From positions 390,001 through 422,000 of the forward strand of contig JANQMZ010000007.1 of NCBI GenBank assembly GCA_028279805.1: 32,000 nt of DNA, given 5' to 3'. Within the stretch, counting starts at the first letter, position 1. Each line of letters starts with the position of its first letter. This DNA comes from an archaeon. Lineage in GTDB: Archaea > Iainarchaeota > Iainarchaeia > Iainarchaeales > JANQMZ01. The translations under genes were made by a program, and so were the position numbers. Shown here one piece after another: positions 1-32,000 of this stretch. The notes beneath the pieces are model-generated. The model was not told the origin of the DNA, did no database searches, and worked only from the letters and a program-made list of their open reading frames with translations.

Positions 1-1819
1 CACAAAAAAAATTAAGCAAAAATATGTTCAGTTTGAAGAAACAGAACAAAAAATGATTCAGGCATTGGTTGATGAAATAAAAAAAGACAATCCTGATTTT
101 TTAATAACATATAACGGGGATTCATTTGACTTTCCTTATTTGAAAGACAGGGCTGAACAATTCAAAATAAAACTTGACATGGGCCTGGATGGAGCAGAAC
201 CAAAAGCAAAAAGAAAAGGATTTGGGTCAGCAGTGCAGGTTAAAGGCCGGCCTCATTTAGATGCTTTTCAGATAGTCAGAATTCTTGCAAGATTTCAGGT
301 AATAAATTTATTAAAATATGATTTGGAATCAGTTTCAGAAGCATTACTGGGAGAAAAAAAAGAAAAAATTCAGGCAGCAGAAATAAATCAAATCTGGGAT
401 TCAGGAAAAGATTTAGAAAAACTGGCAGATTATAATATTGCAGATGCAATAACAACCCACAAACTAACAGAACAATATCTGCCATTGTTTCTGGAATTAA
501 GCAGGCTTGTAAAGCATGTTCCCTTTGATTCAAGCAGAACAAGCGCAGGACAACTGGTTGAATACCTTTTAATGAATAAAGCCTTTATTGAGGGCATTTT
601 AATACCAAATAAGCCATTTGAATCAGATGTTAAAAGCCGTGATTTGTCGCCTATTACCGGAGGATATGTAAAAGAACCAAGGCCCGGATTGCATGAAAAC
701 TTGGCTGTACTGGATTTTACAAGTTTGCATCCGAGCATAATGATTTCACACAACATCAGTCCTGACACGTTAAATTGTGGTCATGCTGATTGCAAGAAAA
801 AAAATTCTGCTCCCACCGGAGACTATTTTTGCACTGAAAAAAAAGGATTCATGTCAGGCATATTGGAGGAATTGTTTAACAGGAGAAAAAAATTAAAAAA
901 AGAATTAAAAGAATTGAAAAAAGGTTCACGTGAATACAAATTGATTCATGCAAGACAGCATGCTTTGAAAATTGTGTTAAATTCTTTTTATGGTACACTA
1001 GTTTTTCCAAGATTTAGATGGTATTCAAGAGAATGTGGGGCAGCAGTAACAGCATGGAGCAGACAATATGTTAAAATGATTTCAAAAAGAGCCGATGAAA
1101 ATGGTTTTGAATCAATTTATGGTGATACAGATTCGGCTTTTTTAAAAATTCCTGAAAATAAAACAAAGCAAAATGTAAAAGAATTTGTAAAAAAAATTAA
1201 TTCAGAATTGCCGGGCATAATGAATTTGGAATTGGAAGATTTTTATAAAAGAGGAATTTTTGTAACAAAAGAGTCAGGTGAAGCGGCAAAAAAAAGATAT
1301 GCATTGGTTGACTTTAAGGGAAATTTAAAAATTGTCGGCTTTGAATATGTTCGCAGAGACTGGGCAGGCGTTGCAAAAGAAACTCAAAGAGAAGTAATTG
1401 CAGCAATTTTGGATGAAGGGGATGTGGACAAAGCTGCAAAAATTGTTAAAGAAAAAATAAAACAATTAAAAGACGGAAAAACTCCGAAAAAAGATTTAAC
1501 TGTGTTTACTCAAATCAGGCAAGGGTTAGATGAATACAAAAGTGTCGGGCCGCACATTGCAGCTGCGAAAAAGGCTGTGGAAAAAGGAAAAGATTTGGAT
1601 TCTGGTTCAATAATTGAATACATTATAACACGCAGGGGAAAAAGCATTAGTGATAAAGCGCAATTGGCTGAATATGTAAAAGAAGGGGATTACGATGAAG
1701 AATATTACATTTCAAACCAGGTTATTCCGGCTGTAATAAAAATAATGCGGGAATTAGGTTATTCAGAAGATGACCTGAATCACGGGGGAAAACAGGTTGA
1801 TTTAAGTTCTTTTAGCTAA
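1..1819 (+). CDS. polB: Family B DNA polymerase, C-terminal ~590 aa (gene runs off the 5' window edge)
   Basis: The frame is open from base 2 upstream of the ATG at 53, so the window truncates the gene. Motifs: ExoII-like YNGDSFDFPYL, ExoIII-like YNIADAITTHKL, pol motif A DFTSLHPSI, motif B KIVLNSFYG, motif C YGDTDS. Confidence 0.93.
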   Translation, partial: TKKIKQKYVQFEETEQKMIQALVDEIKKDNPDFLITYNGDSFDFPYLKDRAEQFKIKLDMGLDGAEPKAKRKGFGSAVQVKGRPHLDAFQIVRILARFQVINLLKYDLESVSEALLGEKKEKIQAAEINQIWDSGKDLEKLADYNIADAITTHKLTEQYLPLFLELSRLVKHVPFDSSRTSAGQLVEYLLMNKAFIEGILIPNKPFESDVKSRDLSPITGGYVKEPRPGLHENLAVLDFTSLHPSIMISHNISPDTLNCGHADCKKKNSAPTGDYFCTEKKGFMSGILEELFNRRKKLKKELKELKKGSREYKLIHARQHALKIVLNSFYGTLVFPRFRWYSRECGAAVTAWSRQYVKMISKRADENGFESIYGDTDSAFLKIPENKTKQNVKEFVKKINSELPGIMNLELEDFYKRGIFVTKESGEAAKKRYALVDFKGNLKIVGFEYVRRDWAGVAKETQREVIAAILDEGDVDKAAKIVKEKIKQLKDGKTPKKDLTVFTQIRQGLDEYKSVGPHIAAAKKAVEKGKDLDSGSIIEYIITRRGKSISDKAQLAEYVKEGDYDEEYYISNQVIPAVIKIMRELGYSEDDLNHGGKQVDLSSFS

Positions 1820-1844
1820 AAAAAGCTAATATAGGCGTTTTTTT

Positions 1845-2741
1845 ATGGATGAAACAATTGCAAAAAAATACCAAAAAGCAGGCAAAATATTGAAAGAAGC
1901 ACAAGAAAAAGCCAAAAAAAAGGCTAAAAGTGGTGTAAATTTGCTTGAATTGGCTGAAACAATTGAAAAATTCGTAGAAAGTAAGGGCGCAAAACCGGCT
2001 TTTCCGGTTAATTTATCCACAAATAATAACGCAGCACACCAAACTCCGGCTTTAGGAGAAATGACTACGCTGCAAAAAGAAGATGTTGTAAAAATTGATA
2101 TTGGTGCGCATATTGACGGTTACATTGCAGACTCATCCTTTACATTAAATTTGTCAGGCGATTATAAAGATTTGATTAAAGCAACAGATGAAGCTTTGAA
2201 AAATGCAATAAAAGCAGTTGAAGATGACTTGGATTTGGGACAGACCGGAAAAATAATTCAGGATACAATTAAAAGCCACGGTTTCAATCCTGTTCAAAAT
2301 TTGTCAGGCCACGGACTAATGCGTTATATGCAGCATGCTCCTCCAAGCATTCCAAACATTGAAAAAAATGATGAACGCGGATTTGAAAATGACCATGTTT
2401 ATGCAATTGAACCATTTGCAACTGACGGAGTTGGATTTGTAAAAGAAGGAACTGTTTCAGAAATATACATGATTGAAGAAGAAAGAAACGTTCGCAATCC
2501 TTATGCAAGAAAAATTTTAGAATTTGTTGAAAAAGAATATCAAGGGCTGCCTTTTGCAGAACGCTGGTTACAAAAATTAAAATTAAGTGAATTTCAATTA
2601 AAAGTTGGGTTAAAATCTTTAATGCAGGAAAAAATATTGAAAAGTTTTCCAATATTGCATGAAGATCCTGGCAAAATTGTTTCACAATCAGAAAATTCTG
2701 TTTTAATTTTTGAAGAAAAAGTTATAACACTGGTGAAATAA
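1845..2741 (+). CDS. map: Methionine aminopeptidase, type 2 (short archaeal form)
   Basis: 298-aa ORF with AFPVNLSTNNNAAHQTP and DIGAHIDGYIADSSFT segments. The C-terminal helical insert is typical of archaeal MetAP2. Confidence 0.85.
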   Translation: MDETIAKKYQKAGKILKEAQEKAKKKAKSGVNLLELAETIEKFVESKGAKPAFPVNLSTNNNAAHQTPALGEMTTLQKEDVVKIDIGAHIDGYIADSSFTLNLSGDYKDLIKATDEALKNAIKAVEDDLDLGQTGKIIQDTIKSHGFNPVQNLSGHGLMRYMQHAPPSIPNIEKNDERGFENDHVYAIEPFATDGVGFVKEGTVSEIYMIEEERNVRNPYARKILEFVEKEYQGLPFAERWLQKLKLSEFQLKVGLKSLMQEKILKSFPILHEDPGKIVSQSENSVLIFEEKVITLVK

Positions 2742-2779
2742 AATGTGCCGCCGTAGATGAATCACACAAATTCTTGGAC

Positions 2780-2895
2780 ACGCGGGCTGACTCCCGCGAC
2801 ACGTCTGCGGGTGCTATCTAAAGATAGCACACAAATGCGCTTCAAAAGCGCCAGTCCCAGTGAAACTGGGGCGTTCATACGCGGAACACCGCGTT
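2780..2895 (+). ncRNA. GC-rich multi-hairpin module, copy 1 (immediately 5' of tRNA-Arg); unknown family
   Basis: Consecutive perfect hairpins: CGCGGG/CCCGCG 2781-2798 (alternative CCCGC 2793-2797/GCGGG 2807-2811), GTGCTATC/GATAGCAC 2811-2830, GCGCT/AGCGC 2837-2851, CCCAGT/ACTGGG 2856-2870, ACGCGG/CCGCGT 2879-2894. It shares strings with 10220-10325 and 14463-14572. Strand is assumed from the adjacent tRNA. Confidence 0.55.
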
Positions 2896-2967
2896 GGCCC
2901 TGTGGTGTAATGGATAGCATAAAAGCTTGCGGAGCTTTTGACTCGGGTTCGACTCCCGGCGGGGTCA
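2896..2967 (+). tRNA. tRNA-Arg (anticodon GCG)
   Basis: Hand-folded 72-nt cloverleaf. Acceptor GGCCCTG/CGGGGTC has 2 G-U pairs. D arm GTGT-AATGGATA-GCAT, anticodon arm AAAGC-TTGCGGA-GCTTT, T arm TCGGG-TTCGACT-CCCGG, discriminator A. Confidence 0.82.
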
Positions 2968-3006
2968 TTCAAAAACATTTTTTAATGCTGAAAACATATT
3001 TTTGGC

Positions 3007-4497
3007 ATGTTTATTCACATTACTTTTGATGATTTTAAGGCAGTTTTGCGTGATACGGGCATTATTCTAAAGTATTCATCTGTAATGTTTTTGATTCCTA
3101 TAATTTTATCCCTGTTTTTTCAGGAAGGGTTTGAAATTTTTTCATTTTATTTGGTTTCAGGTGTTATTGGTTTTTTGCTGGGAATTGTTTTGGAAAAATT
3201 GTTTGAAACAAAACTTGAAACAGATTTACAGCATGCTTTTTTAACAACAAGTTTGGCCTGGTTAATTTTTCCGGCTTTGGCTGCATTGCCGTTTTTTTTA
3301 ATTCAGAATATGTCTTTTGCAGATTCTTTATTTGAATCAATGTCAGCTTTAACAACAACCGGCTTGACTGTTATGGGGCATCTGATTGAGAATTCACCAA
3401 AAAGCCTGGTTTTGTGGAGAAGTTTTCTAAGCTGGATCGGAGGAATCGGCATTGTTGTTTTGGCTTCATTAGGATTGTTTGTTACTTATACTAAAGCTTC
3501 AAAATTAATTGTTTCGGAGGAAGGAAAAGAAAGGTTAAGGCCTAATTTGAAAAACAGTGTAAAACTTGTTTTCAAAATTTATTCAGTTTTAACAATTATC
3601 GGAATTGTGTTGTTATTTTTAAGCGGAATGACTTTGTTTCAGGCAATAAATTATTCCATGTCAGCAATTTCAACAACAGGAATGGATTTGACTTATGAAG
3701 GATTGGCAGCAACAAACAATTACTGGCAGCCTTTAGGCATTCATAATTACTGGGTTGACTTGAGTTTAATTTTTATAATGTTAATGGGAGCAACAGCTTT
3801 TTCTTTGCATTATTTGTTCTGGAAAAACAAAAACATTTTTGAATATTTTAAGGATCCGGAATTTAAAGTTTTAATTTTAGCTTCATTGGTTTCAGCATTT
3901 GCGGTTATTCCAAAGCTTGGAATTCAAAGTTCAATATTTCACGCAGTTTCTTCAATAACAGGCGGAGGTTTTTCGTTAATTTTACCTGAACAAATCGGGT
4001 TATGGCCAAGTTTTGTTTTGCTTGTTTTAACGGCAATAATGTTTATTGGAGGCAGTTCAGGTTCAACGGCGGGCGGAATAAAGATTAGCAGGTTTATTAT
4101 TTTTGTTAAAAGCATTTACTGGAAAATAAAGCAAACAATTTTGCCAGAAGAAGCTGTTTTTGCAAAAAAATTTGAAAAAAGAATAATAAAAGATTCTGAA
4201 ATAAAACAGGTTTTTCAGTTCATTGTTTTTTATGCTTTATTTGTTTTTTTGGGCGTTTTTGTCCTGACTTTTGAAGGATTTGAAATGAGCCAGGCTTTGT
4301 TTGAGGTTGTATCAGCTCAAAGCAATGTTGGAATTTCGGCAGGAATATCGGAACAAGGTTTGCCTTTGTTGTCAAAAACAATGTTGATTTTGAACATGTG
4401 GATTGGCCGTTTGGAAATTTTGCCTTTTTTCAGCATTGTTGGTTTTTTGCTTGCATTATTTTCAGGCAAAAAAGGAAAAGTTATATTAAACAATTAA
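3007..4497 (+). CDS. trkH: TrkH/KtrB-family K+ uptake membrane subunit
   Basis: 496-aa polytopic protein with repeated pore-loop-like segments (LTTTGLTV, ISTTGMD, ITGGGFS, GSTAGGIK). It lies directly upstream of trkA. Confidence 0.85.
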   Translation: MFIHITFDDFKAVLRDTGIILKYSSVMFLIPIILSLFFQEGFEIFSFYLVSGVIGFLLGIVLEKLFETKLETDLQHAFLTTSLAWLIFPALAALPFFLIQNMSFADSLFESMSALTTTGLTVMGHLIENSPKSLVLWRSFLSWIGGIGIVVLASLGLFVTYTKASKLIVSEEGKERLRPNLKNSVKLVFKIYSVLTIIGIVLLFLSGMTLFQAINYSMSAISTTGMDLTYEGLAATNNYWQPLGIHNYWVDLSLIFIMLMGATAFSLHYLFWKNKNIFEYFKDPEFKVLILASLVSAFAVIPKLGIQSSIFHAVSSITGGGFSLILPEQIGLWPSFVLLVLTAIMFIGGSSGSTAGGIKISRFIIFVKSIYWKIKQTILPEEAVFAKKFEKRIIKDSEIKQVFQFIVFYALFVFLGVFVLTFEGFEMSQALFEVVSAQSNVGISAGISEQGLPLLSKTMLILNMWIGRLEILPFFSIVGFLLALFSGKKGKVILNN

Positions 4498-4510
4498 CTA
4501 AAATGATACC

Positions 4511-5164
4511 ATGTACATTGTAATTGTTGGAGCGAACGAATTGGGAAAATTTTTAGCCAAAACATTAATTGAAGAAAACCATGATGTTGTTGTAATTGAC
4601 AAAAACAAGGACGTGTGCGAACAAGTTGCCAATGAACTTGACTTGGTTTGTTCTAATGGAGATGCAACAGAACAAAAAGTTTTGGAAAATGCAGGAATAA
4701 AAGAATCAGATGCCGTTGTTTCCTTAACAACACATGATGAAACTAATATGGTTGTTTCTTTGCTGGCAAAAGAACTGGGTGCAAAAACTGTTGCTGCAAG
4801 ATTGGGCAAAACTGATTATAATGAAAAAGTTTTGGAAAGATTAGGCATAGACATTGTTGTTCATCCTGAAGCAGCTGAAGCTGGTTATATTGCTGAAATG
4901 ATTACAAAACCGGAATTACTGGATTTGGCTTTTATTTCAAAAGGCTCGGCTGAAATAATGGAAGTAAAAATTGGGGAAAAAAGCAAAATTGTCGGAAAAA
5001 AAGTTTCAGAACTGGGTTTGCCAGAGGGCTGTTCTTTGATTGCGATTCTTGAAAATGATGATATTTTAATTCCAAAACCTGATTCAATAATAAAAAAAGG
5101 CCAAAAAGTTTTAATTATTGCAAAAAGAGATGTGGTTGAGGCAGTCAGAAAAGCTATTAATTAA
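4511..5164 (+). CDS. trkA: TrkA K+ uptake regulatory subunit (RCK: TrkA-N plus TrkA-C)
   Basis: MYIVIVGANELGKFLAKTL...VVVID Rossmann motif, a C-terminal TrkA-C-like domain, 217 aa. Confidence 0.9.
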   Translation: MYIVIVGANELGKFLAKTLIEENHDVVVIDKNKDVCEQVANELDLVCSNGDATEQKVLENAGIKESDAVVSLTTHDETNMVVSLLAKELGAKTVAARLGKTDYNEKVLERLGIDIVVHPEAAEAGYIAEMITKPELLDLAFISKGSAEIMEVKIGEKSKIVGKKVSELGLPEGCSLIAILENDDILIPKPDSIIKKGQKVLIIAKRDVVEAVRKAIN

Positions 5165-5176
5165 CAGCGAATCAAT

Positions 5177-6448
5177 TTAATTTTTTAAAAGATTCCAGCC
5201 TTTTAACAAAACATGATTAAACCAATATCCTGCTAAAAGAGATGTGAATATTGCGGTTAAAACAAGAGTCATGAAAAATGTCTGATTAATTATTCCCACA
5301 TCAAAAGCAATTGTGGCAAGAACTATTCCCGGCCCGCCTCTTGTGTTCATTGCAACAGCAAAATTAAAACTGGAAAGCCAGTCATTTTTAGTTAATCTTG
5401 CAGCAATTAATGTTCCGATTGACGCAAACGCTGTTGTAAATGCTAAAAAACCTAAAAAGAACATTAAATCAAAATGATGAATTAAATCCAGTCTTAAACC
5501 GACAACTGCAAAATATATGGGAACAAAAAATGCAAGAGAAATTTCTTTAATGTGAGTTCTGGCAGTTTCAAATTTTTCATTAGGCAGCCTTCCAACAAGT
5601 ATTCCCGCTAAAAAAGCTCCGAAAACAATGTTTACATTTAAGATGCTTGCTATTGCCGCAAAAAAGAAACATATAAACAAAATATATCCCGGAACGGATG
5701 ATTTAATCAAAACATTTATTCTCAAATTATTAATAAAGCTGATTAATTTAGGCATTAACAAAAGAGCAACAAAAAAGAAACCTAATGTAATAAACACTGT
5801 GAATATAATGCCGGATGTGGATACTGCTTCTGCACTTACAATTCCTGTGGCTATAGCCAGAGCCACCCACAATATTATGTCCTGAATTGTGGCAGTGGCT
5901 AAAACAATTTTTGCAAAACGCGTATTTATTATTTTTAAATCCATAAAAATTCTTGAAATAACCGGAATTGATGTTACAGCAACAGCTATTGCAATGACAA
6001 TTGTTAACGCGAGCATGTTATTTTTAACACCTAAAAAAGGAGAAAAGTCGTAAAAATTTGGAGCAAACCATCCTGCAAGAAACGGAATTAAAGTTGCACC
6101 AACCAAAAGAGCAAAAATGGTTTTTTTATCACCACTATTAAACGATTTTTGAATTTCAAAACCGGATATGAACATTAACAATATTAATCCGAACCAGTAA
6201 ATCACAGATATTAATTTTCCTTCAGAGGGAAATGCGTTAAAAATCCAGTTATATGTTTCCGGGAAAAAAAAACCCAAAATGCTCGGGCCCAAAATTAGCC
6301 CTCCTACAATCTCCCCAATAACTTTTGGTATTTTAAATCGCTGAAACAAATAACCAAAACTATGTGCCGAAATTAAAAGCAATACTATTGCAAAAAAAAA
6401 TCTTGTTAATTCCATATTACTTAAAGTAATGAGATTATCCACAACCAT
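5177..6448 (-). CDS. Cation:proton antiporter (CPA2, Kef/NapA-like Na+/K+:H+ exchanger)
   Basis: 423-aa protein with about 12 TM segments and an N-terminal pattern (KIPKVIGEIVGGLILGPSILG) typical of the Na_H_Exchanger family. Confidence 0.8.
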   Translation of the reverse strand: MVVDNLITLSNMELTRFFFAIVLLLISAHSFGYLFQRFKIPKVIGEIVGGLILGPSILGFFFPETYNWIFNAFPSEGKLISVIYWFGLILLMFISGFEIQKSFNSGDKKTIFALLVGATLIPFLAGWFAPNFYDFSPFLGVKNNMLALTIVIAIAVAVTSIPVISRIFMDLKIINTRFAKIVLATATIQDIILWVALAIATGIVSAEAVSTSGIIFTVFITLGFFFVALLLMPKLISFINNLRINVLIKSSVPGYILFICFFFAAIASILNVNIVFGAFLAGILVGRLPNEKFETARTHIKEISLAFFVPIYFAVVGLRLDLIHHFDLMFFLGFLAFTTAFASIGTLIAARLTKNDWLSSFNFAVAMNTRGGPGIVLATIAFDVGIINQTFFMTLVLTAIFTSLLAGYWFNHVLLKGWNLLKN

Positions 6449-6676
6449 AACATTCTTCCTTTTCCATTTACATTATTTCTTTATTTGATTTGTTTATTAA
6501 TATGCATTCATCTTAAGAGCTAAAAACAAAAACTATTTAAATGCTCAAAACAGGATTATAATAGTGGGTTAAAATGAGAAGGGATTTACTTCACAAATAA
6601 CGCTTTTTCTTACGATTTGATTAGCCCGCGGAACAGTTTTAAACAATTTTCCTTAATTTTAGCTTTAGCTTTCAAT

Positions 6677-6752
6677 GGCGGCGGTAGTGTAATGGTTAGC
6701 ATAGAAGACTGTGGATCTTCTGGTTCGGGTTCAAATCCCGGCCGCGGCCCCA
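6677..6752 (+). tRNA. tRNA-His (anticodon GTG) with encoded G-1 and encoded 3' CCA
   Basis: G-1 at 6677. Acceptor GCGGCGG/CCGCGGC has one G3-G70 mismatch by my fold. Anticodon arm GAAGA-CTGTGGA-TCTTC, T arm TCGGG-TTCAAAT-CCCGG, discriminator C6749, then CCA 6750-6752. Confidence 0.82.
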
Positions 6753-6771
6753 TTTTCAACAGGTGTTTAAA

Positions 6772-8013
6772 ATGAAAACAGTTAAAGGAATGCGGGATTT
6801 TTTACAAAACAAGGCTGCTAAAAAAAAATATTTAGAAAACCTGTGCAAGGATTCATTTGAAAAATACGGCTTTCAGCCAATGGAAACACCAATTGTTGAA
6901 GAATTGGATTTACTGGTAAAAAAAGGTTCAGCCGGTGAAGAAATTGAAAAAGAAATTTATTCATTCAAAGACAAAGCTGAAAGAAAACTAGGTTTAAGGT
7001 TTGATTTGACTGTTCCACTGGCAAGAATTGTTGCAACAAATCTGCAATTAAAAATGCCTTTTAAAAGATATCAAATTGGACGCGTTTACAGGTATGACCG
7101 GCCGCAGGCTAAAAGGTATAGAGAATTTACTCAGGCTGATGTGGACATAATCGGAGTGAAAAGTGTTCTGGCTGACTTTGAATGTGTTGCATTAGCAGTT
7201 GAAATAATGAAAAAACTTGAAACAGAATTTTTTATTAGCTTAAATTCAAGAAAATTATTGGAGGAATTGGCAAAATTATCAGGAGTAAAAGAAAATCAAA
7301 TTGTTGACTGTTTCAGAATTTTGGATAAACTTGATAAAATTGGTTTGGACAGAGTAAAAAAAGAATTAAAACAAAAACACATTAATTCTGAAATATTAAA
7401 ACTGGTTAAAGAAACAAATCTGGATAAAATTGAAACAAAATTAAAACAAAAAAATTTATCGCTGGAAGGGTTAAATGAATTGAAAGAATTAATGGATTTG
7501 TTAAAAGAAAATTCTCTTGATGATTTTGTAAAAATTGATTTAAGTCTGGCAAGAGGTTTGGCTTATTACACCGGAATTGTTTTTGAAGTTAAACTGAAAA
7601 AAGGACCGAGTGTTGCTGCCGGAGGCCGGTATGATAATTTGATTGAATCTTTTGGCGGAAAACCAACAGCTGCTGTTGGAATCAGCTTTGGAATTGACAG
7701 GCTTTTGGATTCAGTGGAAGAAAAAATTGATTTGAAGAATTCAGTGCAATTTTTTGTTATTAGTGTTGGAAACACTCAAAAAGAATCATTAAAAATTGCC
7801 CAAATGTTAAGGGAGAAAGGAGCAAAAGTGGAAATTGATTTGCTTCAAAGAGGTTTGTCAAAAAATCTTGATTATGCTGATAAAAAAGGCATTCCTTTTG
7901 CTTTGATTTTAGGAGAAAAAGAATTAAAACAAAAAAAAGTTTTAATGAAAAACCTTGAATCCGGGGAAGAAAATCTGGTTAATTTAAATGACGTTTTTTT
8001 AGGAATGCGATGA
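6772..8013 (+). CDS. hisS: Histidyl-tRNA synthetase (class II)
   Basis: VKGMRDF N-terminus, LRFDLTVPLARIV (HisA-like motif), RYREFTQADVDIIG (motif 2 region), GGRYDNL and GISFGIDRL (motif 3 region), C-terminal anticodon-binding domain. I prefer ATG 6772 over the track's GTG 6763, because AGGTG at 6760-6764 sits 7 nt upstream of it. Confidence 0.9.
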   Translation: MKTVKGMRDFLQNKAAKKKYLENLCKDSFEKYGFQPMETPIVEELDLLVKKGSAGEEIEKEIYSFKDKAERKLGLRFDLTVPLARIVATNLQLKMPFKRYQIGRVYRYDRPQAKRYREFTQADVDIIGVKSVLADFECVALAVEIMKKLETEFFISLNSRKLLEELAKLSGVKENQIVDCFRILDKLDKIGLDRVKKELKQKHINSEILKLVKETNLDKIETKLKQKNLSLEGLNELKELMDLLKENSLDDFVKIDLSLARGLAYYTGIVFEVKLKKGPSVAAGGRYDNLIESFGGKPTAAVGISFGIDRLLDSVEEKIDLKNSVQFFVISVGNTQKESLKIAQMLREKGAKVEIDLLQRGLSKNLDYADKKGIPFALILGEKELKQKKVLMKNLESGEENLVNLNDVFLGMR

Positions 8014-8014
8014 T

Positions 8015-8086
8015 GCCTCGGTGGCTTAGTGGTATAGCACTGCATTGGTAATGCAGAGGTCGCGGGTTCAACTCCCGCTCGAGGCT
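8015..8086 (+). tRNA. tRNA-Thr (anticodon GGT)
   Basis: 72-nt cloverleaf: acceptor GCCTCGG/TCGAGGC, anticodon arm CTGCA-TTGGTAA-TGCAG, T arm GCGGG-TTCAACT-CCCGC. It starts 1 nt after the hisS stop codon. Confidence 0.9.
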
Positions 8087-8096
8087 TTCCCAAACA

Positions 8097-8104
8097 TTTA
8101 AAAT
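8097..8104 (+). promoter_or_regulatory. TATA box (TTTAAAAT) for rpiA, consistent with a leaderless or near-leaderless mRNA
   Basis: An AT-rich octamer about 24-27 nt upstream of ATG 8124, the classical archaeal TATA-to-TSS spacing. Confidence 0.45.
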
Positions 8105-8123
8105 AAAAAAAAGCAATATATGA

Positions 8124-8807
8124 ATGATTTTTATGCAAGAATCGTTAGTTGATTTTTTGGTTGAAAAATATATTCAAAAAGAACAAGTTTTGGGAATCGG
8201 AACGTCAAACGAAGCTGAAAAATTTATTAAAAGCATAGCTTTGAAAGATTTGAATGTAAAAATTGTTCCCACATCAACAAAATTAGCGGGAATAATTGCT
8301 TCTCTTGGTTTAGATGTTTGCGGAATATCGGAGCAGGAAATTGATGTTGCAATTGAATTTATTGACCAGATAGATGAACATTTTAGTTTTATTAAAAACA
8401 ATTCACATTCCCTTGTCAGAGACAAAATGATCGGACAGTCAGCTTCAGAATTGATTGTTGTGACTGATGAAAAAAATTTTGTTAAAAGATTAAAAGGAAT
8501 TGTTCCGGTTGAAATTACTCCTTTTGGCTGGAAAAGAACTTTAATTCAACTTGAAAATTTTGGAAATGCAAAATTGAAAGAAGAGTCCGGCAATCCTGTT
8601 AAAACTGAAACCGGGAATTTTTTTGTTGATGTTAATATTGCTGATATTTTTTCATTAGAAGAATTAGAACAAGAATTAAAGAATATTCCCGGCGTGTTGG
8701 AAACCGGTTTGTTTATTGGTTATGCTGACAGAATTGTTTTAACTGATGGAAAAGGAATAAAAGTTAAGTCAAGAATGATGCCTGATTTTTCAAAAGCAAA
8801 AACTTAA
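8124..8807 (+). CDS. rpiA: Ribose-5-phosphate isomerase A (divergent)
   Basis: 227 aa with the RpiA layout: LGIGTSNEA (GxGTGST-like), VPTS, IDVAIEFIDQID (DGADE-like region), PVEITPFGW, and a C-terminal GVLETGLF motif. Confidence 0.7.
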   Translation: MIFMQESLVDFLVEKYIQKEQVLGIGTSNEAEKFIKSIALKDLNVKIVPTSTKLAGIIASLGLDVCGISEQEIDVAIEFIDQIDEHFSFIKNNSHSLVRDKMIGQSASELIVVTDEKNFVKRLKGIVPVEITPFGWKRTLIQLENFGNAKLKEESGNPVKTETGNFFVDVNIADIFSLEELEQELKNIPGVLETGLFIGYADRIVLTDGKGIKVKSRMMPDFSKAKT

Positions 8808-8846
8808 AGCTTTCTAACCAAAATTATTAAGAAAAAACACTAAATT

Positions 8847-8921
8847 GCCGCAGTAGCTCAGCCTGGTTAGAGCGCTAGACTCATAATCTAGAGGTCGTGG
8901 GTTCAGATCCCACCTGCGGCA
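8847..8921 (+). tRNA. tRNA with CAT anticodon (elongator Met, or Ile2 if C34 is modified)
   Basis: 75-nt cloverleaf: acceptor GCCGCAG/CTGCGGC, D arm GCTC-AGCCTGGTTA-GAGC, anticodon arm CTAGA-CTCATAA-TCTAG, T arm GTGGG-TTCAGAT-CCCAC. It lacks the three G-C pairs of an initiator anticodon stem. Confidence 0.9.
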
Positions 8922-9106
8922 CTAATTTTAAAAAAAAAGAAATCAATCTCAGAACTCATAATCGTCTTCATTTTCTATTGAATCAGCGCTCAGCCTGTTC
9001 TTCATAGATTGATTTTAATACATACGCAAATAAAATTAATATATTTGCCCTTTCATCGGAAAACCGCTTTGAAAATTCTTATTTAAAAATAAAACCAAAT
9101 AATAAC

Positions 9107-9799
9107 ATGTATGCTAGGGGAAAAAATGGTTGGTTTTCAATTAAAACAGCAAACAATCTTATAGAAAAACCAACTGAAGAATTAGCCGAATTTATTGGAA
9201 TTATGCTTGGCGATGGAAACATTCACGAAATAGATGGCAAAGGAATTTACCAAGTAAGGATAGCAGGACATAAAATTGATGATGCAGCATATTTTGATTA
9301 TTTAGAAAAATTGTTTATCAATCTTTTTGGAAAAAAACCTTCTTTTTATAAGTCAAAAAATAGAAAAACAATCTATCTTACGAAACAAAGCAAAGATGTT
9401 GTACACACTCTAAAACATTTTGGATTAATTCCAGGAAATAAAACAAAAAACAATTGTGGAATCCCAAGTTGGATTTTTTCCAATAATAAATTTTTGAAAG
9501 CTTGTGTAAAAGGACTTATAGATACTGACGGAAGTGTTTATCCCAAAACAAAAAAACACAAAACGCCTACAATTTACTTTACAAGCGCAATTCCAGAACT
9601 AAGACAAGATTTTAAAAAAGCTCTTCAGAACTTAAATTATAAATGCTCAAAATGGGTTAAAAAATCAGGAAAGGCAGCACAAGATTGTACAATTGGAGAT
9701 AGAGCAGAAGTTTTGAGGTACTACAGAGAAATAGGTTTTTCAAATCCAAAACATGAAAAAAGATTCAAAAAATTTTGGAAACTCGCCCTTGTAGTGTAG
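9107..9799 (+). CDS. Free-standing double-motif LAGLIDADG homing endonuclease
   Basis: Two LAGLIDADG motifs, FIGIMLGDGNIH and KGLIDTDGSVYP, about 105 residues apart in a basic 230-aa protein. The last 15 nt overlap tRNA-Glu. Confidence 0.85.
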   Translation: MYARGKNGWFSIKTANNLIEKPTEELAEFIGIMLGDGNIHEIDGKGIYQVRIAGHKIDDAAYFDYLEKLFINLFGKKPSFYKSKNRKTIYLTKQSKDVVHTLKHFGLIPGNKTKNNCGIPSWIFSNNKFLKACVKGLIDTDGSVYPKTKKHKTPTIYFTSAIPELRQDFKKALQNLNYKCSKWVKKSGKAAQDCTIGDRAEVLRYYREIGFSNPKHEKRFKKFWKLALVV

Positions 9800-9859
9800 C
9801 CTGGTCAAGCACACAGGGTTCTCAACCCTGTAACCCGGGTTCAAATCCCGGCAAGGGCA
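9785..9859 (+). tRNA. tRNA-Glu (anticodon CTC)
   Basis: 75-nt cloverleaf: acceptor GCCCTTG/CAAGGGC, D arm GTGT-AGCCTGGTCAA-GCAC, anticodon arm CAGGG-TTCTCAA-CCCTG, T arm CCGGG-TTCAAAT-CCCGG. Confidence 0.9.
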
Positions 9860-9870
9860 TTGGTGATAAA

Positions 9871-10182
9871 ATGAAAGAATTGCAGGAAAAAATCAAACAG
9901 TTTTGCAAAGAACATGGATTGGAACATAAAGCAGAACACCATGCATTGGATTTGGCTTCAGAAACTGGTGAAATTGCAAAAGAAATACTGAAAATGAGTG
10001 ACTATGGCAGAAAAAAACTGGAAAAAAATGAAAACATTGAATCAGAATTAGGCGATGCTTTATATTCTTTGATTACAATTGCAAATTATTTTGATGTTAA
10101 TCTTGAAAAAGCTTTGGAACTGGTTTTGGAAAAATATGAAAAAAGACTAAAAAAAGGTTCAGCAGGCTCTGAAAACGATTAA
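9871..10182 (+). CDS. MazG-like nucleotide pyrophosphohydrolase (small all-alpha NTP-PPase)
   Basis: The track ORF 9775-10182 is trimmed to ATG 9871 (GGTGA at 9862-9866), because the upstream part is tRNA-Glu. Motifs ETGEIAKEILK and ELGDALYSLITIANYFDVNLEKAL match the MazG EExxE/D pattern. Confidence 0.72.
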   Translation: MKELQEKIKQFCKEHGLEHKAEHHALDLASETGEIAKEILKMSDYGRKKLEKNENIESELGDALYSLITIANYFDVNLEKALELVLEKYEKRLKKGSAGSEND

Positions 10183-10187
10183 AAAGC

Positions 10188-10195
10188 TATTTAAA
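10188..10195 (+). promoter_or_regulatory. TATA box (TATTTAAA) driving the hairpin module plus tRNA-Thr(UGU) transcript
   Basis: The box is centred about 26 nt upstream of 10218-10220, the first bases of the GC-rich module. Confidence 0.5.
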
Positions 10196-10219
10196 CAATT
10201 ACAAAAACAATTAATAGAA

Positions 10220-10325
10220 ACGCGGTGTTCCGCGTGAGAACATCCGCCTTCGGCAGGATGTCCGAAGCAAAGCTTCGGAAGTGCCACTGAAAGTGGCACG
10301 CGGAGTAACCGTACGCAATCGGTTC
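10220..10325 (+). ncRNA. GC-rich multi-hairpin module, copy 2 (apparent 5' leader of tRNA-Thr-UGU)
   Basis: Hairpins: ACGCGG/CCGCGT 10220-10235, ATCCGCC/GGC(A)GGAT 10242-10259, TCCGAAGC/GCTTCGGA 10261-10279, GTGCCACT/AGTGGCAC 10281-10299, AACCG/CGGTT 10307-10324. Alternative closing helix: CCGCGTG 10230-10236 with CACGCGG 10297-10303. Confidence 0.55.
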
Positions 10326-10398
10326 GCCTCGGTAGCTCAGTGGCTAGAGCACTTGCCTTGTAAGCAGGGGGTCGCGAGTTCGAATCTCGCTCGAGGCT
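10326..10398 (+). tRNA. tRNA-Thr (anticodon TGT)
   Basis: 73-nt cloverleaf: acceptor GCCTCGG/TCGAGGC (identical to the GGT isoacceptor), anticodon arm CTTGC-CTTGTAA-GCAGG, T arm GCGAG-TTCGAAT-CTCGC. A T-run follows. Confidence 0.9.
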
Positions 10399-10451
10399 TT
10401 TTTATCAAAAAAGTTTTAAAGGAAAAAAAGAATTAAGTTAAAGGTGATTTA

Positions 10452-10901
10452 ATGGACGGAGTAATTCAGTTTATTGCAAATTATGCGGGTTGGACATCGG
10501 TTAAAAAATTAAAAGTTACAAATGAAACTGATCCAAGAACTATTATGGAATTCTTGGCAAGTTTGGGAACAGGAATTGATAACAAGGTTGAAGAAAATTT
10601 AAGAAAACTGGTTGATTTGGATTCTCTTGATAAAATTGTTGAAGAAGAAACTGAAAAGTTGGGAAAGAACAAGGATTCTGTTAATGAAGCTGTTTTGATT
10701 ATTAAAAGTGCAAAGGTTCGCAAACAAATTAAGGAAATTTGTGAATTGGAAGAATTGCAGAAAAATGAAAAAAAAGAACTGGAAGGATTTTGCACTGTTT
10801 ATATTACCAGAAGAATTTTGAAAGAAGTTGGTTTGCAGCCTGATTATTCTCAGATTGAAATTCCGGGAATGAAAAGATTAATGAGAAAAAAACCAAAGTA
10901 G
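10452..10901 (+). CDS. Hypothetical protein (149 aa, charged, helical)
   Basis: AGGTGA at 10442-10447 precedes the ATG. I recognise no motif. Confidence 0.5.
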   Translation: MDGVIQFIANYAGWTSVKKLKVTNETDPRTIMEFLASLGTGIDNKVEENLRKLVDLDSLDKIVEEETEKLGKNKDSVNEAVLIIKSAKVRKQIKEICELEELQKNEKKELEGFCTVYITRRILKEVGLQPDYSQIEIPGMKRLMRKKPK

Positions 10902-10909
10902 TTGTTTAA

Positions 10910-11785
10910 ATGTTTGAATTGGTTCAGGGATTTGATGAAGCATTCCTTTTGTTAATTCAAAGCATTTCATTTGAACCATTCATTACACTTTTTTATATTC
11001 TGACTCAATTTGGCAGTCCGTTGTTATGGTTTGGCGTGGCCACATATGTTTACTGGACCGGCCGAGAAAGAGAGGGATTTCATTTAATGAATTTGGTTTT
11101 GTTAACAGTCGGAATTTCAGGTTTTTTTAAAACAATTTTTGACAGGCCAAGGCCTGATGAAGCAAAATTTTTTGTAAGACAAAGTTTAAGTGAGAGTGTG
11201 TTTGGAAATCAAAAAATTACCAATGCAGGTTTTCCAAGCTCTCATGCAGCAATGGCGGGAGGAGCTGTAGGTTATTATTGGAATATTGTTAAACAAAATC
11301 AAAAAACTTTGCTTGTTTTATTGGCTTTAATTATTCCTTTATCCAGAATGGTTTTGGGCCAGCATTTTTTTACAGATGTTTTGGTCGGATTGTTTTTGGG
11401 AATATTTTTGGGAAAAATTATTTACTGGAGTAAAAACAAACTGGAAAAATACAGTTTTGAACCAACTTTAACAAGGGAAATTGAAATTGGTTTGGCTGTA
11501 ATTGCTTTCGGAGCAGCAATGCTTTGGAGCGATTTTCCACCAATTTTTGGAGCTTTAATGGGTTTTTATGCTGGTTTTTTTTCATTAAAAAAAGCTTATC
11601 CTCTGGAATACAAAGGCAGGAGCCTGAAAAAAGAAGCTTTTGGTTTTCTGGTTTTGTTTGCAATTTTATGGTTTTCAATTGTCAGTGAAGGCATTGTTTC
11701 TTTGATTAGTTTTTTTGTTCTGGGTTTATGGGTTTCTTTTATTTACCCTTGGCTTCATCACAAGTTTGCCGAACCGGTTATTTAG
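10910..11785 (+). CDS. PAP2-family membrane phosphatase (polyprenyl-diphosphate / lipid phosphate phosphatase-like)
   Basis: The three PAP2 motifs are present: KTIFDRPRP, PSSHA, SRMVLGQHFFTDV. The protein has multiple TM helices. Confidence 0.85.
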   Translation: MFELVQGFDEAFLLLIQSISFEPFITLFYILTQFGSPLLWFGVATYVYWTGREREGFHLMNLVLLTVGISGFFKTIFDRPRPDEAKFFVRQSLSESVFGNQKITNAGFPSSHAAMAGGAVGYYWNIVKQNQKTLLVLLALIIPLSRMVLGQHFFTDVLVGLFLGIFLGKIIYWSKNKLEKYSFEPTLTREIEIGLAVIAFGAAMLWSDFPPIFGALMGFYAGFFSLKKAYPLEYKGRSLKKEAFGFLVLFAILWFSIVSEGIVSLISFFVLGLWVSFIYPWLHHKFAEPVI

Positions 11786-12662
11786 TTAAAGAATTTGAAA
11801 CAATTTGTTCAATGTTTTTTCCAAGATAAGAATTGTCTTCAATAATATAATCAGCTAATTTTAATGTTTGGGAAATTTTTTGATTGGTTCTTTTTTGTTT
11901 TACTTTTATTAAAATTGTTCTCATTCTTTTAGCCAAATCAATATCAGAATAACCGTCTGTTATCAGTAAAGATTTTTTAAAATCAAACGGAATTTTTTTT
12001 CTGAAAGACAGCATTTCCAGTAATTCTGCTTTTGTTCTGACAGGAATTCCCTGAAATTGCCCTGTTTTCATTGCAACAATTTGTTTTAAACCGGTTAAGG
12101 ATTGTTTTTTGTCAAACTTTAATTTGCTTCCTATAACAAAATCAAATTCCAGGCCAAATTCTTTTTTTAAATAATTGTTTAACAATTCGCCAAATTCTAA
12201 TGATGCCTGTGTTGCCAAAACCAGTTTTGTGTTAAAAGTTTGTTTTAAAAATTTTAAAGATTCAATCAAATCAATTCTTAAACCTGGAATAATCAATTCT
12301 AAAACTTTGTTTAAATCTTTTTTTGAAAAATTTCTGCTTATTAAAAAAGCGTTTCCCCAGACAATTGCGCTTTCAACCGAATTTTTACCCGAAGCAATGC
12401 TTTCAAGAATCACATCATATAACAATTCTCCTAAAACAGTTTTCCCGGTTTTTTCAGGATATTTTAATTTTAAAGCTTCTAATGAAACATCTCCTGAAAA
12501 TAATGTTCCGTCCATGTCAACAACAATTAAATCAATTGGCTGTTTTTGAAATTTTTTTCTGACAGTTTTTTTTTTAATATTAAAAACAACTGAATCTTTT
12601 ACAATGCCTCCGACCAAACGGGCTTTTTTTGCTTTTGCTTTAATTGTTTCCTTTAATGCCAT
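11778..12662 (-). CDS. HAD-superfamily hydrolase (SerB-like subfamily IB)
   Basis: Motif I VVDMDGTLF and a motif IV-like ITDGYSDIDLAKRM, with a basic N-terminal extension. Confidence 0.72.
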   Translation of the reverse strand: MALKETIKAKAKKARLVGGIVKDSVVFNIKKKTVRKKFQKQPIDLIVVDMDGTLFSGDVSLEALKLKYPEKTGKTVLGELLYDVILESIASGKNSVESAIVWGNAFLISRNFSKKDLNKVLELIIPGLRIDLIESLKFLKQTFNTKLVLATQASLEFGELLNNYLKKEFGLEFDFVIGSKLKFDKKQSLTGLKQIVAMKTGQFQGIPVRTKAELLEMLSFRKKIPFDFKKSLLITDGYSDIDLAKRMRTILIKVKQKRTNQKISQTLKLADYIIEDNSYLGKNIEQIVSNSLTK

Positions 12663-12686
12663 AAGTCACACCAAGATTAAAAAAAT

Positions 12687-14321
12687 TTAAGAATAAGCCC
12701 AGCGTTTTTCACTTTGTTTTTTTTGTTTAGGGCTAACACCATGTTCCGTTTTTTCCCAGTAATGCGGGTTAAAAAACAATTGATAAGCAGCTTTAAGAGT
12801 TGCCAAAGCCATTAAAAGCCAGTAAACAGGAATAAGCAAAGACCATTTTGCAACGCCTTTTTTGTCTTTAACAAAAGGACCCCAGACATGCAGCAAAACA
12901 AACAAGGAATTTCCAACAATTAAGGAAATCCAGCCCAAGGTTAATAATGGTTCGGGAAACATTTGCGCAATCACGCCTGACCGGGTTAAAAGCCATGTTA
13001 TGGCCATTGCCCAGAAAATCAGGTTTAAAATATGGGTTATGGGTGTTCCGCCAATGATGAAAATAAATGTAAACAAGCCTCGCCAGGAATAATCCCGGAT
13101 TGTTTGAATCGGGTGCCTGAAATGAACCAAAAAAGTTTGCATGAACCCTTTAACCCATCTTGACCTTTGGTTAATCCAGCTGCTTAAAACACTATTACTT
13201 TCTTCCAAGGTAATAGAATCAAACATTCCGACTCCGTATTTGTTGCCCTGTGTTTTTGTTGAAATGCTTTCCTCCCAAGTGGTTGATTCCATAACAGCAA
13301 TATTATAACCCAATCTGGATAAACGCATTCCCAGATCAGCATCCTCTGTAACATTATAAGGATCCCAGCCTCCTACTTCCCTCAAAACACTTGTTCTAAA
13401 ATGATTAGATGTTCCGCCCAAAGGAATTGGCAAATTTAAAACATGCAAACCGGGCAAAACATATTCAAACCAAACAGTGTATTCAGCTGTAAACCATTTG
13501 CTTAACAAATTTTCATGCGGATTATAAAAATTTAATTTTGCCTGCAAAGTAACAGTGTTTTCACCCAACTGGTTAAACAGCCAGACAGCTTTCTTTAACT
13601 GATTCGGTTCAGGAATGTCCTCGGCATCATATATTGCCAAAAAATCTCCTTTTGCTTTCATTAAGCCAACATTTAACGCTTTTGGTTTTGTTTTAGGATG
13701 AGAATCAGGCAAAACAATAACATCATATTCCGGTCCCATCAAATCTTTTACATTTTCAACAGCCTGAATTGTTTCCTTGTCATTTTCTTCCAACAACAAT
13801 TTAATATCCAGTTTTTTTCGAGGATATTCCAACCTGTTTAAAGCTTTAATTAAAGTTTTCATAACCCCCGATTCTTTGTAAGCTGCAACCATTACCGTGT
13901 AAATGGGCAAATCTTTGTCTTCCATTGCAACCAAATCAGCTTCAGTCGGATTTGGAACACCTTTTCTTACAGATAAATAAAAAACTAATGCTTTGAAAAA
14001 AATTGTTAAAAAATAGAACGCCATTGCAAAAACAACAAACAAAACACCAAAACTTAAACCTGTTAAAATTTTTACACTAAATAAAGCCAAAGCCAAAACA
14101 AGCAAAAAGAAAACAGCTAATTCTTTTGTTTCCCTGTGAAAAGTTTTTTTTGCACTAATTTTATCATGAATAAACAAATAGTCGCCTTGATGATTCAAAT
14201 CATATTTTGTCAAATAATGCTCATGAGTTTTGGTAAAATGCAAACTATTCTGAATTTTTTTTTTAAAACTTTTACGGGTTTCTTTTGCTTTTTTCTTAAA
14301 AACTGCAAGCATTCCAATCAC
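12687..14321 (-). CDS. Membrane-embedded processive family-2 glycosyltransferase (cellulose/chitin/PNAG-synthase-like)
   Basis: N-terminal TM helices, then a GT2 core with MVAAYKE, YDAEDIP, and QRSRWVKG (QxxRW), followed by C-terminal TM helices. Confidence 0.85.
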   Translation of the reverse strand: MIGMLAVFKKKAKETRKSFKKKIQNSLHFTKTHEHYLTKYDLNHQGDYLFIHDKISAKKTFHRETKELAVFFLLVLALALFSVKILTGLSFGVLFVVFAMAFYFLTIFFKALVFYLSVRKGVPNPTEADLVAMEDKDLPIYTVMVAAYKESGVMKTLIKALNRLEYPRKKLDIKLLLEENDKETIQAVENVKDLMGPEYDVIVLPDSHPKTKPKALNVGLMKAKGDFLAIYDAEDIPEPNQLKKAVWLFNQLGENTVTLQAKLNFYNPHENLLSKWFTAEYTVWFEYVLPGLHVLNLPIPLGGTSNHFRTSVLREVGGWDPYNVTEDADLGMRLSRLGYNIAVMESTTWEESISTKTQGNKYGVGMFDSITLEESNSVLSSWINQRSRWVKGFMQTFLVHFRHPIQTIRDYSWRGLFTFIFIIGGTPITHILNLIFWAMAITWLLTRSGVIAQMFPEPLLTLGWISLIVGNSLFVLLHVWGPFVKDKKGVAKWSLLIPVYWLLMALATLKAAYQLFFNPHYWEKTEHGVSPKQKKQSEKRWAYS

Positions 14322-14388
14322 AAAAAAATAGAATTAGTACCAATTTGTGAAAATAAAGGTTTAAAAGGCTTAAAATTGAATAAAAAGC

Positions 14389-14396
14389 TTTAAAAA
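14389..14396 (+). promoter_or_regulatory. TATA box (TTTAAAAA) for tRNA-Tyr
   Basis: Centred about 26 nt upstream of about 14418, which gives a leader of about 7 nt before tRNA position 1 (14426). Confidence 0.45.
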
Positions 14397-14425
14397 CTCG
14401 CTTTGACTCAATTCTAAATCAGAAT

Positions 14426-14608
14426 CCCGCCTTAGCATAGTAGCCAATGCGCTCGGCTGTAGACTCCCGCCTGACCGCGGGAAAAGGTCGTGTCACTTTC
14501 GGTGACACTGGCGCTCTTTGAAGCGCAAAACCGGTTAAATCCGTTTTAGGATTGAAACAGCGCATGGCAGTAACCGAGAGATCCCCGGTGCAAGTCCGGG
14601 AGGCGGGA
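14426..14608 (+). tRNA. tRNA-Tyr (anticodon GTA) interrupted by a 110-nt intron at the canonical 37/38 site
   Basis: Exon 1 is 14426-14462: CCCGCCT-TA-GCAT-AGTAGCCA-ATGC-G-CTCGG-CTGTAG. Exon 2 is 14573-14608: A-CCGAG-AGATC-CCCGG-TGCAAGT-CCGGG-AGGCGGG-A. CTGT (32-35) can pair with GCAG 14567-14570, leaving 3-nt bulges AG|A and TA|A, as expected for a bulge-helix-bulge (BHB) site. Confidence 0.85.
14463..14572 (+). ncRNA. tRNA-Tyr intron = GC-rich multi-hairpin module, copy 3
   Basis: Hairpins: TCCCGC/GCGGGA 14465-14482, GTGTCAC/GTGACAC 14490-14508, GCGCT/AGCGC 14511-14526. It shares strings with copies 1 and 2. Confidence 0.8.
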
Positions 14609-14681
14609 CTTAGCCTATTATTTGGAGATGGCGATACATTTAAATAAACGACCGACTAATCAGTCTATTGGTGATACTGAA

Positions 14682-15494
14682 ATGGAACAAAAAGTTATTT
14701 TAATTACAGGAGCCAGTTCCGGAATGGGGAAGGTTACTGCTATAAATCTAATCAAGGAGGGGCATATTGTTTATGGAGCTTCTTTTGATCCGGAAAACAT
14801 GAAAGACCTTGAAAAATTGGGAGGAAAAATTCTGGACATGGATGTTACAAAAGATGAACAAATTGAAGCAGGCGTTAAAGAAGTGATTGATAATGAGGGT
14901 AGGATTGATGTTCTTTGGAACAATGCAGGTTATGGTTTATATGGTCCGGTTGAAGAAATTCCTTTAGAGCAAGGGAGGCATCAGTTTGATGTGAATTTTT
15001 TCGGGCTTGTAAAACTGACACAGGTTGTAACGCCGCACATGAGAAAACAAAATTCAGGATTGATTATTAATACTTCTTCAATGGGTGGCAAAGTTTACTT
15101 TCCGTTAGGCGCATGGTATCATGCAACAAAACATGCAGTTGAAGGTTTTTCAGATTGTTTAAGATTAGAATTAGAACCTTTTGGAATAAATGTTGTTGTA
15201 TTGGAACCAGGAGCAATTGAAACAGGATTCTATAATGCTCTGCTGAAAAATGTTTCAGATGAATGGTTAAAAGGACCATACGGAAAAAGAGTTGAACGAA
15301 TGAAGAATTTTGATACTAGTTCAATGAAAGGTTCTCCTCCAAGTGTTATTTCTGAAACTGTGCAAAAAATTATTTCAACTGACAAACCAAAAACAAGGTA
15401 TGTTGTTGGAGCAATGGCTCGGCCAATGATGTTCATGAGAAAATGGTTTGGAGACAGGTTTTATGATGGAATGATAAAAAGAAACTTTGGATAA
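14682..15494 (+). CDS. Short-chain dehydrogenase/reductase (classical SDR)
   Basis: TGASSGMG cofactor motif, NNAG, and catalytic YHATKHAV. I prefer ATG 14682 over the track's 14622, because a TATA-like ATTTAAAT at about 14637-14645 lies inside the longer ORF. Confidence 0.9.
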   Translation: MEQKVILITGASSGMGKVTAINLIKEGHIVYGASFDPENMKDLEKLGGKILDMDVTKDEQIEAGVKEVIDNEGRIDVLWNNAGYGLYGPVEEIPLEQGRHQFDVNFFGLVKLTQVVTPHMRKQNSGLIINTSSMGGKVYFPLGAWYHATKHAVEGFSDCLRLELEPFGINVVVLEPGAIETGFYNALLKNVSDEWLKGPYGKRVERMKNFDTSSMKGSPPSVISETVQKIISTDKPKTRYVVGAMARPMMFMRKWFGDRFYDGMIKRNFG

Positions 15495-15540
15495 CAAAGC
15501 TCTTTTATTTCATTAAACATTATTAAAATAATGGATTTTC

Positions 15541-16095
15541 ATGGATAAAAAAGAACAAATTATCAAAACTGGCATGAAGCTTTTTGTCAAACAGGGATTT
15601 GAGAATACTCCCACTTCCCAAATTTCAAAAGAAGCCAAAGTTGGAACTGGTACATTATTTCATCACTTTAAAACAAAAGATGATTTGGTAAATGAAATTT
15701 ACACTTATGTCAAGAAAAGCATGGCAAATGCTTCCTTTAAGAATGTAAATGAAAAAATGGGAATAAAAGACCAAATTAAGTTAATTTGGAATAATTTGAT
15801 GGAGTGGGGATTTAAAAACAGAAATGAAAACCAGTTTCTTGAAAGGTTTTATGGTTCAACATATATTAACAAATTAACTATTGAACAAATGCAATCAGAG
15901 TTTAAATATGCAGGAAAGCTTTTTGAAAATGCTAAAAAAAACAATATAATTAGGGATATTTCACCTGAACTGCTTGAAAGCATTACATTTGCAATAAACA
16001 GAAGCTTTTTAGCAGAATTCTATAAAAAGAAAAAATTTGACAAAAAGCTGTTAAAGCAAAGCTTTGAAATGTACTGGAATGCAATTAAGAAATAA
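15541..16095 (+). CDS. TetR/AcrR-family transcriptional regulator
   Basis: N-terminal HTH (TPTSQISKEAKVGTGTLFHHFKTKDDL), 184 aa. Confidence 0.85.
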   Translation: MDKKEQIIKTGMKLFVKQGFENTPTSQISKEAKVGTGTLFHHFKTKDDLVNEIYTYVKKSMANASFKNVNEKMGIKDQIKLIWNNLMEWGFKNRNENQFLERFYGSTYINKLTIEQMQSEFKYAGKLFENAKKNNIIRDISPELLESITFAINRSFLAEFYKKKKFDKKLLKQSFEMYWNAIKK

Positions 16096-16108
16096 TTGGA
16101 ATGATTTT

Positions 16109-17323
16109 ATGCAATTATTTAAAAACACTTTTCGCGAATGGTGGCAAGTTCCAAGAAGAGCCGGTGAGAGGATTGAGCACAGGCAAGTCACATTTTTGGA
16201 GCTATTTTATGATTTAGTTTATGTTGTTTTAATTGCACAATTAGCCCATTCACTTTCACACCATTTAAATGTTACAGGAATTATTAATTTTGTTTTTCTA
16301 TTTGTAATTGTTTGGTGGGCTTGGTTTAATGGAACAAGTTATCATGATACTCACGGAAATAATGACATTAGAACAAGGTTCTATACTTTTCTCCAAATGC
16401 TTTTTGTAGTAGGAATGGCCTTATTTGCACAAAATGCTATTGGAGAAGGTTCAGTAGGTTTTGCTATTTCATATGCATTATTTCAACTGACTTTGACAAT
16501 ACTTTGGTGGAGAACAGGAATACATGATTTAGATCATAAACCTTTATCTCAACCATATTCAATCGTGTTTTTATTCAACACAATATTGTTTGCTGCATCC
16601 ATTTTCTTTGCAGAGCCGTTAAGGTATTACATATGGGGATTTGCAGTATTACTTTCATTACTTCTCCCATTTGTTTTACTAAAACAGGCAAGAGTCAATC
16701 CAAAAGCGAAAGCCCAATGGGATATTGTAAGGAATATTTCACCTTCAATGGTTGAAAGATTTGGATTGTTCACAATCATTGTTCTTGGAGAAGTTGTTTT
16801 AGGAGTTGTTTCTGGAGTTTCTGTAGATCATGGCCTATCCTTAACAGTCGTTGGCACTGCACTACTGGGAACACTTATTGCGATTGGAATTTGGTGGTCT
16901 TATTTTGATTCAGTTTCACACAAGATTCCAAAAAAAGAAGAAATTCATTTTGCAAGCTGGTTTTATTTACATTTACCAATGACAATGGGAATTGCTGCAG
17001 CTGGAGCAGCAATTTTAAATGCTTTAGAGCATCCAGGAGAAATAATGCAAATTGAAGCTCATTTACTTCTTTTAATTTCACTTGCAATTGTTCTTGTCTG
17101 CATTGCCCTATTAACAAGAACAGTAAACCATCCAAAAGAACAAATGGCTTATATTTCAAAGGGAAGGCAAAAATTAATTTTTTCATCAGCCTTAATTATC
17201 CTATTAGGATTTGTTAGCTTGAACTCAATTTATATCCTGACAATTCTTGTATTTTTATTGTTTTTGCCAATTGTCTTTAGCATATTAGAATGGATGAAAT
17301 TGGTTGATAAGAAAAAAGAGTGA
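16109..17323 (+). CDS. LtrA-like (low temperature requirement A family) membrane protein
   Basis: VTFLELFYDLVYVVLIAQLAH is the signature N-terminal segment of the family. The protein has about 10 TM helices. Start moved to ATG 16109, after the TetR stop at 16095. Confidence 0.72.
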   Translation: MQLFKNTFREWWQVPRRAGERIEHRQVTFLELFYDLVYVVLIAQLAHSLSHHLNVTGIINFVFLFVIVWWAWFNGTSYHDTHGNNDIRTRFYTFLQMLFVVGMALFAQNAIGEGSVGFAISYALFQLTLTILWWRTGIHDLDHKPLSQPYSIVFLFNTILFAASIFFAEPLRYYIWGFAVLLSLLLPFVLLKQARVNPKAKAQWDIVRNISPSMVERFGLFTIIVLGEVVLGVVSGVSVDHGLSLTVVGTALLGTLIAIGIWWSYFDSVSHKIPKKEEIHFASWFYLHLPMTMGIAAAGAAILNALEHPGEIMQIEAHLLLLISLAIVLVCIALLTRTVNHPKEQMAYISKGRQKLIFSSALIILLGFVSLNSIYILTILVFLLFLPIVFSILEWMKLVDKKKE

Positions 17324-17444
17324 TTTGATGAAAAGACTACTATCAAAAAACCGCTCACTTCGCCCTAATTCTGGCAAGTCTGGGAGCTGGGATTACTGAT
17401 TATTTTATGCAAAACAATAAATTTACAGGAAGAATAGGTTTTAT

Positions 17445-18236
17445 ATGAGTGCAAGTTTTTCCGGAAATCGTAGTATTTTTCCTGCTCAGGAATATCTTAA
17501 AAGAGAAGCTAATCATTTACAACGTTTAAAAGATGCTGTTGAAAAACGCGATGTTGAAAAAATTAGAAGTGTTTTGGAAGAGTATCCTCTTTTTGGAACA
17601 TTATATTACGGCAAAACTTTTGAAGAAAAAAAAGAATTGGTTGATTTGCTTTTAACTGCTTCACGAATGATTGAACAAAAATATCCCCAGTACCATGAGG
17701 GATTAAAAGAATTAAAACCGGGAGATGTTATTCTAACAAGAGATAATACCAGAATAAGCAAATGGTTAAGGTTTTGGCAATCTGCTTTTCCGGGAAGAAA
17801 GGCAAGTACAAGCCACATTGCAATTTATTTGGAAAACGGTTGGATGATAAGCGCATATGGTTGGCCGTATGACAGAATTGTTTTAGAGCATGTGAAAAAA
17901 TTAGCTGACAAAGGTAAATTTACTGTTAAAGTGCTTAGATTAAAAGGAGAACATGGAGAAATTAACAGAGAAACATTAAGAAATTTTTTAACGGAAGCCG
18001 TTGGAAAAAGATATGCATCTTTTTTATTTACATTCGGACAAGTGCTTGGAAGAAGAACAAGAAAACATTTATCACATGCAGAAAAACACACTTGCGGGAC
18101 GCTTGCAGCAGAAGCATTACAGGAAAGCACCGGAAAAAGGTTTGATATTGGAGCGCACTGGCCGAGAGATTTTGAACATAGTTCTTTATTTAATCCAGTA
18201 ACACAATTTAGTGGGAGAAACCATAAAAGAAGGTGA
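17445..18236 (+). CDS. Hypothetical protein, possibly a permuted papain-fold (NlpC/P60-superfamily, YiiX/C92-like) hydrolase
   Basis: GDVILTRD...TSHIAIYLENGWMISA comes before a later HTCGTLAAEAL. The His-before-Cys order resembles permuted papain-like enzymes. This is a weak, motif-level call. Confidence 0.4.
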   Translation: MSASFSGNRSIFPAQEYLKREANHLQRLKDAVEKRDVEKIRSVLEEYPLFGTLYYGKTFEEKKELVDLLLTASRMIEQKYPQYHEGLKELKPGDVILTRDNTRISKWLRFWQSAFPGRKASTSHIAIYLENGWMISAYGWPYDRIVLEHVKKLADKGKFTVKVLRLKGEHGEINRETLRNFLTEAVGKRYASFLFTFGQVLGRRTRKHLSHAEKHTCGTLAAEALQESTGKRFDIGAHWPRDFEHSSLFNPVTQFSGRNHKRR

Positions 18237-18242
18237 ATAAAA

Positions 18243-18692
18243 TTGCAGAGTAAAGCTAAAACGGTTAAAGAGTATTTGAATGAATTGCCTGAGGAAAGAA
18301 AAAAATCAATTTCTCTTGTCAGAAAAATTATTTTGAAAAATTTGCCAAAAGGGTATAAGGAAACAATGCAGTATGGAATGATTGGATATGTTGTTCCGTT
18401 AAAACATTATCCAAAAGGTTATTTGAATGATGAAAAAACGCCATTGCCTTATGTAAGCCTTGCTTCTCAAAAAAATCATATGGCTGTTTATTTAAGCAAT
18501 ATTTATGCTGATAAAAAATTAAGTAAATGGTTTACAACTGAATATAAAAAAAGTGGAAAAAAAATGGATGTGGGAAAATCCTGTGTTCGTTTTAGAAAAT
18601 TAGAAAATTTGCCTGTTGAATTAATTGGAAAAGCTGTTAAAAAAACTTCAATGAAAAAGTTTATTGAAATGTATGAAAAAAGAAAAAAATGA
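18243..18692 (+). CDS. DUF1801 (YdhG-like) domain protein
   Basis: TVKEYLNELPEERKKSISLVRKIILKNLP...YVSLASQKNHMAVYL is the pattern of the DUF1801 family. TTG start in the track. Confidence 0.6.
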   Translation: MQSKAKTVKEYLNELPEERKKSISLVRKIILKNLPKGYKETMQYGMIGYVVPLKHYPKGYLNDEKTPLPYVSLASQKNHMAVYLSNIYADKKLSKWFTTEYKKSGKKMDVGKSCVRFRKLENLPVELIGKAVKKTSMKKFIEMYEKRKK

Positions 18693-18786
18693 AAAGCCTT
18701 TATTGGTCTTTGATAAGGCGGTCCATTAATTCATCCATTTTTGCTGATTCTTCTTCGGTCATTGAAATCTGATATTTAAATGTTGA

Positions 18787-18993
18787 TTATCTGATTTCGA
18801 TTCCTCTTCCCTGTAATTGTTTGGCTACTTCAGACTGGCTGACATTAAATTTTCTGGAAGAATTTATAACCATTTGAGTAGTTACCACTGTCAAACCGGC
18901 AGCCTGAGCGCCTCTTATAACATCCTGAGCTGCTCTTTTTATGTTAACTTTAATTTGTTTTCTTGAAACACCTCTCCTACGCCCTTGAGTCAT
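18787..18993 (-). CDS. Small basic protein (68 aa), possible nucleic-acid binder
   Basis: Arg/Lys-rich N-terminus (MTQGRRRGVSRKQIK). By eye it is GC-richer than its neighbours. No family recognised. Confidence 0.4.
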   Translation of the reverse strand: MTQGRRRGVSRKQIKVNIKRAAQDVIRGAQAAGLTVVTTQMVINSSRKFNVSQSEVAKQLQGRGIEIR

Positions 18994-19030
18994 AAAAGAA
19001 TATTAAAATTCTCTTATTTAAATTTTTAGT

Positions 19031-20482
19031 ATGGACTTACAAAAAAGAACACTTTTAATTTTACTAATTTTACTGATTTTCGGAGCTTTTTTAAGATTTT
19101 ATGGTTTGGGAGAACAAAGTTTTTGGTTGGATGAGGCAATAACCACAAATGCAGCAAAAGCATTAATTGAAACTGGAACTCCGACATTTGATTCAGGGCA
19201 TGTTTATAATCAAAGAATTCTGAATACTTTTTTAATCGGATTATCAATGCAATTTTTTGGTTTTAATGAAATGGCTGCAAGAATTCCCGCAGTTTTGTTT
19301 GGCTTATTGACAATATTAATTGTTTATTTTTTTGTTAAAAGCATTTCAAATGAAAAACTGGCTTTAATGTCAGGCTTTTTTGTAACATTTGTAACATTGT
19401 TTATTGGCTGGTCAAGGCAGGCCAGAATGTATCAGCAATTGCAGTTTTTTTATCTGGCTTCACTTTTTCTGTTTTACAAGTATACTGAAACAAAAAAACC
19501 GGAATATTTGATTTTAACAATTTTAAGTACAATAGCAGCAATTTTTTCGCATGAATTTGCTTATTTGCTTTTGATAATTTATGCTTTTTATTTTGTCATA
19601 ATAAAAGGAATTGAATGGCATAAAAAGAGGAGATTAAAATTAGAATTAAAACCGGTTTTGATTGCCGGAATTCTTTTGGCTGGATTGTTTTTTCTTGGTT
19701 TGAATCAGGCAATTGAATATGTTTTACAGAACAGGGTTAACTATTTCTGGATTTATTTAAATTATTTGCATAATGAATTTTTTGTATTTTTTTACTTAAG
19801 TCTGACCGGAATGGTTATTGCTTTAAGGGAAAAAATTAAAACAAGTTTAATGGTTTTGGCATTTATTATTCCTTTTGTTGTTTTATCAAGCTCTGTGTTG
19901 TTGTTACATTTTCGTTACCTGTTTTTTATTTTGCCTTTAATGTTTGTTTTTTCAGCTTATTCAATTTTTTATTTTTATGAATTGTTAAAAAACAAGTTTG
20001 ATTTAAAAATTGCAAAAATTTTTGGAATAATTGTTTTTGTTTTAATTGTTTTTGCTTCAAATGCTTTTACTTTTGTTCCTCAAAATGAATATTATTTGGA
20101 CAGATTTTCTCCCCAGCCGGATTTTAAAAAAGCTTATTCTTTTCTGGAAGAAAACAATGCTCAAATTGTGATTGATTCGTGGCCTGCTGTTGGAAAGCAT
20201 TTCAGGGGAAAATCAGATTACTGGATTTATTTTAACATTACCGGCGTAAAAAAAGACCTTTTAATTGATGATTCTCATGAAATTTATGCAAATGCTGTTG
20301 CTTTGAGAGATAAAAAAGAATTAGAAGAATTTTTGGAACAGGATGAAAAAGTGTGGCTTTTGATGGATAATACTGCATGGATTAAGTTGTCGCCGGAGCA
20401 AAAAAATGTTATTCAGAATCAAATGGTGGAAATTAAAGAATTTGTTAATGACAAGTTCTGGATTAAAATTTATTCAACGTGA
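19031..20482 (+). CDS. GT-C fold glycosyltransferase (ArnT/PMT_2-like, polyprenyl-phosphate-sugar dependent)
   Basis: The N-terminus LRFYGLGEQSFWLDEAITTNAAKAL is typical of family 39/83 enzymes. About 11 TM helices plus a C-terminal soluble domain. TATTTAAAT at about 19014-19022 suggests a leaderless mRNA. Confidence 0.75.
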   Translation: MDLQKRTLLILLILLIFGAFLRFYGLGEQSFWLDEAITTNAAKALIETGTPTFDSGHVYNQRILNTFLIGLSMQFFGFNEMAARIPAVLFGLLTILIVYFFVKSISNEKLALMSGFFVTFVTLFIGWSRQARMYQQLQFFYLASLFLFYKYTETKKPEYLILTILSTIAAIFSHEFAYLLLIIYAFYFVIIKGIEWHKKRRLKLELKPVLIAGILLAGLFFLGLNQAIEYVLQNRVNYFWIYLNYLHNEFFVFFYLSLTGMVIALREKIKTSLMVLAFIIPFVVLSSSVLLLHFRYLFFILPLMFVFSAYSIFYFYELLKNKFDLKIAKIFGIIVFVLIVFASNAFTFVPQNEYYLDRFSPQPDFKKAYSFLEENNAQIVIDSWPAVGKHFRGKSDYWIYFNITGVKKDLLIDDSHEIYANAVALRDKKELEEFLEQDEKVWLLMDNTAWIKLSPEQKNVIQNQMVEIKEFVNDKFWIKIYST

Positions 20483-20487
20483 TTAAA

Positions 20488-22416
20488 ATGAAACAAACAA
20501 TGAAAGAAACAATAAAACTGTTATTGCCGGCTTTAATTATTTTTTATTTTTTTGTTTTAATTGCAAGAAATTTTAACCCTTTTTTATTGCCAAACATTGA
20601 GGACAGAATTTTTTTAGCTTTAATTCCGACACTTTTTTTGTTTGTAATAATTTATTTGCCTGAATATATTGCAAAAAGCCGGAGTAAAATTGTTAACAAT
20701 GTTTTAAATTTTCTGAAAAAAGTTCAGCAAAATAAACAATTAAAAACAGTTGTTACAAATTTTTTCTTTTTTCTTTTGCTGGTGCTTTTAGTTGATGCTT
20801 ATTTTTTGTTTTTGGAATCTTTTACAGTTATTCTGGCAATAATTACCGCTTTTTTAGGAATAATTACTTTCTGGTTAAACAAGCATTTGCTGGCTACAGA
20901 GCATGAATGGATTGTTGATGACAGGATTTATAAAATTGGCTTTATTGCAATTATTTTGCTGAATTTGTTTTTCACTTTTAACGGTTTTACTGATATCAGC
21001 ATTAATCCTGATGCACAGCAATGGTTAGGACGCGGAGTTAATTATTTTTCTTATTTTTTCGGAGAACAAATTCAACAGGAACTGATTTCCTTTTATGATT
21101 TGGATTTTTGGGAGCTAACCAATACTCCTGGTTTAACAAGTGCTTTTTTAGTTGGTTTGAGCTTGTATTTGTCTTATTTGTTTAATTTTTCAACTGACCC
21201 TGTTTTTGTTGCAAGATTGCCTTTTGCTTTATTGTCAATTGTTTTTATTATTGTGTTTTATTTTTTAAGCCAGAAATTTGTTGATAAAAAAACAAGTTTT
21301 TTTGCAACAGTTTTTTTGTCATTATCTCCTTTTTTTCAGTTTTTAAGCAGGGAAATTCATCTGGATTTTTTACTGGGTTTTTTTATTTTTTTAACAGTGT
21401 ACTTTTATTATGCTTACCAGGAAAAACATGACAACAAGAATTTGATTTTATTTTCATTATTTTTTGGACTGGCGATTTTAACAAAAGTTACCGCGTTATT
21501 TTTAGTGCCATTAATTGGTTTTATTGAAATTACAAAAATTTCAAAAACAAAAAAAATCAACCTAAAACACTATTTTATTGCAGCTTTTGTGGTTTTGGGC
21601 CTGATTGTTGCCGCCTGGCCGGGTTTAATTCAGAATCCTGTTGAAAAAAGCCTTGATTTGGTTGGTTACACCGGGGACATTTCCACCTCCCAAACTCACA
21701 GAGGTTTTTGGTTCGGAACACTTGGCTCTTTGCCGTTTTATTATTATGCTTTTATTTTGCTGATAAAACTGCCTTTGATTTTTTTAGCGTTTTTGTTACT
21801 GGGTTCTTTGCGTTCTTTGAAAAAAAATTATTTTTTAATTCCGGCATTGTTTATGATTTTAACTTCAATCAGCACCAAAATGGCTGACCGTTATCTGATA
21901 ACCGTGTGGCCTTTTTTGCTTTTAATAATAGGAACAGGGTTTGTGACATTAACAGAATTTATTCGTGCAAGATTTAATTTAAAAATGGCAAAAATGTTAA
22001 TGGCTTTAACACTTGTTTTTGTTTTGTTAAATATTTTAATTGTTGTGCCAAATTACGGATTGTATTATAATTCTTTAATCGGCAAAACGGAAAATGCTCA
22101 GAATTATATCAGGTTCGGCTGGGGAGAAGATTCAAAAAAAGCTGCAGAATTTGTAAATGAAAAATATGGCAATGCAAGCATTGCGGCTTTTACTTATTCT
22201 TATGATACAGGTTATTATTCTCATGGAAATACAATAGCTGCGCTGCATCCTGGCTGGGAAGACCAGGATTTATTGCTGGTTTCAGTTTCCAAAAGGGTTT
22301 TATTGCATGAAAATCATCCTGTGCAGAAAATAATAAATGAAAATGAGCCGATTGATGTTATTTTTGTTCAGGGAATTCCTATGACAGAAGTTTATGATTT
22401 AAAAAATATTAATTAG
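20488..22416 (+). CDS. Second GT-C fold glycosyltransferase (PMT_2-like), 640+ aa
   Basis: Polytopic protein. The segment ARLPFALLSIVFIIVFYFLSQKF...LSPFFQFLSREIHLD resembles ArnT/PMT_2 core helices. I prefer ATG 20488 to the track's GTG 20479, which overlaps the upstream stop. Confidence 0.62.
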   Translation: MKQTMKETIKLLLPALIIFYFFVLIARNFNPFLLPNIEDRIFLALIPTLFLFVIIYLPEYIAKSRSKIVNNVLNFLKKVQQNKQLKTVVTNFFFFLLLVLLVDAYFLFLESFTVILAIITAFLGIITFWLNKHLLATEHEWIVDDRIYKIGFIAIILLNLFFTFNGFTDISINPDAQQWLGRGVNYFSYFFGEQIQQELISFYDLDFWELTNTPGLTSAFLVGLSLYLSYLFNFSTDPVFVARLPFALLSIVFIIVFYFLSQKFVDKKTSFFATVFLSLSPFFQFLSREIHLDFLLGFFIFLTVYFYYAYQEKHDNKNLILFSLFFGLAILTKVTALFLVPLIGFIEITKISKTKKINLKHYFIAAFVVLGLIVAAWPGLIQNPVEKSLDLVGYTGDISTSQTHRGFWFGTLGSLPFYYYAFILLIKLPLIFLAFLLLGSLRSLKKNYFLIPALFMILTSISTKMADRYLITVWPFLLLIIGTGFVTLTEFIRARFNLKMAKMLMALTLVFVLLNILIVVPNYGLYYNSLIGKTENAQNYIRFGWGEDSKKAAEFVNEKYGNASIAAFTYSYDTGYYSHGNTIAALHPGWEDQDLLLVSVSKRVLLHENHPVQKIINENEPIDVIFVQGIPMTEVYDLKNIN

Positions 22417-23176
22417 ATTTGATTTGCATAAAAGGAATTGTTCCCAATGCTCTGTAAATCAGTCCAACAAAATGTAAAATAAATGAAGCTAAAACAGCCT
22501 GCTCAATACTAATTGCAAAAAGCATTCCGAACTGAATAAATAAAAATTCCCTTATTCCCAGACCACTGAATGATATTGGCAAAACTGTTAAAATTATTAC
22601 AACAGGAACCAGTAAGAGCAGAAAAAAATAATTAATTTCTATTCCGACTGCCAAAAAAGAAATCTGGTAAGTGAATGCAACCAAAAACAAATACAATAAA
22701 GCAAAAATTGAATGTTTAAATAATTCTTTTTTTGAAACAAATGCCTGTTTTAAAAAAGAAAATTTTCCGAAAAAATTTTCAAACAAATAAAACAATTGAA
22801 TGGATATAAATACAAATATTAAAATTAAAGGAATTAAAAACAAAAAATCAAAATCAAAATAATACAATAAAAAGGCGATAAAACCGGCTTCTAAATACCA
22901 TAAAAAGGAAAAAACCCTGTCAATCATTGAGGACAAAAAAGCGTCTTTTTTGTTTTTATGGGAAACAGCCTTATAACTTTCACTTCCCAATGCTCCTAAA
23001 AAAAACAAATTAACAAAATCAGCTGCCCAGTAAAGTTTTAATAATTTCTTGAATTCAATCGGGTTTGATTTGTTTAAAAAAATATGCCATTTTTTTGACA
23101 TTAAAAAAAGTTTTGGAAAAATAAGAACAAACAAAAAAACCAAAAATAAAGGGTTAACATTTTGAATGTTTGCCAA
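22409..23176 (-). CDS. UPF0104 / LPG-synthase-TM (flippase-like) membrane protein, start uncertain
   Basis: LPISFSGLGIREF signature and multiple TM helices. The frame stays open upstream of the TTG at 23176. Confidence 0.62.
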   Translation of the reverse strand: MANIQNVNPLFLVFLFVLIFPKLFLMSKKWHIFLNKSNPIEFKKLLKLYWAADFVNLFFLGALGSESYKAVSHKNKKDAFLSSMIDRVFSFLWYLEAGFIAFLLYYFDFDFLFLIPLILIFVFISIQLFYLFENFFGKFSFLKQAFVSKKELFKHSIFALLYLFLVAFTYQISFLAVGIEINYFFLLLLVPVVIILTVLPISFSGLGIREFLFIQFGMLFAISIEQAVLASFILHFVGLIYRALGTIPFMQIKSN

Positions 23177-23285
23177 AAATTCGTCTAAATTAATCTGGTT
23201 AAAAACCAGCCATAAAATTGAAAAACTGAAAATTATTTTAATCCAGAAAGAATTTTTTTTAAAAAAATCAATAAATTTTTGAATG

Positions 23286-24509
23286 CTACCACCTTTGAAT
23301 CAGTTTTTTAAAATATTTTTCAGCATACCATGCAACAATAAACTGCGGAATTAATCTTGATTTTTTAAAAAACTGCAACAAGTTCCAGAAAATTTTATTA
23401 AACAATGTTTTTGTTTCAGTTTTTTTCTTAACTTTTTCAAAATTTTTCAAAGCAAAATTTTCAGCAAACTTTCTCGGAAAATCTTTTGAGTTTTCACATA
23501 ATTTTAACATTTTTTGAATTCTTTTGCTTAAATAAGCAAAATACATGCTTTCTATTTTATGTTTTGATACTCCGGTAAAATCTATTGCATTTCCCAGCCT
23601 TCCGCCACAATTTGAAACAAAAAATGGCACACTTAAAATTTTTCTTTTATGTAAAATTTTTTCAGCTTTCCAGGTAACAGGACTGTTGGAACCGGGGCAA
23701 ACAATTTTTGCTTTTATTTTTGAAGCATTTTTTTCATTAATTGAATAACCTCGGCCGCACGGAACAACCATGTCGCATTTTAATTCTAATAATTTCAATA
23801 ACGGAATTTTTTTCCAGTTTCCTTTTTGCAAAACAAATTTGTTTCCGTGTTTTTTTTGAAGTTGTAAAATTTTTTCAATATCTAAACCGTTTTCATTGTA
23901 AATGGCTCCATGATGAGTTGATAAGGCAATTATTTTTGAACCTTTTTTGTGAAAAAGTTTTGCTGCATTTAATCCAACACTTCCAAATCCTTCAATTGCA
24001 ACTGAAGCATTTTCCAGTTCAATATTTTTCAGTTTGGCTGATTCAATTGCTGCAATAAAAACAGATAAAGCGGTAAAATAACCAGAAATTCCTTTTGTTC
24101 TTTTAACGCTTTTTTCTCCAATTGCGTGCATTGTTGAGTCTACTTCCTTTTGGCTTGTGTTCATATCTGCGCCAATGCCGTAAACACGCTTTTTAACAAG
24201 AGGTTTTGCTATTTCCGCAAAACGTTTTAACAAAAACATTTTTTTTTCTTTTGAAATTTTTTCAATGTCTGCAACAATTGCAGATTTTGCTCCACCTTTG
24301 GGCAAACCCAAAAATCCGCTTTTTAAAGTCATTCCTCTGGCCAAATCCTTAACTTCATCAAGGTTGGCATCTTTTATCATTCTCAAGCCGCCGGCACTTT
24401 GGCTGTTAACAGATGAATCAATTACAATGAATCCTTTTAATCCTGCAGAAGAGTCCTGAATTAAACAATACAATTGTCCGTCTAATGATTTAAATACCGG
24501 GTCAGTCAT
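23286..24509 (-). CDS. Glu/Leu/Phe/Val (ELFV) family amino-acid dehydrogenase homolog
   Basis: SAGGLRM, MTLKSGFLGLPKGGAKSAI (catalytic Lys region), Rossmann IEGFGSVG, VVPCGRG, PGSNSP. Confidence 0.8.
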   Translation of the reverse strand: MTDPVFKSLDGQLYCLIQDSSAGLKGFIVIDSSVNSQSAGGLRMIKDANLDEVKDLARGMTLKSGFLGLPKGGAKSAIVADIEKISKEKKMFLLKRFAEIAKPLVKKRVYGIGADMNTSQKEVDSTMHAIGEKSVKRTKGISGYFTALSVFIAAIESAKLKNIELENASVAIEGFGSVGLNAAKLFHKKGSKIIALSTHHGAIYNENGLDIEKILQLQKKHGNKFVLQKGNWKKIPLLKLLELKCDMVVPCGRGYSINEKNASKIKAKIVCPGSNSPVTWKAEKILHKRKILSVPFFVSNCGGRLGNAIDFTGVSKHKIESMYFAYLSKRIQKMLKLCENSKDFPRKFAENFALKNFEKVKKKTETKTLFNKIFWNLLQFFKKSRLIPQFIVAWYAEKYFKKLIQRW

Positions 24510-25789
24510 TTTTTCACCTTTGAACGCACAGTGCGATATTTTCCTGTTTTTTCTCTTGGAATTTTTTCAACAATATCAATAATTAAATCCGTTTCATTAT
24601 TAACCCTTTTTAAAATTTTTTTTCGGATGTCTTTTTCTGATTTTTTTGAGAATTCCTTGGTTGTTCTTATTTTTATTCTTATCAGGTTTTTTTTCTCCTG
24701 AATTATTTGATATTGTTTTACTCCTAAAGCATCTTCAAGAATAAAAGTTAAGGAATAAGGGGAAATAATTTTGCCTGAAGGGAGCAAAATAAAATCGGTG
24801 GATCTTCCGATTAAAACACCCATTAATGGGAAGGATCTGCCGCAAGAACATTTTTCGTCCAACGGTTTTCCTACATCGCCAACAGTATAACGGATTAAAG
24901 GCATTGCTTTATTGTAAAGTGTTGTGCAAACAATTTCCCCTTCCTGGTTTGCATTAACATGTTTGCTGTTTTTAACAAATTCAACAAAAAAAGAATCAGA
25001 ATTAATATGATAATGTTTTCTTTCTTTGCACTGCCAGCTGATTTCCTTTAATTCAACCAGACCATAAATATCATAAAGAGGTGCATTAAAAATCTTTTCA
25101 ATTAATTTTCTTTGTTTTAATGATAACATTTCAGCTGTTGAGAAAAGCATTTTTGGTTTAACATAATTAATATTGTTTTTTTCAAGAAACTCAGCTATTT
25201 TGAAAAGAAATGAAGGCATTGATTCAATTATGGTAGGCTTAAAATGTTTATAGAAAAAAACTGGCTCTTCCAAATTTTCAAAAATTGAAAAATGTTTAAG
25301 CCTCGAAAGCTTGTCCATTAATGAAAATTTTTGTTTTTCTCCTCTGCCCTTTTTTTTACCGGTAGCAGCACTAATTACCGCTATTTTATCAAAAACACTT
25401 AAACCGCACGCCCTCCTTGTTCTAAGCTTTAACAAATATTTTCCATAAATCCATGAATCTCTGTCAAAAAACGATTCAACCGGTTCACCTGTTGAGCCGG
25501 TGGTTTTTCCCTTATGCAATTCATTTAATGAATAATTTTGAGAAATAACTGGAAAATTTTTTCTCAATTCTTCTTTTGTTGTAACCGGAATTTTCAACAT
25601 GTCTTTTTTTGTTTTAATGTCATTCGGGGTTATGCCTGCTTTTTGAAATTTTTTTCTGTAAAAAGGAACGGTTTCATAAGCATGATTTAAAATTTGTTTT
25701 AATTTTTTCCACTGCAGTTCTTCCAGTTCTTCCGGTTTTAGCCACTGGTTTCTGCTTAACTTATAATATTGCCACAAATGCTTAATCAT
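24506..25789 (-). CDS. PaaK/CapK/F390-synthetase-like adenylate-forming ligase
   Basis: N-terminus ...ELQWKKLKQILNHAYETVPFYRKKFQKAGITPNDIKTKKDMLKIPVTTKEELR, and an AMP motif TTGSTGEPV. Confidence 0.8.
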   Translation of the reverse strand: MIKHLWQYYKLSRNQWLKPEELEELQWKKLKQILNHAYETVPFYRKKFQKAGITPNDIKTKKDMLKIPVTTKEELRKNFPVISQNYSLNELHKGKTTGSTGEPVESFFDRDSWIYGKYLLKLRTRRACGLSVFDKIAVISAATGKKKGRGEKQKFSLMDKLSRLKHFSIFENLEEPVFFYKHFKPTIIESMPSFLFKIAEFLEKNNINYVKPKMLFSTAEMLSLKQRKLIEKIFNAPLYDIYGLVELKEISWQCKERKHYHINSDSFFVEFVKNSKHVNANQEGEIVCTTLYNKAMPLIRYTVGDVGKPLDEKCSCGRSFPLMGVLIGRSTDFILLPSGKIISPYSLTFILEDALGVKQYQIIQEKKNLIRIKIRTTKEFSKKSEKDIRKKILKRVNNETDLIIDIVEKIPREKTGKYRTVRSKVKK

Positions 25790-26898
25790 TTTTTCACCTG
25801 AGAATAAACTTGCAAATATTTTTTGGACACGTTTTGCCAGGACATTTTTTCAGCAAGCTTTCTTGAATTATTTGAATGTCTTTGCAACAAAGCAGAATTT
25901 TCAATGTATTTTAAAAGAGCTTTTTCAATTTGCTTTGAATTCTGCTTTTCAACAATAAAGCCGTTATTATGAATTAATTCTGCCGCACCGGTTTTTGTTG
26001 TAATTACTGGCAAGCCGGAAGCTAATGCTTCCTGTGTAACATTAGCCAAAGCTTCTTCAATTGAAGGCAGGACAAAAACGCTTGATTGTGAATAAATTTT
26101 ATGAATATTTTTATGTTCAACCATTCCGGTAAAGTTAACATTTTTTGAAATGTTGTTTTGTTTGCAAAATTTTTTTAATTCAGATTCCTGCGGGCCTGAA
26201 CCAACAATTGTTAGTTTAATATTTGAATGTTTTTGTAAAACATTTTTGAATGCTTCAAGTAAAAAAATTAATCCTTTTCTTTCAATTAATCTCCCGACAA
26301 ATAAAACATTAAAATCTTTTTTCCTGCCCGGAGTAAATTCTTTTGAATCAATTCCGTTGTAAATTACTTCAATTTTTTTGTTTGAAGTATTGCGGGCTAA
26401 TTTTTTTAAGTCATTGCTGACAGCAGTAACTGTTTTTGCATTATTCCAGACTATTTTTGATAAAGGTTTGAACAAAATTTTGTCCAAAAATTTTAATCTT
26501 GGATTGTAGCCTGGAACATCTGAACCTCGCAATGCTACAATGTAAGGAACTTGTTTTCTCAGTAAAAAACCGATAATGCCTGAAGGCCAGCCGAACCAGC
26601 AATGGCACAAATCATATTCTTTTTCTTTAACCAGTTTTTTAGCCAAAAAGAAGGCTTTTAGAGTGTATTTTGCTATTTCAAGTATTTTCCAGTAATGAAA
26701 TTGTTTTTTGCCAACATCCAACTTATACATAATAATGTTGTTTGAAAATTTTTCCTGCTTAAATTTGTCAGGGCTTGAAGTAATCAAATCAATCTGCAAG
26801 TTTTTTGATTTTGCAAATTCTTTCAATAAGTAAAAATTTGCGTTGGCAGCGCCCCCCCCTACGGGGGGAAACTCATAGTTGAGCATTAAAATTTTCAT
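25786..26898 (-). CDS. GT4-family (GT-B fold) glycosyltransferase
   Basis: N-terminal FPPVGGGA and a C-terminal EALANVTQEALASGLPVI (E-x7-E) motif. Confidence 0.9.
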   Translation of the reverse strand: MKILMLNYEFPPVGGGAANANFYLLKEFAKSKNLQIDLITSSPDKFKQEKFSNNIIMYKLDVGKKQFHYWKILEIAKYTLKAFFLAKKLVKEKEYDLCHCWFGWPSGIIGFLLRKQVPYIVALRGSDVPGYNPRLKFLDKILFKPLSKIVWNNAKTVTAVSNDLKKLARNTSNKKIEVIYNGIDSKEFTPGRKKDFNVLFVGRLIERKGLIFLLEAFKNVLQKHSNIKLTIVGSGPQESELKKFCKQNNISKNVNFTGMVEHKNIHKIYSQSSVFVLPSIEEALANVTQEALASGLPVITTKTGAAELIHNNGFIVEKQNSKQIEKALLKYIENSALLQRHSNNSRKLAEKMSWQNVSKKYLQVYSQVKK

Positions 26899-26906
26899 AA
26901 AAGCAA

Positions 26907-27839
26907 CTATAAAATTTTTTCAATCGAATAAGGTTTTTGTTTTTTTGTTTGAAAATAATTTTTAATAATAATATCAGCCAAAAAACCAAAAATTATGAAT
27001 TGTATTCCGATTATAACCATTAAAATTGCCAAAAACAAAATTGGCCTGTTAGCCAAACCAATTCCTAAAAAAATTCTTTGATAAGACAAATATAATCCGA
27101 GCAATGTTCCAAGAATTAGTACAGGCAATCCTATTCCTCCAAACAAATGCAAGGGCCTTGTTGCATATTGTGACCAGAATTTAATATTTAGCAAGTCAAG
27201 AAAGCCTTTGTATAATCTTAAAAGGCCATATTTTGTTTTTCCAAATTTTCTCGGCCTGTGATTGACTTTTGTTTCTCCGACTTTGAATCCTTTCCAGGCA
27301 ACCAATGCAGGAATAAATCTGTGAATTTCTCCGAATAATTCAGCGTCTTCCAGTGTTTCTCTCCGGTAAGCTTTCAGGGAACAGCCTGAATCATGGATTT
27401 GCAAGCCTGTCAAACGTTTATGAAGCCAGTTGGATAATAATGATGGTAATTTTTTTGTTGTGGGATCTTTTCTGTCAGCCCTCCAGCCGCTTACAACATC
27501 AAACCCTTTACTCATTTTGCTTAAAAGTTTTGGAATGTCTTTTGGATCGTTTTGCAAGTCACCATCCATTGTAATAATTGTTTTTCCTTTTGAATTGTCA
27601 AAACCTGCTTTCATTGCAGCTGTTTGTCCAAAATTTTTTCTGAATTTAATTATTTTAACAATAGAATTTTGTTTTTTTAATTTTAATAATTCATTAAAAG
27701 TGTTATCGGTTGAACCGTCGTCAACAAAAATTATTTCACTTTTTATTTTTAAGTTTTTTAATGTTTGATTTAATTCTTTGAATAAAATTGAAACATTTTC
27801 CTGTTCGTTGTAAAAAGGAACAACAATTGATAAATCCAT
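26907..27839 (-). CDS. GT2 polyprenyl-phosphate glycosyltransferase (GtrB/ArnC/DPM1-like) with C-terminal TM anchor
   Basis: LSIVVPFYNE, FVDDGSTDNT, MDGDLQNDP, and two C-terminal TM helices. I prefer ATG 27839 (MDLSIVVP) because the TATA box at 27861-27870 predicts a TSS near it. The track start is 27854. Confidence 0.88.
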   Translation of the reverse strand: MDLSIVVPFYNEQENVSILFKELNQTLKNLKIKSEIIFVDDGSTDNTFNELLKLKKQNSIVKIIKFRKNFGQTAAMKAGFDNSKGKTIITMDGDLQNDPKDIPKLLSKMSKGFDVVSGWRADRKDPTTKKLPSLLSNWLHKRLTGLQIHDSGCSLKAYRRETLEDAELFGEIHRFIPALVAWKGFKVGETKVNHRPRKFGKTKYGLLRLYKGFLDLLNIKFWSQYATRPLHLFGGIGLPVLILGTLLGLYLSYQRIFLGIGLANRPILFLAILMVIIGIQFIIFGFLADIIIKNYFQTKKQKPYSIEKIL

Positions 27840-27860
27840 TTTGAATCCCTGCAAAAAAGA

Positions 27861-27870
27861 ATATATAAAA
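27861..27870 (-). promoter_or_regulatory. TATA box (TTTTATATAT on the minus strand) for the glycosylation operon
   Basis: Centre is about 26 nt upstream of ATG 27839 on the minus strand. Confidence 0.5.
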
Positions 27871-27884
27871 TTCCCTGATAAAAG

Positions 27885-27892
27885 TATATAAA
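27885..27892 (+). promoter_or_regulatory. TATA box (TATATAAA) for the divergent small membrane protein gene
   Basis: Centre is about 25 nt upstream of ATG 27913, which implies a leaderless mRNA. Confidence 0.5.
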
Positions 27893-27912
27893 AAACACTT
27901 GGATGAAAAAAA

Positions 27913-28248
27913 ATGCTTGAAAAATATTCAAAGGAAATAACGCAGTTTTTTGCATTGTTTCTGGTGATATCAGCGGGAATAATTGTTTATTTGTGGAACC
28001 AGCCTTTATTGTTTCCCGGTTTAATTGAAAGATTATTGGTTTTATTGTTTTTTTCAGGGGTTTTGGCTTTGCTGGTTAATTTGAAAAAAACCAATGTAAA
28101 AAAATTAACAGAAAAACTGTTTAAAGCCAGTTTTTTGGGTTTTTTCATTGTTTTAATTGCCGGATTATTCTGGTTTATCGGCTTGGAAATTTTGTTATTT
28201 TTGGCTGCAATTGTTGCTTTTTTTGGAATTGTTTCAAGGCTTTTTTAG
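27913..28248 (+). CDS. Small integral membrane protein (about 4 TM), unknown function
   Basis: 111-aa hydrophobic ORF with a well-placed TATA box. Confidence 0.45.
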   Translation: MLEKYSKEITQFFALFLVISAGIIVYLWNQPLLFPGLIERLLVLLFFSGVLALLVNLKKTNVKKLTEKLFKASFLGFFIVLIAGLFWFIGLEILLFLAAIVAFFGIVSRLF

Positions 28249-28324
28249 TGTTTTAAACGTCAAGGAACAGTATTTAAAATGTACGCCAAAAAAATTAATT
28301 ATACTCAATAAGGCAGTGAAAATA

Positions 28325-29200
28325 ATGGATAGGGGCGTTCCTAAAAAGTTTTTGCCGGCGGCAGCTGTTTCGCTGGTTATACTTGTTTTGGTCATTTCAG
28401 GACCGGCTTTTGCTTTTACAATTGTTGACTGGTCTGCTGACCCGGGAACGACAACACGAAATAATGAAATAGAAATACTTGTAAGAATTTCACAGGAAGT
28501 TGATGAAGTTCTTGACACTATTCAGCTTGAAATAACTGATCCGAATGGTGACAAATTTTTTGCAACTCTTGATAGCTGTGAGTCTGTTGGATTCAGTGAT
28601 GACGGTTCAGGAAATGTTACAGGACCGGGATATGGTTATGGTTATCTGGGTTACGGTTCTGCTTTTGGTTACGGTTATGGGTATGGATATGGTTATGGTT
28701 CAAGTTTTGGAACCAATGACCCGATGATTTGTAAATTTACTTATTTTGCAACAACTCTTGGAGACCATGACGGAGAATTGTTTATCAACGGAGTTCCATT
28801 CGGAACAGAGGAAGATTTGTTTGAAATAATTCCAGCCACACAAAATGGTTCCTCAGACAATCCACCTGCAGGCACAAGCCGCGGAGACCAAGGTGGTGGA
28901 GGCGGAGGTGGCGGAACACCGCCTGGAACAGATTCTGATGGAGGAGAAGAAGGTGCAGGAGGCGCACCTGAAATTGAACCGGAAGAACAGGAAGTAACAC
29001 CTGAAGCAATAGCAGGAACAGGAGGACCAACTGGATTTTTCGGATTGGGAGACCTTGACTTGGGAGAATTAATGGATTCATTAACCGGATTAATTAATTT
29101 AGGCGGACTGGATTTGAGTTCAAGCGGACTGCCATGGTTCTTTTTAATACTTTTAATTCTGGGACTATTGTACAGGTATTATACTACAAGAGGAAACTAG
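28325..29200 (+). CDS. Secreted, C-terminally anchored surface protein with Gly-Tyr repeat and poly-Gly/acidic linker
   Basis: The track ORF is trimmed to ATG 28325. Signal peptide MDRGVPKKFLPAAAVSLVILVLVISGPAFA, GYGYGYLGYGSAFGYGYGYGYGYG block, G8 run, acidic TPE-rich linker, then a final TM helix LPWFFLILLILGLLY followed by a short RYYTTRGN tail. Confidence 0.6.
   Translation: MDRGVPKKFLPAAAVSLVILVLVISGPAFAFTIVDWSADPGTTTRNNEIEILVRISQEVDEVLDTIQLEITDPNGDKFFATLDSCESVGFSDDGSGNVTGPGYGYGYLGYGSAFGYGYGYGYGYGSSFGTNDPMICKFTYFATTLGDHDGELFINGVPFGTEEDLFEIIPATQNGSSDNPPAGTSRGDQGGGGGGGGTPPGTDSDGGEEGAGGAPEIEPEEQEVTPEAIAGTGGPTGFFGLGDLDLGELMDSLTGLINLGGLDLSSSGLPWFFLILLILGLLYRYYTTRGN
28628..28710 (+). repeat. 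Imperfect tandem GGTTAT/GGATAT hexanucleotide repeat encoding (Gly-Tyr)n
   Basis: ggatatggttatggttat...ggttacggttatgggtatggatatggttatggt is read directly from the sequence. Confidence 0.8.
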
Positions 29201-29222
29201 TTATTTTTTAACTTTAAAATTT

Positions 29223-29564
29223 ATGATTAAAATGAAACAATTGTTAATTGGATTAATTTTTTTGCCACTGATTTTAAGTGGCTGTACTCAAATTCAGTCA
29301 GGCCCCGGATTAGAAAAGTGCGGAATAGAACAATGCCACGGTTTTGATGTTACATGCGGTTCAGACATTCCGGAAGCTTGCACTCAGGAATTCAGATTGG
29401 AGGATACGTGCAGGCAATTTGTTTCATGTGAAACAATTCAGGGGCAATGCACTTTAATTGAAGATGAAAAATTTGAAACTTGTAAAAATTGTGTAGAACA
29501 ATGCAAAACTGATTCAGTTGATGCTTTTTCCTGTGTTAACGAATGTTTAAATAATAACAATTAA
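29223..29564 (+). CDS. Small Cys-rich secreted lipoprotein-like protein
   Basis: Signal peptide ending in the lipobox-like LILSGC. The mature part of about 90 aa has 12 further Cys residues. Confidence 0.55.
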   Translation: MIKMKQLLIGLIFLPLILSGCTQIQSGPGLEKCGIEQCHGFDVTCGSDIPEACTQEFRLEDTCRQFVSCETIQGQCTLIEDEKFETCKNCVEQCKTDSVDAFSCVNECLNNNN

Positions 29565-29588
29565 ATATTTGAAAATTAATTCTTTTTC

Positions 29589-29987
29589 ATGGGCATAAAA
29601 AAGAAACAAAACCCACAAAAAAGACGATTAAACGTTCAGCCTGAAACGAGGCCTAATGATTTTATTATTGTAAGAGATTCGCAAGGAAAAGAGATTTATA
29701 AGGGAAGCGAAAAAAGAGATAATAGGAAAAAAACAGTTGAAAACCTTTCTAGAAAAGTTGATTTTGAAAGCCTTAAAGGCGGAGTTCAAGAACATTTGAA
29801 CATAATTAGAAAATATATTCGGGACATGTACTCCGAAGGAGGCGATGTGAGTCATCTTCCTCACGCAAAATTAACCGAAATTCAAGAAGGAATTTTAGGC
29901 AGGCAGTTAACAGAAGAAAAATTATACGAATATTTTGTTTTTTTAGAAGAACTAAGAGAAGAAGAAAAAATAGCCGATGGAAGATAA
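29589..29987 (+). CDS. Hypothetical protein (basic N-terminus, acidic C-terminus)
   Basis: 132-aa ORF with no recognised motif. Confidence 0.4.
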   Translation: MGIKKKQNPQKRRLNVQPETRPNDFIIVRDSQGKEIYKGSEKRDNRKKTVENLSRKVDFESLKGGVQEHLNIIRKYIRDMYSEGGDVSHLPHAKLTEIQEGILGRQLTEEKLYEYFVFLEELREEEKIADGR

Positions 29988-29989
29988 CT

Positions 29990-30286
29990 TTAAATTTTTT
30001 TAATATTAGTTGGAACTTTAACCTTGTTTAATCTTCTTGTAATTTTGCTCCAGCCGGCTAAAACAAAATAACCAACAACTGTAACAATCAATGCAACTGT
30101 TATGTCAACAAACAAAGGAGATTCAGAAAAAGCCAATGTGACATATTTGTCAATAAAAGTTCGGAAAGCCTGAGCCCAGAAAATTGCAATAGCAACAATA
30201 ATTCCAAACCTTAAATTTTGAGGAACATTTTTTCCAATATCCGAAACAGGTTTTTTGTAATGCTTAATAATTTTCTTTTCAGGCAT
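29990..30286 (-). CDS. Small membrane protein (2 TM), unknown function
   Basis: 98-aa ORF with two hydrophobic helices and basic termini. Confidence 0.4.
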   Translation of the reverse strand: MPEKKIIKHYKKPVSDIGKNVPQNLRFGIIVAIAIFWAQAFRTFIDKYVTLAFSESPLFVDITVALIVTVVGYFVLAGWSKITRRLNKVKVPTNIKKI

Positions 30287-30318
30287 TTAAAAAAAAAGTG
30301 TTTTTTACTATTTAATGA

Positions 30319-30633
30319 TTACATTACACCCAAAAAAGTTCTGGTAAAATGTCTTTTTGACACTTTAAAAGCCTGTTTTCCTTCACCGGTTAAACTGTAA
30401 ACAATTGTTTTACCTTGTTTTTTTTCTTTAATAAAACCGGAATTTTTAAGGCTTTTTAAGGCCGGATAAATTGTTCCCGGGCTCGGCCTGGAACCTTTTC
30501 TTTTTTCCAGTTCATCAGCAAGTTCCTGGCCATGCATAGATTTTTTTGACAATAAAAATAAAATCAAAAATGACAGCATTCCGCGCATATCACAGCAATT
30601 ATGATATTTGTGATAATGACCCTTCATACACAT
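30319..30633 (-). CDS. PadR-family transcriptional regulator with Cys/His-rich N-terminal extension
   Basis: Winged-HTH core LSKKSMHGQELADELEKRKGSRPSPGTIYPALKSLKNSGFIKE, preceded by MCMKGHYHKYHNCCD. Confidence 0.85.
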   Translation of the reverse strand: MCMKGHYHKYHNCCDMRGMLSFLILFLLSKKSMHGQELADELEKRKGSRPSPGTIYPALKSLKNSGFIKEKKQGKTIVYSLTGEGKQAFKVSKRHFTRTFLGVM

Positions 30634-30667
30634 ATTGGATGTCCGATAGGTTTAAAAACAAAAAGGT

Positions 30668-30689
30668 TTATATCGTATATACGATATAA
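30668..30689. promoter_or_regulatory. Perfect 22-bp palindrome TTATATCGTATATACGATATAA, candidate PadR operator overlapping divergent promoters
   Basis: I verified that the sequence equals its own reverse complement. It lies 35 nt from the padR ATG (30633) and 16 nt from ATG 30705. Confidence 0.6.
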
Positions 30690-30704
30690 CGGAGGTTGAT
30701 AAAA

Positions 30705-30872
30705 ATGGGTTATGGTAATTGCTCATGTCATGGTTATAGTTATCGTGGAAGTGGCAGAAGTTTTTTAACAAAAGAAGAAAAAATTGAAATGTTAAAAGAC
30801 TATCAAGATTCTTTGGAAAAAGAAGCTAAAGGCATTTCTGAAAGAATTGCTGAACTGGAAAAGAATAATTAA
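30705..30872 (+). CDS. Small protein (55 aa), DUF5320-like: Cys/His/Gly-Tyr N-terminus plus coiled-coil C-terminus
   Basis: Not in the ORF track (under 60 aa). GGAGGT at 30691-30696. Translation: MGYGNCSCHGYSYRGSGRSFLTKEEKIEMLKDYQDSLEKEAKGISERIAELEKNN. Confidence 0.5.
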   Translation: MGYGNCSCHGYSYRGSGRSFLTKEEKIEMLKDYQDSLEKEAKGISERIAELEKNN

Positions 30873-30951
30873 TTCTTTTCCTTTTTTTCACTTTTTTGTT
30901 AATCAAAAACTATTTAAATGAAAAAATCATAATCAAGCTGAGGTGAAATGA

Positions 30952-31374
30952 ATGCTTGAAACACAGGTTAGCTTGATAGGCGTGGTTGTAGCAGCAGTTG
31001 CAAGTATGATTGCAGGCTTTTTGTGGTACTCTCCTGCTTTGTTCGGAAAAAAATGGGCAAGTCTGAAAGGGTTTAAAATGAAAACCAAGGAAGACATGAA
31101 AAAAATGCAGGAAAAAGCAAAACCGGCATACATTGGTTCATTTGCAGCAGCACTGGTTACAGCATGGATTTTATCACAGTTTTTGATTTTAACACAGGCA
31201 ACAACATTAATGGCTGCAGCAACAACAGCTTTCTGGATTTGGTTTGGTTTTATTGCAACAACAATGTTTGCAATGCACTTGTTCAGCGAACAGTCAAAAG
31301 AACTTTACCTGATTGATGTCGGACACCAGCTTGTATCACTTATTGTAATGGCAGAAGTTCTGGTTTTATTATAA
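30952..31374 (+). CDS. DUF1761-family membrane protein
   Basis: GFLWYSPALFGKKW N-terminal signature, 4 TM helices. GAGGTG at 30941-30946 and TATTTAAAT at 30912-30920. Confidence 0.6.
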   Translation: MLETQVSLIGVVVAAVASMIAGFLWYSPALFGKKWASLKGFKMKTKEDMKKMQEKAKPAYIGSFAAALVTAWILSQFLILTQATTLMAAATTAFWIWFGFIATTMFAMHLFSEQSKELYLIDVGHQLVSLIVMAEVLVLL

Positions 31375-31439
31375 AAACCAGGATTTTTTCTTTTTTTTAT
31401 AACGAAACAAATTTATACGGGTAAATGTAAATACTTGAT

Positions 31440-32000
31440 ATGCAAAAAAGACCATACCTTGTTTCTCTGGCAATAATTCTGATTTTGGCATGGTATTATT
31501 TTATTTTCCGCGCATTCCCAATAACATTAGGATTTGTTAATGCAGTTGTTGCTTTTGCTTCAACTTTTATTATCAGCTTGTCTTTTTTGTTCGGGCCACT
31601 GGCAAAATTTGTAAAATTTTTCGGCAAATATTTGCATGACAGAAAAGATTATGGATTGATTGGATTTGGTTTGGCTGCACTGCATACTTTTTTAGCAGTT
31701 CCAAACATGTTAAGCAATAATAAGGAAATTTTGTTGGCTGATGCCGGTTCACTGGCTTTTGCCGCCATTGCATTTGCAATTTTTATTTTAATGGCTTTAA
31801 CATCCACAAATGAATGGATGCAAAGCCTTGGTTATAATAACTGGAAAAATTTGCAGAGAACAGGTTATCTGGCTTTTTTGTTTGTGGCATTTCACATTGT
31901 TTTGCTGGAAAGTGGCATATTTTTGACAAGAACAATTGGCATGATAGCATTAAGCGTTATTTTGGGAATAATTTTGTTAAGAATTATTGCTTCCATTTTT
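31440..32000 (+). CDS. Ferric-reductase-like transmembrane domain protein (MsrQ/YedZ-like), 3'-truncated by the window edge
   Basis: Not in the track because no stop is reached. The frame is open for 187 codons from ATG 31440. RKDYGLIGFGLAALH and LTSTNEWMQSLGYNNWKNLQRTGYLAFLFVAFH match the heme-ligand His spacing of the family. Confidence 0.6.
   Translation, partial: MQKRPYLVSLAIILILAWYYFIFRAFPITLGFVNAVVAFASTFIISLSFLFGPLAKFVKFFGKYLHDRKDYGLIGFGLAALHTFLAVPNMLSNNKEILLADAGSLAFAAIAFAIFILMALTSTNEWMQSLGYNNWKNLQRTGYLAFLFVAFHIVLLESGIFLTRTIGMIALSVILGIILLRIIASIF

Follow-up and report, generated by a model that had tools for sequence, protein, structure and literature searches.

We consider it fairly probable that three GC-rich, hairpin-filled blocks ('modules') lying at tRNA genes in the 32 000-nucleotide stretch of archaeal DNA analysed here (the window) are co-transcribed spacers of precursor tRNAs, that they belong to one evolving family whose members would be removed by RNase P (or a substitute for it) or by the splicing endonuclease, and that this family has spread by recombination at tRNA genes. 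Module 1, which precedes a complete tRNA-Arg, would then be a former intron, or the same insert lodged outside the gene. Alignments and covariance searches establish a relationship, by apparent descent and recombination, between the modules and the multi-hairpin introns, leaders and trailers that occur at syntenic tRNAs of related genomes.

The window and its tRNA genes

The gene content marks the host as a DPANN archaeon of Iainarchaeota/Diapherotrites type. The genes are archaeal in character (family B DNA polymerase, MetAP, TrkH/TrkA, HisRS, RpiA and DUF2666), and PolB, HisRS, TrkH and others have their best matches, at 41-58% identity, in MAGs of Iainarchaeota, Diapherotrites and Woesearchaeota. 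There are seven tRNA genes (Arg-GCG, His, Thr-GGU, Met, Glu-CUC, Thr-UGU and Tyr-GUA, the last of which ARAGORN mis-names Asn), all of them contiguous and collinear, and therefore neither split nor permuted. The order Arg-His-HisRS-Thr-Met-Glu-Thr-Tyr is conserved, and recurs around HisRS in many relatives. The GC content of the window is 32.8%, and that of modules 1, 2 and 3 is 58%, 58% and 53%. The features concerned, all on the + strand, are the following (L numbers denote loci of relatives).

2722..2727, +, putative TATA-like box TTATAA following AAAAAG, read by eye
2747..2779, +, possible remnant of the 5' exon of an ancestral tRNA-Arg with an intron (weak)
2780..2895, +, module 1, 5' leader of tRNA-Arg(GCG), from folding and from homology to the L061 intron and the L041 and L020 leaders; hairpins H1 2781-2798 (loop CTGACT), H2 2811-2830, H3 2837-2851, H4 2856-2870 (loop UGAAA) and H5 2879-2894 (loop AACA)
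2896..2968, +, tRNA-Arg(GCG), complete and intron-less
10190..10196, +, putative TATA-like box AAAAGCTA-TTTAAAC, read by eye
10219..10325, +, module 2, 5' leader of tRNA-Thr(UGU), from folding, a 20-mer shared with L041 and the L020 trailers; hairpins 10220-10235 (reverse complement of module 1 H5), 10240-10261, 10261-10279, 10281-10299 (loop UGAAA) and 10307-10324
10326..10398, +, tRNA-Thr(UGU), complete, followed by a T-run
14389..14396, +, putative TATA-like box of tRNA-Tyr, AAAAGC-TTTAAAAA, read by eye
14426..14462, +, exon 1 of tRNA-Tyr(GUA)
14463..14572, +, module 3, 110-nt canonical (37/38) bulge-helix-bulge intron; hairpins 14465-14482 (loop CTGACC), 14490-14508 (loop UUUCG), 14511-14526 and 14538-14553
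14573..14609, +, exon 2 of tRNA-Tyr (whole gene 14426-14609)

Two leaders and an intron

The candidate box ahead of module 1 (AAAAAGTTATAA), which is weaker than that of module 2, falls within the last codons of the MetAP gene, about 25 nt ahead of 2747, and would place the start of transcription near 2747-2752. From its position between a promoter-like box and a complete tRNA, module 1 is most likely transcribed as a 5' leader of about 145 nt. The corresponding position of module 2 makes it, too, most likely a transcribed 5' leader, in this case of about 107 nt: the sequence AAAAGCTATTTAAAC, near-identical to the tRNA-Tyr box AAAAGCTTTAAAAAC, sits 30 nt ahead of it, and from this box (10190..10196) we infer a start at about 10218-10222, which is where the module begins. 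At tRNA-Tyr itself, the box at 14389..14396 implies a short leader, predicted to be about 6-9 nt. Neither module 1 nor module 2 is an intron, there being no intact 5' exon upstream of either and a complete tRNA directly downstream of both. A single unpaired base separates the last hairpin of each from the tRNA +1 position (the last base of module 1 is 2895, and the first of tRNA-Arg is 2895 according to ARAGORN or 2896 according to Rfam).

The segment immediately ahead of module 1 may conceivably be what is left of an exon. Positions 2752-2776 match tRNA-Arg positions 8-33 at 17 of 24 sites (p~0.036, so a weak relic at best), and 2747..2779 is collinear with the alignment of exon 1 and intron at L061; alternatively, it may provide the 5' strand of a 9-bp leader helix, with 2802-2810 as its partner. 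Sequence just ahead of module 1 (ACACAAATTCTTGGACA and others) gave BLAST matches in relatives to coding DNA or to unrelated DNA, and we judged them to be due to chance. No exon relic was found upstream of module 2. Module 1 is base-for-base identical in an independent Logan assembly of the same population; module 2 could be read from one assembly only, because the Logan contig (L202) begins inside tRNA-Thr(UGU), at window position 10354.

Module 3 is, by its splice geometry, a canonical bulge-helix-bulge intron of tRNA-Tyr. When 14463-14572 is excised in silico, a 74-nt canonical tRNA-Tyr(GTA) cloverleaf is left; the anticodon stem is CTCGG/CCGAG, the 3-nt bulges are AGA and TAA, and the central 4-bp helix is CTGT/GCAG, with hairpin H1 replacing the outer helix at the 5' bulge (the relaxed form). 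Its excision would be the work of the splicing endonuclease and ligase. A CRISPR reading of 14537-14558 was considered and set aside, as the window contains no array, none of the loci has the pattern and the Rfam E values are about 1-3.

Shared strings and folding of the modules

A sequence-only reading of the window had drawn attention to the three blocks through five strings shared between them, all of which direct reading recovered. The segment 2873-2895 matches the reverse complement of 10219-10241 at 21 of 23 positions, an exact 17-mer included; CCAGTGAAACTGG (2857-2869) and CCACTGAAAGTGG (10284-10296) differ by a compensatory swap of G-C to C-G in the stem, around a conserved loop; ACGCGGA is present at 2879 and at 10298; GGCTG-ACTCCCGC (2785-2797) matches GGCTGtagACTCCCGC (14455-14470); and GCGCT...AGCGC hairpins lie at 2837-2851 and 14511-14526. 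The supposition that such repetition goes beyond chance was borne out with the 16-mer core ACGCGGAACACCGCGT (at 2879 on the + strand and 10220 on the - strand), which gave 0 matches in 100 dinucleotide-preserving shuffles of the window. The description of the blocks as GC-rich and built of hairpins is equally apt: each has four to five consecutive hairpins, with stems of 5-8 bp and loops of 3-8 nt. Folding z-scores against dinucleotide shuffles were -5.6, -4.8 and -2.1 for modules 1, 2 and 3, and their minimum-free-energy folds pair 58-65% of the bases, with G-U making up 5 of the 104 pairs. It was also correctly seen that tRNA processing sites serve as boundaries: modules 1 and 2 abut on an RNase P site, and module 3 is delimited by splice sites.

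The further proposal, that the blocks make up one family of RNAs of about 110 nt, holds as far as relatedness goes, but not in the sense of a single RNA that could be aligned from end to end, for MAFFT fails to do this and only sub-hairpins match. What the three blocks have in common is single hairpins and sub-units of two or three hairpins, some of them inverted; module 1 positions 2836-2869 are the reverse complement of positions 14494-14527 of the tRNA-Tyr intron at 27 of 34 sites.

As to known RNAs, the sequence-only reading had seen no RNase P, SRP or C/D-box consensus, and Rfam, applied to all three blocks at both gathering and permissive thresholds, agreed in returning only tRNA (the families considered included RNase P, SRP, 5S, C/D, H/ACA and Hgc RNAs and ribozymes, and the best non-tRNA matches had E values of at least 0.5 and scores far under threshold). 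A box C/D RNA would have a C box (RUGAUGA) and a D box (CUGA) near its termini; TGATGA occurs in none of the modules, and the single CTGA is inside a hairpin. We also rejected 5S rRNA, minimal RNase P, self-cleaving ribozymes and C/D or H/ACA guides, for which there were no model matches or box motifs, and the possibility that the hairpins act as an intrinsic terminator or promoter element, since their spacing is incompatible with an archaeal TATA box at about -26. A scan of metagenomes for the 16-mer ACGCGGAACACCGCGT produced 120 matches, almost all of them chance occurrences in GC-rich bacterial coding DNA; the only look-alike was L139, at which there was no tRNA or Rfam match.

Introns, leaders and trailers in relatives

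The sequence-only reading had staked its family on the existence of further copies, and of covariation, in relatives, and members were indeed found there. Relatives' loci were assembled by way of HisRS (80 loci) and TrkH homologues (a further five), and by this comparison the clade is characterized by additional multi-hairpin sequence at its tRNAs. About 10 of 20 tRNA-Arg(GCG) orthologues carry introns, 38-93 nt long and made up of 2-4 hairpins, each of which begins with a hairpin directly past the 5' splice site; these introns are in the anticodon loop, except for that of L203, which is in the D-loop. Similar introns are found in tRNA-Glu, Thr-GGU, Tyr and His of various genomes, and there are D-loop introns in tRNA-Glu of L203 and L211. 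Apart from the L061 intron dealt with below, the tRNA-Arg introns have no sequence relationship and are in many cases AT-rich, and what is common to all is the hairpin style alone.

The distribution of leaders is patchy. L041 and L020 resemble the window in having an intron-less tRNA-Arg with a hairpin leader. In L005 and L007 nearly every tRNA has a leader, ending in a GGCCTTT-loop-AAAGGCC hairpin that abuts the +1 position, and TTTAAA boxes lie 100-150 nt upstream of these hairpin-filled leaders. The leaders of the window are absent from the closer relatives L203, L206, L209 and L211.

In 1.06 Mb of AT-rich DPANN sequence there are four clusters of at least three closely spaced GC-rich perfect hairpins, and all four are in tRNA leaders or introns, even though tRNAs with 150 nt on either side make up only about 4% of that sequence; the density of perfect hairpins is 2.6 times higher within these tRNA neighbourhoods. 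The window has no hairpin clusters elsewhere, contrary to what one would expect of a dispersed palindromic repeat of the REP, MITE or GC-cluster kind, with its many intergenic copies whatever the adjoining gene.

Homology between modules

One alignment links a leader to an intron. Module 1 (2773-2848) is collinear with tRNA-Arg of L061, from the end of exon 1 (CTTG) on into the intron, with a score of 18 against 8.5 +- 1.5 for shuffles (z 6.1), and this is the top foreign match when module 1 is compared with 74 real introns, leaders and trailers (mean 8.1, sd 2.3, which puts it at about 4.3 sd). The H1 loop is kept in three copies (CUGACU in the Arg leader of the window, CUCACU in the L061 Arg intron and CUGACC in the Tyr intron of the window), and across these same copies three to four of the six pairs of the H1 stem have changed on both sides.

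A second shared unit lies at the tRNA-proximal end of the leaders. A hairpin with the loop UGAAA occurs in the Arg leader of the window, the Thr leader of the window and the Arg leader of L041, at respective distances of 25, 27 and 28 nt from the tRNA downstream, and is followed by about 8 nt and then by a terminal hairpin with AACA, or the complementary TGTT, as tetraloop. These two hairpins are common to three Arg leaders and the Thr leader, and in the four-leader alignment four of the eight stem pairs of the UGAAA hairpin are compensatory, so that the compensatory changes first noticed in the window extend, as they do for H1, beyond it. A covariance model made from the four leaders also finds L020 positions 5434-5482, and it matches the Tyr intron of the window and the Arg intron of L061 on the opposite strand. 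Module 2, for its part, has a 20-mer, AGTGCCACTGAAAGTGGCAC, that is identical to L041 positions 4039-4058 (E 2.5e-4 in 1.25 Mb), and is collinear over 55-60 nt with the trailers of tRNA-Leu and tRNA-Glu in L020.

The architecture of the Arg leader is kept in the window, L041 and L020 despite a TrkH identity of about 55%. This retention, and the presence of an identical 20-mer in two distant genomes, may point to a function of the excised RNA, or of the DNA, in its own right. Among mismatches, G-U and A-C stand at 2 versus 2, too few cases to separate constraint at the RNA level from constraint at the DNA level.

Traces of recombination at tRNA genes

Several relatives have fragments of tRNA beside their modules. 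In L020 the trailer modules of tRNA-Leu and tRNA-Glu are each followed by an orphan copy of that tRNA's own segment from the T-loop to the 3' end. Orphan copies flank the tRNA-Met of L014, a 25-nt one of its 5' part on the upstream side and one of its 3' part on the downstream side; hairpin modules lie between. The tRNA-His of L209 has a 16-19-nt 5' copy 62 nt upstream, the intervening spacer holding its complement. An order of fragment, module and full tRNA, or its mirror image, is the expected product of integration into a tRNA gene; the same layouts are also expected if one exon of an intron-containing gene is replaced by a full copy. Direct repeats of a tRNA segment, such as would flank an insert if it had left an att scar, are present around homologous modules in L014, L020 and L209; in the window none was found, whether around modules 1 and 2 or around the LAGLIDADG gene (9107-9799), with up to 3 mismatches allowed, and no well-preserved tRNA fragments were found anywhere in it. 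The tRNA genes of the clade have been invaded by an integrase element (L206) and by LAGLIDADG-tRNA cassettes.

Origin of the modules

On the reading that we favour, the three blocks would be the non-tRNA parts of three precursor tRNAs, that is, lineage-specific spacers of consecutive short hairpins. Modules 1 and 2 would be detached by RNase P, or by whatever enzyme matures tRNA 5' ends in its stead, and module 1 is most simply taken as a former intron that has come to lie outside the tRNA, or as the same insert captured at a different position. The hairpins are perhaps under selection for local, self-contained folding that leaves tRNA body, splice motif and RNase P site unobstructed, and it is because of this kind of selection, we propose, that the stems co-vary although the sequences themselves change rapidly. 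Fresh copies would arise by tRNA-targeted recombination, leaving the duplicated 5' and 3' tRNA fragments seen beside modules in relatives. More tentatively, a cycle may be imagined in which a cassette enters a tRNA gene and duplicates a segment of it, becoming a leader or trailer, and turns into an intron when the duplicate is lost, or in which introns are expelled to the flank of the gene, the necessary breaks coming from tRNA-linked LAGLIDADG enzymes or integrases; such a cycle is, on balance, rather unlikely.

The mobile hairpin cassette of the sequence-only reading would go further than this. The modules would be, or would be footprints left by, small mobile DNA elements directed at tRNA genes. 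One would picture integrative or homing cassettes in miniature, with inverted repeats as protein-binding sites, whose insertion, with duplication of a tRNA segment, would give a leader or trailer, to be converted to an intron by loss of the duplicate. We think this rather doubtful, although part of it stands. Sub-units do recur in both orientations at non-orthologous tRNAs and in distant genomes, with at least four related copies in L020; the modules of L014, L209 and L020 do have a full tRNA on one side and a duplicated 5' or 3' fragment on the other; the stems are nearly all Watson-Crick; tRNA genes of the clade are, as we have seen, open to invasion; and a comparable model has been proposed for Caldiarchaeum (PMC3293823). 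The patchy distribution of leaders among close relatives would fit mobility too. What counts against it is that in the window modules 1 and 2 are without tRNA-fragment duplications, terminal inverted repeats or target-site duplications, that there is no mobilizing enzyme that can be tied to the modules, and that no copies were found away from tRNA loci in the 1.06 Mb searched. Moreover, the modules are mosaics with covarying stems, not uniform copies, and the orientation of the leaders and their distance from the tRNA are fixed, with this architecture conserved at the orthologous Arg locus of three genomes.

We find it harder still to see the excised modules as functional structured RNAs (leaders released by RNase P, or circularized introns) that act in trans or bind proteins through the loops UGAAA and CUGACU, and that use tRNA processing solely for their maturation, as do the box C/D RNAs in tRNA-Trp introns. 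Such a role is unlikely, for all that loops are conserved on covarying stems (the H1 loop being CUNAC(U/C) in the Arg and Tyr copies of the window and in the Arg copy of L061), that the Arg leader has been kept in three divergent genomes, that the same module is an intron in one genome and a leader in another, and that GC-rich modules persist in a streamlined, AT-rich genome. There is no Rfam match, no C box and no H/ACA layout to set beside these points, nor any long-range or tertiary-type pairing; the same sub-unit in both orientations would make different RNAs; the modules are absent from the nearest relatives; and the remaining tRNA-Arg introns, many of them AT-rich, show no sequence relationship. 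The discrete structured-RNA gene envisaged by the sequence-only reading has likewise given way to variable pre-tRNA spacers (intron, leader or trailer) at orthologous tRNAs of relatives. That the modules stem from chance, from low-complexity sequence or from a faulty assembly is scarcely credible: it is true that L202 breaks inside tRNA-Thr(UGU), beside module 2, and that nearly all the metagenome matches to the 16-mer were chance ones in GC-rich bacteria, but the shuffles gave no match at all, folding z-scores reach -5.6, module 1 is identical in a second assembly, and homologous modules are present at syntenic tRNAs in independent MAGs.

Comparison with known systems

RNAs that are matured by tRNA processing include the box C/D RNA in tRNA-Trp introns and the RNAs of tRNA-C/D dicistrons in Nanoarchaeum. 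In these, as is predicted for the modules, an extra RNA is released at tRNA boundaries by RNase P or the splicing endonuclease; the modules differ in that they lack C, D and ACA boxes as well as an Rfam match, and no guide function is evident in them. GC-rich palindromes are known in AT-rich genomes as the GC clusters of yeast mitochondria and the double-hairpin elements of fungal mitochondria, and there are also the REP sequences of bacteria. The modules are like all of these in being GC-rich hairpins, here in an AT-rich genome, with two-hairpin units in either orientation, and in lying within sequence that is lost from the mature RNA; unlike them, they are not dispersed (every cluster found is at a tRNA locus), and they are mosaic rather than near-identical.

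Among tRNA genes of Thermoproteales, introns have reportedly been transposed, according to work of Fujishima et al. from 2010, which is cited in PMC4390854 and PMC4090602. There is a likeness here in that H1, H2 and H3 are common to the Tyr intron and the Arg leader of the window and to the Arg intron of L061, but the shared units are hairpins smaller than an intron, some of them inverted, and are present also in leaders and trailers; the lineage, moreover, is DPANN. Introns are also said, on the strength of work by Fujishima from 2009, to be related to the leader sequences of split and permuted tRNAs. This intron-leader relationship has been treated by Chan, Cozen and Lowe (2011; PMC3218864) and in PMC4390854. 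It has its counterpart here in an intron of one genome that is a leader in another at the orthologous tRNA; in contrast to split and permuted tRNAs, the tRNA-Arg of the window is complete, and needs no complementary trailer as a partner. With respect to archaeal bulge-helix-bulge introns at the canonical 37/38 position (reviewed in PMC4090602), 14463-14572 conforms in lying one nucleotide 3' of the anticodon and in having two 3-nt bulges and a 4-bp helix, and departs from them in its unusual length (110 nt), its four independent hairpins and the replacement of the outer helix by H1. Modules 1 and 2 depart altogether from such introns, each being followed by a complete tRNA.

In the literature searches made, we found no published account of long, hairpin-built leaders on complete tRNAs, homologous to introns of orthologous tRNAs, in DPANN archaea. 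The gain, movement and loss of archaeal tRNA introns, and the relation of introns to split-tRNA leaders, are unsettled, the models having come from a few cases in Thermoproteales, Nanoarchaeum and Caldiarchaeum. In this DPANN clade the same hairpin modules, at syntenic tRNAs, are variously introns, long 5' leaders, trailers before orphan 3' fragments or neighbours of orphan 5' fragments, and these four arrangements provide a comparative series from which evolutionary steps may be ordered. If true, the birth and death of introns tentatively outlined above would be a directly testable mechanism for the gain of archaeal tRNA introns. Leaders of 100-150 nt with tight hairpins abutting the +1 position would be unusual substrates for RNase P. 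There is a lesson for annotation too, in that tRNA finders mis-call such genes, as ARAGORN did with tRNA-Tyr.

In Caldiarchaeum subterraneum a tRNA is disrupted by an integrating mobile element, 1.8 kb in size, and integration has been proposed as a route of intron gain (Sugahara et al., 2012; PMC3293823). The inserts considered here differ from that element in being hairpin stretches of 50-150 nt that contain no recombinase gene, and the window differs in showing no clear fragment duplication; what is alike is the order of tRNA 5' fragment, insert and full tRNA, which is seen at tRNA-His of L209 and tRNA-Met of L014, and in mirror image at tRNA-Leu and tRNA-Glu of L020.

LAGLIDADG ORFs and tRNA genes

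Open reading frames resembling LAGLIDADG endonucleases are physically linked to tRNA genes in the window and in two loci fetched from relatives, L203 and L209:

Window 9107-9799, + strand: LAGLIDADG endonuclease-like ORF, adjoining tRNA-Glu (9785-9859)
L209 8421-9932: LAGLIDADG endonuclease-like ORF
L203 13954-15036: LAGLIDADG endonuclease-like ORF
L209 18981-20034: LAGLIDADG endonuclease-like ORF

The stop codon of the window ORF falls within tRNA-Glu itself, and further copies of the ORF in L203 and L209 overlap the 3' end of tRNA-Thr(GGU). In L209, the reading frame of one such ORF enters a full but inverted tRNA-Leu(CAG), and upstream of TrkH the ancestral site still bears an orphaned 3' fragment of tRNA-Leu. 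This arrangement suggests a cassette, comprising a LAGLIDADG gene and a tRNA, that replaces resident tRNA genes.

In another locus, from a close relative (L206), a tyrosine integrase gene and a series of small ORFs lie directly downstream of tRNA-Glu(CUC), at 15214-21476; this is an element integrated at a tRNA gene.

Conserved intergenic sequences

Between tRNA-Met and tRNA-Glu, three genomes share a block of about 70 nt (…gaactcat…cagcctgttcttcat…), the minus strand of which would start ATGAAGAACAGGCTG, so that it may represent an unannotated small ORF or RNA. In four genomes, tRNA-His is preceded at a distance of about 90-110 nt by a conserved atgggcgatttacttca-like motif.

Window 8950-9020: Met-Glu block
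L203, about 18530-18600: Met-Glu block
L206, about 14950-15030: Met-Glu block
Window, about 6575-6600 (also in L203, L206 and L211): atgggcgatttacttca-like motif

Hairpins at tRNA genes and elsewhere

In L005 and L007, leaders finish in a hairpin peculiar to the genome, ttttcgccNGCCTTT-loop-AAAGGC, which adjoins +1 of nearly all tRNAs; it immediately precedes tRNA-Arg, Met, Glu and Thr-UGU, and similar hairpins come after the 3' end of tRNA-Arg. Relatives have, in addition, hairpins with variable, complementary stems and a conserved loop, GAGCGAAGCGAA(A/G), in which a GCGAAGC mini-hairpin is flanked by tandem GA dinucleotides. These occupy tRNA leaders, tRNA trailers and some other intergenic regions; they matched no Rfam family, and the loop motif is absent from the window.

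Sites of GAGCGAAGCGAA(A/G)-loop hairpins
L005: 12319
L007: 3685, 6301
L020: 5424, 17500
L026: 10870
L029: 5451
L042: 1130, 1201
L061: 6254
L078: 6013

The 16-mer common to the Arg and Thr leader modules recurs in identical form (ACGCGGAACACCGCGT), with GTTC in front of it here too, within a GC-rich multi-hairpin block on a metagenome contig of 37% GC (L139 4400-4470, - strand), near which ARAGORN detected no tRNA and Rfam gave no match. The sole GC-rich stretch of the window besides the three modules (28880-28960, 53% GC) includes a match to the 16-mer with three mismatches; it encodes a low-complexity Gly/Pro/Glu-rich segment of the ORF at 28157-29200 and is not an RNA module.

Neither the window nor the fetched loci contain a CRISPR array. 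The final hairpin of the tRNA-Tyr intron (window 14537-14558, AAATCCGTTTTAGGATTGAAAC) looks like a CRISPR repeat's 3' half carrying an ATTGAAAC handle, a resemblance for which the Rfam CRISPR-DR5/DR9 models give E about 1-3.

Follow-up and report, generated by a model that had tools for sequence, protein, structure and literature searches.

A structured leader upstream of tRNA-Thr(UGU) in an archaeal genome is probably a composite of two inserted repeat units

The analysed window is a stretch of 32,000 nucleotides (C9:390001–422000) of an archaeal genome of 876 kb with about 33% G+C, labelled G000 in the genome comparisons. The tRNA genes of this genome have no encoded CCA and are followed by T-runs on the 3' side. 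One of them, tRNA-Thr(UGU), is preceded by a GC-rich insert of 105 bases with five hairpins (10220–10324), which we refer to as copy 2. The features of the locus are as follows.

10188–10195, + strand: TATA-like box TATTTAAA, identified from the sequence and belonging to the tRNA-Thr(UGU) transcription unit
10220–10235, + strand: hairpin H1 with the 6-bp stem ACGCGG/CCGCGT and the loop TGTT, the 5'-end of unit A
10238–10241, + strand: GAAC spacer after H1, the same in 10 of 10 aligned copies of unit A
10242–10259, + strand: hairpin H2, ATCCGCC-TTC-GGC(A)GGAT, which behaves as a swappable cassette
10261–10279, + strand: hairpin H3, TCCGAAGC-AAA-GCTTCGGA, a 19-mer identical in the tRNA-Ser(UGA) leader
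10281–10299, + strand: hairpin H4, GTGCCAC-TGAAA-GTGGCAC, which opens unit B
10300–10306, + strand: conserved linker GCGGAGT, with GCGGA almost invariant in alignment A1
10307–10324, + strand: hairpin H5 with a variable 5-bp stem, here AACCG/CGGTT, and a conserved 8-nt loop TACGCAAT
10326–10398, + strand: tRNA-Thr(UGU), complete, no encoded CCA, called by ARAGORN and matching the Rfam tRNA family at 67.4 bits
10399–10403: T-run directly 3' of tRNA-Thr(UGU)

Copy 2 is thus unit A (H1-GAAC-H2-H3) joined to unit B (H4-GCGGAGT-H5). H5 forms the exact 3'-end of unit B, and a single nucleotide (C) separates it from the +1 position of the tRNA. The original prediction for this locus had named the box and the segments ACGCGG (10220–10225), TGTT, CCGCGT(G) (10230–10236) and CACGCGG (10297–10303), all of which were found in the sequence at these positions. 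It had also described a cloverleaf-like junction of three hairpins. Two of these coincide with H2 and H3, and the third, H4, is slightly longer than the 10282–10296 given for it. Readings of the hairpins as C/D-box, H/ACA or K-turn elements were dropped by eye, the box motifs being absent.

The position of the insert relative to the promoter was compared with that in other tRNA genes of the genome. At 18 tRNA genes without GC-rich leaders, the distance from the end of the TTTAAA box to the tRNA +1 is 22–42 nt. The corresponding distance is 130 nt for tRNA-Thr(UGU) (24 nt plus a module of 106 nt), 89 nt for tRNA-Asp (26 plus 63), 86 nt for tRNA-Arg(CCU) (25 plus 61) and 119 nt for tRNA-Glu(UUC) (26 plus 93). 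As the distance equals the normal spacing plus the module length, each module lies downstream of the transcription start and upstream of the tRNA, and should be copied into RNA as a leader. The promoter geometry, with a predicted start at 10218–10220, backs the earlier proposal that the module makes up the whole 5' leader, which it very probably does, and that transcription begins at its first bases; a start at 10218 is what the promoter spacing predicts. The genome has a gene for archaeal RNase P RNA (RF00373, 118.6 bits, C9:222213–222525), which makes it plausible that RNase P frees a leader of about 106 nt. As expected of a pre-tRNA leader, copy 2 lies on the tRNA strand, between the promoter and the tRNA +1, in a genome that has RNase P. 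The GC-rich stretch before tRNA-Thr(UGU) is a real leader that is probably co-transcribed.

Copy 2 (108 nt) folds at −50.7 kcal/mol, compared with −32.3 ± 3.4 kcal/mol for shuffled sequences (z −5.4), and its reverse complement folds equally well (z −5.6). The original prediction assigned to CCGCGTG two mutually exclusive partners, the local ACGCGG and the long-range CACGCGG, and saw a switch in them. Both pairings do exist and are nearly isoenergetic: the five local hairpins have an energy of −49.9 kcal/mol, the proposed 7-bp closure −49.2 kcal/mol, and the unconstrained minimum of −50.7 kcal/mol corresponds to yet another, slightly different long-range closure. In favour of an RNA switch that steers the fate of the leader or the maturation of the tRNA are the two folds less than 1 kcal/mol apart, between which the ensemble is divided. 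We nevertheless consider it extremely improbable. Among 22 B units with the linker C[AG]CGCGGA (CACGCGGA-type), copy 2 is the only one that has a complementary heptamer upstream. In other copies the H1 stems are GCCCGA, GCTCGG and AGCCGG, which are unable to pair with the invariant linker, and compensatory changes (see below) support H1 and H5 as helices. A search against Rfam at gathering and E-value thresholds returned tRNAs only, with no riboswitch, aptamer or other family matched. On this reading, the alternative pairing in copy 2 is a by-product of repeated and inverted hairpins.

Covariation in the stems was assessed in both units. In ten G000 copies of unit A, 99.2% of the cells are paired, 9 of 12 pairs are changed on both sides and one cell is G-U; for H1 in these copies all cells (100%) are paired, with both-side changes at 4 of 6 pairs. 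The alignment of unit B contains 88 distinct copies from many genomes. There, 97.6% of the cells are paired, 299 are changed on both sides and about 10 of 1024 are G-U. Both-side changes occur at all seven pairs of H4 and at 4 of 5 pairs of H5, where 98.3% of the cells are paired. When the partner columns of this alignment are slid against each other, pairing falls to about 31–45%, which indicates that the helices of unit B are real and maintained. Moreover, the scarcity of wobble pairs, together with the equal folding of both strands, shows that complementarity is kept on both strands. An element that has to form hairpins whichever way it lies, or in its DNA, fits this symmetry better than does a helix under selection as one RNA strand only.

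Alternatively, the units could work as DNA: as palindromic hairpin or cruciform sites bound or nicked by a structure-specific protein, or as insulators beside highly transcribed RNA genes, with spread being secondary. The stems are perfect Watson-Crick helices on both strands with about 1% of G-U, folding is strand-symmetric and the units are found in either orientation. We regard this explanation as unlikely. The H5 stem varies freely while its loop is conserved, whereas a duplex operator would show the reverse; a protein partner was not identified; and the target duplications and empty sites described below indicate insertion dynamics rather than fixed regulatory sites.

Two further copies are present in the window.

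2780–2894, − strand: copy 1, the leader of tRNA-Arg(GCG), with the five-hairpin architecture of copy 2 in inverted orientation (z 9.6)
14459–14572, − strand: copy 3, the intron of an unannotated tRNA-Tyr(GUA), an inverted partial unit (z 6.1)

Copy 1, the top match of model R2 (− strand), corresponds to copy 2 hairpin by hairpin in reverse. On the + strand its H1 lies at 2879–2894 with the loop AACA, and GTTC is found at 2873–2876; at the far end, a hairpin with a CTGACT loop takes the place of H5. Copy 3 contains a hairpin with a CTGACC loop, an H4-like hairpin and an H3-like hairpin. The alignments of copy 2 to copies 1 and 3 are significant in the inverted orientation, with the z-scores given above. 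A direct relation between the 3' half of copy 2 and these copies had been suggested as well. It does not exceed noise (direct z of 1.8 and −0.5), and the short direct matches are explained by the near-palindromic nature of the hairpins. The description of the element as mosaic or partially palindromic is right as to the mosaic, two separately occurring units being joined, whereas the palindromy amounts to hairpin symmetry only.

The 17-nt complementarity between the tRNA-Arg and tRNA-Thr leaders is exact with 2873–2895 (AACGCGGTGTTCCGCGT, then GAAC). It results from one H1 hairpin being inserted in both orientations. An analogy with the split tRNAs of Nanoarchaeum had been drawn from it; since both tRNA-Arg(GCG) and tRNA-Thr(UGU) are complete genes, the analogy fails. 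No tRNA halves were found in the genome, whose tRNA set is complete without them. The leaders might also act in trans after release, if the Arg and Thr leaders, or any two copies of opposite orientation, hybridised through complementary hairpins or kissing loops and so co-regulated tRNA maturation. Co-folding agrees with such pairing: the 17+4-nt duplex is predicted at −39.4 kcal/mol versus −19.5 kcal/mol for the two hairpins apart, and the whole leaders gain about 22 kcal/mol. However, inverted copies of one repeat are complementary automatically, the pairing partners are not conserved between genomes, and both segments are held in stable intramolecular hairpins. Trans action is therefore, in our judgement, very unlikely.

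Genome-wide, about 15 of the 38 tRNA genes have related hairpin blocks beside or inside them, in either orientation. Unit A (H1 with the loop TGTT, two arbitrary nucleotides, GAAC, H2 and H3) is present in 10–13 copies, mostly right after tRNA 3'-ends. It begins 2–4 nt past the 3'-ends of tRNA-Trp, Ala(UGC), Ile(UAU), Arg(UCU) and Ser(GGA), stands at the start of the Thr(UGU) and Ser(UGA) leaders and is inverted against the 5'-end of Arg(GCG); two further copies are away from tRNAs. Unit B consists of an optional GCGAGC-N4-GCGAGC, H4, GCGGAGT and H5, and has 11 copies. It adjoins the 5'-ends of Thr(UGU), Glu(UUC), Asp and Ala(UGC), and is inverted against the 3'-end of Ser(UGA) and upstream of Thr(CGU) and Ile(UAU). 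One copy lies in a gene 3' region. The first 74 nt of copy 2 are 81% identical to the tRNA-Ser(UGA) leader, with H1 and H3 identical and H2 wholly different; entire hairpins are swapped like cassettes. The rRNA operon has unit B and unit A on the two sides of its tRNA-Ala (B-tRNA-A), in discarded spacer outside the 23S processing stem. The possibility that unit A is part of this stem was ruled out, as the stem is further downstream.

We searched for unit B in other genomes of the order with a covariance model. It was found in 46 of 151 sampled genomes from many families, with 1–33 copies in each: 33 in G024, 22 in G011, 19 in G069, 15 in G005 and 11 in G000. Three well-sampled families had none (0 of 16, 0 of 16 and 0 of 13 genomes). 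Unit A is mostly restricted to G000, with weak relatives elsewhere, for example in G011, again directly after tRNA 3'-ends.

For 96 copies of unit B the position and the flanking repeats were examined. Of these, 39 (41%) are located in tRNA genes or within 120 nt of them, 22 in the sense and 17 in the antisense orientation, and 57 are away from any tRNA. The H5 end abuts the tRNA 5'-end in 16 sense copies and the tRNA 3'-end in nine antisense copies, eight copies are within tRNA introns (two sense, six antisense), and six have their 5' side toward the tRNA. In 25 of the 96 copies the H5 end is at most 3 nt from a tRNA end. The introns are those called by ARAGORN in eight tRNA genes, namely Tyr (2), Arg (3), Ala, Ser and Met, and intron copies have their H5 end at the splice boundary (L159, L201, L214).

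In 18 of the 96 copies, against about one expected, the flanks share a direct repeat that scores beyond the 99th percentile of the permuted null. In 14 of these 18 the downstream repeat starts at the base right after H5 (offset 0), and in several copies the upstream repeat ends precisely at the start of the model. The duplications are 10–27 nt long, some reaching 35–40 nt by eye. The duplicated targets include the following.

tRNA 3'-ends: L008, L187, L209
C/D-type small RNA, its last 17 nt, in two separate families: L005, L011
final codons of protein-coding genes: L184, L181, L183, L193, L221
ribosome-binding site and start codon: L211

Within one genus, the 3'-end of an orthologous gene is empty in four species and filled in six. 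In the filled species the site is occupied by unit B or by other hairpin units, and the gene end is duplicated every time; one species of the genus has two inserts, with the gene end present three times. An orthologue of the L184 site was looked for in G069 and not found. At L188, one copy of unit B is nested within the H4 loop of another. Three copies in G024 (L194–196) are 94–95% identical over about 108–127 nt, with the 63-nt unit B itself identical and no ORF. Taken together, the filled and empty sites, the duplications, the nesting and the near-identical copies show insertion-type dynamics with a precise 3' terminus in the relatives. In G000 itself, neither copy 2 nor any other copy has a detectable target duplication. 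For this genome, insertion is therefore suggested by analogy: its copies presumably arose by the process seen in the relatives.

Given these data, copy 2 is probably a pair of juxtaposed inserted repeat units that form a passively co-transcribed tRNA-Thr leader removed by RNase P. Under this explanation unit B is a discrete, non-coding insertion element, about 60 nt long and sharply delimited at both ends. In the related genomes it has landed in either orientation at tRNA 5' and 3' boundaries, in tRNA introns, rRNA spacers and gene ends, usually duplicating 10–40 nt of the target, and its copies would survive where the extra RNA is discarded or harmless. Copy 2 would then be transcribed passively as a leader and cut off by RNase P. 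Some observations speak against the insertion explanation. All five hairpins have stayed intact at a genomic G+C of 33%, and the loop TACGCAAT and GCGGA are kept across families, which implies selection or a recognising factor and could equally serve a function at the RNA level. Besides, the abutment to tRNA ends, at 0–3 nt, is tighter than expected of random insertion followed by selection.

These observations bear on the possibility that the units work in cis as modules for RNA processing or stability, in which H5 before +1 and H1 after the 3'-end are recognised by a conserved factor or block exonucleases, so that the units shape cleavage by RNase P or RNase Z or protect the precursor. In favour of such modules are the 25 of 96 H5 ends lying within 3 nt of a tRNA end, the H1 hairpins 2–4 nt past five tRNA 3'-ends, the loop and linker conserved across families, the hairpins that stay intact in spite of the AT-rich genome, and the B-tRNA-A arrangement in the rRNA operon. 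However, orientation is near random (22 sense and 17 antisense copies, those in introns mostly antisense), hence the conserved loop would often be transcribed as its complement. Moreover, 57 of 96 copies are not near tRNAs, about 23 of 38 tRNAs of G000 have no units, related genomes contain anything from 0 to 33 copies, and G-U pairs are nearly absent, which is unusual for helices selected as RNA. We find a processing role doubtful.

If insertion is accepted, the enzyme that moves the units should be considered. TnpB (PF07282) and Y1 transposase (PF01797) are absent from G000, and Cas1 is absent from five element-rich genomes. TnpB with omega-RNA, Y1 transposase and Cas1 or a casposon were dropped as candidate movers, being absent from the genomes just named. 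RVT_1 was not found in G000, G024, G011 and G069. Over the sampled genomes unit B shows no association with reverse transcriptase, being present in 6 of 19 RT-positive genomes versus 46 of 151 overall, and the family richest in RT is without unit B. The lack of RT argues against canonical target-primed retroposition. Only a Xer-like integrase is common, each genome having a single one that passes the cut-off or a few weak matches. None of the enzymes considered (reverse transcriptase, TnpB, Y1 transposase, Cas1) explains how unit B has spread.

We tentatively suggest that units A and B may represent an undescribed class of structure-defined insertion elements of about 60 nt, with a fixed terminal hairpin, variable duplications and no recognisable transposase or RT, which home to stable-RNA gene boundaries and splice sites and create tRNA leaders, trailers and introns. 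If this is true, copy 2 would be composite and full-length. It might even serve as a source copy, given that the transcription start and RNase P would define the ends of its RNA precisely.

In the literature searched we found no description of this family of A and B units. The nearest published description is that of tRNA intron transposition in Thermoproteales, where transposed bulge-helix-bulge introns of near-identical short sequence occur in unrelated tRNA genes (Fujishima et al. 2010, as summarised in PMC4090602). According to the account of these introns in that 2014 review (PMC4090602), their spread is thought to proceed at the DNA level and its mechanism was called unknown. The two systems share near-identical non-coding sequences in unrelated tRNA genes and a sequence link between introns and leaders. 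They differ in that the units here also occur in leaders, trailers, the rRNA spacer and protein-gene ends, in both orientations, with target duplications and a fixed 3'-terminal hairpin. In addition, copy 2 is not an intron and has no splice motif at its borders. There is no exon 5' of it, and no bulge-helix-loop geometry was seen by inspection around H5 and the tRNA +1; such a structure at the junction was ruled out, as the flanks are unable to form the outer helix. In the tRNA-Tyr intron (copy 3), the central helix CTGT/GCAG with 3-nt bulges is readable.

MITEs, Correia elements of Neisseria and bacterial REP/REPIN sequences are small, multi-copy, hairpin-forming intergenic elements that are co-transcribed and then removed or tolerated. 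The units resemble them in being small, multi-copy, hairpin-forming and non-coding, with variable copy number and insertion polymorphism. MITEs of prokaryotes have been surveyed (PMC11602168). Unlike MITEs, unit B has ends (CGAGC...GCGAGC to H5) that are not inverted repeats of each other, and its duplications are variable (10–40 nt) rather than of fixed length. In contrast to REP/RAYT and IS200/IS605-type hairpin elements, no Y1/RAYT, TnpB or other transposase was found, and duplications are present. The units are further set apart from MITE, Correia and REP elements by how strongly they favour exact tRNA and intron boundaries. SINE-like retroposons are inserted by target-primed reverse transcription. 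Their similarity to the units lies in the fixed 3'-end with a conserved terminal hairpin, the variable 5' extent, the concatenation of units, the target duplications of variable length and the association with tRNA genes. However, canonical RT is missing in the element-rich genomes and unassociated with unit B over the 151 genomes, and there is no A-rich tail. Finally, archaeal integrative elements have att sites in tRNA genes and leave duplications of tRNA ends, as described in the same review (PMC4090602). Partial tRNA ends are likewise duplicated beside an intact tRNA at L008, L187 and L209, but the insert here is 60–110 nt long with no integrase or cargo, and protein genes and the C/D-type small RNA are targets as well.

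The family bears on the way in which archaeal tRNA genes acquire leaders, trailers and introns, in an order of tiny DPANN archaea. A 2026 survey of tRNA introns in Asgard archaea (bioRxiv 10.64898/2026.10.13.758758) found no general route by which they arrive. Unit B offers a concrete, traceable case, as one unit of about 60 nt turns up in leaders, trailers, introns, rRNA spacer and insertions at gene ends. The datable filled and empty sites, the target duplications and the precise terminus make the arrival step testable. There is also a warning for annotation: long GC-rich tRNA leaders in DPANN genomes are probably repeat insertions rather than riboswitches or remnants of split tRNAs.

We also scanned broader collections with sequence patterns. 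A loose pattern applied to genome contigs gave mostly chance bacterial matches; the real ones were L035 and L063, both archaeal. Metagenomes scanned with the tRNA-Thr(UGU) pattern yielded no match and no close relative of G000. The unit B pattern recovered from metagenomes one relative of the tRNA-Ser(GCU) locus of G011, in which the promoter and the tRNA-proximal unit B are kept and the distal leader differs.

Duplicated flanks accompany the hairpin units in several of the related genomes. At two loci, L005 (G016, contig C1) and L011 (G011, contig C2), a C/D-box-like small RNA (GATGATGA ... CTGA, ending in GGC/GCC) is followed by unit B, the ~60-nt repeat unit H4-GCGGAGT-H5, and then by a repeat of the last 17 nt of the RNA. 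A single base differs between the two genomes, T in one and G in the other, and both copies of a genome agree at that base. In genus g30, the 3' end of one zinc-ribbon-like gene reads GAYATGGGCGCATAA (loci L226-L231); different hairpin units occur repeatedly at this same gene end in different species, and up to three copies of the gene end are left after the insertions. This gene end looks like an insertion hot spot, or else like a site that tolerates insertions well. The units are also found inside one another: at L188 (G024, contig C71) the H4 loop of one unit B holds a second, complete unit B, a nested insertion. A smaller element was found in G011:

L250, contig C23: 38-nt hairpin insert GGGGAC...GTCCCC, directly 3' of tRNA-Gln

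This insert has a 50-nt direct repeat on both sides, and the repeat takes in part of a unit A (H1-GAAC-H2-H3), which suggests that further small hairpin inserts in these genomes also produce duplications.

A subfamily of unit B in G011 (L205, L206, L208, L210-L212) has the loop TACGAAAT preceded by ATAATTATTAC. The end of the unit directly abuts GGTGA-N5-8-ATG of protein genes, and thus the unit forms their 5' untranslated region; it may also supply a promoter. Two features were noted in the genome under study, G000:

C9:218120-218140: TATA-like boxes TATTTAAAAC and TTTAAATG in the rRNA operon
C9:331380-331560: stand-alone paralogue, outside the window, of the 5' portion of copy 1 (the inverted module in the tRNA-Arg(GCG) leader)

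The boxes are located downstream of the 16S gene and, as with other units, shortly before a unit, here the unit B preceding tRNA-Ala, at a distance of ~25-34 nt; they may represent an internal promoter. The paralogue stands directly after a GATATAAAAAA box, contains the AT-rich run cacaaattcttggaca and has a T-run near its end, and may be transcribed independently as a small RNA.

Three further tRNA genes of G000 were recorded:

Window 14426-14609: tRNA-Tyr(GUA), unannotated, with a 110-nt intron
Window 9785-9859: tRNA-Glu(CUC)
C9:834471-834544: tRNA-Ile, anticodon UAU

The first, the only tRNA-Tyr gene of G000, was found neither by default ARAGORN nor by Rfam at the gathering threshold. With introns enabled, ARAGORN labelled it tRNA-Asn(gtt) i(36,110). 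The anticodon GTA results from placing the intron at 37/38, as read by eye; this reading also gives a central helix CTGT/GCAG with 3-nt bulges. The first 15 nt of tRNA-Glu(CUC) are overlapped by an ORF at window 9107-9799 (230 aa). Decoding of AUA by a UAU-anticodon tRNA-Ile is uncommon; besides this tRNA, G000 carries two CAU tRNAs.

Follow-up and report, generated by a model that had tools for sequence, protein, structure and literature searches.

Hairpin blocks shared in inverted orientation by a tRNA-Tyr intron and two tRNA leaders of a DPANN archaeon

An AT-rich DPANN archaeon has a tRNA-Tyr(GUA) gene (14426–14608, plus strand) with a 110-nt intron (14463–14572) that is significantly related to the segments preceding the tRNA-Arg(GCG) and tRNA-Thr(UGU) genes, as the reverse complement of both. 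All three lie in the same window, the 32-kb stretch of DNA analyzed here. Distant relatives also have structured segments next to these tRNA genes, and the inverted relationship recurs in a second lineage. The explanation that we favor, with about even confidence, is that hairpin cassettes residing in the removable parts of pre-tRNAs have been exchanged and inverted within the genome at the DNA level.

The tRNA-Tyr gene and its intron

A sequence-only reading of this DNA had placed a 110-nt intron at the canonical 37/38 site of a tRNA-Tyr gene, and this assignment proved real. The gene was detected neither by ARAGORN with default settings nor by Rfam. With introns allowed, ARAGORN returned a tRNA at 14426–14609 with a 110-nt insert, a spliced length of 74 nt, and a complete cloverleaf; its own call placed the insert at 35/36 and named the gene Asn(GTT). 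The helix and bulge geometry, the C1-G72 pair together with A73, and a syntenic orthologue at locus L025 led us to conclude that the gene is Tyr(GUA) and that the intron is at 37/38 (Table 1). In the L025 gene, 68 of 73 exon bases are identical and the intron is unambiguously at 37/38. The tRNA-Tyr intron is the only one that ARAGORN detected in the window, whose seven tRNAs are all complete, and no splicing endonuclease gene was found in the 32 kb.

Table 1. Features of the tRNA-Tyr, tRNA-Arg, and tRNA-Thr loci
Feature	Position in window	Strand	Basis
BRE/TATA-like motif GAAAAAGTTATAACA (putative promoter), ~22–25 nt 5' of the Arg leader	2715–2729	+	Read from sequence
Arg leader: structured 5' leader of tRNA-Arg(GCG), 150 nt	2746–2895	+	Fold, z −5.2 vs shuffles
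Arg leader parts	P1 2751–2759/2802–2810 enclosing hairpin a 2781–2798; B 2811–2830; C 2837–2851; D 2854–2872 (loop UGAAA); E 2879–2894	+	Fold
tRNA-Arg(GCG), intronless	2896–2968	+	ARAGORN/Rfam
BRE/TATA-like motif AAAAGCTATTTAAA (putative), 24 nt 5' of the Thr leader	10182–10195	+	Read from sequence
Thr leader: structured 5' leader of tRNA-Thr(UGU), 107 nt	10219–10325	+	Fold, z −5.05 vs shuffles
Thr leader parts	First hairpin 10220–10235; d 10240–10261; c 10262–10278 (loop CAAAG); b 10281–10299 (loop UGAAA); closing helix 10222–10233/10300–10312; terminal hairpin ~10307–10324	+	Fold
tRNA-Thr(UGU)	10326–10398	+	ARAGORN/Rfam
BRE/TATA-like motif AAAAGCTTTAAAA (putative) upstream of tRNA-Tyr	14383–14395	+	Similar to AAAAGCTATTTAAA; read from sequence
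tRNA-Tyr(GUA) 5' exon, positions 1–37, C1, anticodon GUA 14459–14461	14426–14462	+	ARAGORN -i; L025 exon identity; C1-G72 and A73 read from sequence
5' side of splice motif: H1 CUCGG 14452–14456, H2 CUGU 14457–14460, bulge A-G\|A 14461–14463, predicted cut after 14462	14452–14463	+	MFE fold of 14452–14583; explicit motif scan
Intron, 110 nt, canonical 37/38	14463–14572	+	ARAGORN, folding, motif scan
Intron hairpins	a 14466–14481; b 14490–14508 (loop UUUCG); c 14511–14526 (loop CUUUGA); d 14537–14553; tail 14554–14572	+	Folding; hairpin b also found independently
3' side of splice motif: H2' GCAG 14567–14570, bulge U-A\|A 14571–14573, H1' CCGAG 14574–14578, predicted cut after 14572	14567–14578	+	MFE fold; motif scan
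tRNA-Tyr 3' exon, positions 38–73, 5-nt variable loop, discriminator A	14573–14608	+	ARAGORN, L025 comparison

The motif scan of the Tyr site gave an H1 helix of 5 bp, an H2 helix of 4 bp (CUGU/GCAG), and an outer helix of about 1 bp. Of the two bulges, that on the 3' side (UAA) is canonical, whereas that on the 5' side (AGA) merges into a junction bounded by the 1-bp outer helix or by an alternative GAC/GUC pairing. The plausible bulge-helix-bulge geometry claimed earlier therefore applies to H1, H2, and the 3' bulge but not to the outer helix, and the predicted motif is of the relaxed, bulge-helix-loop type. DPANN endonucleases with an L3 loop go with increased disruption of tRNA genes, and such loop inserts have been tied to broad substrate specificity (PMC5829648). 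When all three loci were scanned, a motif was found at the Tyr site but none that was convincing at the borders of the two leaders; a naive bulge-helix-bulge scan yields thousands of chance matches and is informative for the Tyr site only.

Published archaeal tRNA introns range from 11 to 129 nt, with medians of 12–25 nt (PMC4090602). The Tyr intron is thus long for archaea generally, as had been noted, but it is not unusual in its lineage, where 13 of the 56 introns in related loci are at least 70 nt and the longest is 110 nt. The description of the intron as highly structured was too strong: folding of the intron alone is moderate (z −2.3 against shuffles; z −3.3 with the anticodon arm included). 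A box C/D guide RNA in the intron was rejected, since positions 14463–14572 contain no C box (RUGAUGA), only stray CUGA and GAUGA strings, and the intron region has neither a C/D or C'/D' box set nor a snoRNA-type Rfam match. A CRISPR repeat was likewise rejected: AAAUCCGUUUUAGGAUUGAAAC (14537–14558; hairpin d plus GAAAC) matched repeat models only at E 1–3, which is not significant, no CRISPR array is present in the window, and AAAUCCGUUUUAGGAUUGAAAC occurs only singly in related loci.

Inverted similarity between the intron and the leaders

The segments preceding tRNA-Arg(GCG) and tRNA-Thr(UGU) are most readily interpreted as structured 5' leaders, and would be transcribed as such. Hairpin E of the Arg leader ends one base 5' of tRNA-Arg +1 (2896), and no tRNA half is formed when the 5' region of this leader is folded. 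The 32 kb contain three GC-rich hairpin arrays (the two leaders and the intron), each of which lies inside a tRNA transcription unit; the remaining GC islands are tRNAs or coding sequence. One such island (28843–28994) has a 12-nt match to hairpin E and was rejected as a module, being Gly-rich coding sequence. The tRNA cluster also holds traces of mobile elements, a LAGLIDADG ORF and a tRNA-Met fragment.

The intron aligned with the reverse complement of the Arg leader at a score of 36 (z 9.4; shuffle maximum 24) and with that of the Thr leader at 27 (z 5.5; shuffle maximum 23), and none of 300 shuffles was as good in either case. The Arg leader matched the reverse complement of the Thr leader equally well (score 36, z 9.5; 0 of 300 shuffles as good). 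In contrast, direct alignment of the intron gave a score of 17 with the Arg leader (z 0.7; 76 of 300 shuffles equal or better) and of 13 with the Thr leader (z −0.8; 262 of 300), and the two leaders aligned directly with z 1.9 (17 of 300 as good). The claim that the same hairpin set builds the intron and both modules is thus upheld insofar as the sharing exceeds chance, but it is significant in reverse complement only.

The inverted matches extend over whole blocks. The C–D segment of the Arg leader is the reverse complement of intron hairpins b–c at 28 of 34 positions, and the intron follows the order of the inverted Thr leader through four hairpins, whose spacers match (UG/CA) and whose loops are complementary. 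The first hairpin of the Thr leader (10220–10235) is the reverse complement of hairpin E; correspondingly, the 23-nt GTTCnnACGCGGAACACCGCGTT at the end of the Arg leader returns as its reverse complement at the start of the Thr leader (21 of 23 identical, z 9.5). Stems covary while loops are kept (e.g. GUGUCAC/GUGACAC versus GCCCCAG/CUGGGAC), as is also seen in the tRNA-Arg-leader hairpin of the window and of loci L041 and L020. Because the shared part is inverted and not a sense copy, simple intron transposition at the RNA level, of the reverse-splicing type, is ruled out.

The sequence-only reading had proposed that the Tyr intron spread in sense orientation, by copying or transposition and along with a few exon bases, into the 5' flanks of tRNA-Arg and tRNA-Thr. 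The strings on which it was based exist: GGCTG (2785–2789) is fused to ACTCCCGC (2790–2797), GGCTG-TAG-ACTCCCGC occupies 14455–14470, and AGTAACCG is present at both 10304–10311 and 14569–14576. Windows centered on these junctions, which were chosen post hoc, are somewhat unusual (1–21 of 500 shuffles as good for the Arg leader and 18–42 of 500 for the Thr leader; p ~0.002–0.08). In addition, Tyr exon 1 together with intron hairpin a aligned directly and colinearly with the 5' domain of the Arg leader (z 2.3–3.7; 3–34 of 1000 shuffles as good), suggesting, as a weaker point, that exon 1 and hairpin a may share a short sense-oriented piece with that domain. Intron transposition between tRNA genes has been proposed for Thermoproteales (2010 work, summarized in PMC4090602 and PMC4033280). 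However, the junction matches are simply what direct alignment picks up, at chance level over the whole sequence (z 0.7–0.9), and only the inverted similarity is strong. Nor is there anything Tyr-specific about the exon part, as the Tyr 5' exon alone matched the Arg leader with z 0.7 and the 5' halves of other tRNAs scored higher (Arg 1.8, Glu 2.0). The evidence for exon-derived bases in the leaders is therefore weak, and it does not recur: no such junction similarity was found in the orthologous leaders of L041, L020, and L007. Neither leader has a convincing bulge-helix-bulge motif at its borders. Distant relatives have structured leaders at these tRNA genes too, and the leaders are older than the split of these lineages, which argues against their being recent dispersals of the Tyr intron; modules at orthologous positions without junction similarity are the outcome that had been named beforehand as contrary to this model. 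We consider sense transposition very improbable. Inverted copies carrying flanking exon sequence were also rejected, as the 3' end of the inverted Thr leader against Tyr exon 1 and the inverted 5' domain of the Arg leader against Tyr exon 2 gave z of at most 1.7.

Leaders and introns in related genomes

Three proteins of the window had no exact match on record in public assemblies. HisRS-anchored scans of genomes and metagenomes yielded 160 DPANN loci, among which no close relative with a long contig was found (best HisRS identities, 67% on 2.3 kb and 56% on 1.6 kb). Structured leaders precede tRNA-Arg(GCG) in L041, L020, and L007, and tRNA-Thr(UGU) in L007. Hairpins D and E of the Arg leader are conserved with compensatory changes in the tRNA-Arg leaders of L041 and L020, and hairpin b of the Thr leader with its 5' A (10280–10299) is matched at 20 of 20 positions in the tRNA-Arg leader of L041, whose HisRS is ~46% identical. 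Except for that one L041 hairpin, no further copies of the modules were found in the 32 kb or in 168 loci. Of 178 tRNA upstream regions, 10 lie under the 1% quantile of background folding energy. A covariance model of a two-hairpin unit was dropped, as MAFFT had left the stems out of register in two of five sequences.

The tRNA-Tyr gene has an intron at the same site in L025 (94 nt) and in L064 (52 nt). The L025 intron cannot be aligned with that of the window (z −0.6), in contrast to the exons. The second lineage is represented by L007, in which a 110-nt intron of tRNA-Thr(GGU) matches the reverse complement of four leaders (z 3.3–6.3) but matches none directly (top z 2.4, with the Glu leader). 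The leaders of L007 and L005 match one another directly, with z up to 20, and the tRNA-Thr(GGU) intron is missing from L005, the closest relative of L007. The comparison thus offers a 110-nt intron built from leader cassettes that is absent from the nearest relative. Hairpins with a YGAAA loop are in sense orientation in five of six leaders and antisense in one, and antisense in three of four introns and sense in one, although the sample is small and its lineages are non-independent.

At tRNA-Arg(GCG), the upstream region is unstructured in all eight genes with a long intron, and a structured leader is present in four of the 13 intronless genes. This exclusivity of intron and leader (0/8 versus 4/13) is only a trend, and the tRNA-Glu of L014 has an intron and a structured leader together. 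We also considered the Arg leader as a homologue of the L061 tRNA-Arg(GCG) intron, left upstream of a re-formed intronless gene; this was rejected, since z was 2.6 and no intron of any other relative matches.

One rival explanation is that the modules are hosted small RNAs, such as guide RNAs or pieces of some larger essential RNA like RNase P or SRP RNA, freed by the tRNA-processing enzymes. The strong and conserved local structure, the sequence-identical hairpin in distant genomes, and the intron/leader split at tRNA-Arg(GCG), which would fit one cargo in alternative positions, are consistent with this possibility, for which the box C/D RNA in the euryarchaeal tRNA-Trp intron provides a precedent (PMC4090602). 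In Rfam searches, neither leader matched any family at the gathering threshold, RNase P, SRP, and sRNAs included. At E ≤ 10 only the tRNA itself, tRNA-derived cross-matches (mascRNA-menRNA, E 0.0092; Plastid-ycf2, E 1.9e-05, below its own gathering score), and noise were obtained, and identity of the modules as RNase P or SRP fragments was rejected accordingly. The fragment idea had been prompted by UAGAUGAAU and ACAG...GGC strings. Further arguments against a hosted RNA are the lack of a C box in the intron, the orthologue sequences, which cannot be aligned, and the mere trend at tRNA-Arg(GCG), with L014 as an exception. In addition, intron and leader copies are antisense to one another and cannot encode the same RNA. 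This explanation is distinctly improbable.

A second rival is a miniature mobile element of the MITE or REP type, with hairpins as terminal inverted repeats, that would use tRNA leaders and anticodon loops as insertion sites and enter them either way round. The position of GTTCnnACGCGGAACACCGCGTT at the end of one leader and, inverted, at the start of the other would suit such an element, as would the pairing of the Thr leader ends in a closing helix, the copies in both orientations, and the LAGLIDADG ORF and tRNA-Met fragment in the same cluster. However, no target-site duplications, transposase, or further copies were seen in the 32 kb, and the hairpins within one module are all different. 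The conservation of leaders at orthologous tRNA genes in distant lineages, with covarying stems, is also unlike recent insertions. A scan of viral contigs for the conserved hairpin gave eight matches, all in coding DNA with no tRNA nearby and at about the number expected by chance according to a rough estimate. We regard a mobile element as improbable; to our knowledge, no transposase is associated with hairpin arrays of tRNA leaders or introns.

Proposed exchange of hairpin blocks and comparison with known systems

According to the explanation that we favor, the splicing endonuclease would remove the tRNA-Tyr(GUA) intron at the relaxed bulge-helix-bulge motif, and a 5'-end processing enzyme would remove the 150- and 107-nt leaders. 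The intron body, an array of four short GC-rich hairpins, is of the same kind as the arrays forming the tRNA-Arg(GCG) and tRNA-Thr(UGU) leaders. These arrays are old at their host genes and yet would trade sequence inside each genome, by gene conversion or by recombination between palindromic hairpins. Their confinement to the parts cut away from pre-tRNAs would explain why a compact genome of 32% GC tolerates GC-rich arrays, and since each hairpin is its own inverted repeat, blocks copied or flipped either way would still fold. Exchange and inversion of blocks at the DNA level would account for the match of the intron to the reverse complement of the leaders, for the appearance of the Arg leader (first hairpin direct, interior inverted, and then a terminal hairpin), and for the fact that orthologous introns cannot be aligned while modules of the same genome are similar. 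Two observations speak against exchange. The 20/20 hairpin shared by the window and L041, together with the constant loops on covarying stems, is more suggestive of a particular RNA element under selection than of neutral filler. In addition, the orientation bias of the YGAAA hairpins, small as the counts are and non-independent as the lineages are, is not predicted by exchange in random orientation. Features diagnostic of a mobile element, such as terminal duplications or a transposase, were not found.

The same two observations bear on a different possibility, in which the intron would pair in trans with the 5' leaders of other pre-tRNAs, either while still part of its own pre-tRNA or once excised, perhaps in circular form. 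Kissing of the loops UUUCG/UGAAA and CUUUGA/UCAAA or CAAAG would open or mark the leaders, so that maturation of the 5' ends of tRNA-Arg and tRNA-Thr would be coupled to tRNA-Tyr splicing. Reverse complementarity of intron and leaders is seen in the window and, independently, in L007/L006; the loops are perfectly complementary while the stems differ; the YGAAA hairpins are biased in orientation (leaders five sense and one antisense, introns three antisense and one sense); and the UGAAA hairpin is kept across distant genomes. The predicted gain in stability of the heterodimer over the monomers is 20 kcal/mol for the intron with the Arg leader, 8 kcal/mol for the intron with the Thr leader, and 25 kcal/mol for the two leaders, and the predicted duplex energies are better than those of 198–200 of 200 shuffles. 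Similarity to a reverse complement, however, automatically entails duplex stability. Where intron hairpin b differs from hairpin D of the Arg leader, each hairpin is preserved but the intermolecular duplex is broken, with only one of five mismatches being wobble-compatible. Moreover, one segment of the intron would need to pair with both leaders, and the orientation pattern rests on effectively two or three independent lineages. Antisense pairing is accordingly unlikely, and so is its broader form, in which long tRNA introns of at least two DPANN lineages would be antisense copies of other pre-tRNAs' leaders that pair through hairpin loops, splicing thus serving as a trans regulator or chaperone of 5' maturation. 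We know of no earlier description of pre-tRNAs linked in an RNA-RNA network; a functional antisense relation would add a new layer of control to tRNA processing.

As far as we know, sequence evidence on the origin and turnover of archaeal tRNA introns has so far consisted only of the sense sharing of introns in Thermoproteales and of leader/intron similarity in split tRNAs. Here, introns are tied to unusually long, structured 5' leaders of complete tRNA genes by inverted shared hairpin blocks, in two DPANN lineages. This suggests a testable route of intron growth or gain, DNA-level exchange between removable parts of tRNA genes, and marks the structured tRNA leaders of DPANN archaea as worth experimental study.

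The Tyr intron resembles canonical archaeal tRNA introns in its 37/38 position, in the extension of the anticodon stem by a 4-bp helix, in the 3-nt 3' bulge with predicted cuts after the second bulge base, and in the conservation of its site in relatives (L025, L064). It differs in its length of 110 nt, its outer helix of about 1 bp, and its body of four independent hairpins. As with the transposed introns of Thermoproteales, similar non-coding inserts are found in different tRNA genes of one genome, implying spread at the DNA level within a lineage. The latter, however, are sense introns shared among introns, whereas the relatives here are 5' leaders that are inverted, sit at old host positions, and lack a splice motif at their borders, a pattern more in line with exchange or conversion than with fresh insertion. 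The leaders and trailers of split and tri-split tRNAs (Nanoarchaeum equitans and Caldivirga maquilingensis) offer a parallel in GC-rich complementary segments beside tRNAs at separate loci, comparable to the 21/23 match between the end of the Arg leader and the start of the Thr leader. In our case, by contrast, the genes are complete, with no tRNA halves and no bulge-helix-bulge motif at the leader-tRNA border. Like the tRNA-Trp intron with its box C/D RNA, the Tyr intron is long and structured and exceeds the needs of splicing, but it has no C/D or C'/D' boxes and its sequence is not conserved between orthologues. Clusters of palindromic GC-rich repeats are known from AT-rich genomes, such as bacterial REP/BIME and the GC clusters of yeast mitochondria. 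The modules resemble these as short GC-rich hairpins in non-coding DNA that occur in both orientations and are homogenized within a genome, and differ in being restricted to the portions removed from tRNA transcripts, in having hairpins that are all different within a module, and in having stems that covary in an RNA-like manner.

A tRNA-Tyr gene with a relaxed splice motif

The window is archaeal and AT-rich (~32% GC), and its coding content includes a family B DNA polymerase, HisRS, DUF2666, and a LAGLIDADG protein. The closest HisRS relatives are DPANN metagenome-assembled genomes (Iainarchaeum, Forterrea, Woesearchaeota, and Nanoarchaeota), with a maximum identity of 67%, and 41–48% for all long contigs. 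Default ARAGORN and Rfam found six tRNAs in the 32-kb window, all on the plus strand, and called none at 14426-14608. The order Arg(GCG)-His-[HisRS]-Thr(GGU)-Met-Glu-Thr(UGU)-Tyr is identical in the related locus L025, and in L061 up to the contig end.

With introns allowed, ARAGORN reported 14426-14609 as a tRNA that contains a 110-nt insert at 35/36, and labeled it Asn(GTT). This placement competes with 37/38 because GUA stands at the end of both the exon (CUGUAG) and the intron (CAGUA). Three lines of evidence settle that 14426-14608 is tRNA-Tyr(GUA) with its intron at 37/38 (14463-14572). First, the fold of 14452-14583 shows a 5-bp anticodon stem (CUCGG/CCGAG) extended by a 4-bp helix (CUGU/GCAG), and the 3' bulge (UA↓A, 3 nt) and 5' bulge (AG↓A) would both be cut after the second base, which is the canonical geometry. 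Second, the gene's C1-G72, A73, and 5-nt variable loop are identity features of archaeal tRNA-Tyr, not of tRNA-Asn. Third, the syntenic tRNA-Tyr of L025 has 68 of 73 exon bases identical and an unambiguous 94-nt intron at 37/38. The canonical position given in the sequence-only reading is thus correct. Its plausible BHB geometry applies to the stem, the 4-bp helix, and the bulges; the helix past the 5' bulge has only ~1 bp, and the motif is therefore relaxed. Such relaxation fits DPANN lineages, in which the endonucleases carry an L3 loop associated with more disrupted tRNA genes (PMC5829648). ARAGORN with introns also mislabeled several intron-bearing tRNA-His(GUG) genes (L017, L051, L052, L098, and L144) as tRNA-Tyr. 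Both errors arise because short repeats at intron borders permit alternative placements, and anticodons assigned automatically to intron-bearing DPANN tRNAs should be checked by hand.

Archaeal tRNA introns range from 11 to 129 nt, with medians of 12–25 nt (2014 review, PMC4090602). The 110-nt intron, described earlier as unusually long, is long on this published scale but not exceptional within its lineage: among 171 predicted tRNAs in 160 related loci, 56 had introns, 13 of them at least 70 nt. Introns of tRNA-Arg(GCG) measured 72–83 nt or more in eight related loci, and other long ones were found in tRNA-Glu(CUC) (76–79 nt), tRNA-Thr(GGU) of L007 (110 nt), and the L025 tRNA-Tyr. The intron, described earlier as highly structured, folds into four hairpins and is only moderately structured alone (z -2.3; z -3.3 with the anticodon arm).

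Positions of the features discussed (L-numbers, related DPANN loci)
Feature	Position	Detail
Intron hairpin a	14466-14481	
Intron hairpin b	14490-14508	loop UUUCG
Intron hairpin c	14511-14526	loop CUUUGA
Intron hairpin d	14537-14553	
Hairpin d and next bases	14537-14558	AAAUCCGUUUUAGGAUUGAAAC
Intron 3' segment	14556-14566	AGCGCAUGG
Complementary exon-1 segment	14444-14453	CCAAUGCGCU
mod1	2746-2895	5' of tRNA-Arg(GCG)
GUAGAU in mod1	2753-2758	within helix P1
mod2	10219-10325	5' of tRNA-Thr(UGU)
L041 leader hairpins	3958-3973, 3999-4014	CAACA-GUAGAU-UGUUG, GACA-GUAGAU-UGUC
L025 hairpin pair in tRNA-Arg(GCG) intron	2690-2740	CACGAC-AUAAA-GUCGUG, GCGCCAC-UUUAU-GUGGCGC
L007 terminal elements (Arg, Met, Glu, Thr-UGU)	3479, 6343, 8332, 12861	
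L005 terminal elements (Met, Glu)	12365, 17153	
LAGLIDADG ORF	9107-9799	Pfam LAGLIDADG_3, LAGLIDADG_2
Fragment 3' of tRNA-Met	8950-8966	CAGAACTCATAATCG
L014 tRNA-Met 5' fragment and full tRNA-Met	12927-12960, 13076-13150	

The exon-1 segment complementary to the intron 3' segment spans the D-stem 3' strand into the anticodon stem, and in the predicted MFE fold of the whole precursor this pairing replaces the cloverleaf. Hairpin d with the next bases looks like the 3' portion of a CRISPR repeat and ends in the same way (...AUUGAAAC); Rfam CRISPR-DR matches to this segment reached only E 1–3, and no array was found in the window or the related loci. The two neighboring hairpins in the L025 intron have exactly complementary loops, possibly a kissing pair or a local inverted duplication.

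Inverted similarity between the intron and two putative tRNA leaders

The modules mod1 and mod2 are GC-rich islands directly upstream of their tRNAs, and each is folded much more stably than its shuffled versions (z -5.2 and -5.05, respectively). The mod1 fold is a 9-bp helix around a hairpin followed by four hairpins, the last ending one base before tRNA +1; that of mod2 is a closing helix around three hairpins, with a terminal hairpin adjoining tRNA +1. An AAAAG-TTATAA or AAAAGC-TATTTAAA motif lies ~22–25 nt before each module and resembles one upstream of tRNA-Tyr, from which we infer that the modules are 5' leaders of tRNA primary transcripts. The upstream regions of the remaining four tRNAs and of tRNA-Tyr are short and AT-rich.

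Local alignments against dinucleotide-preserving shuffles (300 each; rc, reverse complement)
Comparison	Score	z	Shuffles as good
Intron vs rc(mod1)	36	9.4	0/300
Intron vs rc(mod2)	27	5.5	0/300
mod1 vs rc(mod2)	36	9.5	0/300
Intron vs mod1, direct	17	0.7	76/300
Intron vs mod2, direct	13	-0.8	262/300
mod1 vs mod2, direct	19	1.9	17/300

The hairpin set attributed to all three sequences is indeed related beyond shuffles, but only as the reverse complement. The inverted alignments are colinear along the hairpin series: b-UG-c of the intron corresponds to the reverse complement of D-CA-C in mod1 (28/34), and reversed mod2 presents, in intron order, b (18/21), c (loop CUUUG), and d (CAUCC...GGAUG). 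Stem differences between copies affect both strands at once, with loops and spacers kept (GUGUCAC/GUGACAC vs GCCCCAG/CUGGGAC), which indicates that hairpin structure is what is maintained. The functional version of most interest casts introns as antisense partners for the leaders; in its favor are the perfectly complementary loops and predicted heterodimers 8–25 kcal/mol more stable than the monomers. However, reverse-complement similarity brings such stability with it automatically, and the stem differences preserve single hairpins rather than an intermolecular duplex; we consider such partnership unlikely. The antisense orientation of the intron copy weighs against the proposal that the modules are hosted small RNAs. 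An Rfam search of both modules at E ≤ 10 yielded no family beyond weak, non-significant matches, and no box set was found; despite some support, the proposal failed its defining test and seems very improbable.

The sequence-only reading suggested that the intron had been copied or transposed, together with exon bases, into the 5' flanks of tRNA-Arg and tRNA-Thr. The junction strings stand at the positions given there, and it is these strings that the direct alignments detect; for the whole sequences, those alignments are at chance level. For junction-centered windows chosen after the fact, 1–21 of 500 shuffles were as good with mod1, depending on scoring, and 18–42 of 500 with mod2. Exon 1 of tRNA-Tyr plus hairpin a gave a colinear direct alignment to the mod1 5' domain (z 2.3–3.7); the exon part alone gave z 0.7, and the 5' halves of tRNA-Arg and tRNA-Glu gave 1.8 and 2.0, so the exon part is not Tyr-specific. 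A short sense-oriented relation of hairpin a to mod1 is possible, and the exon derivation of bases in the modules is unproven. With hairpin a direct and b-c-d inverted, mod1 and the intron would differ by inversion of the interior. The flanking hairpins a and E are similar palindromes (both CGCGG...CCGCG), between which such an inversion would be a simple recombination outcome.

Hairpin arrays in related genomes and their proposed exchange

In L041, an intronless tRNA-Arg(GCG) has a multi-hairpin leader of ~130 nt. Here, 20/20 positions of the UGAAA-loop hairpin and the A before it agree with mod2 10280-10299 (hairpin b and its 5' A). The hairpin aligns to mod1 hairpin D with compensatory changes, and a terminal hairpin ending ...GCGUU↓G comes next, as in mod1. 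The arrangement recurs in L020 with another covarying variant, and L007 has leaders at tRNA-Arg, -His, -Met, -Glu, and -Thr(UGU). Modules thus occupy orthologous positions in relatives without junction similarity, an outcome that the sequence-only reading had itself named as refuting, and it contradicts a recent dispersal with exon bases. A mobile element has some support, but neither target duplications nor further copies were found in the 32 kb, and we regard it as quite unlikely. Folding energies under the 1% background quantile occurred in 10 of 178 tRNA upstream regions, chiefly in the window, L005/L007, L014, L020, and L041. For tRNA-Arg(GCG), structured leaders occurred in 0/8 intron-bearing vs 4/13 intronless genes, a trend only. 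In the 5' half of the L041 leader, two hairpins have the same GUAGAU loop, a string also found in mod1.

Between the window and L025, the tRNA-Tyr exons are 93% identical but the introns cannot be aligned (z -0.6), whereas paralogous modules in the window have segments of 28/34 and 21/23 in common; Iainarchaeum-like loci show the same contrast. The L007/L005 leaders have a near-identical terminal element, UUUUCGCC-GGCCUUU...AAAGGCC, against tRNA +1 (direct z up to 20). As UUUUCGCC(A/G)GCCUUU-loop-AAAGGC(C), it ends most of these leaders, 0–1 nt before +1; a hairpin conserved so close to the 5' processing site may take part in 5'-end maturation or be constrained by it. The 110-nt tRNA-Thr(GGU) intron of L007 matches reverse-complemented leaders (Arg, z 4.3; Met, 3.6; Glu, 6.3; Thr(UGU), 3.3) and none directly (top z 2.4, Glu leader). 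It appears to have been gained or expanded recently from cassettes of the leader type, because the nearly identical L005 gene lacks it and the site in other relatives is empty or holds introns of 18–32 nt. In a systematic scan, intron–leader pairs with z > 4 were reverse complement in two cases vs none direct, and leader–leader pairs were mostly direct (seven vs two).

The best-supported account, which we consider about evenly balanced, is that hairpin arrays in excised pre-tRNA parts have been exchanged within the genome at the DNA level. The arrays would occupy introns and 5' leaders in this DPANN lineage and be long-lived at their host genes; within a genome they would be repeatedly homogenized, copied, and flipped, presumably by recombination between palindromic hairpins. 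Such exchange would explain the inverted similarity, the mod1 mosaic, the unalignable orthologs, and the L007 intron. It leaves unexplained the 20/20 hairpin conservation between distant genomes and a possible orientation bias, and these two points keep a functional reading alive. YGAAA-loop hairpins (stem ≥ 6 bp) are strongly enriched near tRNAs, with 10 of 56 matches there, leaders and introns making up under 2% of the sequence by rough estimate. They are sense in leaders (5 of 6) and antisense in introns (3 of 4), few counts from non-independent lineages.

A probable insertion and fragments in the tRNA clusters

In the window, tRNA-Met and tRNA-Glu are separated by a free-standing LAGLIDADG endonuclease ORF whose stop codon is inside tRNA-Glu (start 9785). 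The ORF looks like an insertion into the cluster, since these tRNAs are only 170 nt apart in the syntenic L025. About 30 nt 3' of tRNA-Met, a fragment has the exact 10-mer ACTCATAATC in common with the tRNA-Met anticodon arm and may be left over from a partial tRNA duplication, e.g., as an integration scar beside the LAGLIDADG gene. In L014, a tRNA-Met 5' fragment is duplicated ~115 nt upstream of the full gene, with ~20 nt identical from TGTCGCTGTAGATCAGCAGTT and divergence beyond; the interval between the two contains an AT box resembling a promoter and a leader of three hairpins.

Follow-up and report, generated by a model that had tools for sequence, protein, structure and literature searches.

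Results

Organization of the locus

The window, that is, the whole 32,000-nucleotide stretch of archaeal DNA that we analysed, carries on its minus strand a tightly packed operon in the order GT2, GT4, ligase, dehydrogenase and flippase-like protein, with spacings of 8 nt, -4 nt, -4 nt and +1 nt. The first gene (26907-27854) encodes a GT2 polyprenyl-phosphate glycosyltransferase of 315 aa with a hydrophobic C-terminal part. It matched Pfam Glycos_transf_2 (E-value 2.2e-31) and the NCBIfam models ArnC PRK10714 (2.5e-58), PgfS (3.8e-48) and AglJ (5.6e-22), in all three NCBIfam cases under the equivalog cut-off. The GT4 glycosyltransferase gene (25786-26898, 370 aa; Pfam Glycos_transf_1, 4.6e-38; Glyco_transf_4, 4.7e-17) starts 8 nt past the GT2 gene and ends in a 4-nt overlap with the start of the gene for a CapK/PaaK-like adenylate-forming ligase (24506-25789, 427 aa). 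This is followed by the gene for a divergent ELFV-family amino-acid dehydrogenase with the fold of glutamate dehydrogenase (GDH) and a non-glutamate pocket (23286-24509, 407 aa). At the junction between the two, AAAAAATGACTGAC, the start codon of the dehydrogenase (ATG, 24509-24507) runs into the stop codon of the ligase (TGA, 24508-24506) in a 4-nt ATGA, and the translational coupling given in the preliminary description can be read directly from the sequence, with both ORFs at the coordinates given there. Judging by their length and profile scores, the two ORFs cannot have arisen by chance. No RNA data set was listed for the locus; the one sequencing run listed was coral-metagenome DNA, perhaps the origin of the assembly itself.

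The last gene of the operon (22409-23284) encodes a flippase-like membrane protein of the LPG_synthase_TM/UPF0104 type. Its probable start codon is ATT 23284, 1 nt past the dehydrogenase stop, rather than TTG 23176. When the TTG start was used, the protein matched Pfam LPG_synthase_TM with 66.6 bits over profile positions 27-296, whereas the ATT start gave 83.4 bits over positions 2-296. The reading frame is open to 23299, and its upstream part contains no ATG, GTG or TTG. On the plus strand, convergent with the operon, lie two genes for GT-C membrane glycosyltransferases, one PMT_2/ArnT-like (19031-20482; Pfam PMT_2, 1.6e-14) and one of the PMT_2/PMT type (20479-22416; PMT_2, 1.7e-15; PMT, 4.2e-10), the latter and the flippase-like gene sharing 8 nt at their 3' ends. 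With GT2, GT4, the flippase-like protein and the two GT-C genes, the glycan setting claimed earlier is real. The operon has no UDP-sugar dehydrogenase gene, the genome's two genes of the UDP-sugar 6-dehydrogenase family being located about 300 kb away, and profile searches of the operon found no amino-sugar aminotransferase, methyltransferase, nitroreductase or E1-like gene.

The CapK/PaaK-like ligase

The ligase matched the NCBIfam PaaK models at about 1e-42, with scores (146 and 145.5 bits) far from the equivalog cut-offs of 700 and 646. Its solved relatives are PaaK (4r1l, 1.9e-36; 2y27, 3.7e-29), NatL2/AjiA1-type ligases and a 2-hydroxyisobutyryl-CoA synthetase. It shares with PaaK the adenylate-forming fold and motifs, but has no paa genes nearby, is surrounded by glycosyltransferases and carries the CapK_C domain (Pfam PF27533.1, precomputed), which is also present in 117 of the 119 other listed homologues. 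The ligase is therefore not PaaK: both its scores and its neighbours say otherwise. The motif TTGSTGEPV reported earlier was located at residues 96-104. In the alignment, the TSGSTG loop, YGxxE, PLIRY, CxCGR and the C-terminal GK (K417) were kept, and the TSGSTG loop, E220, D240/G243/E246, R300 and K417 were invariant. The adenylation motifs are thus intact, and by its motifs and its CapK_C domain the protein belongs to the CapK-like ligases of glycan loci. Its gene is present in a single copy in the genome, and profile searches found no glutaminase domain in the protein.

An apparently active dehydrogenase that is not a GDH

Both ELFV domains of the second protein scored well above their Pfam cut-offs (ELFV_dehydrog PF00208, 1.4e-40, 140 bits against 23.4; ELFV_dehydrog_N PF02812, 9e-18, 64.7 bits against 25.3), which bears out the earlier family assignment, as do the PaaK and CapK_C matches for the ligase. 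Among solved structures, the best agreement was with Thermotoga maritima GDH (1b26, 4e-37), and LeuDH (2e-21), PheDH (2e-19) and TrpDH (1e-12) also matched. The NCBIfam equivalog models, on the other hand, were missed by a wide margin: GdhB_Halo gave 154.5 bits against a cut-off of 620, GdhA_Arch 142.5 against 750 and ScyB 71 against 600. We also used the AlphaFold model (pLDDT 91.6), for which the top 50 Foldseek matches were all GDHs, with TM scores of 0.72-0.77 over about 385 columns; the predicted fold is that of the hexameric GDHs.

The predicted catalytic set consists of K75 in the motif GGAK (72-75), K63 in MTLK, 12 residues before it, D115 and the dinucleotide motif GFGSVG (174-179; G174-x-G176-x-x-G179). 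When the clade to which the protein belongs was aligned, K63, K75, D115, N275 and GxGxxG were kept in 77-78 of the 78 members. Loss of catalytic residues had been named beforehand as an observation that would speak against a functional pair, and it was not seen. The enzyme thus looks active, yet not like a GDH. Compared with the short hexameric GDHs (1b26 and the genome's own), it has the fold, the GGxK Lys, the Lys for the α-carboxylate, the Asp and the dinucleotide motif in common, but is 28-33% identical and lacks about 30 residues at the N-terminus. One conserved C-terminal helix (389-405) is the only part extra to the GDH structures. We had considered a membrane-binding C-terminal extension, as about 100 residues lie outside the Pfam profile, and largely dropped this idea when the model was found to superpose on GDHs over the about 385 columns. 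Fused forms longer than 714 aa were not found, in a search that is itself weak evidence.

The substrate pocket

The preliminary description had proposed inspection of the pocket and a phylogenetic placement of the dehydrogenase. For the former, residues were mapped to the numbering of Clostridium symbiosum GDH, in which K89, together with Ser380, binds the γ-carboxylate of glutamate; LeuDH numbering was mapped likewise. The mapping was validated on the canonical GDHs, which gave back K/A/V/S, whereas the window's dehydrogenase has A39/G113/R304/N307. Both glutamate-binding residues are therefore replaced, Lys by Ala39 and Ser380 by Asn307. Within the clade, Ser380 is replaced by Asn or Gly, and the position of the γ-carboxyl Lys is occupied mostly by Cys (41 of the 78 members), then by Arg (11), His (7), Tyr (6), Ala (3) and Ser (3), and never by Lys. 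The second ELFV gene of the genome (G000:C9:428.6-429.6 kb) encodes a canonical GDH. Its pocket, like those of 10 of 11 GDHs from same-order relatives, is K/A/V/S; the eleventh has K/G/V/S.

Taken together, the absent Lys/Ser pair and the missed equivalog cut-offs indicate from the sequence that the window's enzyme is not a glutamate dehydrogenase. The signature is also unlike the L/A/V/V pocket of LeuDH and unlike that of a BCKDH-linked reference (I/G/V/A). Among bacterial members of the clade, the pocket C/G/V/N occurs. R304 was considered as a clue to an anionic substrate and was rejected, being found solely in the window's protein among the 78 clade members. With R304 unique in this way and a pocket that varies from clade to clade, the signature points to no particular substrate. 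As to the phylogenetic placement, the dehydrogenase belongs to a distinct clade; here the references were GDHs and the one BCKDH-linked enzyme (L106).

Recurrence of the pairing

Members of the dehydrogenase clade were found at 334 places among 185,579 species genomes. They occur in no fewer than 15 bacterial and archaeal phyla, with CPR and one very small archaeal genome among the carriers. A culturable carrier is Nitrospira sp. T9 (L040), and the ligase type is also present in Methanosarcina or Methanolobus (P0149, P0206). In Ignavibacteriota-type loci (L010, L013) the gene order is GT4-ELFV-CapK-heparinase-like-UGDH-GT4-PGT. To describe their surroundings we sampled 80 loci from many phyla and used a distance limit of 8 kb. 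A CapK-like gene lay within this distance in 40 of the 80 loci, and in 21 it was directly adjacent on the same strand (upstream in 10, downstream in 11). The ligases next to the dehydrogenase came from different CapK lineages and stood on either side of it; the association has therefore arisen or persisted repeatedly. In each of five genomes checked (2.4-5.2 Mb), the best CapK-like match was the one beside the dehydrogenase, and in three of them it was the only CapK. The pairing is non-random, recurring in different phyla far more often than chance would give, and the possibility of an accidental neighbourhood, raised earlier together with the proposal to count co-occurrence, was not borne out.

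In the tree, the window's dehydrogenase stood next to a well-supported clade in which 9 of 11 members are CapK-adjacent. Similarly, three of the four closest homologues of the ligase adjoin an ELFV gene or its remnant, namely at the P0126/P0006 locus, at the P0127 locus and at P0125, where a 75-aa fragment follows the ligase. The P0128 locus has GT4-CapK and no dehydrogenase. With P0128 lacking the gene and P0125 retaining only a fragment, this ligase lineage can do without the dehydrogenase. A GT4 gene also precedes the ligase homologues P0125, P0126 and P0128, as it does in the window.

None of the 60 same-order relatives carries the dehydrogenase paralogue; their ELFV matches are canonical GDHs, which had no CapK neighbour inside 1.5-kb flanks. 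Because of this absence the paralogue appears to have been acquired recently. A full-text literature search found no paper on the dehydrogenase–ligase pair in glycan loci.

Other neighbours of the dehydrogenase clade

Recognisable polysaccharide genes surrounded at least 41 of the 80 loci. The earlier statement that ELFV dehydrogenases are not normally members of glycosylation operons therefore needs qualifying: unlike the GDHs, whose home is nitrogen metabolism, the present clade is habitually found in glycan loci. A SAM methyltransferase was present in 41 of the 80 loci, in many of them directly beside the dehydrogenase, and B12-radical-SAM, PLP and HMGL-like genes in 22. Further neighbours were AsnB-like and Mur-ligase-like enzymes, UDP-sugar dehydrogenases (found with the pair in the closest bacterial clade), Wzc/Wza, priming transferases and glycosyltransferases, and some cassettes contained nitroreductase-fold genes. 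Five AsnB-like neighbours were seen in these loci, of which four kept the catalytic Cys; the fifth (L043, 851 aa, an over-long ORF call) had no catalytic Cys in its first 80 residues. These neighbours point to custom amino-acid synthesis and to the formation of amides in glycans.

Discussion

We consider it about an even chance (probability roughly 0.5) that the locus is an archaeal surface-glycan operon with an amino-acid decoration module, in which the ligase links an amino acid made by the dehydrogenase, through an amide, to a lipid-linked uronic acid. In the order of steps that seems likely to us, GT2 would charge polyprenyl (dolichyl) phosphate with a sugar, to which GT4 would attach a second one, probably a hexuronic acid. 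From a 2-oxo acid, NAD(P)H and ammonia, the dehydrogenase would supply an amino acid other than glutamate. The CapK-like ligase would adenylate a carboxylate, most probably that at C6 of the uronic acid on the lipid-linked intermediate, and would then form the amide between the activated carboxylate and the amino acid. The decorated lipid-linked glycan would cross the membrane via the flippase-like protein, and the two GT-C enzymes would pass it to an acceptor.

The closest studied analogue of the ligase, likened to it by the shared description as PaaK/CapK-like, is VpsH of the Vibrio cholerae VPS exopolysaccharide, which is required for the addition of glycine to lipid-linked L-GulNAcA (PMC13463779, mBio 2026). 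This role was assigned, for the first time in 2026, from genetic and LC-MS evidence, glycine being added before further glycosyl transfer, and VpsH is the only CapK-like enzyme studied genetically in a glycan pathway (PMC13463779). By analogy, the window's ligase would also couple an amino compound to the carboxylate of a sugar as an amide. The suggestion in the preliminary description that a CapK-type protein amidates a uronic acid gains from the VpsH precedent (PMC13463779) and from the two UDP-sugar 6-dehydrogenase genes of the genome, while the acid that is activated here is still one that we infer. The two systems also differ. The vps cluster as described has no ELFV dehydrogenase and takes glycine from the cellular pool (PMC13463779), whereas in the window a dehydrogenase is coupled to the ligase; VPS is bacterial, built on undecaprenyl diphosphate and Wzx/Wzy-dependent, and the window's system is archaeal, with a polyprenyl-phosphate, flippase and GT-C build. 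Several observations count against the decoration module: a CapK-like gene is missing from the 8-kb surroundings in half of the sampled dehydrogenase loci, the dehydrogenase is absent or fragmentary beside some close homologues of the ligase, the pocket residues single out no substrate, the UDP-sugar dehydrogenase genes lie far from the operon, and proteinogenic amino acids need no dedicated dehydrogenase, the operon being otherwise without sign of an unusual precursor.

N-aminoacyl amino sugars are known constituents of glycans, and the pair could in principle work with the opposite polarity, the ligase activating the α-carboxyl of the dehydrogenase product, an amino or 2-oxo acid, and joining it to the amine of an amino sugar, so that an N-aminoacyl (or N-oxoacyl) sugar would result in place of a uronamide. 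We regard this as unlikely. Small free carboxylic acids are the typical substrates of the PaaK family, the solved relatives of the ligase are of such types, and the comparative evidence for a dehydrogenase–ligase module applies to this polarity equally. However, the addition of glycine to a uronic acid by VpsH requires activation of the sugar carboxyl (PMC13463779), UDP-sugar dehydrogenase genes occur with the pair in the nearest bacterial clade, and the window's operon has no aminotransferase to provide an amino sugar.

It is also conceivable, but in our view rather improbable, that the dehydrogenase does not supply a free amino acid at all. Its substrate may be a 2-oxo or amino acid that is tethered by the side chain to the lipid-linked sugar; with small residues in place of Lys and Ser, the pocket would leave room for a large distal group. 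Otherwise it would serve as an ammonia-generating partner of a ligase that has no glutaminase domain. We know of no ELFV enzyme with a role of either kind. In its specific form, in which the dehydrogenase deaminates an amino acid beside the ligase, and the ammonia reacts with the adenylated uronic acid to give a primary uronamide, replacing an AsnB-type glutaminase domain, the second proposal seems to us highly improbable. The missing glutaminase domain and the translational coupling of the two genes agree with it. Against it, the pocket differs between clades, which would not be expected if any abundant amino acid sufficed, the methyltransferase, radical-SAM and aldolase-type neighbours point to a special amino acid, and the four AsnB-like neighbours with a catalytic Cys need no ammonia donor.

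There is a very small chance that the two enzymes produce an N-acyl amino acid, an oxazolone-type compound or some other small molecule of secondary metabolism, and that their glycosylation setting is incidental. The nitroreductase-fold genes in some cassettes of the clade would fit such a product, but the window's operon has neither a nitroreductase nor an E1-like gene, the pair is coupled on both sides, to GT4 and to the flippase-like gene, and GT4-CapK(-ELFV) is kept in the closest loci, in addition to the polysaccharide genes around many of the sampled loci. We give hardly any credence to an ordinary nitrogen-metabolism dehydrogenase having landed in the operon by accident: its absence from the same-order relatives would suit a recent arrival, but a canonical GDH is already in the genome, the glutamate-binding Lys is gone and the pairing recurs across phyla.

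The decoration module can be compared with the archaeal Agl N-glycosylation of Haloferax volcanii (AglJ, AglP, AglR, AglS) and with the bacterial three-component systems Arn and Pgf/Gtr, in which a GT2 enzyme charges polyprenyl phosphate. While on its lipid carrier the sugar is modified at the cytoplasmic face, as in the methyl-esterification of a hexuronic acid (AglP) or deformylation (ArnD), and the product is then flipped and transferred by a GT-C-type enzyme. Candidate parts of such a three-component system in the window are the ArnC/PgfS/AglJ-like GT2 (under the cut-offs), the LPG_synthase_TM flippase-like protein and the two PMT_2 GT-C proteins. The additional GT4 and the tailoring pair are foreign to the classic GT2/flippase/GT-C scheme, and the predicted tailoring enzymes, a CapK-like ligase and an amino-acid dehydrogenase, are unlike those of Agl, Arn or Pgf.

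Amino acids attached to the surface polysaccharides of microbes alter the charge, antigenicity and mechanical behaviour of these polymers, and few of the enzymes responsible are known. The present work delimits a clade of GDH-fold dehydrogenases that is widespread but uncharacterised, has its home in glycan loci and is predicted to be coupled to amide-forming ligases. If this is true, the pair would be a sequence marker for amino-acid-modified glycans, probably with non-proteinogenic amino acids, the clade would offer new substrate specificities in an enzyme family much used in biocatalysis, and an organism with a reduced genome would devote two coupled genes to surface decoration. GlmT and MppJ are C-methyltransferases of 2-oxo acids in natural-product pathways to β-methyl amino acids. 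Although the window's operon has no methyltransferase, the frequent SAM methyltransferases of the sampled loci suggest a similar logic, in which an amino acid is deaminated, methylated and re-aminated to a modified amino acid.

Organization of the operon and identity of the ligase

The minus strand carries a run of five genes with nearly no spacing between them. The GT2 gene (26907–27854) is separated by 8 nt from a GT4 gene (25786–26898), which overlaps by 4 nt the gene of a CapK/PaaK-like ligase (24506–25789); the ligase gene in turn shares a 4-nt ATGA overlap with that of an ELFV-family (Glu/Leu/Phe/Val) dehydrogenase (23286–24509), and 1 nt lies between the latter and the last gene, encoding a flippase-like LPG_synthase_TM protein (22409–23284). 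Two PMT_2-type GT-C genes on the plus strand (19031–22416) are convergent with the operon. When the ORFs were re-read, the coordinates reported for the ligase–dehydrogenase pair in the preliminary description were all correct, the motifs quoted there were found in both sequences, and the ATGA overlap was confirmed at the junction.

In the flippase-like gene, no ATG, GTG or TTG is available upstream for the first transmembrane segment (23176–23299, minus strand). When the gene was read from ATT at 23284, one nucleotide past the dehydrogenase stop, its match to Pfam LPG_synthase_TM rose from 66.6 to 83.4 bits and covered profile positions 2–296 instead of 27–296, so its start codon is probably non-canonical and its coupling to the dehydrogenase tight. 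A T7/A8 homopolymer run is located shortly downstream of this ATT (about 23263–23249).

The ligase keeps the motifs of adenylate-forming enzymes, among them the catalytic lysine at the C-terminus, and carries the Pfam CapK_C domain. It matches PaaK structures, scores far under the PaaK equivalog cut-offs, and is the sole gene of its kind in the genome (876 kb, completeness 93.7%).

The window (G000:C9:390001–422000) has a GC content of about 32%, and a coral metagenome is the sole sequencing run containing this stretch. The organism is probably a DPANN-type archaeon with a small genome. Positions 1–10400 carry six tRNA genes (Arg-GCG, His-GTG, Thr-GGT, Met-CAT, Glu-CTC and Thr-TGT), and among them genes for a family-B DNA polymerase (PolB), methionine aminopeptidase, TrkH/TrkA, HisRS and ribose-5-phosphate isomerase. 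A 90-aa ORF enclosing tRNA-Arg and a 135-aa ORF overlapping tRNA-Glu are probably spurious.

The dehydrogenase and its substrate pocket

Enzymes of the ELFV family are classic ones. The window's dehydrogenase matched both ELFV Pfam domains above the cut-offs, and its best solved relatives were short hexameric glutamate dehydrogenases (GDHs; 1b26, 4e-37), leucine, phenylalanine and tryptophan dehydrogenase structures scoring at least 15 orders of magnitude worse. Its AlphaFold model, built on 32 relatives, was confident (pLDDT 91.6) and could be superposed on structures of GDHs across some 385 columns (TM 0.72–0.77), with only the last helix being extra.

Residues were read from a HMMER alignment to T. 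maritima GDH and the 32-sequence alignment. The preliminary description had named loss of catalytic residues as evidence against its proposal, but no such loss was seen: the catalytic lysine K75 (GGAK), the alpha-carboxylate lysine K63, the aspartate D115, N275 and GxGxxG are all kept and essentially invariant across the clade. The position of the lysine binding the glutamate gamma-carboxylate is Ala in the window's protein, and Lys occurs there in none of 78 clade members (Cys in 41, Arg in 11, His in 7, Tyr in 6, Ala and Ser in 3 each). The Ser380 position is Asn, the clade having Gly, Asn or Ser. The four pocket positions read A39/G113/R304/N307; the pocket varies from one clade to another, and only this protein has R304. 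The textbook GDH signature is K/A/V/S. It was recovered in the genome's second ELFV gene (L004) and in 10 of 11 ELFV genes of same-order relatives, the eleventh being K/G/V/S, which validates the residue mapping. Judged from these residues, the window's enzyme is probably an active amino-acid dehydrogenase and is not a GDH; a normal GDH is already encoded elsewhere in the genome. Several of the relatives' short GDH matches with K/A/V/S contained one to three in-frame stops, TAA or TGA (G001:C1:434660–435763, G013:C6:38132–39208, G049:C20:24531–25646 and others), and these could be pseudogenes, assembly errors or matches that overran the gene.

A proposed route of glycan amidation

In the archaeal Agl and bacterial Arn pathways, tailoring on the lipid carrier precedes flipping. 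VpsH of V. cholerae is needed for glycine to be joined to L-GulNAcA while this is lipid-linked, ahead of the following glycosyl transfer (PMC13463779). It is likened to the window's ligase by family description, both being PaaK/CapK-like. By analogy with VpsH and with on-carrier tailoring, we propose that GT2 would charge dolichyl phosphate, GT4 would add a uronic acid, the ligase would adenylate the sugar carboxylate and amidate it with an amino acid made by the dehydrogenase, and the flippase-like protein and the GT-C enzymes would export and transfer the product. Gene identities, gene coupling, residue conservation and the comparative statistics are observed; to the mechanism as a whole, whose chemistry we infer, we assign a probability of roughly 0.5. 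The genome has two genes for UDP-sugar 6-dehydrogenases, of the UDP-glucose/GDP-mannose dehydrogenase family, some 300 kb upstream of the window and within 13 kb of each other (G000:C9:92887–93426 and 105361–105906; open frames 428 and 442 aa long). They probably mark a second glycan or nucleotide-sugar locus, which could supply the uronic-acid donors.

With the polarity reversed, the ligase would activate an amino or oxo acid and N-acylate an amino sugar, which we regard as possible but doubtful. It is improbable that the dehydrogenase acts as an ammonia donor, and still more so that the pair makes a non-glycan small molecule. Amidation of a uronic acid on its carrier would be a case of a CapK-type ligase decorating a glycan with an amino acid, with a dehydrogenase of GDH fold dedicated to the task. 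CapK-like ligases have so far one genetic precedent as glycan amino-acid ligases, and our literature search found no paper on the ELFV–CapK-like combination or on this dehydrogenase clade.

Recurrence of the pair

Proteins of ~400 aa make up the distinct clade to which the dehydrogenase belongs, and a scan of 185,579 genomes, one per species, found 334 related places. Its carriers are Chloroflexota, Ignavibacteriota, Bacteroidota, Acidobacteriota, Thermodesulfobacteriota, Nitrospirota, Omnitrophota, Verrucomicrobiota, Gemmatimonadota, Bacillota and CPR phyla among bacteria, and Methanosarcinales and Bathyarchaeota among archaea. Neighbourhoods were counted in 80 fetched loci with 8-kb flanks. 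A CapK-like gene (HMM E < 1e-20) was present in 40 of them, the remaining half being without one in that span, and in 21 it was directly adjacent (same strand, 60 nt or less), 10 upstream and 11 downstream. The pairing is thus more than chance, as the preliminary description had supposed, and an accidental adjacency, the least probable reading of all, is hardly tenable. In five carrier genomes the top CapK-like match was always the one beside the dehydrogenase, and in three of these (2.4–5.2 Mb) it was the only one.

The adjacent ligases are not all of one CapK lineage. The window's own clusters with partners of the upstream type, which come from archaea and one CPR bacterium, and those of Ignavibacteriota, Bacteroidota and Omnitrophota form a different, downstream-type lineage. 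A quick IQ-TREE phylogeny placed the window's dehydrogenase near the base, beside a clade with good support, 9 of whose 11 members are CapK-adjacent.

Among the closest ligase homologues, both genes are present at the P0126 and P0127 loci. Directly after P0125, the closest homologue (52% identity; Methanofastidiosia, JBHIDS010000017.1), a 75-aa ORF (L086:5279–5530) matches the dehydrogenase N-terminus (E 4e-14) and is apparently a shortened remnant of the partner gene; the P0128 locus has GT4–CapK alone. The core unit is therefore GT4–CapK, with the dehydrogenase as an add-on. This dehydrogenase paralogue was found in none of 60 same-order genomes; the module was probably acquired together with the glycan locus.

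Wider neighbourhoods of the dehydrogenase clade

Among the commonest neighbours other than CapK-like ligases was a SAM methyltransferase of ~274 aa (41/80 loci). A recurring cassette was found in 22 of the 80 loci, for example in the bacterial polysaccharide loci L036, L017, L026, L039, L072, L020, L021, L046 and L047; beside the dehydrogenase it is ordered as nitroreductase-fold, PLP-dependent (PALP-like), HMGL-like, B12-binding radical-SAM and sometimes SPASM radical-SAM genes, then a SAM methyltransferase. It looks like a pathway to a C-methylated or branched non-proteinogenic amino acid, and we know of no pathway like it.

AsnB-like amidotransferases, four of the five found having the catalytic Cys, and Mur-ligase-like proteins (Mur_ligase_M plus Mur_ligase_C, ~434 aa, sometimes duplicated) accompany the dehydrogenase in loci where no CapK-like gene adjoins it (L039:12716–14020, L032, L020 and L037), so its clade has as partners no fewer than three kinds of ATP-dependent enzyme that form amides and are unrelated to one another. 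Around it are also ordinary polysaccharide genes, those for UDP-sugar dehydrogenase, heparinase II/III-like proteins, Wzc, Wza, Wzx, a priming transferase, GT2, GT4 and sulfotransferase. In the nearest bacterial clade the genes are ordered GT4, ELFV, CapK, heparinase-like, UGDH, GT4, PGT, an arrangement similar to the uronic-acid portion of the VPS pathway in V. cholerae. As a whole, these neighbours make the clade look like a glycan-tailoring amino-acid dehydrogenase. In gene-rich loci it seems to complete the making of a custom amino acid, often a methylated one, and in minimal loci such as the window's it seems to work alone with the ligase.

In contrast, on a Leisingera aquaemixtae plasmid (NZ_CP041158.1; L106:5684–10050), the gene for a 367-aa ELFV dehydrogenase with an I/G/V/A pocket directly follows those for 2-oxoacid dehydrogenase E1-alpha, E1-beta and E2, a classic catabolic context.
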